Positions 1 through 64,000 of a DNA stretch of 64,000 bases are shown here, one piece after another. How positions within the stretch are numbered: the stretch's first letter is position 1; every line of letters starts with the position of its first letter. The notes beneath the pieces are model-generated. The model did not search any database. It was given only the letters and a program-made list of their open reading frames with translations, and had not been told where the DNA came from. The stretch comes from a virus, in UHGV virus genome UHGV-0123226. One strand, 5' to 3'. Position numbers and translations under genes: made by a program.

Positions 1-48
1 AAACGGCTCATAACCGTTCGGTCACAGGTTCGAGTCCTGTATGGTCCA
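1..48 (+). tRNA. tRNA (CAT anticodon; Met or Ile2), 3' portion from anticodon arm to discriminator; 5' part lies before the window
   Basis: Anticodon stem aacgg/ccgtt with loop ctCATaa (2-18); T-arm acagg-ttcgagt-cctgt (24-40); acceptor 3' strand atggtcc plus discriminator a (41-48). No CCA encoded. Confidence 0.6.
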
Positions 49-49
49 T

Positions 50-80
50 AAAAAAATCCAACCTTTTTAGGTTGGATTAA
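50..80 (-). terminator. Rho-independent terminator for the minus-strand gene, shared with the tRNA 3' flank
   Basis: Hairpin aatccaacc-ttttt-aggttggatt. On the minus strand it is followed by a T-run (complement of aaaaaaa at 50-56). Confidence 0.5.
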
Positions 81-251
81 AAACACAACTATTTGAAAAC
101 GCCGAAACGAAATACTATATCTAATATTAAGATTGAAAGTACTATCCACAGTGCAATTCGTTTTTGAATTGGTTTTCTGTCGTGGAAAATGCATCTAATT
201 TGCTCTTTTCTTTTTGTTATTCTATGTTTTATTTTAGCCATTGCAGTGCTC

Positions 252-632
252 CTATTTTTTTGAAGTAAATGTGTTTCCACAATTTTTGCAGTGCCATTGA
301 TTTTTCCCTTTTTTTCCAGCGAATCCAGCCAATGTACCCACGCCACCTGTTAAAATTGCACCACCTGCAGCTTTACCTACAGAAAAACTTTTACGGTTAT
401 TTTGCATAAATTCTACATTCATACTACGACATTTAGGACAGTGAACCCCGTTATGAAACATGGGTGCTTTTTTATCTTGTTTCTTATCGATTGTTTTTTT
501 TCTTTCTTCAGCTTTTTTGATTCTTTCTGGATCATTTTTCCATTCTTGGAACGAATCAATACTTTTCTCAGTAGCCTTTTTACTAACATCTAACGCTTTT
601 TTTCCAACTTCTTTCCAATCCATAACATACAC
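252..632 (-). CDS. small zinc-ribbon protein with a central glycine-zipper hydrophobic segment (host or prophage-border gene)
   Basis: CPKC...CKNCG tetracysteine zinc ribbon, GGAILTGGVGTLAGFAG GxxxG-rich segment, lysine-rich N-terminus. RBS-like site upstream. Confidence 0.55.
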   Translation of the reverse strand: MYVMDWKEVGKKALDVSKKATEKSIDSFQEWKNDPERIKKAEERKKTIDKKQDKKAPMFHNGVHCPKCRSMNVEFMQNNRKSFSVGKAAGGAILTGGVGTLAGFAGKKGKNQWHCKNCGNTFTSKK

Positions 633-706
633 TCCTGCTTATTAATTTAAGTCAATTCTATCACTTAATAAAGATTTTATAAAGAAAAGTATTATTTTAA
701 TAAAAC

Positions 707-730
707 GACCATACTTTGACCATACTTTTT
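707..730. repeat. tandem direct repeat GACCATACTTT x2 (candidate integrase arm-type sites)
   Basis: gaccatactttgaccatacttttt. The same 11-12-mer is tandemly repeated again at 908-931. Confidence 0.6.
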
Positions 731-864
731 ATGAAAAAGTGGAACTTGTCAGAAAAAATAAACTAAAGAAATACCGGTATTAAAGCGTCTAGAAAGAATT
801 AGAGTTCGTCAAAAAGTACAAAAATCATAACAGTAAAATAATTATATCGATTTTTAATAGGCTG

Positions 865-898
865 AAAACCTTGATGCTAAAGGTTTTTAGTCTTTTTT
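865..898 (+). terminator. intrinsic terminator-like hairpin
   Basis: aaaacctt-gatgct-aaggtttt followed by ttagtctttttt. Confidence 0.4.
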
Positions 899-907
899 AA
901 TTATATT

Positions 908-931
908 GACCATACTTTTGACCATACTTTT
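908..931. repeat. tandem direct repeat GACCATACTTTT x2 abutting the integrase stop codon (candidate arm-type Int binding sites, P' arm of attL)
   Basis: gaccatacttttgaccatactttt, identical motif to 707-730 and located 0 bp from the int stop. Confidence 0.6.
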
Positions 932-2157
932 CAAAAATTTAAATAGGCTGCAAATTTATCGGCAGACCTTTCTTTTTGTTTTTTAGTTACATGTGTGTAA
1001 ATATTCATTGTTGTGTGAATATCTGAATGTCCTAGTCTTTCCTGTACTTCTTTAACAGATAAGCCAGCTTCAAATAATAAACTACAATGTGTATGCCGAA
1101 ATCCGTGTATTGTAATGTCGTTAAAATCATATTCTTTACAGATACGAGACAAAACGGTATTTGGTCGGGTTATATCGATGTAGTTATTATTTTTAGAAGA
1201 AAAAATTATTTGTTCCTTTGTTTTAACATGTTGACCATGTATAAGTAAATATCTTTTTTGTTGAGTTTGCCAATCCCTCAAAGTATTAAGCGTTTCATCA
1301 TCCAGTGAAATTTTTCGGTTAGATGTATCTGTTTTAGGGGGCGTGGTGACTAATTTATTATCTGAATTTCTTACGACTGTTTTATTAATCTCAATCGTTT
1401 TATTAAAAAAATCCACATCATCCCAAGTTAAAGCTAAAGCTTCTCCTTTTCGCATTCCAGTAAAAGCTAGAATCCTGAATAAAGGATAAGTTAAAGGAAA
1501 TTTGTCTTTTTGGCAGCATTTAAGAAAATTTTGTAATTCTTCTTTTTCGAAGTACTTTATTTTATCTTTTTTACGTTTTCGATCACCTTTTGAAAAAGTC
1601 ACTTCTTTCATGGGATTATCTTTAATAAGCTTCATCTTTTTCGCATAATCAAAAACTGCAGATGTATAACTCTTTAAAGCTTTGTAGGTAGAATATTGCT
1701 CTTTCCATTTATTAATAGTTTCTTGGCAGTAAGCTATGTTATAGCTTTGGATTTTTTTATTTCCGAAATAAACTGAAATGTTTTTATCAAATAAAAACTT
1801 AACACGTAAATAGGTGCTTTCTCTTACCGTAGGTTTGTATTGTTCCATCCACATATCTTTTACCTGCGCAAAAGTATAACTAGTCTCTTTCAATAACTCT
1901 TTATCTGTAGCTAGAACTTCTAGTCTCGCAAGGGCAATTTTTGCCTCTTTCTGCGTTCGAAAACCTCTCTTAGTTGTATACCTCTTTTTTCCAGTTAATG
2001 GATCAATTCCAAGGTACGTCTTAAAATACCATGCTTTCTCCCCGTTTTTCTTTTGATACTGTTTTATCATTGCCATGTATAAAACCCCTTTCAAAAACTC
2101 ATGTTCGTCTACATTCAAAAAATTATAAGTACCTTTCCATTTCTGGAGGGAGACCAT
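931..2157 (-). CDS. int: tyrosine site-specific integrase
   Basis: 408 aa; C-terminal catalytic motifs (..HGFRHTH.., ..LGHSDIHTTMNIYTHV..) typical of phage tyrosine integrases; N-terminal arm-binding/SAM-like domain. Confidence 0.9.
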   Translation of the reverse strand: MVSLQKWKGTYNFLNVDEHEFLKGVLYMAMIKQYQKKNGEKAWYFKTYLGIDPLTGKKRYTTKRGFRTQKEAKIALARLEVLATDKELLKETSYTFAQVKDMWMEQYKPTVRESTYLRVKFLFDKNISVYFGNKKIQSYNIAYCQETINKWKEQYSTYKALKSYTSAVFDYAKKMKLIKDNPMKEVTFSKGDRKRKKDKIKYFEKEELQNFLKCCQKDKFPLTYPLFRILAFTGMRKGEALALTWDDVDFFNKTIEINKTVVRNSDNKLVTTPPKTDTSNRKISLDDETLNTLRDWQTQQKRYLLIHGQHVKTKEQIIFSSKNNNYIDITRPNTVLSRICKEYDFNDITIHGFRHTHCSLLFEAGLSVKEVQERLGHSDIHTTMNIYTHVTKKQKERSADKFAAYLNF

Positions 2158-2551
2158 AAAAGTTTAGTATGTCTTGTTTAGTCGGAATATACAACTCATT
2201 CATATGGGTGCCATCAATTCGAAGATAAGTAGAACCACAATTTGCTTGTGCTTCTATTTTTGAAGTCGAGCAAAAACTGTTTGCTGTCATTTTTGCCGTG
2301 TTTTCATCTGGATGAAAGACAGCATGAAATAACTCATGGCCGCAGACAAAATTTTGTTCATTATCATCTAATTCAGCATCTAAATGAATAAACTTTTGTC
2401 TACGGAATTTATTATAAAACCCATACACTTCATTCCCAAAATAGCCATAGAGAATAATGATTCCTTTTTTCTCGGCTATTTCAAACGGATCATTGGTTCC
2501 ATATTTCTGTTTTAATTCTTCAATAGCATAGGGTACATCAGATAAAAGCAT
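2123..2551 (-). CDS. ImmA/IrrE-family zinc metallopeptidase (anti-repressor protease of the XRE-ImmA pair)
   Basis: HELFHAVFH HExxH motif; located immediately downstream of the XRE repressor in the same operon. Confidence 0.8.
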   Translation of the reverse strand: MLLSDVPYAIEELKQKYGTNDPFEIAEKKGIIILYGYFGNEVYGFYNKFRRQKFIHLDAELDDNEQNFVCGHELFHAVFHPDENTAKMTANSFCSTSKIEAQANCGSTYLRIDGTHMNELYIPTKQDILNFYGLPPEMERYL

Positions 2552-2564
2552 GAGAAGACACCTC

Positions 2565-3008
2565 CTAATCTACCGTGGAATCATCACGATATTTTTTCGG
2601 AGTGAACTTTTTCTTCGCAAGAGCTTTGCCAATACGTAAAGATTCCTCTATAGAAGAAATAATAGCAGCGCGTGCTTCTGGAGATAGTTCTTCTGTGTCT
2701 TTTGAGAAAGCAATAGCTTCTGAATTACCCATGTCTTCAATAATTTTTTCTAATTCTTTTTGTATATCACGTTCGTCCTTCTCTGTTAAATCATAATAAC
2801 GACGTTTTTCGGTACGCCCTAGAAGATAGTCTGTCGACACATCGAAATAATCGGCTACTTTTTGAATCTTATCGATACCTGGAGTCCGTTCATCCCATTT
2901 TCTGATTGAGCTATTGGCAAAACCTAGTTTTCGTTCTAACTCAGCAAACGACATCTTTTTTTCATCAGATAACAATTTTATTCTTTGTACTAAACCCATT
3001 ATTATCAA
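2565..3008 (-). CDS. XRE-family HTH transcriptional repressor (CI-like)
   Basis: N-terminal HTH (FAELERKLGFANSSIRKWDERTPG), divergent from the cro-like gene; lysogeny switch position. Confidence 0.85.
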   Translation of the reverse strand: MIIMGLVQRIKLLSDEKKMSFAELERKLGFANSSIRKWDERTPGIDKIQKVADYFDVSTDYLLGRTEKRRYYDLTEKDERDIQKELEKIIEDMGNSEAIAFSKDTEELSPEARAAIISSIEESLRIGKALAKKKFTPKKYRDDSTVD

Positions 3009-3057
3009 CCTTTCACAGCTTTACAAAATAAAATAAGGAAAAAAAACTAAAAATTAG

Positions 3058-3086
3058 TTGACATAAGGAATTTATTCCGTTATAGT
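3058..3086 (+). promoter_or_regulatory. sigma-A type promoter for the rightward (cro/early) transcript
   Basis: TTGACA (3058-3063), 17-nt spacer, TATAGT (3081-3086). Flanked by inverted repeats TAAGCATAA/TTATGCTTA (3123-3131, 3198-3206) and CTTATATTC/GAATATAAG (3215-3223, 3247-3255), likely operators. Confidence 0.55.
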
Positions 3087-3280
3087 ATTCATGTAAGCAA
3101 GATATTTATGGCATACAAAAATCGTAAGCATAAACTAAATAGTCTTCCCGGACATCAGTAAAGCTCGCTTTTTGTGTGCTGTATTTCTTATGCTTACATG
3201 TTAGCTTATATTCCTTTTTGTGTCAAGCGTAAAAAGAATATAAGTGGAGAAAATATTCAATCGATAGGAGGGAACCACAA

Positions 3281-3472
3281 ATGTCATTAAAGAAACAAGT
3301 CGCACACGCTCTGATTGATAAAGATTGGAGTCAACGAGAACTGGCACGTCAAATGGATATTTCGATGGCATATCTTCAAGATATTTTATTAGAAAATCGT
3401 AAGCCAGTTGAACGTTTAAAACAAATTGAAGAGCTTCTTGATATTAAATTAGAGACAAAACAGGAGGTGTAG
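3281..3472 (+). CDS. Cro-like HTH regulator
   Basis: 63 aa; HTH (WSQRELARQMDISMAYLQDIL); first gene of the rightward operon opposite the repressor. Confidence 0.6.
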   Translation: MSLKKQVAHALIDKDWSQRELARQMDISMAYLQDILLENRKPVERLKQIEELLDIKLETKQEV

Positions 3473-3475
3473 TAT

Positions 3476-3760
3476 ATGCAGCTGAATATACCTGATGAGG
3501 TAATTCAAGATGAATTAGCTAATAATATTACCTTTGTCGTTTTAAAAGAGGTTGAAAAACGTTTAAATTTGTTGACCAAGATTATTGAATTGCCGCCTTA
3601 TCCAAACAAATCTCAGGTAAAGAAGATTTTAGAAATCGGCGATGAAAAATTAAGCAGTTGGATTTCAAAAGGCTTAAAAGTGCAGCAATGGAGCGGTCAG
3701 GATATACGAATAGAACGATCTGAGTTACAACGATTTTTAAAAGAAACTTTTGAGATTTAA
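3476..3760 (+). CDS. hypothetical early protein
   Basis: 94-aa ORF with RBS, co-linear with the early operon. Confidence 0.45.
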   Translation: MQLNIPDEVIQDELANNITFVVLKEVEKRLNLLTKIIELPPYPNKSQVKKILEIGDEKLSSWISKGLKVQQWSGQDIRIERSELQRFLKETFEI

Positions 3761-3774
3761 AGGAGGAAAATAAA

Positions 3775-4485
3775 ATGAACAACTTAGTAATTATGAAAGA
3801 CCAACAAGCGGTCACAAGTAGTTTACAAGTTGCAGAAACTTTCGGAAAAGAACACAAAGTTGTTCTAAAAGCCATTGATGAATTAAAAGAGGGGGTGGCA
3901 CAAAATTATGCCGACCTATTTTACGAAGATACCTACATTCATCCACAAAACAAACAATCTTATCGCCAAGTTATTATGAATCGCGACGGCTTCACTTTGT
4001 TAGCAATGGGGTTTACTGGTCAAAAGGCATTGCAGTTCAAACTGAAATATATTGAGGCTTTTAATCAAATGGAAAAAGAAATTCAACAGCCTAAACTTCC
4101 AACCTCACAAAGAAAACTAGCGATGCTTGCTTTATCAGCAAATGAAGAAACAAATGAGCGTGTAGATGTAATTGAAAAAGAAGTAGCCGACTTAAAAGAC
4201 AATCAAAAAATCGGTGCAGATGATTATAGCTACTTATCACGTAGAGTTCATCAGAGAGTTGCAGAAGTAGCAAGAGGATTTGGAAAAATCACAAAGGAAC
4301 AGCGCGGCAAGCTATACAAAGATATTAATTCAGGCATTAAGCAAATCACAGGTGTGGGTACCCGATCACAATTAAGAGAAAAACATTATCCAATGGTAAT
4401 TGAGTATATCAATGACTGGGAGCCGTCTACAGCCACAAAAACAGTTGTAAGACAAATGAGTTTTGACTTAAACGACATTGCGTAA
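3775..4485 (+). CDS. Rha-family phage regulatory protein / antirepressor
   Basis: N-terminal Rha signature (VTSSLQVAETFGKEHKVVLKAIDEL) plus a C-terminal ORF6C-like domain. Confidence 0.65.
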   Translation: MNNLVIMKDQQAVTSSLQVAETFGKEHKVVLKAIDELKEGVAQNYADLFYEDTYIHPQNKQSYRQVIMNRDGFTLLAMGFTGQKALQFKLKYIEAFNQMEKEIQQPKLPTSQRKLAMLALSANEETNERVDVIEKEVADLKDNQKIGADDYSYLSRRVHQRVAEVARGFGKITKEQRGKLYKDINSGIKQITGVGTRSQLREKHYPMVIEYINDWEPSTATKTVVRQMSFDLNDIA

Positions 4486-4681
4486 GGAGAATATTATGGC
4501 TTATACAACTGAACAAGAAAGCTGGATACTCAACCAAATCAAAAAAGAGCGTAAACAGCTACAAGATGATAGAGCAGCGCTTAGACAATCAGAACAACTG
4601 ACCGAAGGAAAAGCATATCAAATTGAAAAAGAACTCGAATTTTTAAGATACTTAGAGATTCAAAATAGAATGCATATTTAA
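4478..4681 (+). CDS. hypothetical coiled-coil protein
   Basis: 67-aa ORF overlapping the upstream stop, RBS present. Confidence 0.4.
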   Translation: MRKENIMAYTTEQESWILNQIKKERKQLQDDRAALRQSEQLTEGKAYQIEKELEFLRYLEIQNRMHI

Positions 4682-4692
4682 GGAGAAATGAA

Positions 4693-4866
4693 ATGAGAAA
4701 AATTTATAACTTAAGAAGAATTGCAGTATTGCTAATCGTATTCGGACTAGGACTGCTAGTAGGCGGAAAGTTTAATCCGATTATCCAAAATGTATATATC
4801 GGCTTATTCATCATTTGGACATTGTTTTATGATCTGGCACTTGAAGATAGAGAGGTAAATAAATGA
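4693..4866 (+). CDS. small membrane protein (57 aa)
   Basis: ATG with RBS aggagaaatgaaATG; two hydrophobic helices (IAVLLIVFGLGLLVGG, IGLFIIWTLFY). Not in the 60-aa or longer ORF track. Confidence 0.35.
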   Translation: MRKIYNLRRIAVLLIVFGLGLLVGGKFNPIIQNVYIGLFIIWTLFYDLALEDREVNK

Positions 4867-5149
4867 CAAGGAAAGAAAAATTACAGCAAACGAAAAAACT
4901 TGCTGATTTATGGTACCAGCAACAAAAAAATAAAATATACATTGCACAACAAAAAGAGCGCAGAGGTGTTGTATGACGACAAAAAAGCGACTTAAGCCGG
5001 CAAGCAATAAGTCGCATACAAAAATATACTAAGAAAATTATATCACAGAAACGAGGTCTTGTGAATGAATCGTAGTGAAGCAGATGCGCTAGATCAATTT
5101 TTAACAGAGCCGTCAGAAGAATTACAGAAAATCGAACCAGAATGGGAAT

Positions 5150-5650
5150 ATGACGAGGAGGAAGATAGCCGTGGCAACACTTTATGAACTTAGCAACGAT
5201 TATTTAAAAGTTTTGTCATTAGCTGAAGAGCTTGATGATGGAACATTAAAAGATACGTTAGATAGTATTAGCGATTCAATCGATTTAAAAGTAGAAAACA
5301 CAGCAAAAGTAGTTAAAGAACTTGAGAGCAACATATCTATTGTTGAAAAAGAAATCAAACGGCTACAGTCACGAAAAACAACGCTTTCTAACAATGTAAA
5401 GAACCTAAAAGGATATCTGCAAGATGAAATGGAAAAGGTCGGCAAAACGAAAATCAAGGGCGAATTATTCAATGTAGGAATTCAAAACAATCCAGTTTCT
5501 GTGAATATTATAGACGAAAAATTAATTCCTATTGGCTTTTTAATTCCTCAACCTCCCAAAGTTGATAAAACAGCTTTGAAAGAAGAACTGAAACATGGGG
5601 AAATCAAAGGTGCAGAATTAGTTCAAACTAAGAGTTTGAGAATTAGATAG
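5150..5650 (+). CDS. Siphovirus Gp157-like protein
   Basis: 166-aa coiled-coil protein directly upstream of a Sak4-type ATPase, the conserved Gp157-Sak4 arrangement. Confidence 0.45.
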   Translation: MTRRKIAVATLYELSNDYLKVLSLAEELDDGTLKDTLDSISDSIDLKVENTAKVVKELESNISIVEKEIKRLQSRKTTLSNNVKNLKGYLQDEMEKVGKTKIKGELFNVGIQNNPVSVNIIDEKLIPIGFLIPQPPKVDKTALKEELKHGEIKGAELVQTKSLRIR

Positions 5651-5661
5651 GAGGTTTCAAT

Positions 5662-6678
5662 ATGGAAATAAAAAAGGCTAAACGCGAAAAAATAAAAGTT
5701 CCTATCATGATAACTGGCGCAAGTGGTAGTGGAAAAACAGTAAGTGCGTTGTTTATTGCTAAAGGAATTATTGAAAAAATGCATTCAGACTTATCAGAAC
5801 AAGAACAATGGGAAAAAATAGGTGTCATTGACACTGAGCACAAACGATCGTTGTTATATGCTGATTCAACCATTGGAAATGTCGACATAGGGGAATTTTT
5901 GCATATTGATTTTGAAGCACCATTTACTGTACAGCGATATATACAGGCTTTTAATTTATTCAAACAAGCTGGGGTTGAAGTGGTTATAGTCGATTCTCTA
6001 ACGCATGCTTGGAGTGGTGAAGGTGGCATTTTAGAACAAGTAGAAAACCATCAGAGAGGCAACTCTAAAAATCAAATGTTGGCTTGGAATAAAGTAAAAC
6101 CATTAGAGAAAGAATTTCTTAAGTTAGTAACAGGAAATTCAATGTATGTGATTGGAACGTCTAGAAGTAAGCAAGCCTACGACATGGAAAAAAATGAACA
6201 AGGTAAAACACAAGTAGTAAAACTAGGGTTGAAACCTGATCAAAAAGATAGTTTGGAATATGAATTTGCTATCGCTTTACGTATTGATCAGGACCACATA
6301 GCGGAAGCTACAAAAGATAACTCAAATATGTTTAATATGCCTTTTAAAATAACAAAAGAAGTAGGCGAAAAAATATATGAATGGAGTAGCGAAGGAATAG
6401 ATTTAGAAAAATTAAAAGATGAATTAATTAGTAGTATTACAGAACTTGCTACACAATCTGAAAATCATGAAAATATGTTTAAAGAGTTGCACAGCAAGAT
6501 TAACAACGTACCTTTAAAAAACGTAAAAACTAAAGTTCTTGAGCGTATGAAAGAAATGTTAGAAAAGATTGAAGTTCCTACTGTGGAACAACAAAGTGAA
6601 AACGAACTCGATGAAGAACAAACAGAATTATTTGACGAGGCAAATCCTCCGATTGCAAATGATTTTGAAAAGAAGTGA
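5662..6678 (+). CDS. Sak4-like (AAA_24) RecA-fold ATPase, ssDNA annealing/recombination
   Basis: Walker A GASGSGKT, Walker B VVIVDSLT; position in the recombination module. Confidence 0.7.
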   Translation: MEIKKAKREKIKVPIMITGASGSGKTVSALFIAKGIIEKMHSDLSEQEQWEKIGVIDTEHKRSLLYADSTIGNVDIGEFLHIDFEAPFTVQRYIQAFNLFKQAGVEVVIVDSLTHAWSGEGGILEQVENHQRGNSKNQMLAWNKVKPLEKEFLKLVTGNSMYVIGTSRSKQAYDMEKNEQGKTQVVKLGLKPDQKDSLEYEFAIALRIDQDHIAEATKDNSNMFNMPFKITKEVGEKIYEWSSEGIDLEKLKDELISSITELATQSENHENMFKELHSKINNVPLKNVKTKVLERMKEMLEKIEVPTVEQQSENELDEEQTELFDEANPPIANDFEKK

Positions 6679-6682
6679 TTGA

Positions 6683-7324
6683 ATGATTGGGAAAATCATA
6701 AAACATAAAGGGAATATGTTGGCCATCGAATTTGAGGATGAAATAAATTCAAATTTTCTCGAACTTCTGGCTAATAACGATGATAATTTAGCGAAAGTTG
6801 AATTCTTAGATAATCGACAGATGTCTCAAAAACAGAATGCACTTTCTCACGTTCTAATAGCCGATGTAGCACGTTGGAGCTATGACGAACCTAAATGGAT
6901 TGAAAGTGTCTTGAAATACTACTACGAGGCTAAGAGTGGTGTTTATTTTGAACATAGTAGAGCTACCAAGAATGAAGCGACTGAGTGGATCGGTTTCTTG
7001 ATTGAGTTCATTTTGAAAAACGATATACCACTGGAAAAAAGATACCAATACTTGCTTGAAAATAACAAATGGTTTTATTACTGCCTGAAATATCGTAAGT
7101 GCTGTATTTGCGGTAAGCATGCTGACGTTTGTCATATCGAAGTTGTCGGAATGGGTCGCAATCGTAAGAAAATCAGCCATGAAAATTTTACTTTTTATGC
7201 AGGTTGCCGTTTCCATCACCAAGAAGAACATCGTATTGGTACTAAGAACTTTTTGAATAAGTATCAAATAAAACCAGTCAAACTAAATATTGAAGAACGC
7301 AAGAAATTAAATATAGGAGGGTAA
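6683..7324 (+). CDS. Cys/His-rich hypothetical protein (HNH-like zinc-finger)
   Basis: CCICGKHADVCH....GCRFHHQEEH cluster; follows Sak4. Confidence 0.4.
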   Translation: MIGKIIKHKGNMLAIEFEDEINSNFLELLANNDDNLAKVEFLDNRQMSQKQNALSHVLIADVARWSYDEPKWIESVLKYYYEAKSGVYFEHSRATKNEATEWIGFLIEFILKNDIPLEKRYQYLLENNKWFYYCLKYRKCCICGKHADVCHIEVVGMGRNRKKISHENFTFYAGCRFHHQEEHRIGTKNFLNKYQIKPVKLNIEERKKLNIGG

Positions 7325-7327
7325 CCA

Positions 7328-8179
7328 GTGAATGAACATAGAGGCTTTTATGCTATCATTCCAGCCATTGTCCGCTACGATAACCAATTAAATGGGAATG
7401 CAAAGCTATTATATGGAGAGCTGACAGCATTAGCAAATGAAAGAGGCTACTGTTGGGCAACAAATCAATACTTTGCCAGCCTATACAACGTTAGCAAACG
7501 GACAATCATATCATGGATGAAGCAATTAGAAAAACGAAAATATATAAAGATACAAGTCTTTTACAAACCAGATAGCAAAATTGTAGATCGTAGACATATT
7601 TATATATTGCCTTTTCCAACTGATACAGAATTCTACACCCCTAGTGAAGAAAATTTCATCACCTATGGAAAAAATCATCACGAGGGTGGTGAAGAAAATT
7701 TCACTACCCCTGGTGAAGAAAACTTCACAGAGAATAATACATTAATTAATAATACAAAGAATAATACATTGAATAAAAAGAATAGTGTTGAGCCAAGCTC
7801 AACCATGTCCGAATTATTCGAAAAAGTTTGGAAAACTTATCCAAAGAAAACCAACAAGAAAAAAGCTAGAGAACAATTTTTAAAGAAGTTCAAGACGGAA
7901 GAAGATTTAGAGTCGTTTAAAAAAGGATATAAAGACTATCTTGCGTATATTAAATTAAACGATTGGTACCATCCACAAGAATTGTTTCGTTGGATCCGTG
8001 ATGATCGTTATAACGATGAATATGATTTATCTCAAACAAATAAACAGTCTGCGTATTCTAAGGCGCCAGTGAGACAAGAGCAGTTACCAAATTGGACTGG
8101 AATGCAAGAAGATGTGCCTTTATCAGCTGAAGAATTAGCTGAATTAGAACGACAAAAACAAGAATTATTAGGAGAGTGA
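7328..8179 (+). CDS. phage replication initiator / replisome organizer (DnaD-like N-terminal HTH)
   Basis: N-terminal motif [26 protein letters not shown] typical of the phage replisome organizer N-domain; internal DNA iterons (7644-7732) typical of an embedded ori. Confidence 0.65.
7644..7790. repeat. candidate origin: 3 x GTGAAGAAAAyTTCA iterons plus AATAATACA x3 AT-rich repeats inside the replication initiator gene
   Basis: agtgaagaaaatttca (7644), ggtgaagaaaatttca (7687), ggtgaagaaaacttca (7712); each iteron is an imperfect palindrome TGAA-N6-TTCA. Followed by aataatacatt / aataataca / aataatacatt. Confidence 0.5.
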
Positions 8180-8183
8180 CAAT

Positions 8184-8711
8184 ATGATAAACCAAGTTGT
8201 GTTAGTTGGACGTTTAACGAAAGATATAGATTTACGCTACACCGCAAGTGGTTCTGCAGTTGGAAGCTTTACTCTTGCTGTGAACCGTAACTTTACAAAC
8301 CAAAACGGCGAACGAGAAGCGGATTTTATCAACTGTGTAATTTGGCGTAAGCCTGCTGAAACAATGGCTAATTATGCTCGTAAAGGAACATTATTAGGAG
8401 TTGTTGGAAGAATTCAAACTCGTAATTATGACAACCAGCAAGGCCAACGTGTCTATCTGACTGAAGTTGTTTGCGAGAGTTTCCAATTATTGGAATCAAA
8501 AAGCGCCAACGAGAATAGAAATAGCATTCAGACTTCACAGAATAGCGGTACAAGCGTTCAAAACAATTTCGAGAGTAATTATACCACAAATCAAAACAAA
8601 GGCTTAAATCAGCAAAATAACAGCCAACAAATGTCGTTTGGTGGAGATGCGGATCCGTTTGCAGGTGCAGGTAATTCAATCGACATTAGCGATGATGATC
8701 TGCCGTTCTAG
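8184..8711 (+). CDS. ssb: single-stranded DNA-binding protein
   Basis: OB-fold N-terminus ([31 protein letters not shown]), Gln/Asn-rich linker, acidic C-terminal tail DDDLPF. Confidence 0.9.
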
Positions 8712-8723
8712 GAGGTTAAAGAA

Positions 8724-8918
8724 ATGAACAGTGTAATTTTTGAAGATATAGCACGTATTCAAGCTGAAAAAAAGCAAAAGCGAAAAGAAATGCTTAAGTT
8801 AATGAATGAAAACCCAGACTGGTATAAACATCCCAAAAGCATGGTCTATCGTCAAATTAAATTATTTGGTAAGGATATTGGTGAGCAAACAATGGATAAA
8901 TCTAAACCAATCAACTAA
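8724..8918 (+). CDS. hypothetical protein
   Basis: 64-aa ORF with RBS aggaggttaaagaaATG. Confidence 0.4.
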   Translation: MNSVIFEDIARIQAEKKQKRKEMLKLMNENPDWYKHPKSMVYRQIKLFGKDIGEQTMDKSKPIN

Positions 8919-9072
8919 ATTGATAAAGACAAGTTCACCATTCAAGAATATTTGTATTTGCAATGGATTGGTTATTCAGTGAATGCAATCATAGAAGCGT
9001 TAGGAATGCCTAGAAGCAAATTCTGGGAATATAAAGCTGAACATTTAAATTAGATTTATGAAATGAAAGTGA

Positions 9073-9279
9073 GTGTTCATTTTGCTGGAGATTTATTACA
9101 CGCCAACATCCGCAATAATTGCGGATGTATTGGCTAAAACATATGAAGTCGTTTCTTTAGACAAAGCTAGAAATATTGCGAAGAAATTTAAGGCTAGTTT
9201 AAAGCAGAAAACAGACCTTTATGTAATTGAAAGTATTTTGATTGATGCTGGTTATAAAAAAGAGCCAGTGAATTTATAA
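9073..9279 (+). CDS. hypothetical protein
   Basis: 68-aa ORF. Confidence 0.3.
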   Translation: MFILLEIYYTPTSAIIADVLAKTYEVVSLDKARNIAKKFKASLKQKTDLYVIESILIDAGYKKEPVNL

Positions 9280-9332
9280 GAAAGGAGCGGAGATTTGCGG
9301 CCGCATTAAAAAGCTTTTTCTCCTTTGAAATT

Positions 9333-9797
9333 ATGAAAAGAATACTTGATGCTTGCTGTGGTAGCAGAATGTTTTGGTTTGATAAGCAAAACGAACAAGT
9401 TTTGTTTATGGACAACAGAGAACATTACGAAAAATTAGACAGTGGGCATGTTATCGATGTTAATCCTAATCTAGTTGCAGATTTTAGAAAGATGCCTTTT
9501 GAAGATAACTCGTTTTATCATGTTGTATTTGATCCTCCGCATTTATTGAGGTGTGGTAATAACAGCTGGTTGGCTAAAAAATATGGCAAGCTAAACGAGA
9601 AAACTTGGAAAGAAGATATACAAAAAGGTTTTCATGAGTGTATGAGGGTTTCGAAGCCCAATGGGACGTTAGTTTTTAAATGGAACGAGGAACAAATCAA
9701 GTTATCTGAAATATTAAGCACAATTGATTGTGAGCCATTGTACGGCAATAAAAGAGCAAAAACACATTGGTTAGTATTTATGAAAGCGGGTGAATAA
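9333..9797 (+). CDS. orphan DNA methyltransferase (N6-adenine/N4-cytosine class)
   Basis: SAM-binding N-terminus ILDACCGSRMFWF and catalytic DPPH (DPP[YFWH]) motif. No adjacent restriction gene. Confidence 0.6.
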   Translation: MKRILDACCGSRMFWFDKQNEQVLFMDNREHYEKLDSGHVIDVNPNLVADFRKMPFEDNSFYHVVFDPPHLLRCGNNSWLAKKYGKLNEKTWKEDIQKGFHECMRVSKPNGTLVFKWNEEQIKLSEILSTIDCEPLYGNKRAKTHWLVFMKAGE

Positions 9798-10119
9798 GAT
9801 GAATGAGCAAATAAATTTGCTTGAGTTAGATAATGATAAACTTTGGCAATTTTATGGGCATTATTGTAATGACGATTGGTCCGCTAAGACAGAGACCGTG
9901 AATGGTGATGCTGATATAGTGCTAGGTTTTAGAGTTAAACTATCGAAAAATGAGCTGAGAAAAATATGCAGAGATGCCATTGAAATAAGCAGAATTAAGT
10001 ATGGATATTCTGTCAGGTTTTTAACAAATAATGTAAAGAAAGAGCTGTTCGTTCGTTTTGACAACTACACGACTAGTAAAAAAAGAGATGTCTTTGAACA
10101 TATAAATTTATATTTTTAA
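9790..10119 (+). CDS. hypothetical protein
   Basis: 109-aa ORF overlapping the upstream stop. Confidence 0.4.
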   Translation: MNKMNEQINLLELDNDKLWQFYGHYCNDDWSAKTETVNGDADIVLGFRVKLSKNELRKICRDAIEISRIKYGYSVRFLTNNVKKELFVRFDNYTTSKKRDVFEHINLYF

Positions 10120-10130
10120 GCGGAAAGCGA

Positions 10131-10547
10131 GTGAAGAAGATGATTCCAAAGTTTAGAGCGTGGGATAAGAAATATAAAAAAATGATGAAAGTTAATCAAA
10201 TTGACTTTGAGAAAAAAACAGTTTGGCTTGAGGCTGATAATGGAGATCATGAGAATAGGCATACGTTGACACGAGAATTTAAAGATGTGATCCTCATGCA
10301 ATCAACAGGCTTGAAAGACAAGAACGGCGTTGAAATTTTTGAGGGTGATATTGTTCAGTATCGAGATGGAGAATATAGCTACCTAGGTATCGTTAAAAGA
10401 GACTGTTATCAATTTTTTATCGATGGAATAGAACCAGATGACAACTATGATTTTATTGATGTTTCTAATACTTTTGATGGAACTAGTTCTTTAGAAATAC
10501 TCGGAAATATTCACGAGAACCCGGAGCTATTGGAGGTCGCAGAATGA
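10131..10547 (+). CDS. YopX-family phage protein
   Basis: N-terminus MIPKFRAWDKKYKKMM and C-terminal IEILGNIHENPELLE match YopX family hallmarks. Confidence 0.65.
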   Translation: MKKMIPKFRAWDKKYKKMMKVNQIDFEKKTVWLEADNGDHENRHTLTREFKDVILMQSTGLKDKNGVEIFEGDIVQYRDGEYSYLGIVKRDCYQFFIDGIEPDDNYDFIDVSNTFDGTSSLEILGNIHENPELLEVAE

Positions 10548-10701
10548 GCTTTAAAGAAGCTTTCAAAGATGAATATATTGAAATTGACATAAGTAATAAC
10601 GAAGAAGCAAAAGCTTTCTTTGAAGAAAATGTATATAAAAGGGAAAGAGAAATATTAAAGAAGTCAGAGGGCTTGTTTAAATGTATTGAGGAGGAAGCGG
10701 A

Positions 10702-10962
10702 ATGAGTTATGAAAATTACAAAAATTGTGTTGAAGAGGTAAAAGACAAGAACGGTAAAGTAATTAAATATCATGACGTTGTTCGAACGTTACGAGGTGAA
10801 ATTTTATTAGTCGGTTTTGGAGTAAATCACCATCATAAAACAAAAGGTTTGAATGCCTTTAATAATTTTATTGGTGCTCATGATTGGTTAGATGTTTACC
10901 CAGATGGAGAATTAGAAATCCTAGGAAATGTTGACTTTTTTGGGAGGGGCAGCGATGAATAA
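10702..10962 (+). CDS. hypothetical protein
   Basis: 86-aa ORF with RBS gaggaggaagcggaATG. Confidence 0.4.
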   Translation: MSYENYKNCVEEVKDKNGKVIKYHDVVRTLRGEILLVGFGVNHHHKTKGLNAFNNFIGAHDWLDVYPDGELEILGNVDFFGRGSDE

Positions 10963-11527
10963 ACAAGAAAAAGAAGATTTAATTCAAGCGCTCTATGATA
11001 TCGGAGGCTGCGATGCAGAAGATGAATGGTCAAGAGGTTATGACGATGGAGTAAATGCAGCAATTGAGGTCATAAAAGAACTCAAAGTACAGGGAAAAGT
11101 CATATTTTCACATGAAGAGAAATTTGTGGCAGATTGGCTTGATGGTTTAAGAGGCCAAATCAGTAATGTTAAGTTAAATTCTGGTGCTGTTTTCATGACG
11201 TTCATCGGCAGACAGTTAGAGCGGTACTATGATGAAGAATACTCGTTTTTAACTGAAAAAATAGAGAGCTGGCTTACAGTTCCAAAAAATAAAGTAAAAC
11301 TAATGAGCGCCATTGATAACGGCTACGAAGTCGAGAAAGAACAGTTGTATAAAGTAGTTATTGACCATAAATATTTAGTGCAACTTTTTAGTGGTAGAAC
11401 TGATGCTAGACTTGTTGAGTATGAAGAACTAACAAATTGGCACGATTCAGCATATAAACTTACTGAATCAGTAATCAAAGCAATTGATGAGCGCTATTGG
11501 GTGTTTGCTGTGAAGGTGGAGGGATAA
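10928..11527 (+). CDS. hypothetical protein (start probably at the internal Met around 10955)
   Basis: 199-aa ORF. Confidence 0.4.
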   Translation: MLTFLGGAAMNKQEKEDLIQALYDIGGCDAEDEWSRGYDDGVNAAIEVIKELKVQGKVIFSHEEKFVADWLDGLRGQISNVKLNSGAVFMTFIGRQLERYYDEEYSFLTEKIESWLTVPKNKVKLMSAIDNGYEVEKEQLYKVVIDHKYLVQLFSGRTDARLVEYEELTNWHDSAYKLTESVIKAIDERYWVFAVKVEG

Positions 11528-11530
11528 TAA

Positions 11531-11731
11531 ATGGAAAAATCAAAAAGTTTGATCATATGGCTACCGACTGGTGAAACAATGAAGTTTGAAGATGTTAGGC
11601 ATGTTGAAACAGTTACAACTGATTTAGAATGGGATGTTTTAAAATTTAATTATCTAGGTATTTCAACTGGAGTAAGACGAAATGTAGTATTTGAAATGAG
11701 TAAATTAATGGGATGGGCATTGGAAGAATAA
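11531..11731 (+). CDS. hypothetical protein
   Basis: 66-aa ORF. Confidence 0.35.
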   Translation: MEKSKSLIIWLPTGETMKFEDVRHVETVTTDLEWDVLKFNYLGISTGVRRNVVFEMSKLMGWALEE

Positions 11732-11751
11732 TAAATGATAGTATAAAAAAA

Positions 11752-11773
11752 CTACCTAGTTTCCGCTAGGTAG
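11752..11773 (+). promoter_or_regulatory. hairpin 1 of a trio with conserved loop TTTCCGC
   Basis: ctacctag-TTTCCG-ctaggtag, perfect 8-bp stem. Confidence 0.55.
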
Positions 11774-11912
11774 TTCTGTAAGAAATAATATTAAGTTTAT
11801 TTTTTATAGTATTTTTATACCAAACCCATTATAAAAAATCAAGTATAAAAAAGCCAACCGACCACTGGTTGACTAAAACCATATTAGTGATGAATATTCT
11901 ACCAGATAAATA

Positions 11913-11936
11913 GCCAGTCGTTTTCCGCCGACTGGC
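11913..11936 (+). promoter_or_regulatory. hairpin 2 with loop TTTTCCGC
   Basis: gccagtcg-TTTTCCGC-cgactggc, perfect 8-bp stem. Confidence 0.55.
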
Positions 11937-12043
11937 TGAGAAGTGAATAACTATTGGAATATTATTCTTAATATAATTAATATCATAAGTAATGGTTAAA
12001 TAGCAAAGAATAAGCTTTCATTTGTATATTTGCATAAATTAAA

Positions 12044-12073
12044 GGAGTTACTCAGTTTCCGCTAAGTAACTCC
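12044..12073 (+). promoter_or_regulatory. hairpin 3 with loop cAGTTTCCGCTa
   Basis: ggagttact-cAGTTTCCGCTa-agtaactcc, 9-bp stem. Different stems but the same loop core as hairpins 1 and 2. Confidence 0.55.
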
Positions 12074-12127
12074 TAATGATGGTATGTTTCACATAAAATA
12101 TTATACCATATAGGAGGAGTCAAGGCT

Positions 12128-12619
12128 ATGACGTTGGTACCAGAAATAGATTACAAAAAAACAAAAGATAAAGTTCGTAGATTATTAAAAAATTGTCGAA
12201 GCCTACAACGAATGAGTGGTGTAAAAGTACATTTGCAATCTCCTATATTATCTGATATGCCGCGACACCATAGTAACAGAAATAATGCTGAGGAAAGTAT
12301 GGTTCATTTATTTAGATACACGTCTAAGTTATCAATAGAGGCAGCTAGACAACGTAGAGAGCAAGTCAGAGCGATAGAGCATACGTTAAAATCGTTGCCT
12401 GATGTCTCGAGAGAAATATTATACTATTCATATTGTGTACCGAATCCATACAGCATGGCTAAGTTGAGTAGAACAATAAAAGTATATCGTGAAAACGAGT
12501 TTGGCCAAGTGGAAGAAATAAGCTATAGCATTAAAAATATTGAAAAGCTGAAAGACAATGCGTTAATTGAATTTGCGGAAGCCTACCATTACGAAAATTT
12601 GATAGTTCAAAAAAATTAG
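12128..12619 (+). CDS. arpU: ArpU-family late-gene transcriptional regulator
   Basis: 163 aa; position immediately upstream of the packaging genes; N-terminal sequence typical of ArpU-like regulators of Enterococcus/Listeria phages. Confidence 0.55.
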   Translation: MTLVPEIDYKKTKDKVRRLLKNCRSLQRMSGVKVHLQSPILSDMPRHHSNRNNAEESMVHLFRYTSKLSIEAARQRREQVRAIEHTLKSLPDVSREILYYSYCVPNPYSMAKLSRTIKVYRENEFGQVEEISYSIKNIEKLKDNALIEFAEAYHYENLIVQKN

Positions 12620-13404
12620 GGTTTTTTTAGGGATTATTTAGGGTTTTTAACTCGAAATCCGTTGTATTATGGTAGTATCAAAAGTCAAAGAAATGGACAC
12701 AGTACACACTTTCTCGTTTAGTCACCGTTCACTTTGTCTTTCGATGGTCACTTGCAGACTTACGTTCTCAATAAAATGAAGTGAGGTGAATAACCTCCTC
12801 TTTTTTCTACAGGTTTGCAAGGGACACAAATAGTTGCTAGGGATGCAGTAGTAACTACCTGATTCATACTAGTCGAGGTTAGGTATATTGCTCTATCCCA
12901 TCATATGACGATAAGAACATTAACCAGATCTCTGCGGCAGCTGCTTACGCACGAGAGCAATTCCTAAACTCATAGAGTAGCAGCTAGGTACGTTTAGGAT
13001 AAACTTAATCAATTGTTTTTGCTGGTGTTTGATTGATTGGTCACTGTGGTGGAATATAGACCTTACAAGGTGCAAATCCTTGCCAGTGACATAATCATTT
13101 TAGCCGTGAAAGTCTGCGAAAGCTACATCCTGAAGGGAAAACATTCTGACGAGAGTGTGTAAAGGTTAATTTGATTTATTAGCAATTGCTAGAAGGTCGC
13201 TCCTTCTGGTTTGGCGTGTAGCATTGTGGTAATGCAACTGATTACGTGTGAGATAAGATGCGGGTTCGAATCCTGTCACGCCAATAGGTAGCATAGCTAC
13301 TTAAATAAATTAGGAAACGTCAATAGATGTTTCTATCCTTCACGAGAGGCATCCACTTGCTGGGTGTCTCTTTTTATACATAAAATTACATAGGAGGTGA
13401 GGTC
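12620..13404 (+). other. 785-bp GC-enriched non-coding region between arpU and terS (candidate structured RNA and/or cos region)
   Basis: No ORF of 60 aa or longer on either strand; GC visibly higher than the flanks; contains TTAGGGTTTTT x2 (12617-12650) and a tRNA-like 3' half (13212-13284). Confidence 0.4.
13212..13284 (+). ncRNA. tRNA-like element (acceptor stem, D-arm and T-arm present; no canonical anticodon stem)
   Basis: tggcgtg...cacgcca acceptor pairing; D-arm gcat-tgtggta-atgc; T-arm gcggg-TTCGAAT-cctgt. I could not fold the middle 23 nt into an anticodon stem. Confidence 0.3.
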
Positions 13405-14178
13405 ATGGCAAAGTACACAGAGTGGCTGACTGACGAAGGGTTAATTAAAATCGAAGGGTGGGCGCGAGATGGCCTCATCGATAAGCAGATAGCCCAAAAT
13501 ATCGGGGTAGCTTATTCAACTTTCAGAGAATGGGTAAAAAAATTTCCAGCACTTTCGGCATCCTTAAAAAGAGGAAAAGAAGTTGTTGATAGACAAGTTG
13601 AAAATGCTTTGTTTAAAAGTGCTATAGGATACGAATACACTGAAATTACTAAAGAAAGAATGGCAGATAACGGGCAAAAGAAACGACATAATGGTGAATC
13701 ATCTTTGACAGAAGAAGAGTGGGAAACAGCACTTGCTTATTTTAATTACAGTTGTGCATATTGTGGTAATTCAGATGAGATGACTAAAGACCATCTTGAC
13801 CCATTAAAAAATGGCGGCGAGTTGACTTTTTCAAATGTAGTTCCTGCATGTCGTTCTTGTAATTCAAGCAAAAAGGATCATCAATGGCTTTCGTGGTATC
13901 AAAACCAAGACTTTTACGACAGATACAAAGCAAATAAAATCACTGATTATATATCATTCGTGTTAAGCTTTCCGAAAAAAGAAGAAAACACAGAGCTAGT
14001 TGTTACAAAAGAAATAACTAAATTGGTAGCCCCTAATCCAACTGCGGCTATTTTCTGGTTAAAAAACAGAAAACCAGACAAATGGAGAGATCGAAGAGAA
14101 ACCGAGGTTTCAGGATTGCTTAATATTTCCGATGCAGCAGTCGAAATCGAGCAATTTTTCGAGGATGATTCTACATGA
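13405..14178 (+). CDS. terS: terminase small subunit with an in-frame inserted HNH endonuclease domain
   Basis: N-terminal TerS HTH (IAQNIGVAYSTFREWVKK...ALSASLKRGKE...ENALFKSAIGYEYTE) and C-terminal TerS signature (VVTKEITKLVAPNPTAAIFWLKNRKPDKWRD), separated by about 105 aa of HNH (CAYCG...HLDPL...N....C..CN..K). Confidence 0.7.
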   Translation: MAKYTEWLTDEGLIKIEGWARDGLIDKQIAQNIGVAYSTFREWVKKFPALSASLKRGKEVVDRQVENALFKSAIGYEYTEITKERMADNGQKKRHNGESSLTEEEWETALAYFNYSCAYCGNSDEMTKDHLDPLKNGGELTFSNVVPACRSCNSSKKDHQWLSWYQNQDFYDRYKANKITDYISFVLSFPKKEENTELVVTKEITKLVAPNPTAAIFWLKNRKPDKWRDRRETEVSGLLNISDAAVEIEQFFEDDST

Positions 14179-15467
14179 GCCCTAAAAAGCGAAAATATTT
14201 GAACTTAATCAAAACGAACCCGGTAATTTTTGGAAATTTAGTTGGGTTTACCGACTTAGCAGAACTGCACAATGATTGGTTAAAGTCTTTTTTGTTCGAG
14301 AAAGACGATCAAACACTATTGGCTCATCGTGGCTCATTTAAAACAACTACATTGGCGATTGCTATTGCATTGTTGATGGTTCTTTTTCCCAATAAAAATA
14401 TTATCTTCTTACGTAAGACCGATACAGACGTCGTAGAGATTATTTTACAAGTGGCTAAGGTTTTATCTAGCAAATACTTTAAAACGCTTGTATTTGCATT
14501 ATATGGTGTTGAATTGGTGCTTTTGAAAGAGACTACAACAGAAATAGATACCAACTTAAAAACATCTACCCGGGGAACATCTCAATTACTTGGTATGGGG
14601 ATTTATGCTTCATTAACAGGTAAACACGCGGATATCGTTATCACTGATGATATTGTTAACATTAAAGACCGAGTAAGTCGTGCTGAACGAGAGAGGACGA
14701 AACTTCAGTATCAAGAATTGCAGAATGTTAAAAATCGCGGTGGTCGTTTTATTAACACAGGTACACCATGGCACAAAGAAGACGCTATATCTAAAATGCC
14801 TAACGTTAAGAAATTCGATTGTTACGAAACAGGATTAATTGACAAAGAACAACGTCAAGCATTGCAACAAGCGATGACACCATCATTATTTGCGGCAAAC
14901 TATGAGCTAAAACATATCGCTGACAGTGAATCGCTATTTACTGCGCCAACCTATACCGACAGCATTAATCTTATTTATAACGGTGTAGCACACGTCGATG
15001 CGGCTTATGGTGGCGATGACAGCACAGCCTTTACCATCTTCAAAGAACAAAAGGATGGAACAATTATTGGATATGGTAGAAAGTGGCAGAAACATGTGGA
15101 TGATTGCTTGCCTGAAATTTTGCGACTGCATCAACACTACCAGGCAGGAACTTTCCACACAGAAACGAACGGAGACAAAGGGTACTTAGCTAAGAATTTA
15201 CGTGAGTGCGGTCAGTTTGTTACTGAATATCATGAATCTATGAATAAATTTATTAAAATATCTACTTATTTGCGTAAGTACTGGCACTTGATTATTTGGT
15301 TAGAAGATACAGATAAAGAGTACATTGCCGAAATTTTGGACTATACAGAAAATGCAGAACATGACGATGCACCAGACAGCGCGGCCAGTCTCCTTAGGAC
15401 CTTAAGCTTGAAGAATCCACAATCATTAGAGGAACGTATGGACGCTGCCAAGTTCTTCTTTGGATAA
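14175..15467 (+). CDS. terL: terminase large subunit
   Basis: 430 aa, overlaps the terS stop; ATPase N-domain and nuclease C-domain (acidic residues), position. Confidence 0.75.
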   Translation: MSPKKRKYLNLIKTNPVIFGNLVGFTDLAELHNDWLKSFLFEKDDQTLLAHRGSFKTTTLAIAIALLMVLFPNKNIIFLRKTDTDVVEIILQVAKVLSSKYFKTLVFALYGVELVLLKETTTEIDTNLKTSTRGTSQLLGMGIYASLTGKHADIVITDDIVNIKDRVSRAERERTKLQYQELQNVKNRGGRFINTGTPWHKEDAISKMPNVKKFDCYETGLIDKEQRQALQQAMTPSLFAANYELKHIADSESLFTAPTYTDSINLIYNGVAHVDAAYGGDDSTAFTIFKEQKDGTIIGYGRKWQKHVDDCLPEILRLHQHYQAGTFHTETNGDKGYLAKNLRECGQFVTEYHESMNKFIKISTYLRKYWHLIIWLEDTDKEYIAEILDYTENAEHDDAPDSAASLLRTLSLKNPQSLEERMDAAKFFFG

Positions 15468-17043
15468 AGAAAGGGATGAAAAAGTGAATAAAAAGAATGA
15501 AGTAACGTTTTTAAGAAATCACAGGTATCATAAAAATGCGAATGCGGTTTTTAGAATGGCACAGGAAGATTTTGAAAGCCTAGAATTTGATAGTGAAACA
15601 TGGATTACTCAACTAAAAAGATTTGTTAATCGACATCTTGCTGAACAAGTGCCACGTTTAAAAGAGCTTAAACGCTATTACTTAGCAGATAATAACATCA
15701 AATATCGTCCTCCAAAAACTGATGAATACGCTGCCGACAATAGAATAGCAAGTGATTTTGCTAGATATATCACTATTTTTGAGCAAGGCTATATGTTGGG
15801 ACAGCCGGTCCAGTACAAAAATGAAAATGATGAACTGCAAGAAAAAATCGATGACTTCAATAAGCAAAACAACGAAGCCTATCACAACGTACTTATCAAA
15901 ACCGATTTGTCAATCTATGGCAGAGCCTACGAGTTGGAAACAATTGCTTTACAAGATGAACAAGCGTTTGTAAAACTAGTTAAATTAAACCCAGAGCAGA
16001 CATTCATTGTATATGATGATACGACTGACAGTAATTCTTTATTTGGTGTTTATTATTATTCAATAGATTATGGCGATGGGGTGCGTAAGGATTTTATAAA
16101 CGTTTATACATCTGACATGTTATACATCTATGTCAATGACAACCAGAATAAAAAGGGATTGACATTATTAGACTTTGAAGATTATGCGTTTAATGGCGTA
16201 CCTATTAATGAATTCGCAAATAATGAAGACCGTACAGGTGCATACGAACCTGTTTTAGATTCAATTGATGCTTATGATTTGTCTCAATCTGAGTTAGCTA
16301 ATTATCAGCAGGACACAATGGACGCTATTTTGCTTATCAAAGGAAATCCATACACAGGGACTGCTCAAAATGACTTAGATGAAGATGGTAATATTGTTCC
16401 TAATTCACGGTTAGCTGTTTCTTTAGCTTTCAAAAAAGCACGAATAATGATTTTAGATGATAATCCAAATCCAAACGGATCAGAACCTGATGCAAAATAT
16501 CTCATAAAAGAATATGACTCAGAAGGTGCAGAGACTTATAAGAAAAGATTGGTTAATGATATTTTACGATTTACTTTTACACCAGATACATTGGATGCCA
16601 ATTTCAGTGGTACACAATCAGGTGAGAGTATGAAATACAAGTTAATGGCTGCGGATAATCGGCGGGTTATGCAACAGCGCTTATTTGAAAAAGGTTTGAT
16701 GAGACGATTGCGCCTAGCTATTAATATTTGGCAAATAAAAGGGAACGATTCAACAGCTTACAATGATATTAATAATACGAATATTATATTTACTGCGAAT
16801 GTTCCTAAATCAGATAACGAGATTGTTTCATTAGCTAGTCAATTAGTTGGACAAGTTTCAGATGAAACACTATTTGAAATATTGTCTACAGTAACGGGTG
16901 TCAATCCCGATGTCGAACTAAAACGTATTAAGGAAGAAACAAATGATAAGCCAGAACCACGAAGGCCTGAAGTGAATAAGAATGAAATGGGGAATGAAGA
17001 CGATGAACGAGAAGCAGCTAAAAGAATTAATGAAGATGAATGA
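15460..17043 (+). CDS. portal protein (SPP1 gp6-like)
   Basis: 527 aa, TTG start overlapping the terL stop; size and position; acidic C-terminus. Confidence 0.75.
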   Translation: MDKERDEKVNKKNEVTFLRNHRYHKNANAVFRMAQEDFESLEFDSETWITQLKRFVNRHLAEQVPRLKELKRYYLADNNIKYRPPKTDEYAADNRIASDFARYITIFEQGYMLGQPVQYKNENDELQEKIDDFNKQNNEAYHNVLIKTDLSIYGRAYELETIALQDEQAFVKLVKLNPEQTFIVYDDTTDSNSLFGVYYYSIDYGDGVRKDFINVYTSDMLYIYVNDNQNKKGLTLLDFEDYAFNGVPINEFANNEDRTGAYEPVLDSIDAYDLSQSELANYQQDTMDAILLIKGNPYTGTAQNDLDEDGNIVPNSRLAVSLAFKKARIMILDDNPNPNGSEPDAKYLIKEYDSEGAETYKKRLVNDILRFTFTPDTLDANFSGTQSGESMKYKLMAADNRRVMQQRLFEKGLMRRLRLAINIWQIKGNDSTAYNDINNTNIIFTANVPKSDNEIVSLASQLVGQVSDETLFEILSTVTGVNPDVELKRIKEETNDKPEPRRPEVNKNEMGNEDDEREAAKRINEDE

Positions 17044-17206
17044 GAATAATCAAACACTTGAAGCTACATTTTTCGAAACGCAAAGAAGTTTAGAATTTAT
17101 TGCTAAGCAAGGGAAATATCTTTTTGATAAATGTTTAGATGAGGGGTTTAATGAAAATCAGGCTTTAAGATTCACTATTGGCATTCTGACTGGCGTTTCA
17201 AATTAA
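17003..17206 (+). CDS. small hypothetical protein overlapping the portal 3' end
   Basis: Internal Met of the 16982-17206 ORF (MNEKQLKELMK...). Confidence 0.3.
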   Translation: MNEKQLKELMKMNENNQTLEATFFETQRSLEFIAKQGKYLFDKCLDEGFNENQALRFTIGILTGVSN

Positions 17207-17218
17207 GGGGCTGATTGA

Positions 17219-18121
17219 ATGACTTCACAGCAATATTGGATAAAGCGTATGGATGAAATCATGGCTTACGTTGATAAAACGGATTTAGATTTCTTCGATG
17301 AATTACAATCTATATACACAGAAAATCGCCAGAGCATCCAGAAAGAGATTTATAAATTTTATGCTCAGTATGCTAAAGAAAATAAAATCTCTATGCAAGA
17401 AGCAAAAAAACGGCTCATGAGGGAGGACTTAAGTGATTATCGAGAGAATGCTAAAAAATATTTCAAAGCGGCTAAAAAAGACCCGGAATTATTGAAACGC
17501 TTAAATGAACAATATAGAGCCGGAAAAGTCACTCGATTAGAGGCATTACAGCTAGACTTGCTTTATCAATTAGGTGTGATGCGCGGTGATCTTGAACAAT
17601 CATTTAATGACTATTTGAAAGAAGTCGCGAAGTACGCATATAGAAAAATATCTGGTGGAAATTCTGCGAGTACTTTAAATCTACCTGCCTTAGAACAATT
17701 AGTGAATACTCCATTCAATGGAAAAAACTATTCGCAAAGCATTTGGGGAAATGTAGATGATTTAGCTAATGACTTGAGGAATACTTTAGTTAAAGGATTT
17801 GTTAGAGGATTGGGTCCTGCTGAAATGGCAAGGGAGTTAAGGAAAAAATACAATGTAGCGCGTTCAAGAGCTGAAGCGATCATTCGTACAGACGGAACGA
17901 ATATTATCAATAATGCTACGGCAAAACGCTATATAGATGCTGGTTTCACTGAATATGAATACCTTGCTCATATTGACAATCGCACTACTGAAATATGCAA
18001 AGGTCTAAACGGTGACGTCTTTAAATTAGCAGATTTTCAACCTGGTCTAAATGCACCACCGATGCACGTGAATTGTCGAAGTACGATCGTTCCAAGTAAA
18101 AAAGAATTGAGGGATGTTTAA
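17219..18121 (+). CDS. minor head / head morphogenesis protein (SPP1 gp7 family)
   Basis: 300 aa, follows portal; conserved C-terminal ...HVNCRSTIVP motif of the gp7 family. Confidence 0.7.
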   Translation: MTSQQYWIKRMDEIMAYVDKTDLDFFDELQSIYTENRQSIQKEIYKFYAQYAKENKISMQEAKKRLMREDLSDYRENAKKYFKAAKKDPELLKRLNEQYRAGKVTRLEALQLDLLYQLGVMRGDLEQSFNDYLKEVAKYAYRKISGGNSASTLNLPALEQLVNTPFNGKNYSQSIWGNVDDLANDLRNTLVKGFVRGLGPAEMARELRKKYNVARSRAEAIIRTDGTNIINNATAKRYIDAGFTEYEYLAHIDNRTTEICKGLNGDVFKLADFQPGLNAPPMHVNCRSTIVPSKKELRDV

Positions 18122-18320
18122 AATGTTGCTAAGATTTATTGCTTTAATTATTGGCATGCCTTTCTTAGGGTTTTCACTAGCAATAACGATTATGCTGATT
18201 AAGACAGGAATTCATTACGAACAAAAAGAAGTACCACCAGATCCATATGATTACCTTGACTCTGATTATGAAGAGCATTTGAGAAAGGAAAATAGTAATG
18301 AAAGAAAAAGCAAAAGTTAA
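18114..18320 (+). CDS. small membrane protein
   Basis: 68 aa with an N-terminal TM helix (LLRFIALIIGMPFLGFSLAITIMLI). Confidence 0.4.
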   Translation: MFKMLLRFIALIIGMPFLGFSLAITIMLIKTGIHYEQKEVPPDPYDYLDSDYEEHLRKENSNERKSKS

Positions 18321-18645
18321 TGTGTTAGGCGTAGAATACACCATTTATACAGAAGTAACTGAAGAAGATAAATCTTATATGAAAGGGAACGACGGTATTG
18401 CTGATTTTACGACAAAAGAAATATTTATTGCACCATTATACGAAGATGATCCGTATTGTATGAAGGACATGAAAGTCTATGAAAATCGTACGATTCGCCA
18501 TGAAATTATCCATGCTATTTTATTTGAATCGGGATTAGACAATAACGCAGAATGGCCAAGAAATGAAGAAATCGTTGATTGGATTGCTATTCAGTTTCCT
18601 AAATTATTAAACATTTACAAAGAATTAGAAGTTGAGTCGTTTTAA
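18298..18645 (+). CDS. small HExxH-motif protein (SprT-like/metalloprotease-like)
   Basis: RHEIIHAILFESG motif; 115 aa. Confidence 0.4.
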   Translation: MKEKAKVNVLGVEYTIYTEVTEEDKSYMKGNDGIADFTTKEIFIAPLYEDDPYCMKDMKVYENRTIRHEIIHAILFESGLDNNAEWPRNEEIVDWIAIQFPKLLNIYKELEVESF

Positions 18646-18723
18646 ACGGCTTTTTATTTTGTCCAGGCGTGGATGACAAAAAAAGCTACGGAAATGAGCA
18701 AGCATTGATTCTCAATAAAAGCT

Positions 18724-19383
18724 ATGGAAGGAGAAAGTCAAATGAAAACATGTAATTTATTACCAATGCAATTACAATTTTTTGCTGCAGATAATGGAAA
18801 TGGTTCAGGTGGAGGAGATAATCATCAGCAACAAAATGAAGACGAACAAAAATCATTGAATCTCGATGAACTAGATGAAGAACAGCTGACTTCAATTAAA
18901 GAAAAGTTCGGATTAAAAGACGATAAAGATGTTGATGAGATTATCAAAAGTAAAAAATCACGTTGGCAAAAAGATTTAGAAGAACAAAAGAATGAAGCCG
19001 CTCGTTTAGCGAAACTTTCAGAAAAAGAGCGACAACAAGCTATTCTTGATAAAGAAAAAGAAGAGTTTGAAAAACAAAAGGCTGAGTTCCAAAAACAGCA
19101 ACTGTTCGTTGAAAAAGGAAATCAGTTAAAATCAGAAGGTATGCCTTCTGATTTTGCCCATAGAATTACCGGAGAAACAGCTGAAGAAATTCTAGAAGAT
19201 GTAAAGGCATTTCGTGATGAATGGGATAAAGCTGTAGAAGCAAAGGTGAACGAGCGCCTTGCTAGCAAAAATAAGACACGAGTAGGCAATAATGGTGGTC
19301 AAATGACTAAAGCAGAAATTATGCAAATTAAAGACTCTAAAGAGCGTCAAAGAATGATTGCTCAAAATAGAGATTTATTCTAG
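18724..19383 (+). CDS. scaffolding protein
   Basis: 219 aa, highly charged coiled-coil, directly upstream of the major capsid gene; N-terminal L27-like MQLQFFAADNG motif. Confidence 0.7.
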   Translation: MEGESQMKTCNLLPMQLQFFAADNGNGSGGGDNHQQQNEDEQKSLNLDELDEEQLTSIKEKFGLKDDKDVDEIIKSKKSRWQKDLEEQKNEAARLAKLSEKERQQAILDKEKEEFEKQKAEFQKQQLFVEKGNQLKSEGMPSDFAHRITGETAEEILEDVKAFRDEWDKAVEAKVNERLASKNKTRVGNNGGQMTKAEIMQIKDSKERQRMIAQNRDLF

Positions 19384-19395
19384 GAGGAATAACTT

Positions 19396-20373
19396 ATGAA
19401 AAATATGTCAAAAACTAATAAAGAACGTTTATTAAAAATGGATTTGCAACTATTCGCGGCAGAACCAGACCTTACAAAAATGGATGATTTAGGGGAAATT
19501 AAATCAATTGATTTTGTGAATCGTTTTGAGAAAGGCATCAAAGAATTATTAGAGTTATTAGGTGTAACACGGTTAGAACCTTTATCTAAAGATATGAAAA
19601 TTCAAATGTACAAATGGACAACGTCATTAAAAGATGGAAATGTTGCGGAAGGCGATGATATTCCTTTATCCAAAGTAACTCGAGCTAAAGGAAAATCATT
19701 TACAGTAACATTTAATAAATGGCGCCGTGCAGTAACTGCTGAAGCAATTGCTCGTCATGGAGCATCTATTGCGATTGATCAATCTGACGAAAAATTATTG
19801 CGCCAAATTCAAGGTGGAATTAAAACGCAATTTGTTAATTTTTTAGGGACAGCTCCTACTAAAATTCCAGCTGAAGGGTTACAAAAAGCGTTAGCACAAT
19901 CATGGGGGAAACTAAGTACATTCGAAGAGTTTGATGGTGCTCAATTTGTTTCCTTTGTAAATCCTATGGATGTAGCAACCTACTTAGGGGATACAAAAGT
20001 CTTAGCAGATGCATCTAATGTATTTGGTATGACCTTATTGAAAAACTTTCTAGGTGCAACAAACGTTATTGTATTAAACGCAATTCCAGAAGGAAAGGTT
20101 TATTCTACCGCCGTTGACAATATCGTATTAGCATACTTGGATATGAAGGCATCAGATTTAGGTGATATTTTTGTGGACTTCGTTGATGAAACTGGTTTTA
20201 TTTCAGCGACTCGTGGACGTACTCTACGAAATGCAACATTTGAATCATTGTTTATGAATGCTTTAACATTATTCCCTGAAATTCCAGAAGGTGTAGTAGA
20301 AGCAACAATTAGTGGTGAAACAACAACGACAACGACAAAACCAACAACAACGACTACTACGACACAAGGGTAA
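19396..20373 (+). CDS. major capsid protein with a C-terminal Thr-rich tail
   Basis: 325 aa after the scaffold; N-terminal MDLQLFAAEPD motif; C-terminus TTTTTTKPTTTTTTTQG. Confidence 0.75.
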   Translation: MKNMSKTNKERLLKMDLQLFAAEPDLTKMDDLGEIKSIDFVNRFEKGIKELLELLGVTRLEPLSKDMKIQMYKWTTSLKDGNVAEGDDIPLSKVTRAKGKSFTVTFNKWRRAVTAEAIARHGASIAIDQSDEKLLRQIQGGIKTQFVNFLGTAPTKIPAEGLQKALAQSWGKLSTFEEFDGAQFVSFVNPMDVATYLGDTKVLADASNVFGMTLLKNFLGATNVIVLNAIPEGKVYSTAVDNIVLAYLDMKASDLGDIFVDFVDETGFISATRGRTLRNATFESLFMNALTLFPEIPEGVVEATISGETTTTTTKPTTTTTTTQG

Positions 20374-20387
20374 AGTAGGTTTCTAAT

Positions 20388-20771
20388 ATGGAAAATATAG
20401 AAAATGAATATGGTAATCGTCTGAAGGAAATCAAAGTTTTGTTAGGCATTTCTGACGAGCTCCAAGATGAATTGTTAACGTTAGTGATTCAAGACAGTGA
20501 AGAACGTATTTTATCTGTCTTGAATCAATATGCTCAAAAAAATGGAACAGATAAGTACGATGCTGTACCTGATAGTTTGAACTATATATTGAGAGATGTA
20601 TCAATTAAACGTTTCAACAAAAGAAATAGTGAAGGGACAAGTTCTGACAGCGAAGAAGGTCGTTCTTTTACTTGGGAAAAGAGTTATTTGGATGAATATT
20701 TGAACATTTTAGACGAGTATACCAAGCCTGAAATTAGAGCTGGTAAAGGAATTGCGAGGTTTTTACCATGA
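20388..20771 (+). CDS. head-tail connector (gp6/gp15-like)
   Basis: 127 aa, position after the major capsid gene. Confidence 0.55.
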   Translation: MENIENEYGNRLKEIKVLLGISDELQDELLTLVIQDSEERILSVLNQYAQKNGTDKYDAVPDSLNYILRDVSIKRFNKRNSEGTSSDSEEGRSFTWEKSYLDEYLNILDEYTKPEIRAGKGIARFLP

Positions 20772-21046
20772 TTTATAACCATCGTTGTAAAATAGTCAAG
20801 AATATTACTACTGAAGGGTATTTAGGAGAAGAAGCCATTTCAAAAGAAGTTAGAACAGTACCTTGTAGTATCCATAATATTTCTTTTGATGAACAAATAT
20901 CTTTCTTTGGAAAATACAATAAGAACGCACTTAAAGTTCATTTACAGGGATATTTCTTCTTTGATGAAATTAATATAGACGGTATTTCTAAAAATATTTT
21001 TGATGTTAAGTTTCATCGCAATTCAACAGTTGTGATATTAACATGA
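20768..21046 (+). CDS. head-tail adaptor / head closure protein
   Basis: 92 aa, overlapping start and stop codons in the morphogenesis operon. Confidence 0.5.
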   Translation: MIYNHRCKIVKNITTEGYLGEEAISKEVRTVPCSIHNISFDEQISFFGKYNKNALKVHLQGYFFFDEINIDGISKNIFDVKFHRNSTVVILT

Positions 21047-21390
21047 GCAAAGTTATTCAAATTGTTGGACTGAAGGCATTTGTTCGGGGTGTTAAGAAGC
21101 AAACAGAAAAAACAGAACAGTCTATTCATAAAGAGCTACAAAAATCAGGATTTAGAGTTGAGAAAAGGGCTAAACAATTAGCACCGGTAGATACTGGATG
21201 GTTAAGAAGCAATATATATTCATATATGATGAGCAGAATGTGTGTAAGTATAGACTCGCCTGCTAACTATTCAATTTTCATCGAAGAAGGAACACGTTTC
21301 ATGGCTGCTCAACCTTTCTTGTATCCTGCTGTAAAAGAAGAATATCCAACATTAATGAAGAATTTACAAAAGATAGTTGGAGGTAAATGA
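21043..21390 (+). CDS. HK97 gp10-like tail-component protein
   Basis: 115 aa; position. Confidence 0.5.
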   Translation: MSKVIQIVGLKAFVRGVKKQTEKTEQSIHKELQKSGFRVEKRAKQLAPVDTGWLRSNIYSYMMSRMCVSIDSPANYSIFIEEGTRFMAAQPFLYPAVKEEYPTLMKNLQKIVGGK

Positions 21391-21748
21391 AGTGGAACAT
21401 GCCCCAAATACTAAATTTTTAAAAGAGATTTCTGAAAAATTAAATAAAACGGGAATCCCTATTTACTATAAACTTCCAGGGCCAGAAATTATTGAGCCTT
21501 TTTATGTTATTGGCAATCACTTTGACGATGATACAAAAAGTGCAAAATTTGGTGCTGCAATAGTGAACACTGATTTACAAATAGATTTATTTTATCCAGT
21601 AAATAGTAGAGCAAAAGTCGAAGATGTAATATATCAAACCAAATCTGCTCTACGTACAAAGAAAATTAGTACAAATATTAGACCTGATAACACTATTGGC
21701 AGAGAAGTTTATCATGTCGTATTTAAAATATCTGATTATATTTTTTAG
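21377..21748 (+). CDS. tail completion / tail terminator protein
   Basis: 123 aa; directly precedes the major tail protein. Confidence 0.5.
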   Translation: MEVNEVEHAPNTKFLKEISEKLNKTGIPIYYKLPGPEIIEPFYVIGNHFDDDTKSAKFGAAIVNTDLQIDLFYPVNSRAKVEDVIYQTKSALRTKKISTNIRPDNTIGREVYHVVFKISDYIF

Positions 21749-21759
21749 GAGGAATTCAT

Positions 21760-22389
21760 ATGCCAGAAACAGTAAATAACGGAATTAAAAAATTCCAAGG
21801 AACACCTATTAGAGGAAACCGTGTTTGGTACTTTATTCAAAGCACACAAGTACCAATTGGATCTCCAGCTCTCTTGCCTGCGTTTCAAACAGATGGTACT
21901 ACAACTATCGGCGGTGACAACATCGATGAACAAACAAAAATGGGGCGTATCATTTTAAAGTCAACTGATGAACATAGTATTGAATTGACACAATACTTTG
22001 CTCCCGATGATGAATCAATTGATGTTATTGAAGAAGCCAAAAAGAATGGACATTCTGTTAAAGTATGGCGAGTTGTTGTTGACGATACTCTTGCAACAGA
22101 AGAAGGCGCCGGAACTAAAGCTTATCCAGCTAAATTTGGTTATGGTATCCCTGACGAATTAGAATATGCTGAAGGAGAAGATTTAGTTGAAATTAGCTAC
22201 ACACTAAATATTGTAGGGAAATTGCAAGACGGAACATTTCCTTTATCAGACGAAGACGTTGCAATGGTCGAAAGTTTGTATCAATTCCAACGCCCAGGAG
22301 AAACTACTGGTGATTATAGCAATATTGATAATGGAACAACAACCACCACTACAAGACCTACAACAACCACAACGACAACTCAAGGGTAA
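21760..22389 (+). CDS. major tail (tube) protein with a C-terminal Thr-rich tail
   Basis: 209 aa at the canonical position upstream of chaperone/TMP; C-terminus TTTTTRPTTTTTTTQG, near-identical to the capsid tail. Confidence 0.7.
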   Translation: MPETVNNGIKKFQGTPIRGNRVWYFIQSTQVPIGSPALLPAFQTDGTTTIGGDNIDEQTKMGRIILKSTDEHSIELTQYFAPDDESIDVIEEAKKNGHSVKVWRVVVDDTLATEEGAGTKAYPAKFGYGIPDELEYAEGEDLVEISYTLNIVGKLQDGTFPLSDEDVAMVESLYQFQRPGETTGDYSNIDNGTTTTTTRPTTTTTTTQG

Positions 22390-22394
22390 TTAAA

Positions 22395-23303
22395 ATGAAA
22401 TACCTATTATGTCAGCCTGCGATTCAAAGATTTAAATGGGAATTAGAAGTGTGTCTTACTAACTTAAAAAAAGTAGGAATTGAAGACATCGTATTGCTCT
22501 TTTCGAAACATGATCCATCAATTCCTGTGTATTTTAAAGAAGAGTATGGTGTAACAGTGCATACTTATGAGGATAATCGAAGGGATAAAAGCTATATCCC
22601 TTCGATTAAACCTTATTTGTGGTGGCAATATTTAAAAGAAGACCCTAGTAGGGAAAAAGAAACATACTTCTATATGGACTCAGATGTGATTTTTAGAGAA
22701 CTGATTAATTTCAACAAGTTTAATTTGAAAGAGGATGTTTGGTACTGTTCAGATTGTAATGGCTACTTAAATATTGATTATATACGTAGCTGCAAAAATG
22801 GAGACAAAATATTGCAGGAGATGTCCGGTATAGTTGGTGTCAATCTTGAATCACTTGAAACAATTAATAGTAATTCAGGTGGGGCTCAATGGGTTATAAC
22901 CAATCCGAAAAAAGAATATTGGGAAAAGGTTTATTGTGATTCAATACGTTTATTCAAGTATTTAAATTACCAAGACAGTAATATTCAAATTTGGACTGCG
23001 GAAATGTGGGCTCAATTATGGAATATGTTAGTTTTTAACATAGGCCCGAAAATCGATGAAGAATTAAATTTTTGCTGGCCAACTGATCCAGTCAATAAAT
23101 GGTACGAAACAAAAATATTACACAATGCAGGTGTAACTGAAAAAGATAAAGATTTATTTTTTAAAGGAAAATATGTTAATACTAGTCCTTTTGAAGATAG
23201 GTTAGATAATATGGCTAAAGATAAAGCAACTATAAAATATATAGAAGCTATAAAAATGGCTAAAACAGGAGGAAATAATATATGTCATTTGCAGTTAAAT
23301 TAA
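22395..23303 (+). CDS. putative GT-A fold glycosyltransferase (DxD motif) inserted between the tail tube and chaperone genes
   Basis: 302 aa; YFYMDSDVIF DxD motif about 100 aa from the N-terminus after a hydrophobic beta-strand (IEDIVLLF). Non-canonical moron position; co-occurs with Thr-rich tails on capsid and tail tube proteins. Confidence 0.45.
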   Translation: MKYLLCQPAIQRFKWELEVCLTNLKKVGIEDIVLLFSKHDPSIPVYFKEEYGVTVHTYEDNRRDKSYIPSIKPYLWWQYLKEDPSREKETYFYMDSDVIFRELINFNKFNLKEDVWYCSDCNGYLNIDYIRSCKNGDKILQEMSGIVGVNLESLETINSNSGGAQWVITNPKKEYWEKVYCDSIRLFKYLNYQDSNIQIWTAEMWAQLWNMLVFNIGPKIDEELNFCWPTDPVNKWYETKILHNAGVTEKDKDLFFKGKYVNTSPFEDRLDNMAKDKATIKYIEAIKMAKTGGNNICHLQLN

Positions 23304-23758
23304 AAGAGAAACAATTAGAAATTAAGTTTAATTATGGAATGTTATTTAAAGCTAATAAAAAGCTAGGTACAAAAGATGCTCAAGGTAACTCACAAAATGA
23401 TGGCGCAGGTGTTCTTTTTGTAAAAGTTCTAGAAGAAGATGATGATGCGCTTTTTGATATTATCAAGCTGGCTTCAAAAGATAAAGTAACAGATGAAGAC
23501 ATTGCGAAGTCTGTTCAGGATTTTGTGGAAACTTTTGAAGATGAAGAAGAAGGATACAGCATGGTATTTGAAACACTTAAACAAGAAATGTTGGATTCTG
23601 GTTTTTTCGTGAAGAAATTGAAGAAATATATCAACAATCTAGAGAAAGCAGCAGATTACTTGAAGAGCCAACAACCGACCGAAGAGATTCAAAATCCAGA
23701 GCAACAAGCAAAAGCGGTCAAAGATTTAGCAGATCGAATCAAGAAAGAAATCTCATAG
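23282..23758 (+). CDS. tail assembly chaperone (gpG-like)
   Basis: 158 aa, acidic, immediately upstream of the TMP. Confidence 0.65.
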   Translation: MSFAVKLKEKQLEIKFNYGMLFKANKKLGTKDAQGNSQNDGAGVLFVKVLEEDDDALFDIIKLASKDKVTDEDIAKSVQDFVETFEDEEEGYSMVFETLKQEMLDSGFFVKKLKKYINNLEKAADYLKSQQPTEEIQNPEQQAKAVKDLADRIKKEIS

Positions 23759-24072
23759 TGAATTGTGCTAGGCAAGGATTAGTGGATATTCCATTAATTA
23801 TGTCTTGTTATAAGTGGGAGTTAGAAGCGATTTTAGAAGGATTAGCTTTGAAAAGTGTAGATGAACAAGAACAAAAAGCCCATTATGCGTTTACTTTAAG
23901 ATATGTTTTGAATGCAAAGAAGCCAAAAATAAAAAAAGTATTTGATAAAGAAAAAATTGAACGCAAAATAAAATCTATTTTTGCTACGACAAACGAAAAG
24001 GAAGAAACATACAATCGTGTGGAAAAGGCAAAAGAAGTGATGAACTATTTCAAAAATAAAAAGTGGAGGTGA
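23758..24072 (+). CDS. tail assembly chaperone frameshift extension (gpGT-like T part, -1 frame)
   Basis: ORF in the -1 frame relative to the G ORF, ending just before the TMP start; canonical G/GT programmed frameshift arrangement. Confidence 0.5.
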   Translation: MNCARQGLVDIPLIMSCYKWELEAILEGLALKSVDEQEQKAHYAFTLRYVLNAKKPKIKKVFDKEKIERKIKSIFATTNEKEETYNRVEKAKEVMNYFKNKKWR

Positions 24073-24076
24073 GTAA

Positions 24077-27000
24077 ATGGCTTTTGAAGGTGCTATTAAC
24101 GCTGTTATCGGTGCTGATTTGTCGCAATATAATGCTGCAATGAATAAAGTTTCATCTATAGCGAATAAAACTATGAATGATGTTGCTAACATATTACAAA
24201 GCGGATCTATGAGTACTACTCAAAAAGTCGGTCAAATTATGAGTAAGTTAGCTGATCCGATGCTAAATAGCGTTTCTAAAGTTTTACCACAAACTGTTGC
24301 ATTATTTGAAAAAGCTGGCGGCGGTATTCAACGTGTAATTGCTGGAATCGGTGAAAAAATACCACAACCAATTAAAAAAGGGATGTCTGCTGCCAAGAAT
24401 GCGGTTGTAAGTTCAGCTAAAGAAATGGGAGCTGGACTATCACAACAAACATCAATAATTGGTAAAGCATTTTCGACAGTTGCTTCTAAAATACCACAGC
24501 CTTTTAAAAGTGCATTTAAAGCTGTTGGATCAAGTGCTAGTGAAATAAGTTCAAAAATTACTACTTTAGGAACTAATATAGGTTCGAAGTTAACTAGTGC
24601 GTTTAATAGCGCTGGGTCAAAAGCGTCTAACGCACTAAATAAGATGGTTTCAGGAACCAATAAAGCAGGATCAGCAACAGATGATTTAGTAAAAAAAATC
24701 ATAGGTATTGGTGCAGCATACGCGGTAGCTCAAAAAGGTATATCAGCACTCTCTGGTGGATTTAAAGAAATTATAGGTGACTTGAACCAAGGCTCAGCTA
24801 CATGGAAAACTTTCAATGCTAATATGGAAAATATTGGTAAAGGAAAAGATGAAATAGCATCTGTAAAAAAAGAGCTACAAGACTTTGCCACTAAAACAAT
24901 TTATTCTGCTTCTGAAATGGCTACTACATATAGTCAATTAGCAGCTGTAGGAATAAAAAATACTGACAAATTGGTTATGGGGTTTGGTGGATTAGCTGCG
25001 GCAGCTGAAAATCCGACACAAGCGATGACAACGCTAAGCCAACAAGCTACACAAATGGCTGCAAAACCGATGGTTCAATGGCAAGATTTTAAATTGATGT
25101 TAGAACAAACTCCTGCAGGTATTGCAGCTGTTGCTAAAACTATGGGTATGTCAACCTCTGAAATGGTGACTGCGGTTCAAGATGGAAAAATTGCTACTCA
25201 AGATTTCTTTGATGCAATAACTAAAACTGGTACAAATGAAACGTTTTCAAAAATGGCTACCGAATATAAAACTGTCGGTCAAGCAATGGATGGCTTAAAG
25301 GAAACAATCACCAATAAATTACAGCCTGCTTTTGATCAGCTATCTCAAGTAGGGATAGAAGCAGTCAGCAAATTAACAGATAAAATTGGTGATTTTAATA
25401 TGGATAAAATATCTGCAGCAGTAGATGTTGCTACAAATGTTTTAAGCCATTTTATCAATGGTACTGATTTGTCTAAAAAAAGTATTGATGCTTTAAAAGG
25501 TGCTATCCAAGGACTATTACCTATAGCTGCAGTACTGGGAAGCGCGTTAGTAGTCAGTAAAGCAGCTCCTGCAATTGCATCTCTTTCAAGCGGATTTTCA
25601 GCATTTTCAGGAGTATTAGGAGGTATGGTAAGCGGACCGTTCAAAATGTTTAGTTCTGGATTAACAGGTTTGATAGGTTTAATTCCTAAAATAGGAAGTA
25701 GCTTATCCATGGCAAGTTCTGTTGGGATGGGAGCCTTAGGTGGCATGACTTCTGCAATGGGAACTATCATGCAAGTGGCTTTATCAGCTATAGGACCTGC
25801 AGCTATATTAGGGTTAGTTATAGCTGGATTGGGATTAATAAATAATCAATTTGGAGCACAAATTGACCAATTATTAAACACAGTAACTACAAAAGGACCA
25901 GAAATTATCACTAATCTTGTTAATGGTATTACCTCACAATTGCCACAACTTATGCAAAGTGGCACTGAATTAATTGCTAAACTAGCTAGTGCTATATCTA
26001 CAATGATTCCAATAATCATAGATTCAGGTATGAAAATTATTGGAAGTCTTGTACAAGGTGTGGGGCAAAATGCACCGTCTCTTATAAATTCAGCGTTAGA
26101 AGTTATTACTTCATTTTTGAGCTCCATAGCAAGTGCATTGCCTGAATTATTAAAAATGGGAATGGAACTTTTGCTGAATATAGTTAAAGGAATCATTCAA
26201 AATATACCAAAAATAGTTGAATCAGTGAAAAAAATCTTGGATTCGTTTGTTAATTCTGTAATGGAAAATCTACCTCAAATTATAGATACGGGTATTCAGA
26301 TTCTTCAGAATTTAATTGATGGTCTTACTCAATTATTGCCACAAATTTTACCTGTCGCATTAAACGCGATTCTAACATTAATCCAAGGTTTAATGGATAA
26401 TATACCTAAGCTTTTAGATGGAGCAGTCCAAATTATAAATTCATTATGTAATTTTATTGTAGAAAACTTACCTATGATTCTAGACGCAGCAATGCAAATT
26501 ATTATGGCCTTGGTTAATGGTATTGTTGAGAATTTGCCAAACATCGTTTCTTCGGGAATACAAATCATTATGACGTTGATTGGCACGGTAATCCAGATGC
26601 TACCACAAATTATTGCTGCTGGGTGGGATATTATTAAAGCTCTTGCTGGTGCTATTTTAGAGGCTATTCCTAATGTTTTAAAAGGAGCTTGGGATGGTAT
26701 TAAAAATGGGTTTTCAAATTTATGGAACACAATAACGGGTAAGTCATCTGAAACAAGCTCAAAAGTATCAAATGATGCTACTACTACTGCTACAAATTTG
26801 AGTTCATCTTATGGACAAGCAAGTTCAAATGTTGCTAATTCAATGAACAACATGAATTTAAATGTAGGTAATTTGAGTACACAAGCCTCAAACAATGCAA
26901 TTAATGCTTCTAATGCAGCTAAAGATGGTACGTCTTCAAACTATAATCTACTAGCTACAAATGTATCAGGAACGATGAATAACCTTAATAGTGTAGTAAG

Positions 27001-27991
27001 TTCAAATTCAACTAAAGCAGCAAATGCTGCAACAAAAGAGTCTAATAGTGCACTAAATGGTGTCTCTAGTGACTATAATAGTATTTTATCTAATGTTAAT
27101 CAGGCTACCTCTGGTACTGCGAATGCTGTTGGCACTAATATGAATCAAGCTACCCAACAAGCTTCTAGTGCCTCTAACCAAATGTTTCAAAATGTATCAA
27201 ATAATACACAAAATATTAATAATAAATCTTCGCAAGACATTTCACAGATGTCAAACAATGTAACGAAGTCCATGAACTCAATGAAGTCAAATGTGACAGG
27301 TACAATGAATAGTGTTGTTAGTACTATTAACGGGGGATTCAGTAGGATAAATTCTGCAAATACTCAAGCATTCAATTCAATGGCAAATAATGTTCAAAAT
27401 GGTATGAATAGAATGAATAGTGCCGTTATGAATAGCATGAATTCAATGACAAGCATAATGATTTCTTCCACGAGTCGAATAAACTCCATTTTTAGTGGAT
27501 TGACTTCAACGCTTTCTAATATCGGTTATAATGCAGGTATAGGTTTGAGAAATGGTTTAGCAAATTCTGCGGGTTCTATTTACGCAACTGCTAGTAATAT
27601 AGCTAGTAACGTAGCCCGTACTATGAGGAAAGCACTGGATATTCATTCGCCATCACGTGTTACCGATAAAATTGGGGGATTTGTTGGGATGGGTTTAGTT
27701 AACGGCATGTCAAGAATGCAAAAGCAAGTTGATAGACAAGCGTTAGCATATGCAACATCAATAAAATCACAAGAATATGAAGCAAATTCTGTTTTAACGG
27801 CGGATACTAGAAATGTCTCTAATAAGCTTTCTTCATCTATGAATGAATTAAGCGAAGAAGTTAAAACTAGTCAATTACAAGAACCAGTATTTGAAGTTCA
27901 TACCGAACTTGTTGGAGATAAAATATACACAATTGTTAAACAAAAAGAAGCAAGAAATCAAAATAAAGTTAATTTGGTTAACAAGAAATAG
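24077..27991 (+). CDS. tail tape measure protein
   Basis: 1304 aa; N-terminal TMP domain, long alpha-helical/Ala-Gly-rich TM-like middle, Asn/Ser-rich low-complexity C-terminal region. Confidence 0.9.
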   Translation: MAFEGAINAVIGADLSQYNAAMNKVSSIANKTMNDVANILQSGSMSTTQKVGQIMSKLADPMLNSVSKVLPQTVALFEKAGGGIQRVIAGIGEKIPQPIKKGMSAAKNAVVSSAKEMGAGLSQQTSIIGKAFSTVASKIPQPFKSAFKAVGSSASEISSKITTLGTNIGSKLTSAFNSAGSKASNALNKMVSGTNKAGSATDDLVKKIIGIGAAYAVAQKGISALSGGFKEIIGDLNQGSATWKTFNANMENIGKGKDEIASVKKELQDFATKTIYSASEMATTYSQLAAVGIKNTDKLVMGFGGLAAAAENPTQAMTTLSQQATQMAAKPMVQWQDFKLMLEQTPAGIAAVAKTMGMSTSEMVTAVQDGKIATQDFFDAITKTGTNETFSKMATEYKTVGQAMDGLKETITNKLQPAFDQLSQVGIEAVSKLTDKIGDFNMDKISAAVDVATNVLSHFINGTDLSKKSIDALKGAIQGLLPIAAVLGSALVVSKAAPAIASLSSGFSAFSGVLGGMVSGPFKMFSSGLTGLIGLIPKIGSSLSMASSVGMGALGGMTSAMGTIMQVALSAIGPAAILGLVIAGLGLINNQFGAQIDQLLNTVTTKGPEIITNLVNGITSQLPQLMQSGTELIAKLASAISTMIPIIIDSGMKIIGSLVQGVGQNAPSLINSALEVITSFLSSIASALPELLKMGMELLLNIVKGIIQNIPKIVESVKKILDSFVNSVMENLPQIIDTGIQILQNLIDGLTQLLPQILPVALNAILTLIQGLMDNIPKLLDGAVQIINSLCNFIVENLPMILDAAMQIIMALVNGIVENLPNIVSSGIQIIMTLIGTVIQMLPQIIAAGWDIIKALAGAILEAIPNVLKGAWDGIKNGFSNLWNTITGKSSETSSKVSNDATTTATNLSSSYGQASSNVANSMNNMNLNVGNLSTQASNNAINASNAAKDGTSSNYNLLATNVSGTMNNLNSVVSSNSTKAANAATKESNSALNGVSSDYNSILSNVNQATSGTANAVGTNMNQATQQASSASNQMFQNVSNNTQNINNKSSQDISQMSNNVTKSMNSMKSNVTGTMNSVVSTINGGFSRINSANTQAFNSMANNVQNGMNRMNSAVMNSMNSMTSIMISSTSRINSIFSGLTSTLSNIGYNAGIGLRNGLANSAGSIYATASNIASNVARTMRKALDIHSPSRVTDKIGGFVGMGLVNGMSRMQKQVDRQALAYATSIKSQEYEANSVLTADTRNVSNKLSSSMNELSEEVKTSQLQEPVFEVHTELVGDKIYTIVKQKEARNQNKVNLVNKK

Positions 27992-28002
27992 AGGAGGACA
28001 CT

Positions 28003-28857
28003 ATGGACTTAAAAATAGAAAAGGAAAACTTATCTACAAGGATGTCCTCCCTAGGTGTCCTTGTGATAGATATTAATTCCACTAATTCTATTGTTGAAAT
28101 TAATACTAAAAAAATAGACGGAACTAACCGAAGTCTATTTTTGGGAGCCACTCATAGTGAGAAAAAAATCACTGTGAGTGGTTATTATTATGTAGAAAAT
28201 GAACTTCAAGATGAGTACATGAAAGATAAATTGAATGGTACTTTTGCAGACACAGAACCATTTTATATAACTAAAATGTATACTAATCAAAGCTTATATG
28301 GTTATGAGCGACCTGGAGAAAAGCAAGGTTTCGATATGTTGAGAGTTGATAAGCAACGTCAATATCATTATAGATATAAAGTGTTATTAGACGGAGAAAT
28401 CAATTATGATTTTCAAGGCTTTAGTGATGTAGGCCTTCTATACGAAGTATCACTAACATTTAAGACGGTAGATTTACCATTTGGAATTACCATCCCTGAT
28501 GATATAGAAATAACAAATTCTAAAATGATTGAATATCGCGGTACTGTTCCTTGCAGTCAATTAGAATGGCCATGGAAAGTGCAAATTATTGCAAAAAAAA
28601 ATTTAGGGGCTGAATTTAAATTATCTATTGATGAACGAGAGTTTAAGTATGTTGGTAAAAGAAATATTTTATCCGGCGATAAATTTTTGTTAGAAGGAAC
28701 ATCTTTCACTCTTAATGGTTTAAATATTAATGATCAGACAAATATTGAATATTTTATTTTAAAGCCAAATGAGGTTGGTTTTATACCGTTTTCTACATCT
28801 TTTAACATTGGTGAAGTAGAAATAAATATATTGAATAAAGTTGACTTATATAGATAA
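28003..28857 (+). CDS. distal tail protein (Dit)
   Basis: 284 aa directly after the TMP. Confidence 0.65.
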   Translation: MDLKIEKENLSTRMSSLGVLVIDINSTNSIVEINTKKIDGTNRSLFLGATHSEKKITVSGYYYVENELQDEYMKDKLNGTFADTEPFYITKMYTNQSLYGYERPGEKQGFDMLRVDKQRQYHYRYKVLLDGEINYDFQGFSDVGLLYEVSLTFKTVDLPFGITIPDDIEITNSKMIEYRGTVPCSQLEWPWKVQIIAKKNLGAEFKLSIDEREFKYVGKRNILSGDKFLLEGTSFTLNGLNINDQTNIEYFILKPNEVGFIPFSTSFNIGEVEINILNKVDLYR

Positions 28858-28867
28858 GGAGTAAGTA

Positions 28868-30991
28868 GTGATGGTTCAATTCATAGATACAGATGGAAAT
28901 ACTTTTATTGCATTGGCAGATATATCTTTCGTTAGAAGCCTAAATGGTGAAAAATCAATTAGCGGTACTATATATACTAATAATGATGTCCTTCACAGAA
29001 TAGACAGAGGTTGGCAAGTAGAATTTGAAAATGAAAAATACTATTTAACTTATGCCATGCCAACTGATTATGGAAATAATATTACTGTTGAATTTGATGC
29101 CATACATGAATTTTTCTTTAGAATGGGTAAATCATGCGTGTATGATACTTTAAACGGTTCAAATACTGCAAAAGCTTATCTAGATTTTATTTTTAAAAAC
29201 AGTGGTTTTACTTATTCACTAGCTGCTACTATACCAGCATTCGAAAAAGAAAATTTTGGAATGAAAAATAGATTAGCGTTATTTAATGACTTTATAAATA
29301 GTACTAACACTGAGTTTCAAATTATTGGTAATAACCTTTACATCGTTGACAAGATAGGCAGTGATTTATCAACGATTGTTCGTAAAGGTTTTAATATGCA
29401 AGAGTTAGGGTTAGAGCACAATATAAGTGATTTTGTTACGTATGCGAAAGGATTTGGGGCGTACAAAGACCCAAATGATGTTACTAAAGGAAGATTAATA
29501 GTTGAATATACCAGCCCATTAGCGGAAATTTATGGGAAGCTTGAGGCGGACCCAATTGTTGACGAACGCTATACTAAAGAAGATAGTTTTCTTGAACATT
29601 TAAAGGAAATTGTTGAATCTTCTTATAGTATCTCTGTTAATTTAACCGTAGAAGATTTGAGAAAAGTCGGGTATCAATATGGGTTGCCTGAACCAGGAGA
29701 TTACATTATGGCTGTTAATGAACAGTTAGGTTTTCAACAAAAAATAAGAATTGTTGGAGTAACTGAGAATTTTAATGTTACTGGGGATTTAATTGAAAAT
29801 AATATAACATGTAATTCACTAAACTTAGTTGATAAGAAGAACCAAGCTGATGCTAGTAACGCTCAATCATGGTCAGATATATCTAACGGAATAAAGCCTA
29901 TTCCAAATGAATGGTTAACAGCAGCAATCCAGCAAGCAACTTCCGATTTAATCAATTCACAAACGGAAGTGAAATATGCCAAGACAGGTATTCTTGCCAT
30001 TGATAAGAATGACTCAAATAAAATAGTTATATTAAACTCTGCGGGTATCGGAATTTCAACGGATGGGGGGAAAAGCTTCGAGAATGCAATAACTGCTAAC
30101 GGAATAAACGCCTCTGCTATAAATACTGGAATTTTAAAAGCGATAGCTATTGAAGGTGTAACAATTTCAGGTTCAGTTATTACATCCATCGGAAAAGACT
30201 TTTCTTTAAAAGAGGACAATGGGGCAATAACTTGGACGCGAAATAGTGATGGAAAAGAAATATTTAAATTTTACACTACTTTAATTAATCAAAAAGAAGG
30301 AAATGTTAGATTAGATGTTTCAGACGAAGGTTCTTTTACGATATTTAATAAAAAGCTTAATAAGGCATTTCTAACATTTTTTGGCGCAACAAATAATATG
30401 TCAGGATCTGCAAACTTAGATAACTTTTATGTTGTTGGTAATGGTCATAGTTTGAATTTTGCACCTGGGAGCTTTGGTTATTCTTCTACAGCTAGTAATA
30501 GTCCTAGTTTAAATGTGAGTAGCAATGGTTTTAGTATAGGGAATAATGATACTAAAGTATTAGGATCATCTGGAGGAAGGATTAGTATATCCGCTACTTC
30601 TACAAGCTTCACAGGAAATCTTAGTGTTACTGGTTCCAAAAACTCTCTTGTGGATACACTGTCATACGGTCATCGACTGTTAAACGCCTACGAAACGCCA
30701 GAATATTATTTTGCTGACTATGGTAAAGCAATTACAGATTCTGATGGTGAAATAAAAATAGATATTGAACCTATTTTTTTAGAAACGGTGAATACTGAAA
30801 GTGAAAATTATCATGTTATGTTAACTCCTTATAGTAAAGGAAATATATGGGTAGAAGAAACTAAAGAAAAATATTTTGTAGTCAAAAGCGACCCAGCGCT
30901 AATAGAATTTAGTTGGAACCTTGTTGCGTATCGAAAAGGTTATGAAGAGGTTAGACTGACACAACAAAAAGAGGAGGGTTATGAAACATGA
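28868..30991 (+). CDS. tail-associated lysin / prophage tail endopeptidase (Tal)
   Basis: 707 aa following Dit; N-terminal Tal-like domain. Confidence 0.65.
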   Translation: MMVQFIDTDGNTFIALADISFVRSLNGEKSISGTIYTNNDVLHRIDRGWQVEFENEKYYLTYAMPTDYGNNITVEFDAIHEFFFRMGKSCVYDTLNGSNTAKAYLDFIFKNSGFTYSLAATIPAFEKENFGMKNRLALFNDFINSTNTEFQIIGNNLYIVDKIGSDLSTIVRKGFNMQELGLEHNISDFVTYAKGFGAYKDPNDVTKGRLIVEYTSPLAEIYGKLEADPIVDERYTKEDSFLEHLKEIVESSYSISVNLTVEDLRKVGYQYGLPEPGDYIMAVNEQLGFQQKIRIVGVTENFNVTGDLIENNITCNSLNLVDKKNQADASNAQSWSDISNGIKPIPNEWLTAAIQQATSDLINSQTEVKYAKTGILAIDKNDSNKIVILNSAGIGISTDGGKSFENAITANGINASAINTGILKAIAIEGVTISGSVITSIGKDFSLKEDNGAITWTRNSDGKEIFKFYTTLINQKEGNVRLDVSDEGSFTIFNKKLNKAFLTFFGATNNMSGSANLDNFYVVGNGHSLNFAPGSFGYSSTASNSPSLNVSSNGFSIGNNDTKVLGSSGGRISISATSTSFTGNLSVTGSKNSLVDTLSYGHRLLNAYETPEYYFADYGKAITDSDGEIKIDIEPIFLETVNTESENYHVMLTPYSKGNIWVEETKEKYFVVKSDPALIEFSWNLVAYRKGYEEVRLTQQKEEGYET

Positions 30992-32460
30992 GCGATTTAT
31001 TAAGATTTGATCTTTCAAAAAATTCTATCGGGCGACCAATTGTTTATGGTCGAGTCGGAGACGGAGAAAGTTTTTCAATGAGGGTTCAAATATTTAAAGA
31101 TGGAGCTCCCTTTGACTTGACTGACTGGGTAGCTACTTTTGAAGGCGTAACTCATGAAGAAAGAACAAAAGTTTTTGATTCTGATGGAATAGAGATCACA
31201 AATGGAAAAAACGGGGAATTTACCTATACTTTCCCCAATATGGCATTTGCTGTAGCTGGTTCATATGAACTAGCATATTTTTCTTTCATGAAGGATGACA
31301 AGAGAGAATCTACTGATGATTTTGAGATTACGGTTTATGGAAATGCTGACATTGATGCAGAAGAAGCAAAAACTATAATTACTGAATACAACAAATTAGT
31401 TAAAGCTTTAAATGAAACTTATCAATCTGCATTAGAAAAAATAGATACTGATTATGATGCAGTTGTTAAGCGAATTGAAACAATAAAAACAGAAATGAAT
31501 ACATTACAAACGCAAGTTGATAAAATAGTAAGTGATGCAGAAGGCCGTATTTCAAAGGTGGCTACAGATAGTGAAAACAAGATTAATCAGGCAGGAAAAA
31601 CTGTAGAGACAAATATTACAGCAATTGGAAAAACAGTTACTGATGCTATGAATGCAGCATTAGAAGAATTGCGAGCAGCAGACTTTTATACACGAACAGA
31701 ATCAGATTCTCGTTATGTAAGTAAAACAGAGATGGAGAACGGATCATTAGTTGCTAAAAAAACTGTGATTAAGGCGCAGGACTGGGATGAAATTTTAGAC
31801 AAAGGAATTTACACCGTCTTCGGTGCTTCTGGCGCAAACCGGCCTTATTCGGGTGCAGTTTATGGTGCTTTAGTTGTATATGCAGATAATACATTCATCA
31901 ATCAAACTTATATTTATAAAGGCGAAACGTATATTAGGAGTAGACAAGGTAGTCCTGCTACTTGGACAACTTGGAACAAAATGATTGTTGATAATGGACA
32001 GTTTGACAAATTTGTATATAAACAATCAGGTTCTCCAGATACAAATGTGGTAAGTCAACTTGAAGTAACGTGTATAAGGATTGGAAATGTTGTTACATGT
32101 CATATGCGTGTGAATGTGACAAAAGTTGATGTTGAACCGAAAAATAATGTCTTGTTACAAATTCCAGAAGGATTCAGGGCTACTTATAACACTGGTGGTG
32201 AAGATATAGGGGCAATCTGGAATATCCCATTTACCGTTAACTCAACTGCCCAACCTAGTGGCCAAAAAATAGTGAAAATGCATCTTGAACCAGGCAACGG
32301 GCTTTACCCAAATCGAGTGACCTTGATGTCAGGACAAACAGGGAATCAATATGCAACTTGTACATGGACGACGGATGATCCATATCCAAAAATAGGAAAA
32401 GTTGGACTTGGTACTGTAGTTAAACTAACTGCTAAGAGTGATGGTTCATTTAGTTTGTAA
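30988..32460 (+). CDS. receptor-binding protein / tail fibre
   Basis: 490 aa after Tal; coiled-coil middle, C-terminal beta-rich domain. Confidence 0.55.
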   Translation: MSDLLRFDLSKNSIGRPIVYGRVGDGESFSMRVQIFKDGAPFDLTDWVATFEGVTHEERTKVFDSDGIEITNGKNGEFTYTFPNMAFAVAGSYELAYFSFMKDDKRESTDDFEITVYGNADIDAEEAKTIITEYNKLVKALNETYQSALEKIDTDYDAVVKRIETIKTEMNTLQTQVDKIVSDAEGRISKVATDSENKINQAGKTVETNITAIGKTVTDAMNAALEELRAADFYTRTESDSRYVSKTEMENGSLVAKKTVIKAQDWDEILDKGIYTVFGASGANRPYSGAVYGALVVYADNTFINQTYIYKGETYIRSRQGSPATWTTWNKMIVDNGQFDKFVYKQSGSPDTNVVSQLEVTCIRIGNVVTCHMRVNVTKVDVEPKNNVLLQIPEGFRATYNTGGEDIGAIWNIPFTVNSTAQPSGQKIVKMHLEPGNGLYPNRVTLMSGQTGNQYATCTWTTDDPYPKIGKVGLGTVVKLTAKSDGSFSL

Positions 32461-32527
32461 CATATAAATTAATTTTATAAAAATCGTTTAGCAATAGCTA
32501 AGCATTTTTTATTTTGGGGGAATAATT

Positions 32528-32749
32528 TTGTCTAATGAAATAGTTGTTGCTGTAATAGGATTAGTAGGCAGTACAGTTGGTGCATTTATTGGAGTTGTAG
32601 CTAGTGCCAATTTGACAGCTTACAGGATTGAACAGCTAGAAAAGAAAGTAGAAAAACATAATGGGGTAATTGAAAGAACCTTTAAATTAGAAGGTCGAAT
32701 GCAAGAAGCGGAACATGACATAATAGAATTGAAAGGAGCAAAAAAATGA
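32528..32749 (+). CDS. XhlA-like haemolysin-family lysis-associated membrane protein
   Basis: 73 aa, N-terminal TM (VVAVIGLVGSTVGAFIGVVA) plus coiled coil; directly upstream of the holin. Confidence 0.5.
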   Translation: MSNEIVVAVIGLVGSTVGAFIGVVASANLTAYRIEQLEKKVEKHNGVIERTFKLEGRMQEAEHDIIELKGAKK

Positions 32750-32949
32750 TTCTACCAGATAAGTATTATAAAATCATCAAATGGGGAGTACTAACCGTGC
32801 TTCCTGCTAGTTCTGTTTTAGTAGCAACTTTAGGCAAAGCCTACGGTTGGCAACAAACAGATATGGTTGTTTTAACTATCAATGCTATTGCAACTTTTTT
32901 AGGAGTAGTAACAGGCGTGTCAGCATACAATTTAAAAGACAAGGAGTAA
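32746..32949 (+). CDS. holin
   Basis: 67 aa, two TM segments; precedes the endolysin. Confidence 0.65.
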
Positions 32950-32953
32950 ACGA

Positions 32954-34255
32954 ATGAAAAAGAAAATTTTAGTAGGAGCGCTTGTCGCTCTATTTTTTAT
33001 GCCTTTAAATGTATTAGCTGCAAGAGGCGATCAAGGTGTGGATTGGGCGATTTATCAAGGTGAACAAGGTCGCTTTGGCTATGCACATGATAAATTTACT
33101 ATCGCTCAAATTGGCGGCTACAATGCTAGCGGTATTTATGAACAATACACATATAAAACGCAAGTGGCAAGTGCTATTGCCCAAGGTAAACGTGCGCATA
33201 CCTATATTTGGTATGACACTTGGGGAAACATGGACATTGCGAAAACAACAATGGATTACTTTTTGCCACGTATTCAAACGCCTAAAAATTCCATCGTTGC
33301 ATTAGATTTTGAACATGGAGCGTTGGCTAGTGTTCCAGATGGATATGGAGGATATGTAAGTTCAGATGCCGAAAAAGCAGCAAATACAGAGACAATTTTG
33401 TACGGTATGCGCAGAATCAAACAGGCTGGCTATACTCCAATGTATTACAGCTATAAGCCATTTACACTAAATCATGTAAACTATCAACAAATCATCAAAG
33501 AGTTTCCTAACTCTTTATGGATTGCTGCGTATCCTATTGATGGTGTGTCACCAAATCCATTGTATGCTTATTTCCCAAGCATGGATGGTATTGGCATTTG
33601 GCAATTCACATCCGCTTATATTGCAGGTGGTTTAGATGGTAACGTAGATTTAACAGGAATTACGGATAGTGGTTATACAGATACAAATAAACCAGAAACG
33701 GATACGCCAGCAACAGATGCAGGCGAAGAAATTGAAAAAATACCTAATTCTGATGTTAAAGTTGGCGATACCGTCAAAGTGAAATTTAGTGTTGATGCTT
33801 GGGCAACTGGCGAAGCTATTCCAGATTGGGTTAAAGGAAACAGTTATAAAGTGCAAGAAGCAACTGGAAGCAGAGTATTGCTAGAAGGCATTTTGTCATG
33901 GATTAGCAAAGGTGATATTGAACTATTACCAGATGCAACAGTTGTCCCTGATAAGCAACCAGAAACAACACATATAGTTCAACATGGCGAAACATTATCA
34001 AGCATTGCTTACCAATACGGTACCGATTATCAAACTTTAGCTTCGTTAAATGGATTGGCTAATCCAAACCTTATTTACCCTGGACAAGTTTTGAAAGTAA
34101 ATGGATCAGCAACAAGTAATGTTTACACAGTCCAGTTGGGTGATAATTTATCAAGTATAGCGGCTAAACTTGGCACGACTTATCAAACATTGGCAGCTTT
34201 AAACGAATTAGCAAATCCTAACTTGATTTATCCGGGTCAAACGTTGAACTATTAA
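32954..34255 (+). CDS. endolysin: signal peptide, GH25 muramidase and two C-terminal LysM repeats
   Basis: N-terminal signal peptide ([22 protein letters not shown]); GH25-like GVDWAIYQG; two LysM repeats ([43 protein letters not shown] and [43 protein letters not shown]). Confidence 0.8.
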
Positions 34256-34268
34256 GAAATAAGTAAAA

Positions 34269-34304
34269 GGCCTACTTCTCTTTGTGAGAGGTAGGTCTTT
34301 TTTC
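34269..34304 (+). terminator. Rho-independent terminator after the endolysin
   Basis: cctacttctc-tttgt-gagaggtagg followed by tcttttttc. Confidence 0.7.
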
Positions 34305-34415
34305 ATTTATACTAATATATACATATCATTGAATGCTAAAAAATTAAAATTTGTCTTAAGTAAATTTTCAAGTTATGGTATACTTTGCTGGTGAATATGG
34401 GAAGGAGCATAAAAT

Positions 34416-35786
34416 TTGAAGAAACATTCTAGGAAAATAAAAAATAATAAAGAACTAACTTTACTGATTATAGGAATTTGGATTGTTTTTTTTCTTTTTA
34501 ATATGTATATGCCGACAGTGAGAGCTGATGACTTAGTTTACGTAAATAGATTAGATAAATTAGGATATTTGGGTGCTTCAATAGAACATTATAAAACATG
34601 GAGTTCAAGAGTTATTATTGAATTATTCTTGATGTTTTTTTCTAAACACCTTATGTTATGGAAATTATTAAATTCAACGATAATGACAGGTTCTATAGTA
34701 TTGCTTTGCAAATATGTTTTCAACAAGTTATATTCTAAAAATTTGCTACTAGTTTTTTCTATATTTTGTCTAATTCCTTTAACAATAATGGGGGAAACTG
34801 GTTGGATCGCTACTACGTTAAATTACCAATGGCCAGTAGCTTTTGGTTTGCTAGCTTTTTACCCTTTTTTTCAAGTGTTAAGCGGTAAAGAAATAAGCAA
34901 AAAAATATATTGTATAAGTATTCCTTTATTAATATTCTCTGCTAACCAAGAGCAAGTTAACGTATGCTTTTTTGTTTTAACTAGTCTAGTAAGTTTGTAT
35001 TTATTATTTAGAAGAAATTATAATTATAAGTTATCGGCGCTTTCCATAATAAGTTTAGTGGAATTATTTTTTTCTTTGACGGCCCCAGGGAACACATTGC
35101 GGGCTGCTCATGAAATTAATAAATGGTTTCCTGAATACAAAAAATTTAACTTTGTGAATAAATTAGACCTTGGTATATCATCATTTGGAAAACCGTTTTT
35201 TTTAGACACGAATATTTTATTTTTATTACTCTTTTTTATATTATTCTTTCTATCTTATAAGAAATGTCAGAACTATTATATACGTATATTAACCGCATTG
35301 CCGCTTTTTCTAAATTTGATTACTTTTTTCGGAAACACAATGGGACAAAGTTTTACTTATGTCAATGGAAATAAAAGATCAATGATTTGGAATAGCAACA
35401 ATCTGGGGAATATCTTTACAAGATTTGGAACTAAACTATCAATTTATCACCCTGGAACTTGGGTAGCTACTTTTATAGTTTTGGGATTATTATTATGTTT
35501 AATTATAGGAATTTATATAAGTTTTGATGATAAAAAATCTGCTGTTTTTTTAGTAGTGTTAATGATGATGGGTTTTTGTTCAAGATTAATTATGGGTTTT
35601 TCTCCTACTGTTTGGGCTTCAGGTATGCGAACGTACTATATACTTTTTATTGTCGTCGCTATAATAGTGTTAAAGGGAATTAACGAGATGAAGAAAAACA
35701 TGAGCTTGCAAAAGAAAGAACTATTATCATTTAGTTTAACTTTATTAGGTATCTGCACCTTAGTGTTAACGGTGCTGAATAGATAA
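34416..35786 (+). CDS. polytopic membrane protein moron (Wzy/EpsG-like polysaccharide polymerase or GT-C-like fold suspected)
   Basis: 456 aa, about 10-12 predicted TM helices, extremely T-rich coding sequence (GC well below the phage average); own TG-extended -10 (tggtatact) and RBS ggaaggag with TTG start; bracketed by two strong terminators. Confidence 0.6.
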   Translation: MKKHSRKIKNNKELTLLIIGIWIVFFLFNMYMPTVRADDLVYVNRLDKLGYLGASIEHYKTWSSRVIIELFLMFFSKHLMLWKLLNSTIMTGSIVLLCKYVFNKLYSKNLLLVFSIFCLIPLTIMGETGWIATTLNYQWPVAFGLLAFYPFFQVLSGKEISKKIYCISIPLLIFSANQEQVNVCFFVLTSLVSLYLLFRRNYNYKLSALSIISLVELFFSLTAPGNTLRAAHEINKWFPEYKKFNFVNKLDLGISSFGKPFFLDTNILFLLLFFILFFLSYKKCQNYYIRILTALPLFLNLITFFGNTMGQSFTYVNGNKRSMIWNSNNLGNIFTRFGTKLSIYHPGTWVATFIVLGLLLCLIIGIYISFDDKKSAVFLVVLMMMGFCSRLIMGFSPTVWASGMRTYYILFIVVAIIVLKGINEMKKNMSLQKKELLSFSLTLLGICTLVLTVLNR

Positions 35787-35791
35787 ATTAA

Positions 35792-35832
35792 AAGCTCTAC
35801 TTCTCAATCACGGGAAGTAGAGCTTTTTTTTG
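35792..35832 (+). terminator. Rho-independent terminator ending prophage A
   Basis: agctctacttc-(10-nt loop)-gaagtagagct perfect 11-bp stem plus T8. Confidence 0.8.
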
Positions 35833-36016
35833 TTTATTCGGTATGATTTATATATCTATTCGCTTGCCTTTTTTAATTTTTTGATGTAGATTTTATCTTG
35901 TTGTTATAGTCTATTTTGCTAATTTGAATTAAAATAATATTACGCAAACCCTTGTGAGTTCTAGTCTGTCTAAATATGGTGTTGCAGAAAAATTACACCG
36001 TGAAACTAAATAATTT

Positions 36017-36060
36017 ATTTGAATATAGCCTAGAATCCTTGCTTTATAAGGGTTCTAGGC
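36017..36060 (+). terminator. Rho-independent terminator in the inter-prophage junction
   Basis: agcctagaatcc...ggttctaggct stem plus T7. Confidence 0.6.
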
Positions 36061-36115
36061 TCTTTTTTTGTTGTTAGGAATTTACTGATTTAGTTATTGA
36101 TGTAGATTTGCTATT

Positions 36116-37297
36116 TTAAAAATTTACATAGCTACTGAAAGCATCTGTTGCTTCTTTAGTAACTTCATCAGAAACATGAGTGTAAGTATCCATAGTTATT
36201 TGTAAAGAAGAATGTCCTAAACGTTCTTGGATTATTTTAGACCTAACATTATCTGATTCGAATAATAATGTTGCGTGGGTATGCCGAAAACCATGACAAC
36301 CAATAGAATGTAAGTTAGCCTTTTCTGCCAATCTTTTGGAACGTTGGTAAATGTCTTGACTTCGGAACATGGTACCATCAATTTTTGTAAAAATGAGTTG
36401 TGTTTTAAACCCACCTTTTTTCATTAAAGCTTCACGCTGTCTAAGTTTCCATTTTTTTAAGATATAAGCAGTCTTGTCATCAAAAGAAATTTTACGAATA
36501 GAATTGGGAGTTTTAGGATCGTTTATAGTCAATCCATTTGTACTGATAGCAGTAGTTTTATTTATATTAACTACCTGCTTTTTTAAATCAATATCATTCC
36601 AATTCAATGCTAAAGCTTCACCAACACGTATACCAGTAAAAGAAAGTAAGCGAAAAATAGCACAGTCTAAGTCAGCATAGTATTTTAGAACTAAACTTTC
36701 TTCTTTGGCTTGATTGGCAATACTATCAGCTGTATTTAAGAAATGTTCCAGTTCGTCTTTTGTATAGAACTTTCTTTTTGTATTCTTTTCTATTTTCTTT
36801 AGCGAACTAGGCTTAGTTATTTTCTTAAATGGGTTTGAATCTATTATTTCTAAACCAACAGCATAGTCACAAACACGAGAAGCATAACTCAAAAGTACTT
36901 TTCCCATTTCATTCTTTTTATACCATTCATTAACAGATTTTTGCACGATCTTGACTGTTAAACGCTCAAGTCGCATTTTCCCAAATGTGGGTAAAATGTG
37001 TTTTTTCATACGTCGTTCAGTAGCTATGAATGTGGATTCCCTAACTGTTTTTTTGTATTCGTCCAACCACATATAATAAACTTCTTCAAAAGTGGTTAAA
37101 CGAGTATGCTCGTTAGCTAGGTTTCCATTATCAAAATCTAATTTTTTTTGATTAAGCTTGAGCTGTGCTTCTTTTTTTGTATTACAGTTTCTGATAGTGA
37201 CATTAATTTGTTTTCCAGTTAAATAATCTACGCCTAAATAGGCAGTTACTTTCCAGTATTTTTTTCCTTTTTTTGTATATTGTTTAAAAGTTGCCAT
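36116..37297 (-). CDS. int: tyrosine site-specific integrase
   Basis: 393 aa; catalytic region ...HGFRHTHATLLF...LGHSSLQITMDTYTHV. Confidence 0.9.
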   Translation of the reverse strand: MATFKQYTKKGKKYWKVTAYLGVDYLTGKQINVTIRNCNTKKEAQLKLNQKKLDFDNGNLANEHTRLTTFEEVYYMWLDEYKKTVRESTFIATERRMKKHILPTFGKMRLERLTVKIVQKSVNEWYKKNEMGKVLLSYASRVCDYAVGLEIIDSNPFKKITKPSSLKKIEKNTKRKFYTKDELEHFLNTADSIANQAKEESLVLKYYADLDCAIFRLLSFTGIRVGEALALNWNDIDLKKQVVNINKTTAISTNGLTINDPKTPNSIRKISFDDKTAYILKKWKLRQREALMKKGGFKTQLIFTKIDGTMFRSQDIYQRSKRLAEKANLHSIGCHGFRHTHATLLFESDNVRSKIIQERLGHSSLQITMDTYTHVSDEVTKEATDAFSSYVNF

Positions 37298-37418
37298 TGT
37301 TTATCCTTTCCACTTGGGCAAGCGAATAGAAGGAATGACAAATTTCTAGCACCTCCTTATTAGATTTTAAAGCCCCTAGCATGAATCGAACACGCTAGAA
37401 CTCACCAGAGAGGGGGAT

Positions 37419-38291
37419 TTATACTTCAATTAAATGGCTACCATCTGTTGGAGTTAACAATGCTTTTATCCCTTCATACAAACTCAAACAAAATGGAATT
37501 GCTGTCCAATAAAAAATAAAATATAGTAATCCTCTTTTAAATTTTTTAGCATAAAACCAATGAATTCCAAACATACCCAAGAATATTGCTAGTATCGAAA
37601 ATATAAATTTATTTACTATAACTTTATTAGTAAATGAGTTAGCTTCATTGTTCAAATTACTTATATTTTCTTCTTTCTCTAAGAATTGACTAATTTCAAC
37701 TTTAATATAAAATTTTCCAAATCCTTCTTTTATTATTGTTTCAACTTCAGTCGGTTCATTTAAAATAATTCCTGAATTTTTTGGTATATATCCTATCTTT
37801 CCACTTCTATTAATTTTTGCATTTTTTGGAGTAGGATGATTAGAATATACAGCTATAGCATTGGGATCATACTTATTATCAGGCTCTGGAACTAATGTTA
37901 AATTAAGATTGTGATAATGGTAACCGTACGTATTCCAAGTTTCTCCATTATCTTTTAAAACGTTTCTTAAAATTCGTTCAGCATCTGTATATTGAGTTCC
38001 TACTACTTCTACAATATAAGAGTTATTTGATTCATAGTTTTTGTTATTAACGTCATAATTAGTTTTATAATTCTCTTTATTTGAATTATTTATAGATGAT
38101 AAAGGATTAACTCCGAAAGTAGTTTTATTGTAAATTTTGTTATATGCTGCTTTTTTTGGATCTTTAATCCAACCAGTTCCTTTTTTACCATAACCAGGTA
38201 TCGTTGCTTTTTTAATAGATCTTTTGGCTTTACCTGTTGTTCTAGCTTTGATAGATTTTTTTATGCTTGGTTTTCTTGGTCCTATTTTCAT
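37419..38291 (-). CDS. HIRAN-domain protein fused to a C-terminal TM2 membrane domain, last gene of the cI-ImmA operon
   Basis: Lys-rich N-terminus; HIRAN hallmarks VVGTQY...LVPEPDNKYDPNAIAVYS...GKIGYIPK; TM2 hallmarks FLGMFGIHWFYAKKFKRGLLYFIFYW. Confidence 0.6.
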   Translation of the reverse strand: MKIGPRKPSIKKSIKARTTGKAKRSIKKATIPGYGKKGTGWIKDPKKAAYNKIYNKTTFGVNPLSSINNSNKENYKTNYDVNNKNYESNNSYIVEVVGTQYTDAERILRNVLKDNGETWNTYGYHYHNLNLTLVPEPDNKYDPNAIAVYSNHPTPKNAKINRSGKIGYIPKNSGIILNEPTEVETIIKEGFGKFYIKVEISQFLEKEENISNLNNEANSFTNKVIVNKFIFSILAIFLGMFGIHWFYAKKFKRGLLYFIFYWTAIPFCLSLYEGIKALLTPTDGSHLIEV

Positions 38292-38306
38292 TTTTATCCC
38301 TTCCTT

Positions 38307-38954
38307 CTATAAGCCCATTTTTACATAACTAATTAATTTTGTTGAATCATAGTTATATCTATATTGATTAATAGCTGATCTAGCTAAGCATGGATTTAAT
38401 AAAAATATTTTTGTTAAAAAATCATATAGCCTTACGTATAGTGCTGCAGCACTCATTTCAAATTCTTCGCAAATTTGACGGAAAGACATTCGTTTTCTTA
38501 AACATTCTTTCAATGCTTCATTGTTTATTAAAGCAAGGGATGCAAATATATTAGCTCTTATTTCTTTTGGTTCATCTTCGCTAGTGTATCCTTTTCCAGT
38601 AATTAAATCTGAAAAACTTTGAGACTTGCATTCCTTATTCATATCAAAAAAATAATGTGCAGATTCATGAAGTATTGAGAAATTTTGCCTTCCTTTAACC
38701 ATTGTTGAATTGTAGGAAATTCCGCATTTATCGTGAAATCTTATTATGTTTCCTGAAAATATTTTTCTTGAAACATCACCGAAACTATAGGGAATTATGT
38801 CAACATTTTCTACGTCAATCATATAATCTTTGTAGTGTTTCCATCTTAACTCTTTTAATTCAATTCCATAGTAATTGGCAACTTTTTCAATAATAATATA
38901 TGTCTGGTCATGATATTCAAAATAAGTATCGTAGTCTAAATACATAGGGGTCAT
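38307..38954 (-). CDS. ImmA/IrrE-family metallopeptidase
   Basis: HESAHYFFD HExxH motif; immediately downstream of the XRE repressor. Confidence 0.8.
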   Translation of the reverse strand: MTPMYLDYDTYFEYHDQTYIIIEKVANYYGIELKELRWKHYKDYMIDVENVDIIPYSFGDVSRKIFSGNIIRFHDKCGISYNSTMVKGRQNFSILHESAHYFFDMNKECKSQSFSDLITGKGYTSEDEPKEIRANIFASLALINNEALKECLRKRMSFRQICEEFEMSAAALYVRLYDFLTKIFLLNPCLARSAINQYRYNYDSTKLISYVKMGL

Positions 38955-38958
38955 CCAA

Positions 38959-39300
38959 TCATTTGTTTTTAAGTCTTGATTTCATGAATTCCAAGTACTC
39001 TTTTAATTCTTCCCTGAGCTGATCTTTTTCGGATTCGGTTAAATCTTCTGTATTTACACGGAAGAAAGTTGTAATTTCATCTTCCTCTAAGCTGTCAGAA
39101 TTTGGATTTTCAGTACGACCTAGTAGATAATCGGTAGTTACATCAAAATATTCAGCAACTTTTTCTAAGGTTTCTGCTTTAGGACTACTTTTTTTCCATG
39201 AATATATTGAGTTACGACTTAAATTCAATTTTTCTGCTAAATCAAATACGGACAATCCTTGTTTTTTTGCTAGATACGAAATCCTTTCAAATAAGGTCAT
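38959..39300 (-). CDS. XRE-family HTH repressor (CI-like)
   Basis: N-terminal HTH (ISYLAKKQGLSVFDLAEKLNLSRNSIYSWKK). Confidence 0.85.
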   Translation of the reverse strand: MTLFERISYLAKKQGLSVFDLAEKLNLSRNSIYSWKKSSPKAETLEKVAEYFDVTTDYLLGRTENPNSDSLEEDEITTFFRVNTEDLTESEKDQLREELKEYLEFMKSRLKNK

Positions 39301-39334
39301 TTTAGCATATTCTCCTTTGTTGAACAGTTATTTA

Positions 39335-39520
39335 ATACAAAACTTTTAACTTTTTTGTTTACAAATTAAAAGTTTTGTATTATCCTGTTCTTGTAAGTTA
39401 TTTAGATAGAAAAAAGCAAATTAAAAACACTACCTTTAAAGCATTAAGTTTGGCGACCGAGTGCAAAATAAAGGCTTTACTATGTTTTTTTCTATACACC
39501 GATAGTACAAAACTTTTAAC
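39335..39520. promoter_or_regulatory. operator repeats in the cI/cro intergenic region
   Basis: TACAAAACTTTTAACTTT at 39337-39354 and 39500-39517 (direct) and inverted aaagttttgta at 39371-39381. Confidence 0.5.
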
Positions 39521-39593
39521 TTTGTGTCAATAGTTTTGTAGTTTATTTTCTATCTAATTGACTTACTAAATACTAAAGAAAGGAGCATCGAAA

Positions 39594-39785
39594 ATGCCAG
39601 ATACATCAGTAAGCCGCCAAAAAATTCGTGATTACTTTGAAAGTAAGGGGATTTCTTTAGTCACTGTAGCAACATATTTTAACATTCCAAAACAGGACTT
39701 AAACGATTATCTTTCTGGAAAAAATCAAAGTAAAAAGGCTCACGAAACACTAACGGCTATTATTGAATACTACAAAATCAGATAG
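39594..39785 (+). CDS. Cro-like small regulator
   Basis: 63 aa, first rightward gene. Confidence 0.5.
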   Translation: MPDTSVSRQKIRDYFESKGISLVTVATYFNIPKQDLNDYLSGKNQSKKAHETLTAIIEYYKIR

Positions 39786-39788
39786 GAG

Positions 39789-40067
39789 GTGATAGTAATG
39801 GAAGTGATTTTAACTCCAGAAAATGAAGCTTCTCTAAGAGATTTTGTACACGGAATTATTGTTGATGAAATAGAAAAAGCACGAAGAGATACCGCAGTTG
39901 ATAAGCGAGTCTTAAATCAAACAGAGATTGCAAAATATTTCAATGTTTCCACAACAACAATAAGGGAATGGGAGAAGCTAGGGCTTCCGCATGGATCAGT
40001 AAGTAAACAAGGGAAGTTCTACGACAAAGAAGAGTGTCGCAGATGGCTTCTATCACAAAAAAGATAA
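39789..40067 (+). CDS. HTH DNA-binding protein (excisionase/MerR-like)
   Basis: LNQTEIAKYFNVSTTTIREWEKLGLPHG helix-turn-helix. Confidence 0.5.
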   Translation: MIVMEVILTPENEASLRDFVHGIIVDEIEKARRDTAVDKRVLNQTEIAKYFNVSTTTIREWEKLGLPHGSVSKQGKFYDKEECRRWLLSQKR

Positions 40068-40070
40068 ATC

Positions 40071-40304
40071 TTGGGCAAGCGAAATTTAAGGAGGTTTTAC
40101 AAAATGATTATTTGCTACAAAGGCGAAGATTTAAAAGTGCAAGAGACTTGTAGCACCTATGACAACATTTCAGTTGTGTTGTTTAAAGGGCAAAAACGAG
40201 TGTATAACCATCGAACGAATGAAATTGTTGGCGGCGATGAACGCTTGCCAGAAGCAAAAGCAATTCGAAATTTTAACGGTTCTGTGATGGTATTAGGGAG
40301 GTGA
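40071..40304 (+). CDS. hypothetical protein
   Basis: 77-aa ORF with RBS aaggaggtttt. Confidence 0.4.
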   Translation: MGKRNLRRFYKMIICYKGEDLKVQETCSTYDNISVVLFKGQKRVYNHRTNEIVGGDERLPEAKAIRNFNGSVMVLGR

Positions 40305-40516
40305 AAGCAATGAAAAAAGTTTATCAATCTCGTTTACTCGGAGCGTTCCTCGTTTTGGCTATATTTGGCGCTGTATTAGCGTTAAGCACTAATATAGGTT
40401 GGTTAGTGGCTATAGCAGGCAGTGCCAGTCTTACGTGGTTTGCGTATGACACAGAGGTCAAGTGGGATTTATACGAAAAATCTATAGGAAGGAGAAAAAA
40501 CTATGTTAACAGCTAA
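40301..40516 (+). CDS. small membrane protein
   Basis: 71 aa, two TM helices. Confidence 0.4.
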   Translation: MKAMKKVYQSRLLGAFLVLAIFGAVLALSTNIGWLVAIAGSASLTWFAYDTEVKWDLYEKSIGRRKNYVNS

Positions 40517-40697
40517 TGAAGCTTTTTTAGTACGTGAAGCAGTACGAGAAAAGATTGAAACGTTAAGAGATGCAGTACGTCACGAAAGTGCAAAGCATCC
40601 GACAATGCAAGACCTCCGCACGCTAAAGCATTTTCAAGCAGAACTAGAACGTTACGAAGTTGCTTATCAAAAAATGCTCAATGAAGTGGGGTGCTAG
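40503..40697 (+). CDS. hypothetical protein
   Basis: 64-aa ORF. Confidence 0.4.
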   Translation: MLTANEAFLVREAVREKIETLRDAVRHESAKHPTMQDLRTLKHFQAELERYEVAYQKMLNEVGC

Positions 40698-40807
40698 TTG
40701 ATGATTGCTGTATTGAAACAAAAAGAGCCTACCTCGTCCGCCAACGAAGTAAGCTGCTAAACAAAAAATATACAAGTAAATAATAACACGGAAAGTAGGA
40801 ATTTAAA

Positions 40808-41500
40808 ATGAAAAACTATTATCACGTAAAAACACAAGAAGCATACGATAGCTTAATGACTATTTTGGAAACGCTAGGGTATAGCTGGATTACTGGCAAT
40901 AAGCCAACAAAAATTGATATTTTTCATATGCTTGGAGCGGCAACAGTTATAGAGGTAGACGGAAAGAAAAAGAAATTAAAGTATATGGAAACTCATACCT
41001 TTAAACAAATTATCGAAATTGACGGTGTAAGCTTGATTGAATGGCCAGCAGTTGCTTCAAAAGAGAAAATTGAAGTCTCAAAAGAATTTGATGAATGGGT
41101 TCAGAAAAGTAAAGAAGCACATATTGATTATAAAAGTTGGTGTATTTGGCAAATTAATAAGATGGGATGGGGTCACTGGTTGGAAGATCCTATTACAGAT
41201 GAAATGTTGTTTGCTTCGGAAGGCTCCAAGTGGACGAAAGAAGTAGAAGAAAACAAAGAACTGCATACACGTGCGATTCTTGATGGTTACACAGTAAAAA
41301 AAGAACCAATGTATGAAATTCCCTTACCGTACACGGTAAATGCTACGGAAAAACAGCAATATTTATCTTACGACACTGAAAAGAATCATTTTGTTTGTGC
41401 AGCAAAATCAGACAAGCTAAAACATCACTTCACAGAAAAAGAACTAAAAGAAAAAGTACCTGAATTTTATCGGGAATTGGCGGTGAAAGTTGATGAGTAA
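40808..41500 (+). CDS. hypothetical protein
   Basis: 230-aa ORF, no recognisable motif. Confidence 0.4.
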   Translation: MKNYYHVKTQEAYDSLMTILETLGYSWITGNKPTKIDIFHMLGAATVIEVDGKKKKLKYMETHTFKQIIEIDGVSLIEWPAVASKEKIEVSKEFDEWVQKSKEAHIDYKSWCIWQINKMGWGHWLEDPITDEMLFASEGSKWTKEVEENKELHTRAILDGYTVKKEPMYEIPLPYTVNATEKQQYLSYDTEKNHFVCAAKSDKLKHHFTEKELKEKVPEFYRELAVKVDE

Positions 41501-41708
41501 TAAAAAGATAATACTTCCTGACTTTTTAACATTGAAGCAAAAAGAGCAGATATTAAAAGCATATAAACAGGGAAACCCAATCATTGTGAAAGGTGCGCAA
41601 GGGCCTACGGGAAAAACAACACTTATTAATTGCCTTAGAAAACAGGGAATTCAAGCATTTGAAGCGTGGGAATGTTTAACCATAACGTTAAATGATTTTA
41701 TTGAATGA
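41490..41708 (+). CDS. hypothetical protein
   Basis: 72-aa ORF. Confidence 0.35.
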   Translation: MMSNKKIILPDFLTLKQKEQILKAYKQGNPIIVKGAQGPTGKTTLINCLRKQGIQAFEAWECLTITLNDFIE

Positions 41709-41998
41709 GTGGACCAGAAAAGAAAGTTGAAAACCAGATAAAAAAATATCTCGATTCTTTAGGTGCCTATTATTTAAAAGTGCATGGTTCTATGTATCAA
41801 CCAGCAGGAACACCTGATGTTTTGGCTTGTGTTAATGGCCATTTTGTTGCTATTGAAGTAAAGCGGCCAAGTGGTGGGGTTGTCAGTGCATTACAAAAAA
41901 GCAAGCTGAAAAGAATCGAACAAGCAGGAGGGATAAGTATTGTCGCAAGAAGTGTGGACGATGTATCCACAATGCTCAAGCAAAGCAATGTTATATAA
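41705..41998 (+). CDS. VRR-NUC domain nuclease
   Basis: PD-(D/E)xK-type motif ...GTPDVLACVNGHFVAIEVKRPSG...; classic partner of the phage SNF2 helicase. Confidence 0.6.
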   Translation: MSGPEKKVENQIKKYLDSLGAYYLKVHGSMYQPAGTPDVLACVNGHFVAIEVKRPSGGVVSALQKSKLKRIEQAGGISIVARSVDDVSTMLKQSNVI

Positions 41999-43202
41999 CT
42001 TTCAAAAGAAAATAATTGATTCAATCGATGCCAATTATCTATTAGCAATGGATACAGGAACAGGAAAAACAATCACTGCAATTCATCAATATTTGAAATA
42101 TAGCAGAGGAGAACCAATTTTAATTGTTGCTCCACCGCAGAAAATCAAAGAAGGCGGATGGCGAAGAGATATACAGGCCGTGTGTGATTTCTACAAAATT
42201 GAAATTTCATTTACTGAACTAAGTTATGGAAAATTAACAGATAGTTACAAACTGTATAAAGGGTGGTTTGTCATTTTTGACGAAGCACATTATATCAAAA
42301 ATCCAACTTCACAACGTGGTAAAGCAGCTGCAAAACTAACAAAACAATCCAGTCATTTTCTTCTTTTAACAGCAACGCCAGCTAGTAACGGCTGGGAAGA
42401 TACGTACAACTATTTCATCATGTTTGGTTATTTCAAATCAAAAAAAGAAATGAATGACCAGCATGCAAAATGGGGAACAATGTATCTTGGTACACGACGA
42501 GTACCTAAAATTGAAGGCTGGATTCATGAAGAAAAATTGTATTCAAAATATGATTCTTTCACTATTTCAATATCGAAAGATGAAGCATTAGATTTGCCGC
42601 CATTGATTTTTGAAGATGTGAAATTCAAAAAGAGTAAAGAGTATATGACTGTGGCCAAAGATAGGGTACTAGGTGATGAAGAATATGATACACCATCTAA
42701 ATTGGCTCATGGGTTGAGATACTATGCGAACCAAAAAGACAAATTAGACTATGCCCAAATGCTTTGTGAAGGTACAGAAAACAACATCATTATCTTCTAT
42801 TACTATCAAAAAGAAATTGAAGCATTGAAAGAAAAAATTAAAAATAAAACATTTTTTGAAGTAAACGGCAAGCACTCTAATTTACCACCAAAGCAGTCTT
42901 GGAAATCATTGAAGAATAGTGTCACTTTTGTTCAATATATGGCTGGTAGCGCAGGAATTGAACTTCAATACGCGAATACAGTTATTTTCTATACACCAAC
43001 TTATTCTTATCAAGATTATAGTCAAGCGCTGGGCCGAGCTTATCGTAATGGCCAAACTAAGAAAGTAACGGTTTATCGTTTTATAACACAACAGACAATT
43101 GAACAAGCCGTTTACCAAGCCTTAGAAAACAAAGAAGATTTTTCAGAAGAATTGTATATGACTACAAGAGTGGGAAGTGAAGGAAGAATAGATGGAAGAT
43201 AA
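41940..43202 (+). CDS. SNF2/DEAD-like helicase
   Basis: Motif I AMDTGTGKT, motif II VIFDEAHYIKN, C-terminal helicase motifs (QALGRAYRNGQ). Confidence 0.8.
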   Translation: MSQEVWTMYPQCSSKAMLYNFQKKIIDSIDANYLLAMDTGTGKTITAIHQYLKYSRGEPILIVAPPQKIKEGGWRRDIQAVCDFYKIEISFTELSYGKLTDSYKLYKGWFVIFDEAHYIKNPTSQRGKAAAKLTKQSSHFLLLTATPASNGWEDTYNYFIMFGYFKSKKEMNDQHAKWGTMYLGTRRVPKIEGWIHEEKLYSKYDSFTISISKDEALDLPPLIFEDVKFKKSKEYMTVAKDRVLGDEEYDTPSKLAHGLRYYANQKDKLDYAQMLCEGTENNIIIFYYYQKEIEALKEKIKNKTFFEVNGKHSNLPPKQSWKSLKNSVTFVQYMAGSAGIELQYANTVIFYTPTYSYQDYSQALGRAYRNGQTKKVTVYRFITQQTIEQAVYQALENKEDFSEELYMTTRVGSEGRIDGR

Positions 43203-43434
43203 AACAAATTGGTTAGAAATCAAATTAACTTTTTTTAAGTCTACAGGAAAATTTTATTCGGAAGAATTAGTGCTTATTCCAAATAAATTATCTCTGTATG
43301 ATCGAAGAAAGTTTTTAGAAGAATATATAGAAAGCATTGATGGTAATGAAGTGTTCACATATGTTTCATTAGATTCAAGCGTAATTGGATATCCCTATAT
43401 GCGTTGTGCAAAAAAAGATTGGTATGAAGATTAA
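43192..43434 (+). CDS. hypothetical protein
   Basis: 80-aa ORF. Confidence 0.35.
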   Translation: MEDKTNWLEIKLTFFKSTGKFYSEELVLIPNKLSLYDRRKFLEEYIESIDGNEVFTYVSLDSSVIGYPYMRCAKKDWYED

Positions 43435-43445
43435 ATTGTGAGGGG

Positions 43446-43640
43446 ATGGTAAAAATGATGGATTTAAAAGAAGTATCAACAGAAGAGTTATTAAAAGAAC
43501 TAAAAAAAAGGAAAGAAATTCAATCTTATCAATGTGGTATTTATCAAGAGTACATGATTACTTTGATGAAAAAATATGACCACAAGTTGATTGAACTTCC
43601 ATCCCAATTTGAAACTTTAATTTTTATTTCTCCAAACTAA
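43446..43640 (+). CDS. hypothetical protein
   Basis: 64-aa ORF. Confidence 0.35.
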   Translation: MVKMMDLKEVSTEELLKELKKRKEIQSYQCGIYQEYMITLMKKYDHKLIELPSQFETLIFISPN

Positions 43641-43883
43641 TTCGTTGTTAACATAAGTAACTAAATTTTCATCAAGAGAATAGTATAAATATGCATTTTC
43701 AGCAGTAGAAATTGCAGCAGTTGATGCTCTCTTACTACTTAAATACTCTGTAATATCTTCAACACTATTAATCTTGTTGGGAAAATCTTTATCAGATAGA
43801 ACATCTCTGGCTAAATCTCCAATTGGATGATCTACACTTTCAAAAGTTTTTAACCATTTTTTGAATGTCAAAATAATCACCAC
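43617..43883 (-). CDS. YozE/UPF0346-like (SAM-like fold) protein, encoded antisense to the early operon
   Basis: FKKWLKTF...DHPIGDLARDVLSDKDFPNK...EDITEYL pattern typical of the YozE_SAM_like family; opposite orientation suggests a moron. Confidence 0.5.
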   Translation of the reverse strand: MVIILTFKKWLKTFESVDHPIGDLARDVLSDKDFPNKINSVEDITEYLSSKRASTAAISTAENAYLYYSLDENLVTYVNNELVWRNKN

Positions 43884-43926
43884 CTTTTAAATTAAATAAT
43901 AACACAATAAAGACAGGAGGAATAAC

Positions 43927-44838
43927 ATGTTTGGTGTGCAAAAGCAAGATAAAAATGTAACTGAAAAACGTACACAATATGTTGGTGGCTCAGATGTACC
44001 AGTTATTCTTGGCCTTTCGAAATATAAAACACAATTTGAATTGGCCAAAGAAAAAGCCGGCATTGTAGTACCAGAACAAATTAGCAATCCGTATATAAAT
44101 TTTGGTAACAAAATGGAGCCTGCTATACGTGAGTACATTAATACCATGAATAGCTTAAATTTTCATCCAGAAACATTTATAGATAAGGATGACTATATTC
44201 GTTCAAATGTTGATGGTATTGATAACGAAAATAAAATTTTATTGGAAATTAAAACACATGGAACAAAACCAACAATTGCTGTTTATGAAGCTCAAATGCA
44301 ACTTTATTTCTACCAAACAGGGTGCGATTATGGCTGGTTGGCCATGTATCAAAGACCAACAGATTTTGATTTAGAATTTGATTCTTCACTATTGAAAATA
44401 AAAGAAGTTGAACGCGACGAAGGACAAATTGAAAAGATTCTGGATTCAATCGAAACTTTTTGGATTCGTGTGGAATACTTAAAAGAAAAACCTGATATGA
44501 CTGAAACTGAATATTATTCTATCGGGAATGATGTAAATAAATTAGTTGCACGTGTAGAACGCTTTGAACTTGAAATGTTGGACTTTAACAAGAAAATTAA
44601 ACAATTAAAAGAACAACAAAAAGAGTTCCGTGAGCTTCTTTACCAAAAAATGGAAGAACAAGATATTAAAAGTATTGATACTGGCGACATTGTGATTACT
44701 CGTATTTTACCAACTATTCGTGAATCAGTTGATAGTACAACATTAAAAAAAGAAAAGCCTGATATTTACAACAAGTATTTAAAAAAATCACCAGTTAAAG
44801 GTTTTATAAAAATTACAGAAAGTAAAGGGGAAAAATAA
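43927..44838 (+). CDS. YqaJ-like (lambda Exo-type PD-(D/E)xK) recombination exonuclease with a C-terminal coiled coil
   Basis: YVGGSDVPVILGLSKYKTQFELAKEKAG YqaJ N-terminal signature; ...DGIDNENKILLEIKTHG catalytic region. Confidence 0.65.
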   Translation: MFGVQKQDKNVTEKRTQYVGGSDVPVILGLSKYKTQFELAKEKAGIVVPEQISNPYINFGNKMEPAIREYINTMNSLNFHPETFIDKDDYIRSNVDGIDNENKILLEIKTHGTKPTIAVYEAQMQLYFYQTGCDYGWLAMYQRPTDFDLEFDSSLLKIKEVERDEGQIEKILDSIETFWIRVEYLKEKPDMTETEYYSIGNDVNKLVARVERFELEMLDFNKKIKQLKEQQKEFRELLYQKMEEQDIKSIDTGDIVITRILPTIRESVDSTTLKKEKPDIYNKYLKKSPVKGFIKITESKGEK

Positions 44839-44839
44839 C

Positions 44840-45058
44840 ATGATTAGAAAATTACAAAATACACGAAAATTTTATGCTACTACACGGAAAGAAGCCGAAG
44901 AAGAAATTCAAAAAATTATTGATGAAACCGAAGGATCAGTGATTAAACAAAACATTGTTTCTAAAAACCATAAAGATTTTGGTGATTACTATGAAGCACA
45001 AGTGACCGAAGAATTTGCACGTAGCAAAGAAATTGTTGAAGGAGGATTTTTAGCATGA
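44840..45058 (+). CDS. hypothetical protein
   Basis: 72-aa ORF. Confidence 0.35.
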   Translation: MIRKLQNTRKFYATTRKEAEEEIQKIIDETEGSVIKQNIVSKNHKDFGDYYEAQVTEEFARSKEIVEGGFLA

Positions 45059-45972
45059 GTATTTTACCACCAAACAAACCACAAACTCCAAAAGATACAC
45101 CACGTAATTATTTTATCTGGGGGCCTACTATGGGTGGGAAATCTTTTCTAGCTTCACAATTTCCAAACCCAGTTATTTTTAACACTGATGGAAATGCAGA
45201 AGCAAACACTGTGCCATCCGTTCAGCTTAGAAATATTAAAGATTCAAACGGAAAGATTAAACGTTCAGTGATTGATCAGCTAGATAAATTAATTACTGCG
45301 TTACAGACTGAAAAACACACTTACGAAACAGTGGTTCTTGATGTAATTGACGATATTGTAGTAATGATAGAGCAATATATCTGTGACAAAGAAGATGTTG
45401 AAACTTTAGGTGATATTCCATACGGAAAAGGGTACGCAGCATTTACTAACATTTTTCAACAGCTGGTCATTGAATTGAAATCATTACCAATGAATGTTAT
45501 CTACATTTCAAGAAATGCGACAAAACTTGAAGGGACTACAGAAATTGAGATTCCCTCATTGAAAGAAAAACATCAAAATATTGTAAATGGTAATTGTGAC
45601 TTATCTATTCAATGTAAAAAAGTTGGAAAGAATTATATTCGAGTAGCAAAAGCACGTCGCAAAGACTATATGCGTGATCAAGTTGATGATGACACCATTC
45701 TAGGAATTTTAGATACTATCACTGGAGTTTTTGGACGAACAGCAAAAACAACGAAGAAAAAGCAAGATGAAATCGTTAAGCAATTAGAGCAAAACGAAGA
45801 TGTCTTGAAATCAGCAGAAGATACACCCAGTGAAAAAGCAACTGATGAAGTTAGTGAAACTAAGCCAACTAAACAAAAGGCAAAAGCGACAGCACCAGTT
45901 AATCAAGCGGCATCTAAAGTGGAACCAGCAAAAACAGCGAGTGTTCAACGCCGTATCAAACCAAAAATTTAA
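45055..45972 (+). CDS. AAA_24/Sak4-like phage ATPase
   Basis: Walker A GPTMGGKS, Walker B VVLDVIDD; basic Lys-rich C-terminal tail. Confidence 0.65.
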   Translation: MSILPPNKPQTPKDTPRNYFIWGPTMGGKSFLASQFPNPVIFNTDGNAEANTVPSVQLRNIKDSNGKIKRSVIDQLDKLITALQTEKHTYETVVLDVIDDIVVMIEQYICDKEDVETLGDIPYGKGYAAFTNIFQQLVIELKSLPMNVIYISRNATKLEGTTEIEIPSLKEKHQNIVNGNCDLSIQCKKVGKNYIRVAKARRKDYMRDQVDDDTILGILDTITGVFGRTAKTTKKKQDEIVKQLEQNEDVLKSAEDTPSEKATDEVSETKPTKQKAKATAPVNQAASKVEPAKTASVQRRIKPKI

Positions 45973-46022
45973 AAGACAACAAAAAAATAAAACTAAAAAT
46001 ATATTGAAAAGAGGAATTTAAC

Positions 46023-46535
46023 ATGGGATTAAAAGATTTAGCAAGTGAAGTATTAGCAGGATTCGATCCAAAAACAGACAATCCAAATGCAGGAGATTTT
46101 GATGGACTTCCTGATGGTGAATATGATGTAACGTTGGGAAATGTAGAGCATAAAATTTTCAATAGTGGCTGGGAAGCTTTGTCTTTCACAAATGAAGTCA
46201 CTATTGGTGAAGCTGCAGGACGAAAGGAATTTATTAACTTAGGTTTTGATGAAAATGCAGTAAAACCATTTATTTTAAATAAAAACATCAAATTAGTAGG
46301 GAAACTGGCAAGCGTTGTTGGTTTGCAATTGACTGATGATGATTGGGAAGATGAAGAAACACTTGCCGCAGCTTTTCAAGATGTAATCGGTAGTCAATAT
46401 ATTTTAGTGATTACCTCATCACCAAATAAAAAAGACCCATCAAAACCATATAAAAATTATGATTTTGTTGCGTATGAAGATGAATCAGAAGCCGATGATG
46501 TGTCTGTTATTTCTGATGAAGAAATTCCATTTTAA
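46023..46535 (+). CDS. DUF669-like acidic protein (AAA_24-associated; putative ssDNA-binding)
   Basis: 170 aa, acidic, immediately follows the AAA_24 ATPase as in many Firmicutes phages. Confidence 0.45.
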   Translation: MGLKDLASEVLAGFDPKTDNPNAGDFDGLPDGEYDVTLGNVEHKIFNSGWEALSFTNEVTIGEAAGRKEFINLGFDENAVKPFILNKNIKLVGKLASVVGLQLTDDDWEDEETLAAAFQDVIGSQYILVITSSPNKKDPSKPYKNYDFVAYEDESEADDVSVISDEEIPF

Positions 46536-46559
46536 AAATTAGGAAAGAAGGATTTTATT

Positions 46560-47370
46560 ATGAGCGAAAACAAATTAGTTGGTTTAGGAATTGGTGCAGT
46601 AGTTGTATTAGGTTTAGGGACAGTAGGAGCGTTTAAATTCTTTGAAAAAATTGATAATGGCTATGTAGGTGTCCGCTACTCAATGAATGGCGGTGTCCGT
46701 GATGAAGTACTTACGCAAGGGGTAAAATTTGTAGGACTTGATAAAGTTACTCAATATCCAATTCGTTTACAAACGATCCAAGCAAAAGATGTTTCAGTTT
46801 CAACATCTGATGGTAAAAAAAACAACGGTAAATATTAAATATGATTACAAAATCGATGCAACAAAAGCTGCAAAAATGTACAAAGAATTTGGCAATATTA
46901 CCAGTGAAGATATTGAAAAAGGCTGGCTAAAATCAAAGCTACAGAAAGAAGCTCGTGAAGTTTATTCAAAATATAGCTTGCTTAGTGTCTTATCAGGCGA
47001 TTCTTCAAAAGTGGAAGCTGCTTTATTGGAAAACTTTTCTAAAGCTGTAGAAAGCAAAGGTTTTGAAGTAGAAGATGTCACAGTGGGTGTACCAGAAGTA
47101 GATACTGACACACAAAAATCGATTGATGCGATTATCCGAGCTGGTCAAGAAAATGAAAAAGCAAAATTAGATGCTGAGACAGCAAAAACGCAAGCAGACA
47201 GTGAAGCATATAAGAAAACTAAAGCAGCCGAAGCAGAGGCAGAAGCGAACAAAAAAGTAGCTGAATCAGTAACAGATGAATTGATTCGCTATACAGAAGC
47301 GCAAGCACGACAAAAACATGGCTGGGTTACAACAAATGGAGCCAATACAGTAGTTAAAGAAGGAAACTAA
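46560..47370 (+). pseudogene. SPFH/band-7 (prohibitin/stomatin-like) membrane protein interrupted by a +1 frameshift in an A8 homopolymer
   Basis: N-terminal TM plus SPFH beginning (VGVRYSMNGGVRDEVLTQGVKFVG) in ORF 46560-46838; continuation (NIKYDYKIDATKAAKMYKEFGNITSED..., coiled-coil C-terminus) in ORF 46738-47370; the two frames join if the A8 run at 46815-46822 were A7. Confidence 0.6.
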
Positions 47371-47371
47371 A

Positions 47372-47500
47372 ATGGCGTTTTTTCTAATTAAGATATTTAT
47401 TGCTTTAGGAATAGTAGTCACGTTAGGGATAACGTGGCTGCTCTTAAAGCCATTTATAAGTGATAAAAAAGACGATGAGGATCGTTGGGATAATTTTTAG
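47372..47500 (+). CDS. small single-TM protein (42 aa), NfeD/YuaF-like partner of the SPFH gene
   Basis: MAFFLIKIFIALGIVVTLGITWLLLKPFISDKKDDEDRWDNF; ATG overlapping the SPFH stop (ggaaactaaAATGg). Confidence 0.4.
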   Translation: MAFFLIKIFIALGIVVTLGITWLLLKPFISDKKDDEDRWDNF

Positions 47501-47515
47501 AAAGGGGCTTGGCCA

Positions 47516-49078
47516 ATGTTTACTTTTTACTGGTTATACCAAAATAAAAATGATTGGCTGGCAGTTTTCAAAACAGATAACATGTATACTATCGCAAATG
47601 ACAGAGAGAGCCTAACACAGGCTCTTTCATCTGTCACTTATCTTGTTAGCTATGGTAATCATCGTGGAACAGATAAATTTTTGGCCAAAATTTTAACTGA
47701 TGGAAAAAGTTCATTTTTACAAAAACAGCTTTGTATTGATTTAAGCCAAGAAGCCAGAAATTGCACTATTGAAGAAATAGCGTTTAATTTACGTATGGAT
47801 ATTTCAGCGCAAACGTTAGAGGAATTTTGCAAGAAGCGAATTGACGTATGCGAAAAGATTTTTGAAGAACGTGAAGAATATTTAGAAACAAAATTCGAGA
47901 TAGTGAAAGAATTTGATTTATCGCCACGATCTGTGACAAAAACACGTGCAAATTTAGCTGCAGAAATTTTACAAGCTAAGAAAATGCCGAAGCGCCCAAA
48001 TATTTTATTTTTTGATATTGATAAAAATGTACCTAAGCATGAACTACCTGACCGCGTGTTAAATTTCTATGAATCAATAAAAAATAATTATAAGAATACG
48101 CTAGAGGAAAAACTCAAAACGGAAAAGTTCAAAATGACATTAGCAGGGTTAACGCATATATATGGTTTTGGTGGGTTGCATGCAGCAAAAGAAAAATACA
48201 AAGGAAAAGGACATTTTTTACTTATAGATGTGAAGCAGTTCTTTCCAACTATTATTTTGAATAATAATTTTCTAAGTAGAAGTATAAAAAATCCTAGTGC
48301 TTTTTCTGATTTGTACGATAAAAAGGTTCAGACAGAAAAACTAACTTACAAGACGTTAATTAACGCAGTGAATGGTTCAATGAATAATCCTTATTCAGCT
48401 ATGTATGATCCACAAAAGTTTTTTTCAGTAACAGTTAGTGGTCAATTAATCATTACGCATTTGATTTTGGTTTTGGAACACTTTGTTGAAGAATTAATTC
48501 AAACTAACACTGACGGCATTCTTGTAAAGATAAATCCAATCATGGAGCCGCTGATTCGGGATTTATTAAATCGTTGGTGTGAACAATTACATGTGACTGT
48601 GTCTGTCACATCAATAAAACAAGTATGGCAAAAAGCAGTTAATGATTATGTGTTCCAAACAACTGATGGTGATTTTATTCGTAAAGGAATATTTGCACCA
48701 CCTACTTATTTATCTAATAATATGCCAATTGTCAGTGCTGGTGTGTTTGCAAATGTAGTTGCTAACATCAAACCACAAGATTTTGTTATCCAGCAATTCA
48801 AAAATGGCGACATTGAAGATTTTTATTATATTGGTAAATTACAAGGCGATTTTGAACACATCGAACAAAGAGTAAATCAAACGTACAAACGAATGAATAA
48901 TACTGTGTGTGGAATTGCAACCACGAACAAAAAATACGGTGGTGTTTTTCAAGTAAAAAAAGACTTACATTCAAAACTACCAGGTTCGCCAGATAAATTT
49001 TTATCTTCAAGTATAGCTACAAAAAAAGATATTGATGTTCAGTGGTATATTAACCAAATTGAAAAAAATATTTTCTAA
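47516..49078 (+). CDS. compact protein with family-B DNA polymerase palm motifs (mini PolB-like)
   Basis: Motif A-like LLIDVKQFFPTIIL (compare DxxSLYPSII), motif B-like KTLINAVNGSMNNPY (compare KxxxNSxYG), motif C-like IQTNTDGILVK (compare YGDTDS), in canonical order; no exonuclease-sized N-domain. Confidence 0.45.
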   Translation: MFTFYWLYQNKNDWLAVFKTDNMYTIANDRESLTQALSSVTYLVSYGNHRGTDKFLAKILTDGKSSFLQKQLCIDLSQEARNCTIEEIAFNLRMDISAQTLEEFCKKRIDVCEKIFEEREEYLETKFEIVKEFDLSPRSVTKTRANLAAEILQAKKMPKRPNILFFDIDKNVPKHELPDRVLNFYESIKNNYKNTLEEKLKTEKFKMTLAGLTHIYGFGGLHAAKEKYKGKGHFLLIDVKQFFPTIILNNNFLSRSIKNPSAFSDLYDKKVQTEKLTYKTLINAVNGSMNNPYSAMYDPQKFFSVTVSGQLIITHLILVLEHFVEELIQTNTDGILVKINPIMEPLIRDLLNRWCEQLHVTVSVTSIKQVWQKAVNDYVFQTTDGDFIRKGIFAPPTYLSNNMPIVSAGVFANVVANIKPQDFVIQQFKNGDIEDFYYIGKLQGDFEHIEQRVNQTYKRMNNTVCGIATTNKKYGGVFQVKKDLHSKLPGSPDKFLSSSIATKKDIDVQWYINQIEKNIF

Positions 49079-49096
49079 GGCAGGTGAAAAAATAGT

Positions 49097-50950
49097 GTGT
49101 TAAATTTTATAAAATTAAGCCCAGGCGAGAAAAAGCCAGACCAAAAAAGTTTGGATGATTTCTATACTGATTTATCAAAATTAGATAACGCAGCTATTTT
49201 GTTAAACAAAGAAACAGTTGTTGTTGATTTTGATGAGTTCCCAGAAATTGGCCGTAAAATATTAGAAAAATATCCAACTATGGCTTTTGAAACCAAACGT
49301 GGTATTCACCTTTACTATAAACGACCTGTCCAAATCAATGGCCATAAAATTTTATTAAAAAACTGGACCAAGAAATTAACGGTTTCAGGTGCGCTAGTTG
49401 ATTACAAAACAGGCAATAAATCAACAGCAACAATTAAACAAAATGGCCAACTTAGAAAAATGCATGGCACATTTGAAATGTTTGATGATCTGCCTACTTT
49501 GCCACTCGAATTATTGCCAGTGAAAGTTAAAAATGTACTTGCTGGCATGAAAGAAGGAGCAAGAAACAGTTCGCTCTATTCTCATTTGATGACAGTTCGT
49601 GAAATGTACGAACTTGATTACGATACATTAATGAAAATAGCTGAATTTATTAATAATGATGTCTATGCAGAATCACTGCCAGCTACTGATATTCATGCAT
49701 TGGTTAATTCGGTGAATGAGAAAGAAATTCGCGAACAGTTATATCTTGATCCAAAAGACATGATTATAACGAGTGAAGCGTTGGCTAAAGAATTTCAGGT
49801 GAAGTTTTTCAATGGTTCTATTTTTCATAAAGAAGATAATTATTGGATTAACGACCAAAACAAGCTACTACGAAAAATTGATAAGCGCATAAAACTACTG
49901 CCAGCAAAATGGAAACAAATTTTAGACTTGTTAAAAATTAAAGGTGAATTGATCGAAGCTACAGATTTTCCCATTCAGTTTAGAAATAATTTCATGTTAG
50001 ACGGTGCTGAAATTATTCCAATGTCAACTAAGGAATTTACGCCTTTCTTTTTAGATGTTGATTACGATCCAGATGCATATGATAAAACTGTTGATGAATT
50101 TCTGAACTTTCTCGTTTCAGATAAGAAAGATTTACGCATAATCGTTGAAGAGTTGCTTGGTCATATTTTAATGACTGCAGGTTTTCCGCATAAAGTATTT
50201 TTCTTGGTTGGCTCATCTGGGGCAAATGGAAAATCCACTTTTTTAGAAATGCTTAATTCATTTATTGGGGATTTAGGTTTAAACCTAGCATTAGAGCAAT
50301 TCAATGACCAAACGTCTGTGATGGAATTAGAAGGTAAGCTTGTAAACATCGGAGATGATATTGATGCTGGCTATATGGAAAAATCGATGAATTTTAAAAC
50401 ATTGGCATCAGGAAACACTATTATGGTTCGTCCGATTTATTCCAAGCCATATAAATTAAAGAATAAAGCAACGTTAATTTTCACAGCAAACGAAATGCCA
50501 ACGTTTAAAGATAAATCAGGTGGGATTGCTCGTCGTGTGGTGATTATTCCATGTGAAAACAAAGTCAAAAAAGCAGACCCAAAAATTGACGAAAAATTAT
50601 CGTCTGATAACGCGAAGTCTTACTTATTAAATCTTGCTTTAAAAGCTATGGAACGGATTATTAACAATGGCGGCCAACTTTCCTCTTCTGAAACTGTCGC
50701 GAAAGTCACAGAAGAATATTTTGTTGAAAGTGATTCTATTTTAACGTTTATTCATCAATGTGGGATTGACGAGAATATGACAACAAAAGGTGTTTATGAC
50801 GAATACTTGAAAACTTGTGAGGAATCTGGAAGTAAGCCATATACACAAACAAAATTTACGCAACGTCTTAAATCTTTGGGATATGAGAAAGCACAACGAA
50901 GAATGATGGGAAAAAAATATTACTATTATAAATTTAATGAAATAGAGTAA
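49097..50950 (+). CDS. primase-helicase: PrimPol N-domain plus D5_N plus P4-family SF3 helicase
   Basis: GTG start; PrimPol motifs VVVDFDEF and KRGIHLYY; Walker A GSSGANGKST; Walker B-like IGDDID. Confidence 0.8.
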   Translation: MLNFIKLSPGEKKPDQKSLDDFYTDLSKLDNAAILLNKETVVVDFDEFPEIGRKILEKYPTMAFETKRGIHLYYKRPVQINGHKILLKNWTKKLTVSGALVDYKTGNKSTATIKQNGQLRKMHGTFEMFDDLPTLPLELLPVKVKNVLAGMKEGARNSSLYSHLMTVREMYELDYDTLMKIAEFINNDVYAESLPATDIHALVNSVNEKEIREQLYLDPKDMIITSEALAKEFQVKFFNGSIFHKEDNYWINDQNKLLRKIDKRIKLLPAKWKQILDLLKIKGELIEATDFPIQFRNNFMLDGAEIIPMSTKEFTPFFLDVDYDPDAYDKTVDEFLNFLVSDKKDLRIIVEELLGHILMTAGFPHKVFFLVGSSGANGKSTFLEMLNSFIGDLGLNLALEQFNDQTSVMELEGKLVNIGDDIDAGYMEKSMNFKTLASGNTIMVRPIYSKPYKLKNKATLIFTANEMPTFKDKSGGIARRVVIIPCENKVKKADPKIDEKLSSDNAKSYLLNLALKAMERIINNGGQLSSSETVAKVTEEYFVESDSILTFIHQCGIDENMTTKGVYDEYLKTCEESGSKPYTQTKFTQRLKSLGYEKAQRRMMGKKYYYYKFNEIE

Positions 50951-51235
50951 AAGCCCTACTTTTCGTAAAAAGCCCCACTTTGTCCCTACTTTTTTTACAA
51001 AAGTAGGGCTCGTGAAAACCATTGGTGTTATTGGTTTTATATACTATTGTCCCTACTATCCCTACTTTTTTTATTACTTAAAGAAAAAAAAGAAGAATAA
51101 TAGTATATATATTATATATAAGATAATCAAAAAAGTGAGGCTTCTGGGGCTTACAAGCTAAAACCATTGAGAGAGTAAGGTTTTGTATGTCCCTACTTTT
51201 AAAATAAAAGTGGGGACAAAGTAGGGACAGCCACA
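50950..51235. repeat. iteron cluster: about 8 copies of GTCCCTACTTT (variant GCCCCACTTT) in both orientations, including two inverted-repeat pairs
   Basis: gccctactttt (50953), gccccacttt (50970), gtccctacttttttt (50980) paired with aaaagtagggc (51000); gtccctactatccctactttttt (51049); gtccctactttt (51188) paired with aaagtggggac (51209) and aaagtagggac (51220). Confidence 0.7.
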
Positions 51236-51259
51236 CTTTTTAGAATAAGGGGTGAGAAG

Positions 51260-51679
51260 TTGAAAGACGAAACAAAAAAGAAAAAATATTTTCTTAAACG
51301 TTATCGAAACTATCTTACAAGGATCAATCGATTAGAAGAGCAGCTTGTTTCTGTAAATGAACGTTTGGTAGGTTTACAGTCAAAAGTAATGTCTGATATG
51401 CCTAGTGGAGGTTTACCAATAACAAAAGATGATTTATTGGAAAAGAAAGAAGAGCTACAGCATAGAATTGATACTTTAACAAACACATCTAAAAAAGTCA
51501 GACGAGAAATTTTAGATTGTATTGATACGCTTGATGATTTTCGCTTTGCTGAAATACTTGAAGCATATTTTATTGAAATAAAAACACTAGAAGAAATTGC
51601 GGAAGAGAAGCATTATTCAATAAGACATTGTGGTTTTCTATATGCTAAAGCTTTAGAAACAATCAATGTTAATGAGTAA
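51260..51679 (+). CDS. late transcriptional activator with a sigma-70 region-4-like HTH (RinA/DUF1492-type)
   Basis: TTG start; C-terminal FAEILEAYFIEIKTLEEIAEEKHYSIRHCGFLYAKALE resembles sigma region 4.2; position between the replication and packaging modules. Confidence 0.5.
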   Translation: MKDETKKKKYFLKRYRNYLTRINRLEEQLVSVNERLVGLQSKVMSDMPSGGLPITKDDLLEKKEELQHRIDTLTNTSKKVRREILDCIDTLDDFRFAEILEAYFIEIKTLEEIAEEKHYSIRHCGFLYAKALETINVNE

Positions 51680-51836
51680 AATACTTCATTTTTATAGCAT
51701 TTTTAGTTCATTTTTATAACACTTTTATCTCATGTTTATATCTATAAAAATGAGGTACTATGATATTGTCAAAAAATATCAAAGACGGCAGCTATTCATT
51801 TAGTTGTCGTCTTTTCATTTTGAAAGGAGATAAACA

Positions 51837-52238
51837 ATGCGTGTATTAATTAGAAGTTCAGCATCTGGTACAGAGTATTGGGATACCGAAGAAAAAAGAA
51901 ATGTGTTTGTACCTAAAGGTCAAGAACCTGATTTTGAAGTTACTGAAAATCCTGAATCAATGCTAAGTAAAGAAGCTGATTTACATATTGGTGGTTTACC
52001 AATTACTGTAGGAAATGTAACGGTTGATACTGATGGAATTAAAGGTGAACGATTATTAACAACTGCAAGTGCTGATGATGAAGAACAAGATGAACTTGTT
52101 CCGTCTGATGAATCTGTTGTATTAGAAGAAATGAATGTAAAAGAATTGCGTGAATATGCAAAACGAAAAGGTATTGAGATTCCAAGTGCTGCACGTGCAA
52201 AAGGTGACATTCTCAATATTATTAAAGAATCTGAATAA
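51837..52238 (+). CDS. acidic hypothetical protein with a C-terminal SAP/Rho-N-like motif
   Basis: NVKELREYAKRKGIEIPSAARAKGDILNIIK. Confidence 0.4.
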   Translation: MRVLIRSSASGTEYWDTEEKRNVFVPKGQEPDFEVTENPESMLSKEADLHIGGLPITVGNVTVDTDGIKGERLLTTASADDEEQDELVPSDESVVLEEMNVKELREYAKRKGIEIPSAARAKGDILNIIKESE

Positions 52239-52612
52239 TGCGCTATTGTCAGTTTGAAGGTTGCTCTAATACAACAGAAAAAGGGGCTTATTGTTCCGAA
52301 CATGCTAGGAAGTCTAGAAAAAAGAAAAAACCAAGCAATGTTTATCATCATGACAACAAATCATTTTATCGAACAAAAGCATGGCAAGATGTCGCTGACT
52401 TTGTCTATGAAAGAGAAAACGGCTGTTGTCAAAGGTGTGGTCGTTTTGTGTTTGGAAGGCAAGCACATCGGCATCATATAATACCAATCAAGAAGAACGA
52501 AATGCTCAAACTTGATCCAAACAATATTCGTTTATTGTGTCCAAAGTGTCATGTGATTGAGGAAAATGAAGCGGATGAGAAAAAAGTTTTTCCATCTTAT
52601 TTTAAAAAATGA
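52238..52612 (+). CDS. HNH endonuclease (packaging-associated)
   Basis: CQRCGR....HRHHIIPIKKN....LCPKCH HNH motif; directly upstream of terS. Confidence 0.8.
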   Translation: MRYCQFEGCSNTTEKGAYCSEHARKSRKKKKPSNVYHHDNKSFYRTKAWQDVADFVYERENGCCQRCGRFVFGRQAHRHHIIPIKKNEMLKLDPNNIRLLCPKCHVIEENEADEKKVFPSYFKK

Positions 52613-52722
52613 AGCCCCCCTATCAAATTTGATTCAAAATTTTTGTCGGGGGATAGGGTAGGGGGCAGTCACGCGTGTCGTTAGGTCAAAAATTTTAAAA
52701 ATAAAAGGGGGGTGTATAAAAA
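52613..52722 (+). promoter_or_regulatory. candidate cos region between HNH and terS
   Basis: G/C-rich inverted repeat gcccccta...tagggggc (52615-52622 / 52658-52665) and G-runs (gggggatagggtaggggg) in an otherwise AT-rich genome. Confidence 0.35.
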
Positions 52723-53175
52723 ATGACCACAAAAGCGCAACGCAAAGCGATTATTGATGAAAAAGTTAATCACGAAAAAACGCGAATTTTAGAAATTATG
52801 CGCAAGTCTGATTTATACACTATTACTCTTGATCCATTGATTGAATCATACTTGGATATTTTTGAAGTTTACCAATACAAATACATGCTGTGGAAAGAAA
52901 AAGGATTTCCCGAAACCCAAAAAACAACAAACAAGGCTGGAGCTACTAACAATAGCAAGCATCCACTAGCGCAACAAGTCGAAGTTTGGGCCGATAAAAA
53001 AATGAAAGCATTGGATTTATTAGGATTGACCAATAAGTCAAAAACAGGCAGACAAATTACTGGTGGTTCAACAGCTAGAGCAGATGAAGAAATGAAACGG
53101 CCAGAAGAAAAGCCTGTAGATGAATTGGCAGAACATCGGAAAAAATGGCGTAAAAAGGCAGGGAATGAAACATGA
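52723..53175 (+). CDS. terS: terminase small subunit (P27 family)
   Basis: 150 aa; typical P27-family N-terminus and basic C-terminus; precedes terL. Confidence 0.75.
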   Translation: MTTKAQRKAIIDEKVNHEKTRILEIMRKSDLYTITLDPLIESYLDIFEVYQYKYMLWKEKGFPETQKTTNKAGATNNSKHPLAQQVEVWADKKMKALDLLGLTNKSKTGRQITGGSTARADEEMKRPEEKPVDELAEHRKKWRKKAGNET

Positions 53176-54899
53176 TTGAACCTGGTGTAAATTATGCTGA
53201 TTTATTTGCGAAAGAAGTTCGAAAGCATTCTAAGAAATATCCAAAAACGGTTCGTTTAGCAATAGATCGTTGGTATCGATGGAAGAAACGAAAAGATATT
53301 TGGTTTGATGTTGATCGTGCAAATGAAATGATGGACTGGGTAGAATCTTTTATTGTTCATACAAAAGGCGATATGGTAGGTAAACCATTTATTTTAGAGC
53401 CATGGGAAAAATTCATTTATTCTTGGATTTATGGCTGGGTAAAAGAAAATGAAAAAGGGCAAGTAGTCCGTGTTACTCGTGAGGCATACGTACAAATACC
53501 AAAGAAAAATGGGAAAACATTAATAGCCGTAGGGGCGTTGGGGTATGCTATGTATGGCGAAGGTGCCTTATCTGTCGATTGCTATGCATGTGCTTCTGAT
53601 TTTGCGCAAGCTCAGTATGCTGCTAAGCCTTTTGCCGCTACTATACTAAATAATCCAGTGCTATTAGATGGGACTAAAATATTTAAAGGTCCAAAAGGCA
53701 CCGTTTCAAGTATTACGTATGACTATTTACATGGAGATATGGCTTATACAAATAAGTTTATTGTTCAGACAAAAAACATTGATAACATAGAAGGTTCCAA
53801 TCCATATTTTGTTTTAAATGATGAGCTGCATAAACAAGAGAAAATGGAGCAGTACGATAACTTTAAATCTGCACAAATTTCATTGCCACAGCCGTTAATG
53901 TTTAATATTTCTACAGCTGGTAAAGGAAGTAGTTCGGTTGGTATTCGTGTTTATAAAGAAGCAAAAGAAGTCTTGAAGCGTGATGATAATGATTCAAACT
54001 TTGTTTTGATTTATGAACCAAATAAAGGATACGATTGGACAGATAAAAAAGTTTGGGAAATGTGCAATCCTAACTGGGGAATATCTGTTGATTTGTCTGC
54101 TTTAGAATCAGCCTTTAAAACTGCGCAACGTTCCGCTCACTCGAAAGCTGAATTTTTAACGAAGCATTTAGATGTGTTTGTGAATGGTGCAGATAATTTC
54201 TTTGAACAAGATCAAGTGGAACCGTGTTTGGTTCCCACAAATGAATTAGGAAACTTAAGTGGGGAGCCTTGTTGGATTGGTTTGGACTTATCTAAAAGCC
54301 GAGATTTAACTTGCGTATCATTAAATTTTCCTACATGGGATGCCGAAGGAAGAGCGATACTCAAAGTAAAACAATTATATTTTATTCCTAGTGAAAATAT
54401 TGATTTTCGAGAAAAGGAAGATAATGTGCCGTATTCTGAATTAGCAGAACAAGGATTTGTTGAATTTTGTGATGGTAAGTTAATTGACCAAGAACAAATA
54501 TTTCATTTTATTGAAGATTGCATGGATTTTTATGATGTTCAACAAGTCAATTATGATCCAGCAATGAGTGACCGATTAGTTGAAAAATTGGAAAATTTAG
54601 GCTTGGAATGTGTGCAAGTTGATCAGTACGCAAGAGTATTGAACTCGCCGCTTGAAGATGCCGAGCGATTATTTTATGAGCAAAGGATTATGTTTGATAA
54701 TCCTTTATTTTTGTATTGCGCTTTAAATGTGGTTGTCAAAATGGATTTTCAAGGTCGTAAAGTACCAAGTAAAAACCAGTCAAAGAAAAAGATCGATGGA
54801 TTTGTTGCTTTTCTTTGTGCGCATAAGGAAACAATGGATCAAATGATTGATGTAAACGAAGATGATATGGATGAATATTTAGATTCTATCTATCGATAA
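53172..54899 (+). CDS. terL: terminase large subunit
   Basis: 575 aa; overlapping start with terS; ATPase then nuclease arrangement. Confidence 0.85.
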   Translation: MIEPGVNYADLFAKEVRKHSKKYPKTVRLAIDRWYRWKKRKDIWFDVDRANEMMDWVESFIVHTKGDMVGKPFILEPWEKFIYSWIYGWVKENEKGQVVRVTREAYVQIPKKNGKTLIAVGALGYAMYGEGALSVDCYACASDFAQAQYAAKPFAATILNNPVLLDGTKIFKGPKGTVSSITYDYLHGDMAYTNKFIVQTKNIDNIEGSNPYFVLNDELHKQEKMEQYDNFKSAQISLPQPLMFNISTAGKGSSSVGIRVYKEAKEVLKRDDNDSNFVLIYEPNKGYDWTDKKVWEMCNPNWGISVDLSALESAFKTAQRSAHSKAEFLTKHLDVFVNGADNFFEQDQVEPCLVPTNELGNLSGEPCWIGLDLSKSRDLTCVSLNFPTWDAEGRAILKVKQLYFIPSENIDFREKEDNVPYSELAEQGFVEFCDGKLIDQEQIFHFIEDCMDFYDVQQVNYDPAMSDRLVEKLENLGLECVQVDQYARVLNSPLEDAERLFYEQRIMFDNPLFLYCALNVVVKMDFQGRKVPSKNQSKKKIDGFVAFLCAHKETMDQMIDVNEDDMDEYLDSIYR

Positions 54900-54917
54900 T
54901 AGAAAGGCGGTGAGATT

Positions 54918-56144
54918 TTGAAGCTAAGAGATAGACTTTCAAATGCAGTATATGGATTTTTGGAAAAGCGTGGCTGGATTGAAGATATTTATGGCAATGT
55001 AACAAGATATTCACAACGTTTTGTTAACGATTCTTCTATTATGGAATCGTCTGATGTTTATGAATTGGTACAAGATATTTCTAATCAAGTTGCACTAGCA
55101 GAGCCAGTAGTAATTGGCCCTGATGGCGAAGAAGTCAAAAACCATTTCTTGCTAAACATATTGAAAAATCCTAATGATTATTTAACTGGTTTTGAATTTG
55201 CAAAGCTTGAAACAAATACATTGTTAATCAATGGAGAAGCTTTTCCTATTACAGATAATGACCAGTTACATTTAGGATATGGTGTTCAAACGAAATTAGA
55301 TGATCGTTTGATTGAAAAATTTTCAATGAATGGCCAACCAATACCAGGGAGTATGATTCGTCATATAAAAAATATTGGTGTGGATTCCTTAAAAGGTGCT
55401 GGAATTATTGATCTTGCAAAAAGCACGCTAGAAGGTGTTTTAAGTGCTGAAAAGGTTTTGACAGAAAAATATAAGAAAGGCGGCTTGCTCGCTTTCTTGT
55501 TAAAGCTGGATGCGCATATCAATCCAAATAACAGCGCTCAACAAAAGATAGTAAAAGCTATTTTAAATCAGTTGGAAGAAACGCAAGATAATGATAGTCA
55601 TTCAGTTAAAATGATTCCTTTGGGTAAAGGATACTCAATTGATACTTTAAAAAGCCCAATTGATGATGCAGCTATTCTTAATTATTTGGGTGTTTACAAA
55701 AAAGACCTAGGAAAATTTTTAGGAATAGATGTAAATACTTATCAAGCATTAATGAGAACAGATATTGAAAAAGCAATGATGTATCTGCACAACAAAGCAA
55801 TTAAACCAATATTAAAAAATAAGAGCGAGCATTACTCGGCTCTTTTTTTTGTGCCTAATTCTGGTTATCGAGTGGAATGGAAAATTAATATTTTGGACTT
55901 TGTACCTTATTCCACCAAAACAAATATTGGGTACAACATTGTTCGAACTGGTATTACCAGTCCTGATAATGTGGCAGAAATGCTTGGTTTTCCTAGACAA
56001 AATACTAAAGCAACACAAGCCGTCTATATTTCAAATGATTTAACGGAAATCGGCAAAAAGAATGCTACCGATAATTCATTGACAACAGAGGATGACTTGA
56101 AGGGAGGTGGTAAGAATGAAGAAACAGGAAATTCGGACATTTGA
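54918..56144 (+). CDS. portal protein (HK97 family)
   Basis: 408 aa, TTG start; follows terL. Confidence 0.8.
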   Translation: MKLRDRLSNAVYGFLEKRGWIEDIYGNVTRYSQRFVNDSSIMESSDVYELVQDISNQVALAEPVVIGPDGEEVKNHFLLNILKNPNDYLTGFEFAKLETNTLLINGEAFPITDNDQLHLGYGVQTKLDDRLIEKFSMNGQPIPGSMIRHIKNIGVDSLKGAGIIDLAKSTLEGVLSAEKVLTEKYKKGGLLAFLLKLDAHINPNNSAQQKIVKAILNQLEETQDNDSHSVKMIPLGKGYSIDTLKSPIDDAAILNYLGVYKKDLGKFLGIDVNTYQALMRTDIEKAMMYLHNKAIKPILKNKSEHYSALFFVPNSGYRVEWKINILDFVPYSTKTNIGYNIVRTGITSPDNVAEMLGFPRQNTKATQAVYISNDLTEIGKKNATDNSLTTEDDLKGGGKNEETGNSDI

Positions 56145-56688
56145 CATCACAAACCTTAAAACAAGAAGCGAAGAAGATAGTCAAACACAGATTGTTACTG
56201 GCTATGCGGCGGTGTTTAATAGTCCAACAGAATTATGGGAAGGCCTAAATGAAGTGATTAAGCCTGGAGCTTTCAGTCGTGCTTTGTCAAATTCTGATGT
56301 TCGTTGTTTATTCGATCATGACTGGGGCAAAGTATTAGGGCGCACAAGAAGTGGAACTTTGAAACTTGAAGAAGATGATAAGGGACTACGATTTGAAGTT
56401 GAGTTGCCCAATACAACTGTTGCCAATGACTTGATTCAATCAATGTCACGTGGGGACATTAATCAGTGTAGCTTTGGTTTTTATCCAACGGAAGAAACTT
56501 GGGATTATAGTTCAGACCCAGTTTTAAGAACTATCCATGAAGTCGAATTGTATGAAGTTTCTATTGTTTCTTTGCCTGCTTACGAAGATACAGAAGCAGC
56601 ACTAGCAAGAAACAAACAAGAAATGAAGCAAGATATTAAAACTAGAAAAAAATTAATTGAAAAAATTAAAACAGCGCTTGAAGCGTAG
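56107..56688 (+). CDS. prohead (head maturation) serine protease, HK97 family
   Basis: 193 aa between the portal and capsid genes; HK97 protease-like core (GYAAVFNSPTEL...LFDHD). Confidence 0.75.
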   Translation: MVRMKKQEIRTFDITNLKTRSEEDSQTQIVTGYAAVFNSPTELWEGLNEVIKPGAFSRALSNSDVRCLFDHDWGKVLGRTRSGTLKLEEDDKGLRFEVELPNTTVANDLIQSMSRGDINQCSFGFYPTEETWDYSSDPVLRTIHEVELYEVSIVSLPAYEDTEAALARNKQEMKQDIKTRKKLIEKIKTALEA

Positions 56689-56700
56689 GAGGAATTTATT

Positions 56701-58065
56701 ATGAACAAAGAATTATTGCGTCAATTACAAGCTCGTCACGAGAAACGATTAAGTGATTTACAAGGCAAAATTGAATCTGGAGAAGTGCGTGAAGCAGATT
56801 TAGATTCAGTTAATGAAGAAATTGATGGTTTAATCGATGAATTAAAAGCCATTAAAGCTGAATTAGGGGATGATAATTCAGAATCTGGTGACGGTAAAGG
56901 CGATGATGGAACCGCTAAATCCGATAATAATGATGATGAAAATAAAGAAGATCGTGAAAAAGATACGAACGAAAATAACAATGATAAAAACGAAGAAAAT
57001 CGTGGCGGCATGATTAGTCAAGAACAGCGTGATGGCTTGTTACGCACAATTCATGAAGGAATGGAGGCTAGAAATGCGATGTCTAATGAACAACGTGAAA
57101 AACAAATTCGTAAAGCATTTGCTGATTTTGTTATTGGTAATATTTCAGAAAGTGAAGCACGTTCATTAGGTATTGAAACAGGCAATGGTTCAGTGACAGT
57201 ACCAGAAGTGATTGCATCCGAAGTGATTTCTTATGCTCAAGAAGAAAACTTATTGCGTAAATACGGAACGGTGATTCGCACGGCTGGCGATGTGAAGTAT
57301 CCAATTCTTGTGAAAAAAGCAGAGGCTAATGTAAACAAAAAAGAACGTACGACAGATATTGCTGAAACAGCGATTCAATTTGACGAAATTTTACTTGATC
57401 CAGCAGAATTTGATGCATTGGCAACTGTAACGAAAAAACTATTAAAAATGTCTGGTGTGCCAGTAGAAGATATTGTTGTAGAAGAATTGAAAAAAGCATA
57501 TGTTCGCAAAGAAATTAATTATATGTTTAATGGCGACGATGCAGGAAATGAAAACCCAGGAGCTTTAGCTAAAAAAGCTGTTGCATTTGAAAAACCTGTA
57601 GATTTAACAGCTGCAGGTGCTGGTCAAAAATTATATGATGCATTGATTGAATTTAAAAATACACCAGTAACAGAAGTAATGAAAAAAGGTCGTTTTATTA
57701 TTAATCGTGCAGCTTTAACTGCTATTGAAAAAATGAAAACAGATGATGGATTCCCATTGTTACGACCATTCACGCAAGCAGAAGGTGGTATTGGTTATCA
57801 ATTAGTTGGTTATCCAGTTGATTGGACCGATGCAGCAGATAAAAAAGGTGAACCAGATACACCAGTATTATATTTTGGTGATTTTTCTGCTTTCAAAATT
57901 CAAGAAGTTATTGGAGCGTTAGAAATTCAAAAATTGGTTGAAAAATTCTCTGGAAAAAATCAAGTTGGGTTCCAAATTTACAACTTGTTAGATGGCCAAT
58001 TAGTTTACTCACCATTCGAGCCAGCTGTTTATCGTTATGAAATTACAAAACCAGTAGGTGGTTAA
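56701..58065 (+). CDS. major capsid protein (HK97 fold) with N-terminal scaffolding delta-domain and an acidic low-complexity insert
   Basis: 454 aa; coiled-coil N-terminus, D/N/E-rich low-complexity region (about aa 55-100), conserved C-terminal capsid domain. Confidence 0.8.
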   Translation: MNKELLRQLQARHEKRLSDLQGKIESGEVREADLDSVNEEIDGLIDELKAIKAELGDDNSESGDGKGDDGTAKSDNNDDENKEDREKDTNENNNDKNEENRGGMISQEQRDGLLRTIHEGMEARNAMSNEQREKQIRKAFADFVIGNISESEARSLGIETGNGSVTVPEVIASEVISYAQEENLLRKYGTVIRTAGDVKYPILVKKAEANVNKKERTTDIAETAIQFDEILLDPAEFDALATVTKKLLKMSGVPVEDIVVEELKKAYVRKEINYMFNGDDAGNENPGALAKKAVAFEKPVDLTAAGAGQKLYDALIEFKNTPVTEVMKKGRFIINRAALTAIEKMKTDDGFPLLRPFTQAEGGIGYQLVGYPVDWTDAADKKGEPDTPVLYFGDFSAFKIQEVIGALEIQKLVEKFSGKNQVGFQIYNLLDGQLVYSPFEPAVYRYEITKPVGG

Positions 58066-58348
58066 TGTGAATAACGAAGCTGAAACATTATCTTTAGAAG
58101 AAAAATTCAAAGCACATATTCATTTTGAAGAGGGGATGGATGATTCCATGCTCTCTTTTTATTTAAATATGGCAAAAAATTATGTAAAAACTGCAACTGG
58201 AGGGCAAGAAGAATATTTAATTTTGATGGTTGCTGGTATTGCTTATGAATATCGTGTTTCAGAAGATGAATTAGATAAGGCGTTGAATGCGATCACGCCA
58301 TTTATCATCCAAGGAGTGATTCAACATGCCGAAGAGGCAGACGAATAG
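58058..58348 (+). CDS. head-tail connector (gp6-like)
   Basis: 96 aa; position. Confidence 0.55.
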   Translation: MVNVNNEAETLSLEEKFKAHIHFEEGMDDSMLSFYLNMAKNYVKTATGGQEEYLILMVAGIAYEYRVSEDELDKALNAITPFIIQGVIQHAEEADE

Positions 58349-58652
58349 GTTTCGTTGGAAAGCAGACTTACTAAATGTAAAAGAAGAAACAGATTCGAAC
58401 GATAAAGTAGTTACAACCTATAAACTTAACAGGCTTTTATGGTACGAAGATATTGGAGTAACTGCACAAGAAAAATATCTTTCACAGCAAGCCAAAACAG
58501 ACGTTGTCAGACGGATTAAAGTGAGATTGGATAAATCTATCACAGAAAAGTTTAGCGCTGTTAGAATCGATTCTGTGACCTATAAAATCACTCGTATTTA
58601 CACAAATATGGATAAACGAGAAATGGAGTTGAGTTTGGCTTATGTTGACTGA
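58326..58652 (+). CDS. head-tail adaptor / head closure
   Basis: 108 aa; position. Confidence 0.5.
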   Translation: MPKRQTNRFRWKADLLNVKEETDSNDKVVTTYKLNRLLWYEDIGVTAQEKYLSQQAKTDVVRRIKVRLDKSITEKFSAVRIDSVTYKITRIYTNMDKREMELSLAYVD

Positions 58653-58974
58653 TTTTGAAACATTCAGAAAATCATTAATTGATTCAGGTTATAAATTCTT
58701 TCGTGATAAAGCACCGAGTGAAACAGCTTATCCATACCTAGTTTATTCCTATTTTGCTGAGAATCAAAAGTGGGCTTCTAATACGTTTATCGCTACTAAA
58801 GCATTGTATCAAGTGTCGCTTTTTACCGATGGTACCGAAAAAGATTTGAAACCATTAAAAAACAGTTTTAAGTTAAACGGTGTTCATTTCAATGGATTTA
58901 GTTCAATTCAAGGTGATGAGAATGACGATACCATTACTAATTTTTACACTGAGGTGTCGGTGTATGGAGAATAA
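58642..58974 (+). CDS. HK97 gp10-like protein
   Basis: 110 aa; position. Confidence 0.5.
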   Translation: MLTDFETFRKSLIDSGYKFFRDKAPSETAYPYLVYSYFAENQKWASNTFIATKALYQVSLFTDGTEKDLKPLKNSFKLNGVHFNGFSSIQGDENDDTITNFYTEVSVYGE

Positions 58975-59320
58975 CGGTTTTTCGGATATGAGTGATTATT
59001 TAGGAAATATAGCCAAAGTGACAGAAGAAGTAACACAACAATCATTAGAAGAAGCTGCAACGTTTTATTTAAATAAACTTCTACCAAAAGTTCCCAAATC
59101 ACTTTTAAAGAAAGAACATATGCGGGACCACATAAAAATCGAAATGACAACCGAAGGCGTGGAAGTTTTCTTTGAAAACACAAAATTTTATTGGCGCTTT
59201 GCAGAAAACGGAACGACAAAACAACGAGCGCAAAATTTTGCAAGTGGTACTTTTGAACAATACAAAAATCAAATTGAGTCAATCATGACTAAAAAAATTA
59301 TGAATGAATTGAAAGGGTGA
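58964..59320 (+). CDS. tail completion protein (start at the internal Met of ORF 58880-59320)
   Basis: MENNGFSDMSDYLG... start overlaps the upstream stop (tATGgagaaTAA). Confidence 0.45.
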   Translation: MENNGFSDMSDYLGNIAKVTEEVTQQSLEEAATFYLNKLLPKVPKSLLKKEHMRDHIKIEMTTEGVEVFFENTKFYWRFAENGTTKQRAQNFASGTFEQYKNQIESIMTKKIMNELKG

Positions 59321-59970
59321 ATAGTGTGGCAACTATTGAAAACAAAGATAAACAATTATTGTATCCAATCGGCGTAGATGACTTATTCATTGCGATGTGG
59401 ACACAGCCAGAAACTGTAACATCAGCACCAGTATTTGATACTGAAATTTGGCGGTTACCAAATATTGTAAAACTAGGAATTAAAGGGAACGGAACCACTA
59501 AGGAAAAATGGGCATCAAACAAATTGTTCACTCGCGTGAGTCGTGAAACGCAACATGAATTGTCGTTGACACACGTGTCATTCCCAGTTGCTCTGTGGGA
59601 TCAAATGAAAGGCATGGCCAGCAAAAATGGTGTTGCCTTTTCAAAATCGACACCGAAAGAGATGCCCTACTTTGCATTAGGTGCGATTGGCCCATTATCC
59701 AATGGTGAAAAGAGCGCCTTTTGGTATCCGAAGGTGCAAATTTCAATTGCAACAGAACATGAGCTAGAGACGACAACGGAAGATATTGACGTGAAAGATA
59801 TCTCATTAACAATGACTGCAACTGGTCTTTTAATGAATGATGTTATTAAATCTGATTATAATTCTGTTCGTTCTACAGTTACCGATATGACGGTTGAAAA
59901 ATTCATGAGTGAAGTCATCTATGACGAAGCACAACTTGAAACGGCACCACCAACAGGAGGAACTGAATAA
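59317..59970 (+). CDS. major tail protein
   Basis: 217 aa, GTG start; upstream of chaperone and TMP. Confidence 0.7.
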   Translation: MNSVATIENKDKQLLYPIGVDDLFIAMWTQPETVTSAPVFDTEIWRLPNIVKLGIKGNGTTKEKWASNKLFTRVSRETQHELSLTHVSFPVALWDQMKGMASKNGVAFSKSTPKEMPYFALGAIGPLSNGEKSAFWYPKVQISIATEHELETTTEDIDVKDISLTMTATGLLMNDVIKSDYNSVRSTVTDMTVEKFMSEVIYDEAQLETAPPTGGTE

Positions 59971-60398
59971 TGGCGAAGTTACGTGATTTAGTAAATGTTG
60001 ATGTTAATGTTGATTATATTGATATTCAAGGCGAAAAAATCCCAATCATGTTTTCAATGAGTGCGCTGGATTTTATTCAGGAAGCTTATGGAAAACCATA
60101 CCCTGTTTTTGAACGTGATCTAAACAATATGTTGAAGCAAGGAAAAGTGCTGTTAACAGGTAATGAACTAAAACTTATTCGTTCGTTAATGTATGGAATG
60201 GTAAGAGCAGGAGGTACTGAATGCACGATTAAAGAATTGGAAGGGGCCATTGCAATCAATGAAATTGTCAGTGCTTATGAAACAGTAATGGGTGTTTTCA
60301 TGAATGGAAACTTTCAGCAAAAAGATTTAGAAACGGTAAAAAAGCAACCGAAAAATCGAAACAACCACAACCGAAATCACAAGAAACGGAAGAATTAG
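59970..60398 (+). CDS. tail assembly chaperone (gpG-like); downstream alternative-frame ORF to about 60589 is consistent with a gpGT frameshift product
   Basis: 142 aa; ATG overlapping the MTP stop; about 190 nt of open alternative frame before the TMP start. Confidence 0.6.
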   Translation: MAKLRDLVNVDVNVDYIDIQGEKIPIMFSMSALDFIQEAYGKPYPVFERDLNNMLKQGKVLLTGNELKLIRSLMYGMVRAGGTECTIKELEGAIAINEIVSAYETVMGVFMNGNFQQKDLETVKKQPKNRNNHNRNHKKRKN

Positions 60399-60607
60399 AA
60401 GTACCTTGGGATTTTTATTTAAATGTAGCAATGGACTTGTTTGGTTGGGATGTAAATTTTTTTATGAACTGTACGCCAAATTTTTGGTTAAAGCAGTTCA
60501 TTTTTTATTTGCGTAGAAATAATCCTGATGCGTTCGAGTTTGAACAGAATGATAGGATTTATACGATGGATCAAACACCATTTTTTAATTAGAAAGTAGG
60601 TGAGAAT

Positions 60608-62962
60608 TTGGCAAAGCATGAATCAGATGTTGTTTTACGATTTAAAATGGATGGACAGGTACAATATGCACAAACTATAAAAGAAATTAATCAAGTGATG
60701 AATACCGCAGCAAAAGAGTACAAGGCTCATATTTCAGCATTAGGGAATGATGCTACTGCAACCCAAAAATTAGTAGCTCAACAAAAAAAGCTACAAGTGC
60801 AAACAGAAGCAGCTGAAAAACGTACAAAAATGTTACGAAAAGAGTATGAGGAATCGGTAAAAGCAACTGGTGAAAATTCAAAAGAAAGTAAAAAATTATA
60901 TGATCGTTTGCTACAAGCCGAAACTGCCGAAAATAATTTAAAAAATGCGTTGGACAAAACCAATAAGGAACTTAAAGAGCAAGAAAAAGCTTCAAAATTT
61001 GCTGCAGATAATATAAAAAAAATAGGCGAAGCTGGCGAAAAAATTAAAGGAGTAGGTACTAAAATAACTGCAGGTGTGACAGTACCTATCATGGCAATAG
61101 GTGGTTTTGCTACTAAGCAAGCAATAGAAGTAGAAACACAATTTGCTAAAGTTTCTACTCTTTTAGATTCAAGTCAAGTTGATTTTCAAAAATATAAAAA
61201 TGAAATTGCAAAAACTGCAACAGAAATGGGTGTGTCCTTTGAAGAATATTCTGAATCAGTTTATTCAGCTATATCAGCATCAGTTGATCAAGCTGATGCT
61301 GTTAATTTTGTGGGTGATGCAGTTAAATTGGCTAAGGGTGGTTTTACTGAAACTGCAACTGCGGTAGATTTATTAACAACAACGATTAATGCATATAATT
61401 TAAAAGCTACTGATGCAGGAAAAATTTCGGATTATTTAATTTCTACTCAAAATTTAGGTAAAACAACTGTAAATGAGTTAGCTTCATCTATGGGGAAAGT
61501 AATTCCAATAGCTAATGCTAATAATGTAGGGATGAATGAATTATCAACTGCTTATGCTGTTATGACAAAAAATGGTATTGCTACAGCAGAAACTGGAACT
61601 ATGGTAAAAGCCATGTTAAATGAGTTAGGAAAAACTGGTAGTCAAGCTGATAAAGCTTTGAAAGAGATTGCAGGAAAATCATTTAAACAATTAATGGATG
61701 AAGGGAATAATTTATCTGATGTTCTTAATTTGATGAATGAACATGCTCATAAGAATGGTTTAGCATTAAATGATATGTTTGGATCTGTTGAAGCAGGAAC
61801 TGCAGCACTAACACTTTCAAAAGGTGAGGGTTCTGAATACAATGAAATTTTAAAACAAATTAATGATTCAGCAGGTGCTACTCAAGAAGCTTTTGATAAA
61901 ATGGATGATACACCAGCACGAAAAATGGAAAAGGCGCAACTAAGAATTGCTGATGCAATGCGACAAGTTGGGGAAGTTGTGATACCTATAGTAGCTGATA
62001 TTGCAGAAAAAGTTTCTCAATTTGTAACTGCATTTTCAAATTGGTTTGGTTCATTAGATGAAGGTTCAAAACAAACAATATTAATGATAGCTGGTGTTGT
62101 TGCTGCTATCGGTCCAGTATTAGTAGTTTTAGGAACACTTGCTAGTTCCATTAGTAGTTTGATTCCAGTTATTGCTTTTATTGCGTCGCCAATTGGTTTA
62201 GTAATTGCGGCGGTTGCCGCTTGGGTAGCTGCAATCGTAGTTGCATATAATAAAATCGGTTGGTTTAGGGATTTTATCAATACCTCCTTTAAAGTAATTA
62301 AAGATATTGTGGTTGGGGTATTCAATGTTTTGAAAGATACGACAAAATCTACTTTTGATTTCATCACAGGCTTTATTGGTGGCGCCATGGATGGGGCTGC
62401 AAAAATTATTGGCGATTACGTAAATGCAATTAAGCGTATTTTTGGCGGTATCGTTGATTTTGTAACGGGAGTATTTACTGGAGACTGGTCAAGAGCGTGG
62501 CAAGGTGTTGTTGATATTTTTGGTGGTATTTTTGAAGGTATCGCTGCAGTAGCTAAAGCTCCAATCAATGCCATGATTACGTTAATCAATGGATTTATTG
62601 GTGGATTAAACAATATAAAAATACCTAAATGGGTGCCAGGAATTGGCGGTAAAGGATTTCATATTGGAAAAATTCCTTATTTAGCAGAAGGTGGAACGAT
62701 TCTAAATGGTCAAGCCATTGTTGGTGAAGCTGGTCCTGAACTATTAACCGCTAAAAACGGCAAGACAACAGTAACTCCATTGTCACCAGAAGAAAAAGCT
62801 CGTGGAATTGGTGGTGCTTTGAAAGGTGGCAACACTATTGAGCAACATGTTCATATTGGCCAAGTAGATGCAAATAATCCGAGTGAGTTAGATCGAATGA
62901 ATCGCAAGCTTTATAAAGCAAGTGCGCAAGCTTTCTATGACTTAGGAGGTGTTCCAACGTGA
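60608..62962 (+). CDS. tail tape measure protein
   Basis: 784 aa, TTG start; TMP N-terminal domain, hydrophobic central segment. Confidence 0.9.
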   Translation: MAKHESDVVLRFKMDGQVQYAQTIKEINQVMNTAAKEYKAHISALGNDATATQKLVAQQKKLQVQTEAAEKRTKMLRKEYEESVKATGENSKESKKLYDRLLQAETAENNLKNALDKTNKELKEQEKASKFAADNIKKIGEAGEKIKGVGTKITAGVTVPIMAIGGFATKQAIEVETQFAKVSTLLDSSQVDFQKYKNEIAKTATEMGVSFEEYSESVYSAISASVDQADAVNFVGDAVKLAKGGFTETATAVDLLTTTINAYNLKATDAGKISDYLISTQNLGKTTVNELASSMGKVIPIANANNVGMNELSTAYAVMTKNGIATAETGTMVKAMLNELGKTGSQADKALKEIAGKSFKQLMDEGNNLSDVLNLMNEHAHKNGLALNDMFGSVEAGTAALTLSKGEGSEYNEILKQINDSAGATQEAFDKMDDTPARKMEKAQLRIADAMRQVGEVVIPIVADIAEKVSQFVTAFSNWFGSLDEGSKQTILMIAGVVAAIGPVLVVLGTLASSISSLIPVIAFIASPIGLVIAAVAAWVAAIVVAYNKIGWFRDFINTSFKVIKDIVVGVFNVLKDTTKSTFDFITGFIGGAMDGAAKIIGDYVNAIKRIFGGIVDFVTGVFTGDWSRAWQGVVDIFGGIFEGIAAVAKAPINAMITLINGFIGGLNNIKIPKWVPGIGGKGFHIGKIPYLAEGGTILNGQAIVGEAGPELLTAKNGKTTVTPLSPEEKARGIGGALKGGNTIEQHVHIGQVDANNPSELDRMNRKLYKASAQAFYDLGGVPT

Positions 62963-63672
62963 TTTTTATGAATCCTGATGAACCCAATTTCATTTGGAAA
63001 GATTTGAATGCAGTTCGTGATATGGGGTGTATTATCGAAAATGAGCTGTCAGAGGTTTTACCAAATAAACGATATGAAACGTATTCGATTATCGGAAGAA
63101 GTGGTGAATTTAATGAAACGTTCAATGATTATGAATCCTTTGATTATGAAATTGAAGATGTAACTATTCCATATGAAAATTTAGCGGCAGCCAAAAGATG
63201 GTTAACTGGTAAAAGTAAACTTATTACTCACAATGATGAAGATAAATATTTAGATGCTATTTGTACAATGAGTAAACCAAGTTCATTCAAAAATGAATGG
63301 GGTGTTTTTTATACCTTTAACATTGAATTTAGATGTCAACCGTTTAAAAGAAAAGTAAACGAACAACCAAAAGTGATTAAAACAAAATCAATTGAAATTA
63401 CTGATCACGGTGATGAAAATGCTTTTCCTTATATCGAAATTAATTCAAAAGGTGGCGATATTACGTTAAATATTGGTAGTAACTCACTAACGATTTTGCG
63501 TACACAATCAGGAATCGTCACTATTGATAACGAAAAAGGAAAAGTAATACAAGAAGGGCTACCATTGTTTACTCGTGGTAGTTGGATAAAAACGAATCCT
63601 GGTCAAAATACATTAAATATATCAGGAAATTTCACAGAAGCTAAGTTTTGGAATAGGAGCGCGTATTTATGA
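62959..63672 (+). CDS. distal tail protein (Dit)
   Basis: 237 aa after the TMP. Confidence 0.65.
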   Translation: MIFMNPDEPNFIWKDLNAVRDMGCIIENELSEVLPNKRYETYSIIGRSGEFNETFNDYESFDYEIEDVTIPYENLAAAKRWLTGKSKLITHNDEDKYLDAICTMSKPSSFKNEWGVFYTFNIEFRCQPFKRKVNEQPKVIKTKSIEITDHGDENAFPYIEINSKGGDITLNIGSNSLTILRTQSGIVTIDNEKGKVIQEGLPLFTRGSWIKTNPGQNTLNISGNFTEAKFWNRSAYL

Positions 63673-64000
63673 CACAAAATTTTATTTATGCATATACGGC
63701 TATTCCTGAAAATTTAAATGATAACGGAATGGCTTTGCCAGATTGGCAAGATTTACCAGAAATTAACCGTGTGTTAAATGGTGCGTATCGATTCTATGGT
63801 AACTATGCAAGAGATGGCCAATATCGCTCGTACTTAAAAAAGGGAAACTTTTTAAAGGCACAAGTTGAAGATGGGTCATATCAATATTTTGAGATTTACA
63901 ATATTAAAAAAAATCTGCAGTCAGTTTCAGTGACAGCAAGACACATTGGTTTTATGGCAAATAAGAATTTCATTATTAATTCATTTACTGCCAACGGAAA
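63669..64000 (+). CDS. tail-associated lysin/endopeptidase (Tal), 5' part; continues past the window
   Basis: ATG at 63669 overlapping the Dit stop; ORF open to the window end. Confidence 0.5.
   Translation, partial: MTQNFIYAYTAIPENLNDNGMALPDWQDLPEINRVLNGAYRFYGNYARDGQYRSYLKKGNFLKAQVEDGSYQYFEIYNIKKNLQSVSVTARHIGFMANKNFIINSFTANG

What the first reader, a model, noticed from the sequence alone, without database searches (positions are those of the whole stretch)
11745..12080. Three hairpins with different stems but a conserved TTTCCGC loop upstream of arpU
Hairpin 1 is ctacctag-TTTCCG-ctaggtag (11752-11773). Hairpin 2 is gccagtcg-TTTTCCGC-cgactggc (11913-11936). Hairpin 3 is ggagttact-cAGTTTCCGCTa-agtaactcc (12044-12073). 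The stems are 8-9 bp, perfect, and unrelated in sequence, while the loop core (A)GTTTCCGC(TA) is conserved. That compensatory pattern is typical of a functional RNA or DNA structural motif rather than chance. They sit in the about 400-bp non-coding gap at the early-to-late boundary, just before the late regulator gene arpU. None is followed by a U-tract, so they are not classical intrinsic terminators. They could be binding sites for an RNA-binding regulator or antiterminator, RNase processing sites, or a replication or packaging element.
Basis: seen in the sequence. Interest (0 to 1): 0.55.

Follow-up and report, generated by a model that had tools for sequence, protein, structure and literature searches.

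The report
Phage small-RNA genes on opposite strand
The three hairpins are real, but they belong to a cluster of small non-coding RNA genes read from the opposite strand; these are phage copies of a known Enterococcus faecalis small RNA (Ref1C), placed antisense just upstream of the phage's late-gene activator arpU.

Summary
The three hairpins exist as described and are not chance. A model built only from unrelated loci finds exactly these three in 64 kb (E from 1e-9 to 9e-6).

- On the minus strand the loop reads CGGAAA.
- In the first 16 distinct hairpins, 15 of 16 non-Watson-Crick stem positions are G.U on the minus strand only.
- The terminal hairpins are followed by T-runs.
- Each unit has an extended -10 promoter box.

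Rfam matches 11842-11987(-) to Ref1C (RF02845), an experimentally detected E. faecalis sRNA. The score is 55 bits, below the curated cutoff of 90 (E 7e-7).

The gap therefore holds three tandem predicted sRNA units of about 68, 126 and 60 nt. The family has invariant loops CGGAAA and AGUGGUC and covarying stems. It recurs in dozens of prophage-like contigs. In 55 of 65 loci an arpU-family gene lies 100-700 bp away on the opposite strand.

Function is unknown. The best inference is antisense or kissing-loop control at the early-to-late junction. It is a new phage-borne variant of a known sRNA family, of moderate interest.

The parts
11748..11777 (-). Hairpin H1 (B-type): 12 pairs, loop CGGAAA, followed by a T-run. 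Terminator of predicted sRNA unit 1.
   Evidence: R1 44.3 bits; independent R2 38.8 bits.
11740..11807 (-). Predicted sRNA unit 1, about 68 nt. The TSS (~11807) is inferred from the -10 box; the 3' end lies in the U-run.
   Evidence: prediction by analogy with mapped chromosomal TSSs. Fold z = -4.5.
11814..11822 (-). Extended -10 box TGGTATAAA for unit 1.
11852..11874 (-). Hairpin C: 8 pairs including one G.U, loop AGUGGUC, then TTTTTT (11846-11851). Terminator of unit 2.
   Evidence: Family covariation.
11912..11937 (-). Hairpin H2 (B-type): 9 pairs, loop GCGGAAAA. Internal hairpin of unit 2.
   Evidence: R1 43.8 bits; R2 28.4 bits.
11842..11987 (-). Ref1C-like sRNA unit 2, as matched by Rfam RF02845. 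The predicted transcript is about 11845-11970, roughly 126 nt.
   Evidence: 55 bits, E 6.6e-7, below the gathering score of 90..
11939..11950 (-). Conserved single-stranded box UUAUUCACUUCU, 5' of hairpin H2. It is shared with both chromosomal Ref1C-locus units.
11977..11985 (-). Extended -10 box TGATATTAA for unit 2. A conserved upstream block GCTTATTCTTTGCT lies at 12002-12015.
12043..12074 (-). Hairpin H3 (B-type): 13 pairs including one U.G, loop CGGAAA, then UUUAAUUUAU. Terminator of unit 3.
   Evidence: R1 36.9 bits; R2 26.6 bits.
12034..12093 (-). Predicted sRNA unit 3, about 60 nt. Its predicted start is about 20 nt from the arpU ribosome-binding site.
12100..12108 (-). Extended -10 box TGGTATAAT for unit 3. 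It is invariant in SEsuP-1 and phiFL1B.
12128..12619 (+). arpU, the late-gene transcriptional activator. The sRNA cluster lies upstream of it and antisense to it.
   Evidence: TIGR01637, 70.2 bits against a cutoff of 43.1. phrog_248.

Best explanation
The 400-bp gap holds three tandem small non-coding RNA genes on the minus strand, antisense to the early-operon-to-arpU direction.

Each predicted unit has a sigma-70 extended -10 box and ends in a stem-loop. H1, hairpin C and H3 are the terminal hairpins. H1 and C are each followed by a clean U-run; H3 is followed only by a U-rich tail. H2 is the internal hairpin of the middle unit. That middle unit is a diverged homologue of the E. faecalis sRNA Ref1C (also called sRNA_103).

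Shown here: the structure is selected on the minus-strand RNA. The family has invariant loops (CGGAAA, AGUGGUC) and covarying stems. It is consistently placed upstream of, and antisense to, late-activator genes.

Inferred:
- The RNAs are made constitutively.
- They are complementary to any early read-through transcript that reaches arpU.
- They damp or time arpU expression, and so late genes, through antisense pairing that starts at the loops.
- Because the loops are invariant across paralogues whose stems differ, there is probably also a common trans partner, either a protein or complementary loops in other family loci.
For: Strand:
- In the first 16 distinct hairpins examined, 15 of 16 non-Watson-Crick stem positions are A.C on +, which is G.U on minus.
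- The H3 homologue in SEsuP-1/phiFL1B keeps 13 pairs on minus through three G.U pairs.
- All four hairpins are terminator-like on minus and none on +.

Identity:
- RF02845 Ref1C matches 11842-11987(-) over all 131 model positions, 55 bits, E 6.6e-7.
- The true Ref1C scores 149.8 bits in L003 and has the same loops.

Expression of homologues:
- Ref1C was detected by 5'tagRACE and northern blot (PMC3074167).
- V583 dRNA-seq gives two primary TSSs for sRNA_103 (PMC7724050 Table S7).
- Each TSS maps exactly 7 nt downstream of an extended -10 box of the same type as in the phage units.

Structure:
- B-type hairpins: 95.5% of cells paired, 8 of 10 pairs with double changes, 0 of 500 shuffles as high. 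The independent set gives 90%, 7 of 10 and 0 of 500.
- C-type hairpins: 98%, 5 of 8 and 0 of 500.

Specificity.

Context:
- 63 of 72 viral pattern matches have both stems.
- 55 of 65 loci have an arpU-family gene 100-700 bp away on the opposite strand, in three arpU clades.
- One prophage-like locus has the module upstream of a RinA-like gene.

Other points:
- There is no ORF of 20 aa or more in the gap.
- No + strand terminator-like site is called in the gap, so sense read-through is possible.
- ltr genes are reported to be part of the cI-controlled early operon (PMC3753634).
Against: - No transcript data exist for this phage. Promoters, TSSs and RNA sizes are predictions.
- The Rfam score is below the curated threshold. 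Units 1 and 3 share only the B-type hairpin and the promoter type with Ref1C.
- The U-tails of H2 and H3 are weak.
- A cis-antisense role does not by itself explain why loop sequences are invariant among paralogues.
- The core-genome Ref1C has no arpU nearby, so the family's primary function may be unrelated to arpU.
- A possible + strand extended -10 (TGGTATGTT, 12080-12088) could give arpU its own promoter downstream of all three units. In that case the arpU mRNA would not overlap them.
- No function for Ref1C was found in the literature searched.
Confidence: 0.62

Rival explanations
1. Protein-binding sRNAs. The RNAs are real minus-strand sRNAs, but their job is to bind or sponge a host or phage RNA-binding protein through the invariant loops. 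The GGA-containing CGGAAA loops resemble CsrA/Rsm sites. Their position next to arpU would then be incidental, a convenient intergenic slot.
For: - Loops are invariant while stems and linkers vary.
- There are several GGA-loop hairpins per locus.
- The same loops occur in a core-genome sRNA that has no arpU nearby.
Against: - No CsrA-like ORF is found in the window (using recalled query sequences).
- As far as I know, non-motile E. faecalis lacks CsrA and Hfq. This rests on my own knowledge and was not tested.
- The strict antisense-upstream placement next to late activators in 55 of 65 loci is unexplained by this model.
Confidence: 0.12
2. Plain terminators or insulators. The hairpins only stop stray leftward (antisense) transcription at the early/late junction. 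The loop is conserved by common descent or folding stability, and no functional RNA product exists.
For: - All four hairpins are called terminator-like on minus.
- H1 and hairpin C have clean T-runs.
Against: - Each unit carries its own promoter box.
- The chromosomal homologues are primary transcripts with mapped TSSs.
- H2 is internal with no T-run.
- Loops stay invariant although stems have turned over completely, so this is not mere descent.
Confidence: 0.12
3. The hairpins act in the sense (+) transcript as binding sites for an antiterminator or other RNA-binding regulator, or as RNase processing sites that control arpU.
For: - The hairpins would also form in a + strand read-through RNA (fold z from -4 to -7).
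- They lie upstream of arpU.
Against: - A.C mismatches accumulate on +.
- The H3 homologue collapses to 5 bp on +.
- There are no + strand U-tracts.
- Homologues in the chromosome are transcribed on the CGGAAA strand.
Confidence: 0.07
4. A DNA-level element: an ArpU or repressor operator, a replication or packaging hairpin, or a dispersed miniature repeat (EFAR/REP/MITE-like).
For: Palindromes in an AT-rich intergenic region at a module boundary.
Against: - G.U strand asymmetry is an RNA signature.
- Covariation preserves pairing rather than sequence.
- The loop does not co-vary with the clade-specific post-arpU repeats TTAGGG, TTGGCGG, TGTAGGG and TATACCC.
- Only 2 copies occur in 138 kb of chromosome and 3 in this 64-kb window, all at one locus.
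Confidence: 0.03

Closest known systems
Ref1C (Rfam RF02845), equal to sRNA_103 of E. faecalis V583
   Same: - Same strand logic.
- Same hairpin loop GCGGAAAA.
- Same terminator loop AGUGGUC followed by a U-run.
- Shared boxes UUAUUCACUUCU and AUUUAUCUGG.
- Same extended -10 promoter type.
- Tandem arrangement of units at the locus.
   Different: - Phage-borne rather than core-chromosomal.
- Scores 55 bits against a gathering score of 90.
- The 5' hairpin is not conserved.
- It is flanked by two shorter units that share only the CGGAAA hairpin.
- It is located antisense-upstream of arpU.
Phage antisense RNAs such as P22 sar, lambda OOP and P1/P7 c4 (from my own knowledge, not tested here)
   Same: Small constitutive RNAs encoded opposite to a key regulatory gene's transcript. 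In P1/P7 c4, short loop sequences carry the recognition specificity.
   Different: - No sequence relation.
- The target overlap here is inferred, not shown.
- The family is also present as a host core-genome sRNA.
Plasmid copy-control antisense RNAs that act through kissing loops, such as CopA/CopT and RNAI/RNAII (from my own knowledge)
   Same: Stem-loops whose apical loops would initiate pairing with complementary loops in the sense RNA.
   Different: - No YUNR U-turn motif is evident in the loops.
- Loops are conserved across different elements, whereas plasmid loops diverge to set incompatibility groups.
Lambda-type nut boxB hairpins
   Same: A conserved purine-rich loop on variable stems, near a regulatory junction in a temperate phage.
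   Different: - Here the structure is selected on the antisense strand.
- The hairpins are followed by U-runs, so they are themselves terminators.
- No N-like protein was sought or found.
CsrB/RsmZ-type GGA-loop sponge RNAs
   Same: Repeated hairpins presenting GGA in the apical loop.
   Different: - No CsrA-like gene in the window.
- Only one to two such loops per RNA.
- A second invariant loop (AGUGGUC) lacks GGA.

Membership tests
Rfam RF02845 Ref1C | Score at or above the curated gathering threshold (90 bits) against the family covariance model | tested here: not met
   Unit 2 scores 55 bits (E 6.6e-7) and unit 3 scores 21 bits (E 5.8). The true Ref1C scores 149.8 bits.
Rfam RF02845 Ref1C | Internal hairpin with loop GCGGAAAA, plus a 3' terminator hairpin with loop AGUGGUC followed by a U-run | tested here: met
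   Unit 2: 11912-11937 and 11852-11874, then T6. Loops are invariant across the family.
Rfam RF02845 Ref1C | 5' hairpin (model positions 3-30) presenting UUUAUUCAC in its loop | tested here: inconclusive
   The alignment marks non-canonical pairs there. The UUAUUCACUUCU box is present but abuts H2.
Rfam RF02845 Ref1C | Expressed as a primary transcript of about 130 nt | not testable with these tools
   Only the chromosomal homologue has TSS and northern data. The phage TSS is predicted.
Intrinsic (Rho-independent) terminator | G+C-containing stem-loop followed directly by a U-run on the transcribed strand | tested here: met
   On the minus strand, all four hairpins are called. H1 and C have clean T-runs; H2 and H3 have weaker tails. 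No + strand site is called at any of the hairpins in the gap.
Sense-strand regulatory hairpins (nut/boxB-like or RNase sites) | Base-pairing maintained in the sense (+) transcript | tested here: not met
   15 A.C versus 1 G.U on +. The H3 homologue has only 5 bp on +.
ArpU/Ltr operator | The motif co-varies with the activator clade's binding repeats | tested here: not met
   Post-arpU repeats differ between clades (TTAGGG, TTGGCGG, TGTAGGG, TATACCC) while the loop motif is constant.
Dispersed miniature repeats (EFAR/REP/MITE) | Many dispersed genomic copies | tested here: not met
   2 hits in 138 kb of chromosome, both at the Ref1C locus. 3 hits in the 64-kb window, all in this gap. EFAR sequences themselves were not available.
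CsrA/Rsm-binding sRNA | A cognate CsrA-family protein is present | tested here: inconclusive
   No tblastn hit in the window using CsrA sequences recalled from memory. The host genome was not searchable.
Type I toxin-antitoxin | A small hydrophobic ORF overlapped by the antisense RNA | tested here: not met
   No ORF of 20 aa or more in any frame of 11735-12125.

The most novel reading that the evidence does not exclude
Both loops (CGGAAA and AGUGGUC) are invariant in the host core sRNA Ref1C and in the sRNAs of many different Enterococcus prophages. Any family member could therefore 'kiss' the complementary loops in the leader of any resident phage's late-activator (arpU or rinA) transcript. 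The chromosome and co-resident prophages would then cross-regulate entry into late gene expression. That would be an RNA-based layer of inter-prophage immunity or host domestication.
Probability: 0.1. Interest if true: 0.8.

Novelty: new variant of a known kind. Interest (0 to 1): 0.5.

Why it matters
ArpU-type activators are the switch for packaging and lysis genes in many Gram-positive temperate phages. How their own expression is timed is poorly understood.

A conserved antisense sRNA cluster directly upstream of arpU would be a concrete, testable candidate for that control. It is related to a host sRNA present in all E. faecalis strains examined but of unknown function. It would also give Ref1C its first functional lead.

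On the practical side, these intergenic regions are unannotated or mis-annotated in phage records. One overlapping 'hypothetical protein' CDS in SEsuP-1 is probably spurious.

Tried and rejected
- Naive shuffle test of perfect 8-bp hairpins sharing a loop 6-mer. It was uninformative: H3 is not counted and AT-rich shuffles share low-complexity loops. It was replaced by the independent covariance model.
- Pattern TTTCCGC N{8,35} GAAGTGAATAA in viral contigs. It refound only the same lineage, and the rest were chance matches.
- Genome-wide pattern scan.
- The 'sRNA_062/_051/_064' group of Michaux 2020. These are ykoK riboswitches, not relatives.
- Pfam has no ArpU model. NCBIfam and PHROGs were used instead.
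- EFAR repeat paper. It is not in the library, so that rival was tested by copy number instead.
- CsrA idea. No homologue in the window.
- Search for extra sites complementary to the loops on the gene-sense strand. There was no convincing recurrent trans target, and counts were inflated by near-identical loci.
- Resemblance of the SEsuP-type ArpU repeat TTGGCGG to the loop. Judged coincidental because other arpU clades have different repeats but the same loop.
- A T-box-like reading of the loops (a codon-like CGG/GGA followed by A, and UGGU able to pair with a tRNA 3' ACCA end) was considered. There is no supporting evidence, and the phage tRNA differs between relatives (tRNA-Arg here, tRNA-Asn in SEsuP-1).
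- A 'Listeria phage' hit (UNVERIFIED_ORG). It has only a C-type hairpin, which is not enough to claim cross-genus spread.

Full report
**What the window is.** The region belongs to an Enterococcus faecalis temperate phage of the phiFL1 group. It is 99-100% identical to phage 1_EfsPF36 and partly similar to phiFL1A/B/C and SEsuP-1. The ORF at 12128-12619 is an ArpU-family late activator: TIGR01637 at 70.2 bits against a cutoff of 43.1, and phrog_248. The gap 11732-12127 has no ORF of 20 aa or more in any frame.

**The observation.** All three hairpins are present as described.
- H1 has 10 perfect pairs (11750-11775).
- H2 has 9 perfect pairs (11912-11937).
- H3 (12043-12074) has one C/A mismatch on the + strand.

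Of the 28 TTTCCG copies in the 64-kb window, only these three are in hairpins. The motif count alone is not enriched: 8 TTTCCGC copies against 6.2 expected. The hairpin context is highly specific, however. A covariance model built from 14 hairpins of other loci, none homologous to the window's, recovers exactly these three at 38.8, 28.4 and 26.6 bits. The next best hit scores 14 bits. A first model found nothing in about 300 kb of unrelated viral DNA. A naive perfect-stem shuffle test was uninformative.

**The strand.** Several independent lines put the functional structure on the minus strand.
- An Rfam scan matches 11842-11987(-) to RF02845, 'Enterococcus sRNA 1C' (Ref1C), over the full model. 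The score is 55 bits, E 6.6e-7, below the gathering score of 90. The match covers H2 and a fourth hairpin at 11852-11874 whose minus-strand loop is AGUGGUC.
- All four hairpins are terminator-like on the minus strand, against 1.1 expected. No + strand terminator-like site is called in the gap.
- In the first 16 distinct hairpins collected from the window and related loci, 15 of the 16 non-Watson-Crick stem positions are A.C on +, which is G.U on minus. Only one is the reverse.
- The H3 homologue of SEsuP-1/phiFL1B keeps 13 pairs on minus through three G.U pairs but would have only 5 bp on +.

**Relation to Ref1C.** A chromosomal contig (L003) carries the genuine Ref1C at 149.8 bits, with a second Ref1C-like unit just upstream.
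- Ref1C was found by 5'tagRACE and seen on northern blots. It is present in all 25 E. faecalis genomes examined, and no function was assigned (PMC3074167).
- V583 dRNA-seq lists it as sRNA_103 with two primary TSSs, at 2405737 and 2405869 (PMC7724050 Table S7).
- Transferred to L003, each TSS lies exactly 7 nt downstream of an extended -10 box, TGGTATAAA or TGTTATAAA.
- The three phage units carry the same box type at 11814-11822, 11977-11985 and 12100-12108 on the minus strand.
- The last box is invariant in phages that are about 82% identical over this region. The unit 2 box differs there at one position (TGATATTAA versus TGATATAAA), and a conserved block lies upstream of it.
- This predicts minus-strand RNAs of about 68, 126 and 60 nt. 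They fold better than shuffled controls, with z from -3.2 to -4.5.

**The family.** Two hairpin classes recur.
- The B-type loop is CGGAAA, closed by G-C or G/A.
- The C-type loop is AGUGGUC, usually followed by a U-run.
- Loops are invariant while stems turn over with compensation.
- B set 1: 95.5% of cells paired, 8 of 10 pairs with double changes.
- Independent B set: 90% paired, 7 of 10.
- C set: 98% paired, 5 of 8.
- In each set, none of 500 shuffles reached the observed covariation score, and slid registers collapse.
- A pattern joining both loops finds 72 matches in IMG/VR, and 63 of them have both stems. They fall into several stem types.
- Chromosomal copies exist in at least two other Enterococcus species and one Enterococcaceae genome.
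- The family is low-copy. In 138 kb of E. faecalis chromosome, only the Ref1C locus scores.

**Context.** In 55 of 65 loci an arpU-family gene lies 100-700 bp from the module on the opposite strand, and three divergent arpU clades are represented. Of the ten remaining loci, five are cut by contig ends. Two are the genome-derived loci L054 and L120. L120 is prophage-like, and there the units sit antisense-upstream of a borderline RinA-family regulator. The other three were not examined further. So the module tracks the late-activator slot rather than one particular protein.

The loop is not an ArpU site. The triple direct repeats immediately after arpU are the kind of repeat proposed as Ltr-binding sites (PMC3753634). 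They differ by clade (TTAGGG, TTGGCGG, TGTAGGG, TATACCC) while the loop motif is constant.

**Mechanism.**
- Shown: the structures are selected in a minus-strand RNA. They belong to a Ref1C-like family. They sit antisense just upstream of late activators.
- Inferred: the units are constitutively transcribed sRNAs.
- Inferred: ltr genes are reported to lie in the cI-controlled early operon, and no + strand terminator-like site is called in the gap. The sRNAs would therefore be fully complementary to read-through RNA entering arpU and could damp or time its expression.
- The invariance of two loops among paralogues with unrelated stems is not needed for pure cis-antisense action. It points to a shared trans partner, either a protein or complementary loops of other family loci.
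- Caveat: a possible + strand extended -10 (TGGTATGTT, 12080-12088) lies back-to-back with the unit 3 promoter. It could give arpU its own start downstream of all units. Control would then work by promoter competition rather than RNA pairing.

**Rivals.**
- Sense-strand protein-binding or processing hairpins are disfavoured by the strand asymmetry.
- DNA-level elements and dispersed repeats are disfavoured by the G.U signature, the copy number and the lack of co-variation with ArpU boxes.
- Plain terminators do not explain the unit promoters, the internal hairpin H2 or the invariant loops.
- A protein-sponge role remains possible. No CsrA-like gene is in the window.

**Novelty.** I found no description of sRNAs upstream of arpU or of phage-borne Ref1C relatives in the papers searched. 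Phage records leave the region unannotated. This is a new phage-borne variant of a known but functionally uncharacterised sRNA family.

Noticed in passing
window 12617-12650: Three direct repeats of TTAGGG, about 13 nt apart, lie immediately after the arpU stop codon. Other arpU clades have different triple repeats at the same place: TTGGCGG in SEsuP-1/phiFL1B, TGTAGGG in L240 and a TATACCC type in L166. These are probably the clade-specific ArpU-binding boxes of the late promoter (compare PMC3753634).
   Followed up: partly
window 13211-13285 (+): A phage-encoded tRNA-Arg (anticodon ACG) lies between arpU and the terminase genes. SEsuP-1 carries a tRNA-Asn at the equivalent place.
   Followed up: no
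window 40719-40772 (-): A match above the gathering score to RF02838, 'Enterococcus sRNA 55' (Ref55): 77.6 bits against 43. This is another experimentally named E. faecalis sRNA in the window.
   Followed up: no
window 1-48 (+): The window starts inside a tRNA gene (3' part, 33 bits). It may be the prophage attachment site.
   Followed up: no
window 12080-12088 (+) and 12100-12108 (-): Back-to-back extended -10-like boxes: TGGTATGTT on + and TGGTATAAT on -. Both are conserved in SEsuP-1/phiFL1B (TGATATGTT / TGGTATAAT). They may be divergent, overlapping promoters for arpU and sRNA unit 3.
   Followed up: partly
L003 1329-1416 (+): In the E. faecalis chromosome a BsrC (RF01410) match, 65.6 bits against a gathering score of 38, lies next to Ref1C on the opposite strand. 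It sits roughly where V583 sRNA_104 is annotated as 'antisense'.
   Followed up: no
L001 1641-1901 (SEsuP-1 CDS QYI86655.1): An annotated 'hypothetical protein' CDS overlaps the compact sRNA module (B and C hairpins at L001 1612-1676). It may be a mis-annotation.
   Followed up: no
L240 2500-2530 (OR846730, 'Listeria phage LM 4-11-1', UNVERIFIED_ORG): A C-type hairpin (loop AGUGGUC on the antisense strand, no T-run, no B-type hairpin) lies just upstream of an arpU gene. The host assignment of the record is flagged as unverified.
   Followed up: partly
L166 and related type II loci, 1.6-3.5 kb downstream of the module: Sense-strand terminators downstream of arpU have arms GATCACTC / GAGTGGTC. 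Their 3' arm contains the same 7-mer as the C loop. This is unexplained and may simply reflect homologous copies.
   Followed up: no
L166 3497-3520: A further antisense-strand terminator-like hairpin, GUCGGA-GGAA-UCCGGC followed by U7, lies between the sRNA module and the arpU-like gene. Its GGAA tetraloop recalls the CGGAAA loop.
   Followed up: no

What the first reader, a model, noticed from the sequence alone, without database searches (positions are those of the whole stretch)
19396..23303. Candidate virion O-glycosylation module: matching Thr-rich C-terminal tails on capsid and tail tube plus an adjacent DxD glycosyltransferase-like gene
The major capsid protein (19396-20373) ends in ...GETTTTTTKPTTTTTTTQG and the major tail protein (21760-22389) ends in ...GTTTTTTRPTTTTTTTQG. 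Two different structural proteins therefore carry essentially the same 17-residue Thr-rich appendage, written with mixed ACA/ACG/ACT/ACC codons, so it is not a simple DNA repeat. Directly after the tail tube gene, where a G/GT chaperone normally follows, sits a 302-aa ORF (22395-23303) with a GT-A-like YFYMDSDVIF DxD motif. Mycobacteriophages are known to carry C-terminal Ser/Thr/Pro/Ala-rich extensions on capsid and tail tube subunits that are glycosylated by phage-encoded glycosyltransferases. An equivalent system in a low-GC Firmicutes siphophage would be new, to my knowledge, and would bear on phage immunogenicity and host interaction.
Basis: partly seen in the sequence, partly recalled or inferred. 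Interest (0 to 1): 0.8.

Follow-up and report, generated by a model that had tools for sequence, protein, structure and literature searches.

The report
Phage poly-threonine tails with glycosyltransferase
An Enterococcus prophage puts the same threonine-rich tag on the ends of its head and tail-tube proteins and carries, next to them, a previously unannotated sugar-transferase-like enzyme; tag and enzyme occur together across hundreds of phages of Gram-positive bacteria, which points to an undescribed way of sugar-coating virus particles.

Summary
The capsid protein (19396-20373) ends GETTTTTTKPTTTTTTTQG. The tail tube protein (21760-22389) ends GTTTTTTRPTTTTTTTQG. These are the only Thr runs of five or more in any frame of the 64-kb window, and 9 of their 16 shared codons differ synonymously.

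Comparative genomics links enzyme and tails:
- Among 79 loci with homologous capsids, 6 of 6 with poly-Thr tails carry the gene and 0 of 73 without tails do.
- Close relatives (81-87% identical capsids) lack both tails and the gene.
- In 48 of 54 loci the gene directly upstream of the enzyme ends in poly-Thr.
- The tails sit on at least 5 capsid and 4 tail-protein families, in siphoviruses and myoviruses, temperate and lytic.
- Some family members are fused to GT2, GT7 or methyltransferase domains.

The enzyme shows no detectable sequence similarity to the mycobacteriophage Che8 glycosyltransferases. Glycosylation itself is inferred, not shown. Best reading: a new variant of phage virion O-glycosylation.

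The parts
19396..20373 (+). Major capsid protein gene (325 aa). The fold ends at ...GVVEATI (residue 306).
   Evidence: PHROG 544 major head protein, E 6e-70. Homologs named 'phage capsid protein'. The core ends at GVVEATI in all homologs.
20320..20370 (+). Capsid C-terminal poly-Thr tag, TTTTTTKPTTTTTTTQG (13 Thr): the proposed O-glycosylation acceptor.
   Evidence: Absent from most capsid homologs. Present only where the transferase gene is present. Low-confidence and without secondary structure in the AF2 model.
21760..22389 (+). Major tail (tube) protein gene (209 aa), TP901-1 family.
   Evidence: PF06199 E 3e-9. PHROG 238 E 3e-55. TIGR02126 E 1e-33.
22336..22386 (+). Tail tube C-terminal poly-Thr tag, TTTTTTRPTTTTTTTQG (13 Thr): the proposed O-glycosylation acceptor.
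   Evidence: Relatives with 82-86% identical tube proteins but no transferase gene end ...GDYDDIKTEAPTP instead.
22395..23303 (+). GT8-like GT-A glycosyltransferase candidate (302 aa, PHROG 4417), inserted between the tube gene and the tail assembly chaperone gene. It starts 5 nt after the tube stop codon.
22677..22685 (+). Codons for D95-S96-D97, the DxD motif at the end of strand 90-93.
   Evidence: D95 and D97 are invariant in 39 homologs and in distant members. Strand assignment.
23121..23132 (+). Codons for H243-N-A-G246, an invariant motif that resembles the GT8 HxxG metal-ligand motif.
   Evidence: H243, A245 and G246 are invariant. The equivalence to the GT8 His is my inference, not a superposition.
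23282..24072 (+). Tail assembly chaperone G (23282-23758) and T part (23758-24072). Shows that the transferase is an extra gene, not a replacement.
   Evidence: PF12363 E 3e-10. PHROG 183 and PHROG 2567. In relatives without the transferase the tube gene is followed directly by this gene.

Best explanation
The 302-aa protein is a soluble, phage-encoded, GT8-like (probably retaining, metal-dependent) glycosyltransferase made from the late structural operon. It probably uses a host UDP-hexose to O-glycosylate the threonines of the disordered C-terminal poly-Thr tags on the major capsid and tail tube subunits, in the cytoplasm before or during assembly. The tags extend from the end of each fold. 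If the capsid is T=7 with about 415 subunits, and the tube has a few hundred subunits, roughly 13 sites per subunit would put several thousand sugars on the head and tail. This would form a mucin-like hydrophilic brush. Shown computationally: the tags, the enzyme fold and conserved motifs, and the tight evolutionary coupling of tag and enzyme. Inferred: the acceptor, the donor sugar, the linkage, surface exposure, and the benefit. Candidate benefits are shielding from antibodies or proteases, colloidal stability, avoidance of unproductive sticking, and mucus adherence.
For: Fold:
- AF2 model with pLDDT 94.
- All top Foldseek PDB hits are retaining GT-A transferases, E 5e-9 to 1e-6.
- DxD, GGAQ, W[TC]AEMW, HNAG and K..Y motifs are invariant, even in members at E 1e-50.

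Coupling of tag and enzyme:
- Of 53 genome loci found through the enzyme alone, nearly all carry 1-3 structural proteins ending in poly-Thr.
- Control: of 79 viral contigs found through capsid homology, 6 of 6 with poly-Thr capsids have the gene and 0 of 73 without have it.
- None of the 74 gene-less loci has any ORF with T>=5 in its last 25 residues, against 53 of 58 gene-bearing loci.
- Relatives with 81-87% identical capsids and 82-86% identical tubes lack both tags and the gene.
- The gene directly upstream of the enzyme ends in poly-Thr in 48 of 54 loci.
- Tags occur on at least 5 capsid PHROG families and at least 4 tail-protein families.
- They also occur in isolated lytic and temperate phages: Lactococcus 1706 (capsid ...TTTTTTTTTHHD, tail ...TTTTTTTTTTHHD), VPE25, myovirus Bacchae and Staphylococcus SA2.
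- Reverse test: among 120 contigs picked only for a T8-coding DNA pattern, 6 hold family members, and in each the poly-Thr ORF is adjacent to the enzyme gene.

Selection on the peptide:
- 9 of 16 shared codons differ synonymously.
- The last two residues of the capsid and tube tags match within a phage in 23 of 37 cases, against 3.7 expected from shuffling.

Pathway context:
- Family members are fused to Glycos_transf_2, Glyco_transf_7C and Methyltransf_24 domains. Methyltransf_24 is also fused to a GT2 domain in Che8 gp108.
Against: - There is no biochemical evidence of any kind.
- No sequence-level similarity to any curated glycosyltransferase family, so the enzyme assignment rests on a predicted fold and motifs.
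- The donor and the chemistry are unknown.
- The best structural match, GlyE, extends an existing glycan rather than initiating on the peptide.
- Surface exposure of the capsid C-terminus was not shown, because the capsid model was poor (pLDDT 62).
- Some gene-bearing loci have a weak tag or none (L018, L051), and some have it on only one protein (VPE25).
- Poly-Thr C-termini also occur in a phage where this family was not found within 13 kb (L144).
- The related loci are not phylogenetically independent.
Confidence: 0.75

Rival explanations
1. The enzyme glycosylates the tags but is not the initiating transferase. A host enzyme primes the threonines and the phage enzyme extends the glycan, as GlyE does on serine-rich-repeat adhesins.
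Against: The family occurs in phages of many host genera. A common host priming enzyme acting on cytoplasmic phage proteins is therefore less parsimonious. Retaining GT-A enzymes that act directly on protein side chains exist, for example glycogenin.
Confidence: 0.1
2. The enzyme transfers something other than a simple sugar to the tags, such as a sugar-phosphate or a nucleotide, because GT-A-like folds also include phosphotransferases and nucleotidyltransferases.
Confidence: 0.07
3. The enzyme modifies a host envelope polymer (teichoic acid or enterococcal polysaccharide antigen) for superinfection exclusion or lysogenic conversion, and the poly-Thr tails are unrelated hydrophilic spacers.
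For: Prophage-encoded GT-A enzymes that modify wall polymers are known in Gram-positive bacteria (my knowledge, e.g. TarP). No direct evidence here links the enzyme to the tails.
Against: The gene sits inside the late structural operon, between the tube and chaperone genes. It is present in strictly lytic phages (Herelleviridae, Sextaecvirus, VPE25, 1706). It has no membrane segment. This reading leaves unexplained the 6/6 versus 0/73 co-occurrence, the 48/54 adjacency and the joint loss in close relatives.
Confidence: 0.04
4. The co-occurrence is hitch-hiking within one mobile structural module and has no functional meaning. The ORF is an inactive glycosyltransferase-like relic.
For: Many loci are related prophages, so the counts are inflated by shared ancestry.
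Against: The gene travels with non-homologous capsid and tail families and sits in two different positions, after the capsid gene or after the tube gene. Catalytic-type motifs are invariant across 867 clusters at 50% identity. Close relatives differ only in the trio of two tags plus the gene.
Confidence: 0.03

Closest known systems
Mycobacteriophage virion glycosylation (Che8 gp108-110, Corndog gp38, Myrna; Freeman et al. 2023, as summarised in PMC12363180 and PMC12691614)
   Same: Phage-encoded glycosyltransferases modify the capsid and tail tube subunits, and the modification shields virions from antibodies. Here too, the capsid and tube are the proteins marked and the enzyme is phage-encoded. 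A Methyltransf_24 domain occurs both in Che8 gp108 and fused to some members of this family.
   Different: The enzymes show no detectable sequence similarity. The Che8 enzymes match GT2 and GT25 Pfam families and give hhalign probability below 1% against this family. Che8 uses a three-gene cassette at the genome's right end, far from the structural genes. Here a single gene is embedded next to its presumed substrates. The Che8 capsid and tail proteins end ...NKTGS and ...YSDGS with no poly-Thr tag. The hosts are Firmicutes, not Actinobacteria. Glycosylation is demonstrated there and only inferred here.
CAZy GT8-type retaining GT-A transferases (LgtC, glycogenin, GlyE, the Skp1 alpha-galactosyltransferase; related GT24 UGGT)
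   Different: Only 9-13% identity. No hit to PF01501 or to any GT Pfam model at E<=10 in 39 members, apart from one chance-level GT2 hit. The downstream motif is HNAG...FFKGKY rather than the compact GT8 HxxGxxKPW (my recollection of the motif). The family is a closed group of 867 clusters with few weak outliers.
Serine-rich-repeat adhesin glycosylation in Firmicutes (GtfA/B plus GlyE and similar enzymes)
   Same: Cytoplasmic O-glycosylation of long hydroxy-amino-acid runs by soluble transferases, including a GT8 enzyme that is the top structural hit.
   Different: Those acceptors are huge secreted adhesins rich in Ser that are exported by an accessory Sec system. Here the acceptors are short (about 6-18 Thr) C-terminal tags on virion proteins, and no accessory Sec or GtfA/B genes lie in the module.
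Giant-virus capsid glycosylation by virus-encoded enzymes (e.g. chlorovirus PBCV-1 A64R)
   Different: Eukaryotic viruses with a different capsid fold, different linkages and no poly-Thr tag.

Membership tests
PHROG 4417 (phage protein family of unknown function) | Significant full-length match to the family profile | tested here: met
   E 4.2e-146, residues 1-290 on profile positions 1-292 of 293.
GT-A fold glycosyltransferases | Single Rossmann-like alpha/beta/alpha nucleotide-binding domain of GT-A topology | tested here: met
GT-A fold glycosyltransferases | DxD (metal and nucleotide-sugar binding) motif after a hydrophobic beta-strand | tested here: met
   YFYMDSDVIF. Strand 90-93 is followed by D95 and D97, which are invariant in 39 homologs and in distant members.
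CAZy GT8 / Pfam PF01501 Glyco_transf_8 | Sequence similarity to the family model | tested here: not met
   No Pfam hit for the window protein at E<=0.1. None of 39 members hits PF01501 at E<=10. No PDB sequence hit. No NCBIfam hit.
CAZy GT8 / Pfam PF01501 Glyco_transf_8 | Closest three-dimensional similarity to GT8 members | tested here: met
CAZy GT8 / Pfam PF01501 Glyco_transf_8 | Third metal ligand: His of the C-terminal HxxGxxKPW motif | tested here: inconclusive
   H243-N-A-G246 ... F255-x-K257 are invariant after strand 241-243.
CAZy GT8 / Pfam PF01501 Glyco_transf_8 | Retaining transfer from a UDP-sugar | not testable with these tools
   Needs enzymology or NMR of the product.
Mycobacteriophage-type virion glycosylation system (Che8 gp108-110) | Homology of the transferase(s) to the Che8, Corndog or Myrna enzymes | tested here: not met
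   hhalign probability is 0.04-0.5% against Che8 gp108, gp109 and gp110. Those proteins match GT2, GT25 and methyltransferase Pfam families. Corndog and Myrna were not tested.
Mycobacteriophage-type virion glycosylation system (Che8 gp108-110) | Glycans covalently attached to capsid and tail tube subunits | not testable with these tools
   Only inferred from co-occurrence. Needs glycostain or mass spectrometry.
Prophage lysogenic-conversion wall-polymer glycosyltransferases | Encoded in the lysogeny or accessory region, restricted to temperate phages, and acting at the membrane or wall | tested here: not met
   The gene lies between the tube and chaperone genes. It is present in lytic phages. 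No hydrophobic segment: maximum Kyte-Doolittle value over 19 residues is 1.15.

The most novel reading that the evidence does not exclude
A self-contained, portable 'glyco-tag' system: one GT8-like enzyme plus a short poly-Thr tag. The tag appears to have been added repeatedly to non-homologous capsid, tail tube, connector-region and fibre proteins across hundreds of lineages of Firmicutes phages, and distant enzyme relatives sit next to giant proteins with internal poly-Thr linkers. It would coat whole virions with O-linked sugars and would have arisen independently of the mycobacteriophage system. If so, many dairy, gut and therapeutic phages (VPE25-like, 1706-like, phiFL-like, Staphylococcus 6ec-like, Lactobacillus myoviruses) are glycoprotein particles. 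The pair could also serve as a minimal cytoplasmic O-glycosylation tag for engineering.
Probability: 0.65. Interest if true: 0.85.

Novelty: new variant of a known kind. Interest (0 to 1): 0.8.

Why it matters
The searchable literature reports phage virion glycosylation only for mycobacteriophages and other actinobacteriophages, where it reduces antibody recognition. A second system would show that sugar-coating of virions is a recurrent phage strategy rather than an actinobacterial oddity. That second system appears to have evolved independently. It is widespread in phages of Enterococcus, Lactococcus, Lactobacillus, Listeria, Staphylococcus, Clostridium and Bacillaceae.

It bears on three practical areas:
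- Phage therapy: immunogenicity and clearance of Enterococcus and Staphylococcus phages.
- Gut phage ecology: mucin-like surfaces.
- Dairy phage biology.

It assigns a testable function to PHROG 4417, an 'unknown' family of 867 clusters at 50% identity. The simple tag-plus-enzyme logic, together with natural relatives that lack both tags and the gene, makes the hypothesis directly testable. It also suggests a compact glyco-engineering tool.

Tried and rejected
- Sequence-level annotation of the ORF failed everywhere: Pfam, NCBIfam and a profile search of PDB sequences (only a chance kinetochore-protein hit at E 0.24).
- hhalign against the three Che8 glycosyltransferases gave nothing, so homology with the known phage system is not supported.
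- The AFDB50 fold library was unavailable. BFVD was used instead and returned only uncharacterised family members plus GT8 and GT6 viral proteins.
- The capsid AF2 model was too poor (pLDDT 62) to place the C-terminus on the capsid surface.
- Model coordinates are not exposed, so the DxD/His geometry could not be measured.
- The primary mycobacteriophage paper (PMC10527164) is not held, so its details come from citing papers.
- Eight literature searches, plus one on the phiFL phages, found no report of glycosylated virions or poly-Thr tags in Firmicutes phages. Subscription journals are not covered.
- DNA modification was considered as the enzyme's role and rejected. The 38-kb phiFL1A genome annotation shows no hypermodified-base synthesis genes, and DNA modification would not explain the link to the tags.
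- I considered whether the conserved CAAGGGTAA at both tag ends acts as a ribosome-binding site for the next gene. I did not pursue it, because other phages use different endings (SA, GA, SHA, HHD).


Full report
1. What is in the window

The region lies in the late operon of an Enterococcus faecalis prophage. The integrase is at 931-2157 on the minus strand and the endolysin at 32954-34255. Region 19396-23303 is 98.7% identical to Enterococcus phage 1_EfsPF36 and about 92% identical to phiFL1A/B/C and phiFL2A/B.

The gene order is scaffold (18724-19383), major capsid protein (19396-20373), four head-tail genes, major tail protein (21760-22389), a 302-aa ORF (22395-23303), tail assembly chaperone G and T (23282-23758, 23758-24072), then tape measure (24077-27991).

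The capsid protein ends GETTTTTTKPTTTTTTTQG and the tube protein ends GTTTTTTRPTTTTTTTQG. These four Thr runs are the only runs of T>=5 in any of the six frames of the 64-kb window. About 0.01 runs of T>=6 are expected by chance. Of the 16 codons that encode the same residue in both tags, 9 differ at synonymous positions. The peptide is therefore conserved while the DNA has drifted. This is not a recent DNA duplication or a simple repeat.

2. What the 302-aa ORF is

It matches no Pfam, NCBIfam or PDB sequence. It belongs to PHROG 4417, 'unknown function'. Every database name found for homologs is 'hypothetical protein', 'phage protein' or 'prophage pi2 protein 34'.

Sugar-nucleotidyl transferases and phosphotransferases score only about 9-10.

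The DxD motif (D95-S-D97) follows strand 90-93. It is invariant, as are GGAQ(163-165), W-T-A-E-M-W(200-205), H243-N-A-G246 and K257. These motifs persist in the most distant members found, at E 1e-50. The protein has no hydrophobic segment.

An exhaustive profile search finds 867 clusters at 50% identity, 743 of them at E<=1e-10. Many of the listed members are 500-780 aa long. Four of the ten long members scanned had a Pfam match in their extra region: Glycos_transf_2, Glyco_transf_7C, Methyltransf_24, and radical SAM plus SPASM. Fusion to other glycosyltransferase domains and to a sugar-type methyltransferase is independent evidence that the family works in glycan assembly.

3. Link between the enzyme and the tags

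(a) Loci found through the enzyme. Of 53 loci from one-genome-per-species contigs, nearly every complete locus has one to three structural ORFs on the same strand that end in poly-Thr. The genera include Enterococcus, Lacticaseibacillus, Lactiplantibacillus, Lactococcus, Listeria, Clostridium and Trichococcus, many Bacillaceae, and a Saccharimonadales MAG. Exceptions are short contigs, one locus with a degenerate tag (L018...APQTTPATTAG) and an archaeal MAG.

(b) Control through the capsid. Eighty viral contigs were retrieved only by homology to this capsid. Seventy-nine had a scorable capsid ORF. All 6 with a poly-Thr capsid tail carry the enzyme gene (E about 1e-160). None of the 73 whose capsid ends in a short A/P/G/E tail does, although most have 10 kb of downstream flank. 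Across all loci, none of the 74 gene-less loci has any ORF on either strand with T>=5 in its last 25 residues. In contrast, 53 of 58 gene-bearing loci have at least one and 42 have at least two.

(c) Natural gain and loss. L060, L067 and L074 have capsids 81-87% identical and tubes 82-86% identical to the window's. Their capsids end ...EATITTEPVTPPDSGGE or similar. The tube of L060 ends ...GDYDDIKTEAPTP, and none of the three loci has a poly-Thr ending. In all three the tube gene is followed directly by the chaperone gene. The two tags and the gene are thus gained or lost as a trio.

(d) Adjacency. The gene directly upstream of the enzyme ends in poly-Thr in 48 of 54 loci: 29 tube-sized, 15 capsid-sized and 4 small.

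(e) Independence from the carrier protein. Tags sit on capsids of PHROG families 544, 10, 840, 3270/7080 (protease-capsid fusions) and 909. They sit on tail proteins of families 238, 88, 117 and 14018, and on a roughly 105-aa protein of PHROG 749.

(f) Isolated phages. tblastn finds the enzyme in 77 GenBank phage records, all unannotated. Examples:
- Lactococcus phage 1706: the protease-capsid ORF10 ends ...KTTTTTTTTTHHD, the tail protein ORF13 ends ...VTTTTTTTTTTHHD, and the enzyme is ORF14.
- Enterococcus phage VPE25: only the tail protein is tagged (...TTTDTTTTTTTTTTAGK).
- The Herelleviridae myovirus Bacchae: three small proteins around the enzyme gene are poly-Thr rich, including (TTTTTSTTTVKP) repeated several times.
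- Staphylococcus phage SA2: the tail protein ends ...DDSTTTTTTTTP.

The system is therefore not restricted to temperate phages or to siphoviruses.

(g) Reverse test. Among 120 viral contigs sampled only for a T8-coding DNA pattern, 6 contain a family member. In all 6 the poly-Thr ORF is immediately adjacent to it. In three of them the poly-Thr segment is an internal linker near the C-terminus of a 1659-2067-aa protein.

(h) Within-phage matching. The last two residues after the Thr run (QG, SA, GA, SHA, HHD, EAQ and others) are identical between the capsid and tube of the same phage in 23 of 37 non-redundant pairs. Shuffling gives 3.7 on average and at most 10 in 5000 trials. This fits either recognition of the tag end by the enzyme or repeated copying of the tag within a genome.

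4. Mechanism proposed

Shown by computation:
- a soluble GT8-like GT-A protein with conserved catalytic-type motifs;
- encoded in the late operon next to proteins that carry a selected poly-Thr tag;
- tag and enzyme evolutionarily inseparable.

Inferred:
- During late infection the enzyme uses a host nucleotide sugar to O-glycosylate the Thr residues of the tags. UDP-Glc or UDP-Gal are the usual GT8 donors (my knowledge).
- Linkage: retaining chemistry would give alpha-linked sugars.
- Exposure: C-terminal extensions of siphophage tube proteins decorate the outside of the tube (established for lambda gpV and SPP1 gp17.1*; my knowledge). The capsid tag follows the last strand of the fold and is predicted without structure, so exposure is likely but not shown.
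- Scale: with 13 Thr per subunit, a T=7 head (about 415 subunits) and a tail set by a 1304-aa tape measure would offer several thousand sites. This is a rough inference.
- Function is open. Candidates are shielding from antibodies or proteases as in mycobacteriophages, solubility and anti-aggregation, avoidance of unproductive binding to wall debris, and mucin-like adherence.

5. Rivals

- The enzyme extends a glycan that a host enzyme initiates. This is plausible (about 0.1), because GlyE does exactly that.
- The enzyme modifies host wall polymers for lysogenic conversion (about 0.04). This is contradicted by the operon position, the presence in lytic phages, the lack of a membrane segment and the unexplained coupling to the tags.
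- Hitch-hiking of an inactive relic (about 0.03). This is contradicted by invariant motifs and by association with non-homologous carriers.

6. Comparison with what is known

The nearest described system is mycobacteriophage virion glycosylation. There, Che8, Corndog and Myrna glycosylate capsid and tail tube proteins with their own transferases, and this reduces antibody binding (citing Freeman et al. 2023). Function and targets look the same.

The differences:
- The Che8 enzymes are GT2 and GT25 types plus a methyltransferase domain. They show no profile similarity to this family.
- They lie in a three-gene cassette at the far end of the genome.
- The Che8 capsid and tail proteins have no poly-Thr tag.

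Structurally the enzyme works like a GT8 transferase but fails the sequence-membership test for PF01501. It is best called GT8-like, and it may represent an unclassified family. I found no paper that describes glycosylated virions or poly-Thr tags in Firmicutes phages. One study that glycostained ten phages, including a Bacillus cereus phage, found none positive. I did not check whether those phages carry this gene. Subscription literature was not searchable, so an older biochemical note cannot be excluded.

7. Verdict

The enzyme shows no detectable sequence similarity to the known phage glycosylation enzymes, and the acceptor is a distinctive portable tag. I class this as a new variant of a known kind of system. 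Confidence that the enzyme glycosylates the tags is about 0.75, and interest is 0.8. The decisive experiments are simple and the phages are available.

Noticed in passing
window 13211-13285 (+): A tRNA-Arg (anticodon ACG) gene lies inside the prophage, just upstream of the small terminase gene (13405-14178).
   Followed up: no
window 18724-19383 and 19396-20373: The scaffold ORF and the capsid ORF both carry M-x-LQ-[LF]-FAA-[ED] about 15 residues from their annotated starts (MQLQFFAADNG and MDLQLFAAEPD). This suggests either that the true starts lie downstream or that the two proteins share an N-terminal processing or assembly motif.
   Followed up: no
L144:4640-7255 (-), IMG/VR contig 3300034152_000419: An unrelated siphophage structural module in which at least three ORFs end directly in runs of 12-17 Thr: a connector-like 194-aa protein, a 63-aa ORF, and a 186-aa protein just before the pre-tape-measure chaperone. 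No PHROG 4417-type enzyme lies within the 13 kb held. Poly-Thr tags may pair with other transferases elsewhere.
   Followed up: partly
L225:996-5975, L237:3114-8114, L190:2390-8593 (given as positions along the minus strand, on which these ORFs lie): Distant members of the enzyme family (E 1e-56 to 1e-63) sit immediately after giant 1659-2067-aa proteins that have internal poly-Thr linkers near their C-termini. The enzyme family may also act on fibre-like proteins.
   Followed up: partly
L260:8117-8930 (Staphylococcus phage VB-SauS-SA2): The major tail protein ends ...DDSTTTTTTTTP. An overlapping ORF in another frame (8667-8930) continues with a long poly-Thr/Ser stretch. This may be a programmed frameshift that gives a longer tagged tube protein, or a sequencing error in the repetitive region. 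The assembly protease/scaffold protein (3874-4983) has an internal poly-Thr block.
   Followed up: no
P0285, P0289, P0296, P0371 (family members): Some family members are fused to Glyco_transf_7C, Glycos_transf_2, radical SAM plus SPASM, or Methyltransf_24 domains. The radical SAM/SPASM fusion is unexpected for a glycosyltransferase.
   Followed up: partly
L025:3872-4207 and equivalents in L015-L038, L052: In many Bacillaceae prophages a third protein of about 105 aa (PHROG 749, unknown function), encoded right after the capsid gene, also ends in poly-Thr. Its terminal residues (e.g. SEG, GGG, EAV) differ from those shared by the capsid and tube tags of the same phage.
   Followed up: partly
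L001-L004:about 5630-6001: In Lentibacillus, Oceanobacillus and Pseudogracilibacillus prophages the gene just before the enzyme encodes only a 113-122-aa protein. It resembles the C-terminal part of major tail proteins and has three or four poly-Thr blocks. It may be expressed as a frameshift extension of the tube protein.
   Followed up: no

What the first reader, a model, noticed from the sequence alone, without database searches (positions are those of the whole stretch)
37419..38291. HIRAN-TM2 fusion protein as terminal gene of the prophage B repressor operon, a candidate membrane-anchored DNA-end sensor for superinfection exclusion or abortive infection
The 290-aa protein combines a Lys-rich N-terminus, a HIRAN domain (VVGTQY...LVPEPDNKYDPNAIAVYS...GKIGYIP) and a C-terminal TM2 domain (FLGMFGIHWFYAKK...). 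HIRAN domains are known from eukaryotic HLTF/Rad5 to recognise ssDNA 3'-OH ends. It lies 15 bp downstream of the ImmA gene in the cI-ImmA operon, so it should be expressed in the lysogen. That is the classic location for prophage-encoded defence genes (compare sie, abi, rexAB). I know of no characterised HIRAN-TM2 defence system.
Basis: partly seen in the sequence, partly recalled or inferred. Interest (0 to 1): 0.7.

Follow-up and report, generated by a model that had tools for sequence, protein, structure and literature searches.

The report
Membrane-anchored HIRAN protein, prophage cargo gene
An Enterococcus prophage carries, in a swappable slot between its repressor/ImmA genes and its integrase, a three-part protein (a very conserved basic head, a DNA-end-binding HIRAN domain and a two-helix membrane anchor) that is a plausible but untested blocker of incoming phage DNA.

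Summary

Three points change the picture:
- **N-terminus.** The "Lys-rich N-terminus" is a discrete, near-invariant ~60-aa module. It has no Pfam or NCBIfam model. It heads over 1,000 protein clusters in prophages of Bacillota and Coriobacteriia, usually followed by membrane helices.
- **Position.** The gene is not terminal: the integrase follows 121 nt downstream. Near-identical flanks in two Enterococcus phages hold lipoprotein genes in this slot instead, so the gene is an exchangeable one-gene cassette.
[quoted passage not shown] Its slot-mates szaL and spaL modulate prophage activation.

All three modules are under purifying selection (dN/dS 0.03-0.14). The gene also occurs with a LexA-type repressor and a serine integrase, so it does not depend on ImmA.

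My best guess (0.35) is a cytoplasm-facing, membrane-tethered DNA 3'-end binder that excludes incoming phage DNA. Membrane topology and function remain untested. I class it as a new variant of a barely described kind.

The parts
37419..38291 (-). Complete CDS, 290 aa: N-module, HIRAN and TM2 protein
   Evidence: ORF list. A 100%-identical protein cluster P0001 has 53 member sequences. Whole-gene dN/dS is 0.19-0.20 against the E. ratti and E. faecium homologues.
38106..38291 (-). N-module, aa 1-62: very basic (net +18 over aa 1-66), near-invariant module MKxGxRKPSxKKSxKARTTGKxKRxxKKAxxPGYGKKGxGWxKxPKKAxYNKxYxKTT
   Evidence: PHROGs 10934, 3374, 29766 and 4721, E 1e-25 to 1e-32, all of unknown function. 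phmmer against 1.84e9 representatives gives 1255 hits, always at the extreme N-terminus. 21 invariant columns in 87 sequences. No Pfam or NCBIfam hit. dN/dS 0.03-0.09. AF2 with an 87-sequence MSA predicts helix 10-30, a PGYGKKGxG loop and helix 45-53, mean pLDDT 67.5.
38016..38105 (-). Linker 1, aa 63-92: Asn/Lys/Tyr-rich, poorly conserved
   Evidence: 33-34% aa identity to homologues, dN/dS about 0.95. pLDDT below 50.
37677..38015 (-). HIRAN domain, aa 93-205
37614..37676 (-). Linker 2, aa 206-226: acidic/Asn-rich, variable in length
   Evidence: Length-variable and gapped in alignment A1. dN/dS 0.66. pLDDT below 50 at aa 207-222.
37455..37613 (-). TM2 domain, aa 227-279: two transmembrane helices joined by the loop KKFKRG
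   Evidence: Pfam PF05154 above the gathering score. phrog_10680 E 5.8e-17. AF2 helices 228-248 and 253-279. The loop carries +2 to +4 and no acidic residue in all 17 family members. dN/dS 0.13-0.14.
37419..37454 (-). C-terminal tail, aa 280-290 (TPTDGSHLIEV, net -2), and stop codon
   Evidence: D283 and I288 are invariant.
38292..38306 (-). 15-nt spacer with ribosome-binding site (AAGGAAGGGA) between the ImmA stop and the ATG
   Evidence: Sequence read. No promoter-like or terminator-like site was called there.
38307..38954 (-). ImmA-type metalloprotease gene (Peptidase_M78), immediately upstream in the same operon
   Evidence: Pfam E 5.7e-13. phrog_1516 E 5.8e-85.
38959..39300 (-). cI/ImmR-type HTH repressor gene
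   Evidence: Pfam HTH_3 E 1e-8. phrog_8 transcriptional regulator.
36116..37297 (-). Tyrosine integrase, 121 nt downstream on the same strand
   Evidence: Pfam Phage_integrase E 6.7e-24 plus the SAM-like and arm-binding domains. 98% nt identity to E. faecalis phage Efs 1-1-1.
37366..37422 (-). Conserved left flank of the cargo slot. It contains a 9-bp stem-loop (37375..37399) followed by only three U
   Evidence: 94.8% identical to SEsuP-1 and part of the 98.2% match to Efs 1-1-1, both of which carry other cargo. The fold is not better than shuffles, z -0.5. No terminator was called.
39336..39530 (.). Switch region: three exact copies of TACAAAACTTTTAA (39336+, 39366-, 39506+) and a promoter-like site TTGACA-17-TACTAT (39530..39502, minus strand) that could drive the cI-ImmA-cargo transcript
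   Evidence: 4 matches against 0.33 expected; 3 exact, all in this intergenic region..

Best explanation
The gene is an accessory 'moron' cassette expressed in the lysogen from the cI-ImmA transcript. Its product sits in the cytoplasmic membrane through the C-terminal TM2 hairpin. The basic N-module and the HIRAN domain face the cytoplasm. HIRAN binds free DNA 3'-OH ends. Held at the inner face of the membrane, it would capture the leading end of DNA entering the cell from a superinfecting phage. That would keep the DNA from being circularised, ligated or replicated. This is superinfection exclusion at or just after DNA entry, without killing the cell. The N-module, which is very basic and extremely conserved, would add non-specific nucleic-acid affinity or dock the protein to a conserved host component.

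Shown: domain identities, modular purifying selection, cassette behaviour and the lysogeny-slot location.

Inferred: expression in the lysogen, cytoplasmic orientation, DNA-end binding and the exclusion phenotype.
For: - **Domains.** HIRAN and TM2 are real. The residues that HLTF uses for the 3'-OH pocket (N91, Y93, D94, N96; established knowledge) have counterparts N139, Y141, D142 and N144. N139 is invariant and D142 at least 90% conserved in the family.
- **Recurrent membrane anchoring.** HIRAN is joined to four unrelated anchors: a C-terminal TM2 hairpin (this family); the 'PP' hairpin of pneumococcal ThaL-like proteins, which has K/R-rich flanks on both sides; a DUF2628-like pair in the TPR-HIRAN proteins; and a six-helix N-terminus in P0048, whose last helix is followed by SKRVGKN. 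This points to selection for HIRAN at the membrane, on the cytoplasmic side.
- **Sister architectures.** In other members HIRAN is replaced by Cys4 zinc ribbons, which are typical cytoplasmic nucleic-acid binders.
- **Coupling to the lysogeny operon.** 15-nt gap with an RBS, same strand.
- **Fixed slot.** The repressor-(ImmA)-cargo-integrase order is found in E. faecium (6 contigs), E. ratti, E. durans and a metagenomic phage with an S24 repressor and a serine integrase.
- **Cassette exchange with conserved flanks.** SEsuP-1 and Efs 1-1-1 carry lipoproteins in the slot, in the manner of the Ltp exclusion protein. IPP16 carries AbiD in the same slot.
- **Composition and selection.** The gene has the lowest GC in the neighbourhood, 0.267 against 0.34. 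Each module is under purifying selection.
Against: - No experiment exists on any HIRAN-TM protein.
- The local positive-inside rule favours the opposite topology. The loop between the helices is +2 to +4 in all 17 members and the C-tail is acidic. Eukaryotic TM2D proteins have that loop in the cytosol (my knowledge). That topology would put HIRAN outside the cell.
- No known Sie protein works by binding DNA.
- The only functional data for slot-mates (SzaL, SpaL) concern prophage activation, not exclusion.
- No PADLOC or PHROG family with a defence annotation matches.
- The Pfam HIRAN match covers only profile positions 3-57 of 96. There is no sequence-level hit to PDB HIRAN chains.
Confidence: 0.35

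Rival explanations
1. Co-regulator of the prophage's own lysis-lysogeny decision. The membrane HIRAN protein would sense DNA 3' ends or ssDNA (from damage, replication stress or imported DNA). It would then tune excision, replication or the timing and size of the burst, as reported for the pneumococcal slot-mates SzaL and SpaL.
For: szaL and spaL occupy the equivalent position. Their disruption changes MMC and CSP responsiveness, density dependence and virion release. thaL was named in the same study as a lysogeny-module gene. The gene is co-transcribed with cI-ImmA by position. HIRAN recognises the kind of DNA structures that signal damage (established for HLTF).
Against: SEsuP-1 has essentially the same ImmA-cI-cro (85-91% nt identity) but no HIRAN gene, so the switch works without it. 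The gene occurs with three different regulator and integrase combinations. A membrane anchor has no obvious role in sensing chromosomal damage. thaL itself was not tested. I could not establish whether SzaL or SpaL share any module with this protein.
Confidence: 0.2
2. Single-protein abortive infection. HIRAN would detect phage DNA ends or replication intermediates and trigger the TM2 hairpins to oligomerise or insert. This would depolarise the membrane and kill or arrest the infected lysogen.
For: 'Sensor domain plus two TM helices' is the layout of several membrane-disrupting immune effectors, for example the CARF-TM effector Cap1 (abstract). The strongly positive loop would make constitutive insertion unfavourable, which fits triggered insertion (inference). 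AbiD occupies the same slot in IPP16.
Against: One DNA end binds one HIRAN, so there is no obvious route to oligomerisation. About a third of N-module proteins (49 of 145) are only N-module plus TM with no sensor domain. There is no similarity to known pore-forming effectors. No neighbouring antitoxin or immunity gene exists in the one-gene slot.
Confidence: 0.15
3. The protein guards against other incoming DNA rather than phage. It would intercept transforming ssDNA, which enters 3' end first through ComEC in Gram-positives, or other mobile DNA. That would prevent loss of the prophage by homologous recombination ('chromosomal curing').
For: The pneumococcal study frames lysogeny-module genes within a prophage-against-transformation arms race. 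A 3'-end binder at the membrane fits ssDNA uptake polarity (established knowledge). ThaL-like proteins are common in naturally competent streptococci.
Against: Enterococci, which host this subfamily, are not known to be naturally transformable (my knowledge). Conjugative ssDNA enters 5' end first. There are no data on thaL and transformation.
Confidence: 0.1
4. The N-terminal 226 residues are extracytoplasmic (loop-in topology, as in eukaryotic TM2D proteins). The HIRAN-like domain would then have a surface role unrelated to intracellular DNA ends, for example binding extracellular DNA or cell-wall polymers, or blocking a receptor.
For: A positive loop and acidic C-tail are found in every family member. 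The same pattern occurs in other TM2-type members whose C-terminal extensions are Thr/Glu/Ser-rich like cell-wall-spanning linkers (P0114, P0040). The pneumococcal authors call two slot-mates 'surface-exposed'. Other cargo in this slot is extracellular lipoprotein.
Against: There is no signal peptide. The first 66 residues carry +18 net charge, which makes N-tail export very unlikely (established membrane-protein biogenesis). Cys4 zinc ribbons occupy the same position in sister proteins. P0048 and the ThaL-type anchors place HIRAN on the cytoplasmic side.
Confidence: 0.1

Closest known systems
[quoted passage not shown] The same kind is annotated 'HIRAN domain protein' in phages phiARI0995b, 23782 and 11865.
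   Same: Same slot (HTH repressor - ImmA/DUF955 - gene - integrase). Same N-module (70% identity over aa 1-64). HIRAN domain and membrane helices are present. No function tested.
   Different: The domain order is N-module - hairpin - HIRAN rather than N-module - HIRAN - TM2. The anchor is a 'PP' hairpin with basic flanks, not a Pfam TM2 domain. Outside the N-module the two proteins do not align by tblastn. Hosts are Streptococcus rather than Enterococcus.
Superinfection-exclusion proteins encoded between integrase and repressor in Gram-positive temperate phages (Sie2009 of lactococcal Tuc2009, Ltp of S. thermophilus TP-J34) - from my knowledge
   Same: Same genomic slot, lysogen expression, membrane association and single-gene cassette. 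Related Enterococcus phages carry lipoproteins in exactly this slot.
   Different: No sequence similarity was found (PHROG hits are all 'unknown function'). Known Sie proteins act on the injection machinery or tape measure, not through a DNA-binding domain. No phenotype is known here.
SzaL / SpaL lysogeny-module proteins of pneumococcal prophages (PMC12637031)
   Same: Accessory genes in the lysogeny module next to ImmA/ImmR. They are the only genes of this slot with experimental data.
   Different: They are described as surface-exposed zinc (metallo)proteins, with no HIRAN. Their phenotype is modulation of prophage activation. Whether they carry the N-module is unknown to me.
PADLOC candidate system PDC-M03 (HipA kinase + HIRAN protein) / HipA-HIRAN toxin-antitoxin pairs
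   Same: It contains a stand-alone HIRAN protein. There is a weak HMM match to PDC-M03B (E 0.0017).
   Different: There is no HipA gene here. The slot holds one gene. The match is only to the HIRAN core. PDC-M03B proteins have no TM2 or N-module as far as the profile match shows.
HIRAN domains with solved structures: human HLTF (4xzg) and L. plantarum lp_0118 (3k2y)
   Different: This family has its own conserved insertion (YPTPKNAKIxRSGK, aa 149-165) and an N-terminal helix (TDAERILRNV). R71 of HLTF is Gln or Tyr here. It is fused to a membrane anchor rather than a SNF2 motor.

Membership tests
HIRAN domain (Pfam PF08797) | HMM score at or above Pfam's gathering threshold | tested here: met
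   33.1 bits against 24.7, E 5.1e-8, aa 91-172, profile positions 3-57 of 96. 14 of 87 N-module proteins also match.
HIRAN domain (Pfam PF08797) | HIRAN fold | tested here: met
HIRAN domain (Pfam PF08797) | Conserved 3'-OH pocket motif (N-x-Y-D-x-N-A-I in HLTF) | tested here: met
   hhalign pairs PEPDNKYDPNAIAVY with HLTF RDPNNPYDKNAIKVN (HLTF sequence from memory). N139 is invariant. D142, A145 and I146 are at least 90% conserved. Y141 is replaced by His in a few members.
HIRAN domain (Pfam PF08797) | Binds ssDNA or frayed-duplex 3'-OH ends | not testable with these tools
   Needs EMSA or anisotropy with purified aa 90-210.
TM2 domain (Pfam PF05154) | HMM score at or above the gathering threshold; two TM helices joined by a short linker | tested here: met
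   38.8 bits against 27.9, aa 227-275, profile positions 4-51 of 51. AF2 helices 228-248 and 253-279.
TM2 domain (Pfam PF05154) | Membrane topology (which side the loop faces) | tested here: inconclusive
   The loop is +2 to +4 and the C-tail acidic, which favours loop-in. The absence of a signal peptide, the +18 N-module and cytoplasmic-type sister domains favour N-in.
ThaL-type transmembrane HIRAN lysogeny proteins | HIRAN domain plus TM helices, encoded in the lysogeny module between regulator and integrase | tested here: met
ThaL-type transmembrane HIRAN lysogeny proteins | Orthology: same domain order and alignable full length | tested here: not met
   Only aa 1-64 align to the pneumococcal proteins. 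The order is N-TM-HIRAN there and N-HIRAN-TM2 here.
Sie-type superinfection exclusion (Sie2009 / Ltp) | Lysogen-expressed membrane or surface protein encoded between repressor and integrase | tested here: met
   Position and coupling. Predicted TM hairpin. Expression is inferred, not measured.
Sie-type superinfection exclusion (Sie2009 / Ltp) | Sequence homology to a characterised Sie protein | tested here: not met
   All PHROG hits are of unknown function. PADLOC has no Sie-like match.
Sie-type superinfection exclusion (Sie2009 / Ltp) | Blocks DNA entry of superinfecting phage without affecting adsorption | not testable with these tools
   Needs phage challenge, adsorption and DNA-entry assays.
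PADLOC PDC-M03 (HipA + HIRAN) | HIRAN protein adjacent to a HipA-family kinase | tested here: not met
   Weak PDC-M03B hit, E 0.0017. The neighbours are ImmA and integrase. The composition of PDC-M03 is taken from PMC13245101.
ImmR/ImmA regulatory module (as an obligate third component) | Always co-occurs with ImmA and ImmR | tested here: not met
   P0014 sits between an HTH+Peptidase_S24 repressor and a serine recombinase. SEsuP-1 has the same ImmA-cI without the gene. Prophage A in this window has cI-ImmA-int with nothing in between.

The most novel reading that the evidence does not exclude
Prophages of Gram-positive bacteria deploy a family of membrane-tethered DNA 3'-end receptors. These would catch the leading end of any DNA crossing the membrane, whether a phage genome or transforming ssDNA. 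That would be the first exclusion mechanism working by direct capture of the invader's DNA end rather than by blocking receptors or the injection machinery. The ~60-aa N-module would be a pan-Bacillota prophage 'adaptor' that docks diverse cargo domains (HIRAN, zinc ribbons, TPR and others) to one highly conserved host target at the inner face of the membrane.
Probability: 0.2. Interest if true: 0.8.

Novelty: new variant of a known kind. Interest (0 to 1): 0.55.

Why it matters
If HIRAN really works here as a membrane-held DNA-end trap, it would add a mechanistically new class to superinfection exclusion. It would also give a bacterial function to a domain known mainly from eukaryotic fork remodelling.

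The N-module matters independently. It is among the most conserved sequences in Gram-positive temperate phages: over 1,000 clusters at 65-92% identity across phyla. It has no database model and no known function, and it heads a hypervariable set of membrane proteins in lysogeny modules. Finding its partner would explain a whole class of prophage genes.

The precisely delimited one-gene slot, with known alternative cargos, offers a clean genetic system. Cassettes can be swapped in an isogenic prophage and exclusion, induction and fitness compared.

Tried and rejected
- **Family libraries.** NCBIfam has no family for the protein. PADLOC gave only a sub-threshold HIRAN hit, so I rejected membership of PDC-M03 for lack of HipA.
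- **RNA elements.** An Rfam scan of 35700-39800 found nothing in or next to the gene. The ctRNA_pT181 feature annotated after the pneumococcal HIRAN gene has no counterpart here. The stem-loop after the stop codon is not better than shuffles and lacks a U-run, so I do not call it a terminator.
- **N-module.** Pfam at E up to 10 gave only noise (Protamine_3 and Csx1_CARF at E about 0.1). Its helix 10-30 is only weakly amphipathic (muH 0.23), so I dropped the idea that it is a membrane-surface helix.
- **Context survey of 80 genome loci.** My home-made integrase, ImmA and cI HMMs were too insensitive. The counts (17 of 57 with an integrase downstream, 17 of 62 with a repressor upstream) are lower bounds only.
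- **Literature.** Most hits for 'HIRAN' with 'anti-phage' were the author name Hirano. Searches for TM2 domain with phage or prophage gave nothing functional.
- **Obligate ImmA partner.** Considered and rejected.
Full report

**2. Gene neighbourhood.** The order on the minus strand is:
- HTH_3 repressor (38959..39300)
- Peptidase_M78/ImmA (38307..38954)
- the HIRAN-TM2 gene
- a tyrosine integrase (36116..37297)

The gap to ImmA is 15 nt and contains AAGGAAGGGA. The integrase follows after 121 nt on the same strand, so the gene is not the terminal gene of that strand. The only structure in between is a 9-bp stem-loop (37375..37399) without a U-tract. It is not better than shuffled sequence. The rest of the element is a normal siphovirus-type prophage, with helicase, RecE-like exonuclease, polymerase, primase, terminase, portal, major head protein and tape measure. 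It lies in tandem after another prophage that ends with a GH25-LysM endolysin and a DUF6056 membrane protein.

**3. The protein has three modules, not two.** Residues 1-~62 match four PHROG families of unknown function at E 1e-25 to 1e-32, and these families differ in everything downstream.
- **Abundance.** A phmmer search with aa 1-66 against 1.84 billion cluster representatives found 1255 proteins (789 at E <= 1e-10). The match is always at the extreme N-terminus, at 65-92% identity among the 150 best hits, in proteins of 78-505 aa.
- **Conservation.** In 87 aligned members 21 columns are invariant and 18 more are at least 90% conserved. They include PGYGKKGxG and YNKxYxKT(T).
- **No database model.** No Pfam or NCBIfam model covers the module, even at E 10.
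- **Predicted structure.** With a deep alignment AF2 predicts a basic helix (10-30), the glycine-rich loop and a short helix (45-53) at modest confidence.
- **Usual architecture.** Of 145 module-bearing proteins, 123 have a hydrophobic membrane region, usually within 80 residues of the module. 49 are only module plus TM. 56 carry a further C-terminal domain of at least 60 aa. 18, like this one, have a domain between the module and the TM region.
- **Domains found with it.** TM2, HIRAN, TPR, several zinc ribbons and Ada-type zinc binding.
- **Taxonomic spread.** In species-representative genomes at least 478 loci encode it. They span Enterococcus, Streptococcus, many Clostridia, Erysipelotrichales and Coriobacteriia (Collinsella, Slackia), plus single Saccharibacteria and Coprothermobacterota MAGs.
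- **Stand-alone form.** Many Clostridia have it as a 66-aa ORF ending ...FSI[FW]DLFK. So do phiEf11 (PHIEF11_0033) and Paenibacillus phage Diva.

**4. All three modules are functional.** I compared the gene with its E. ratti, E. faecium and E. durans homologues (70-74% aa identity). dN/dS is 0.03-0.09 for the N-module, 0.09-0.10 for HIRAN and 0.13-0.14 for TM2. The two linkers run at 0.66-0.95. Conservation is therefore at the protein level and module by module.

**5. The gene is an exchangeable cassette.**
- E. faecalis phage Efs 1-1-1 is 98.2% identical to window 36000..37422. This covers the integrase and the whole intergenic region and stops at the stop codon of the HIRAN-TM2 gene. Its slot holds two lipoprotein genes (109 aa, and 250 aa with LysM), and its ImmA and cI differ.
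- Phage SEsuP-1 matches window 38306..39789, starting at the ImmA stop codon and running through cI and cro. It also matches the 58 nt at 37366..37422. Its slot again holds a LysM lipoprotein and a small lipoprotein.
- The E. ratti and E. faecium genes are 75% identical in nucleotides over 37443..38291 but sit between unrelated ImmA and integrase genes.

The slot 37423..38305 thus holds exactly one gene plus its RBS, and it recombines independently of both flanks. The gene's GC content (0.267) is the lowest in the neighbourhood.

**6. The same slot is used elsewhere.**
- Six E. faecium contigs, E. ratti and E. durans have HTH - M78 - HIRAN/TM2 - integrase.
- A shorter form without the N-module lies directly upstream of an integrase.
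- Another lies between an HTH+Peptidase_S24 (LexA-like) repressor and a large serine recombinase.
- Pneumococcal phages have HTH_26 - DUF955 - 'HIRAN domain protein' - integrase.
- S. mitis SM1 gp2 and pneumococcal IPP16 have N-module+TM proteins after the repressor. IPP16 also carries AbiD (PADLOC E 2.9e-56) in the slot.
- Prophage A of this window has nothing between ImmA and integrase.

The gene is therefore independent of the type of repressor and integrase and is dispensable for the switch. It shares its slot with a known Abi gene and with Ltp-style lipoproteins. This is the pattern of an accessory gene expressed in the lysogen.

**7. Membrane-anchored HIRAN is recurrent.** HIRAN domains in this protein set are attached to at least four different anchors:
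- a C-terminal TM2 hairpin (this family)
- a 'PP' hairpin with basic flanks on both sides (pneumococcal ThaL type)
- a DUF2628-like pair followed by TPR and HIRAN
- a six-helix N-terminal domain in P0048, whose HIRAN is closest to the one here and follows SKRVGKN after the last helix

The last three are most simply read as placing HIRAN in the cytoplasm. This convergence suggests that a DNA-end binder at the inner face of the membrane is what selection favours.

**8. Topology is the weak point.** In all 17 HIRAN-TM2 family members the loop between the helices carries +2 to +4 and no acidic residue, and the C-tail is neutral to acidic. The same holds for TM2-type hairpins in zinc-ribbon and Ada-Zn members, whose C-terminal extensions are acidic and Thr/Ser-rich. 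By the positive-inside rule the loop would be cytoplasmic and both termini outside, as in eukaryotic TM2D proteins (my knowledge). Several facts argue the other way:
- There is no signal peptide.
- The first 66 residues carry net +18.
- A folded 110-residue domain precedes the first helix.
- Sister proteins have Cys4 zinc ribbons in that position.

I estimate about two-thirds probability for a cytoplasmic HIRAN. Only experiment can settle it.

**9. [quoted passage not shown] In the same study, genes at the equivalent place in two other prophages (szaL, spaL) alter responsiveness to mitomycin C and competence peptide, density dependence and virion release. The authors call them co-regulators. 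GenBank records have annotated 'HIRAN domain protein' in pneumococcal phages for years. PADLOC's only HIRAN-containing entry is the candidate PDC-M03 (HipA + HIRAN), which does not apply here. I found nothing on TM2 domains in phage biology. No phage record among 50,697 contains a full-length relative of this protein. The HIRAN-TM2 architecture is thus an undescribed variant of a kind that has been named but not studied.

**10. Mechanism.** The reading I favour (0.35) is this. The protein is made in the lysogen from the cI-ImmA transcript and anchored by TM2, with the N-module and HIRAN in the cytoplasm. It binds the 3'-OH end of DNA arriving through the membrane and prevents its establishment, which is superinfection exclusion. 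The rivals are:
- a co-regulator of the prophage's own activation (0.2), supported by the szaL and spaL data but weakened by the cassette behaviour
- a one-protein abortive-infection pore (0.15)
- interception of transforming or other mobile DNA (0.1), more plausible for streptococcal ThaL than for Enterococcus
- an extracytoplasmic role (0.1)

None can be excluded by computation. The experiments that would discriminate are listed under next steps.

**11. Verdict.** The finding is real and its domain calls are right. The analysis adds three things: the N-module family, the exact cassette boundaries with alternative cargos, and the recurrence of membrane-anchored HIRAN. I score interest at 0.55 and class it as a new variant of a known, barely characterised kind.

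Noticed in passing
window 38106..38291 (-); also L012:3501-3701, L013:3501-3704, L021/L023 and others 6001-6201, L046:6001-6201: The ~60-aa basic N-module is an unannotated, extremely conserved family with no Pfam or NCBIfam model. It has over 1,000 cluster representatives and at least 478 species-level loci across Bacillota and Coriobacteriia. It occurs fused to TM regions and varied domains. It also occurs as a stand-alone 66-aa ORF ending FSI[FW]DLFK. In L046 it is a 66-aa ORF overlapping the start of a 360-aa membrane protein (a split form). Its function is unknown.
   Followed up: partly
window 37423..38305; L101:1356-2563; L102:1478-2572: The slot between ImmA and integrase has conserved flanks. 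In phages SEsuP-1 and Efs 1-1-1 it holds two lipoprotein genes (a LysM lipoprotein of 250-287 aa and a 109-aa lipoprotein) instead of the HIRAN-TM2 gene. Homology breaks exactly at the ImmA stop codon and at the cargo gene's stop codon.
   Followed up: yes
window 37366..37422 (-): A 58-nt segment just downstream of the cargo gene is conserved (94.8-98%) in phages with different cargo. It contains a 9-bp stem-loop (37375..37399). It may be a regulatory or recombination-boundary element upstream of int. It is not a canonical terminator.
   Followed up: partly
window 39336..39519: Three exact copies of TACAAAACTTTTAA (two direct, one inverted) lie in the cI-cro intergenic region. They are likely operator half-sites. 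The only other near-match in the 64 kb is at 5204 with one mismatch.
   Followed up: partly
window 34416..35786 (+) and 35791..35863: A 456-aa polytopic DUF6056 membrane protein (GC 0.284) lies after the endolysin at the end of prophage A. It may be a lysogenic-conversion gene. Its terminator region gives a sub-threshold Rfam hit to Enterococcus sRNA RefA9 on the minus strand (31.3 bits against a gathering score of 49).
   Followed up: no
window 252..3008 (-): Prophage A has cI (2565..3008), ImmA (2123..2551) and integrase (931..2157) with ImmA and int overlapping and no cargo gene between them. A phage-type zinc-finger protein (252..632, phrog_6837 E 3e-56) lies beyond the integrase.
   Followed up: no
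L096:4441-5639: A HIRAN-TM2 relative with a degenerate HIRAN motif (P0019; Pfam detects only TM2) sits next to a pyrimidine-dimer DNA glycosylase gene (Pyr_excise) beside ordinary host genes, not in a recognisable lysogeny module.
   Followed up: no
L001:4906-5008: The pneumococcal phage record annotates a ctRNA_pT181-like antisense RNA overlapping the 3' end of its HIRAN gene, before the integrase. No Rfam match exists at the corresponding place in this window.
   Followed up: partly
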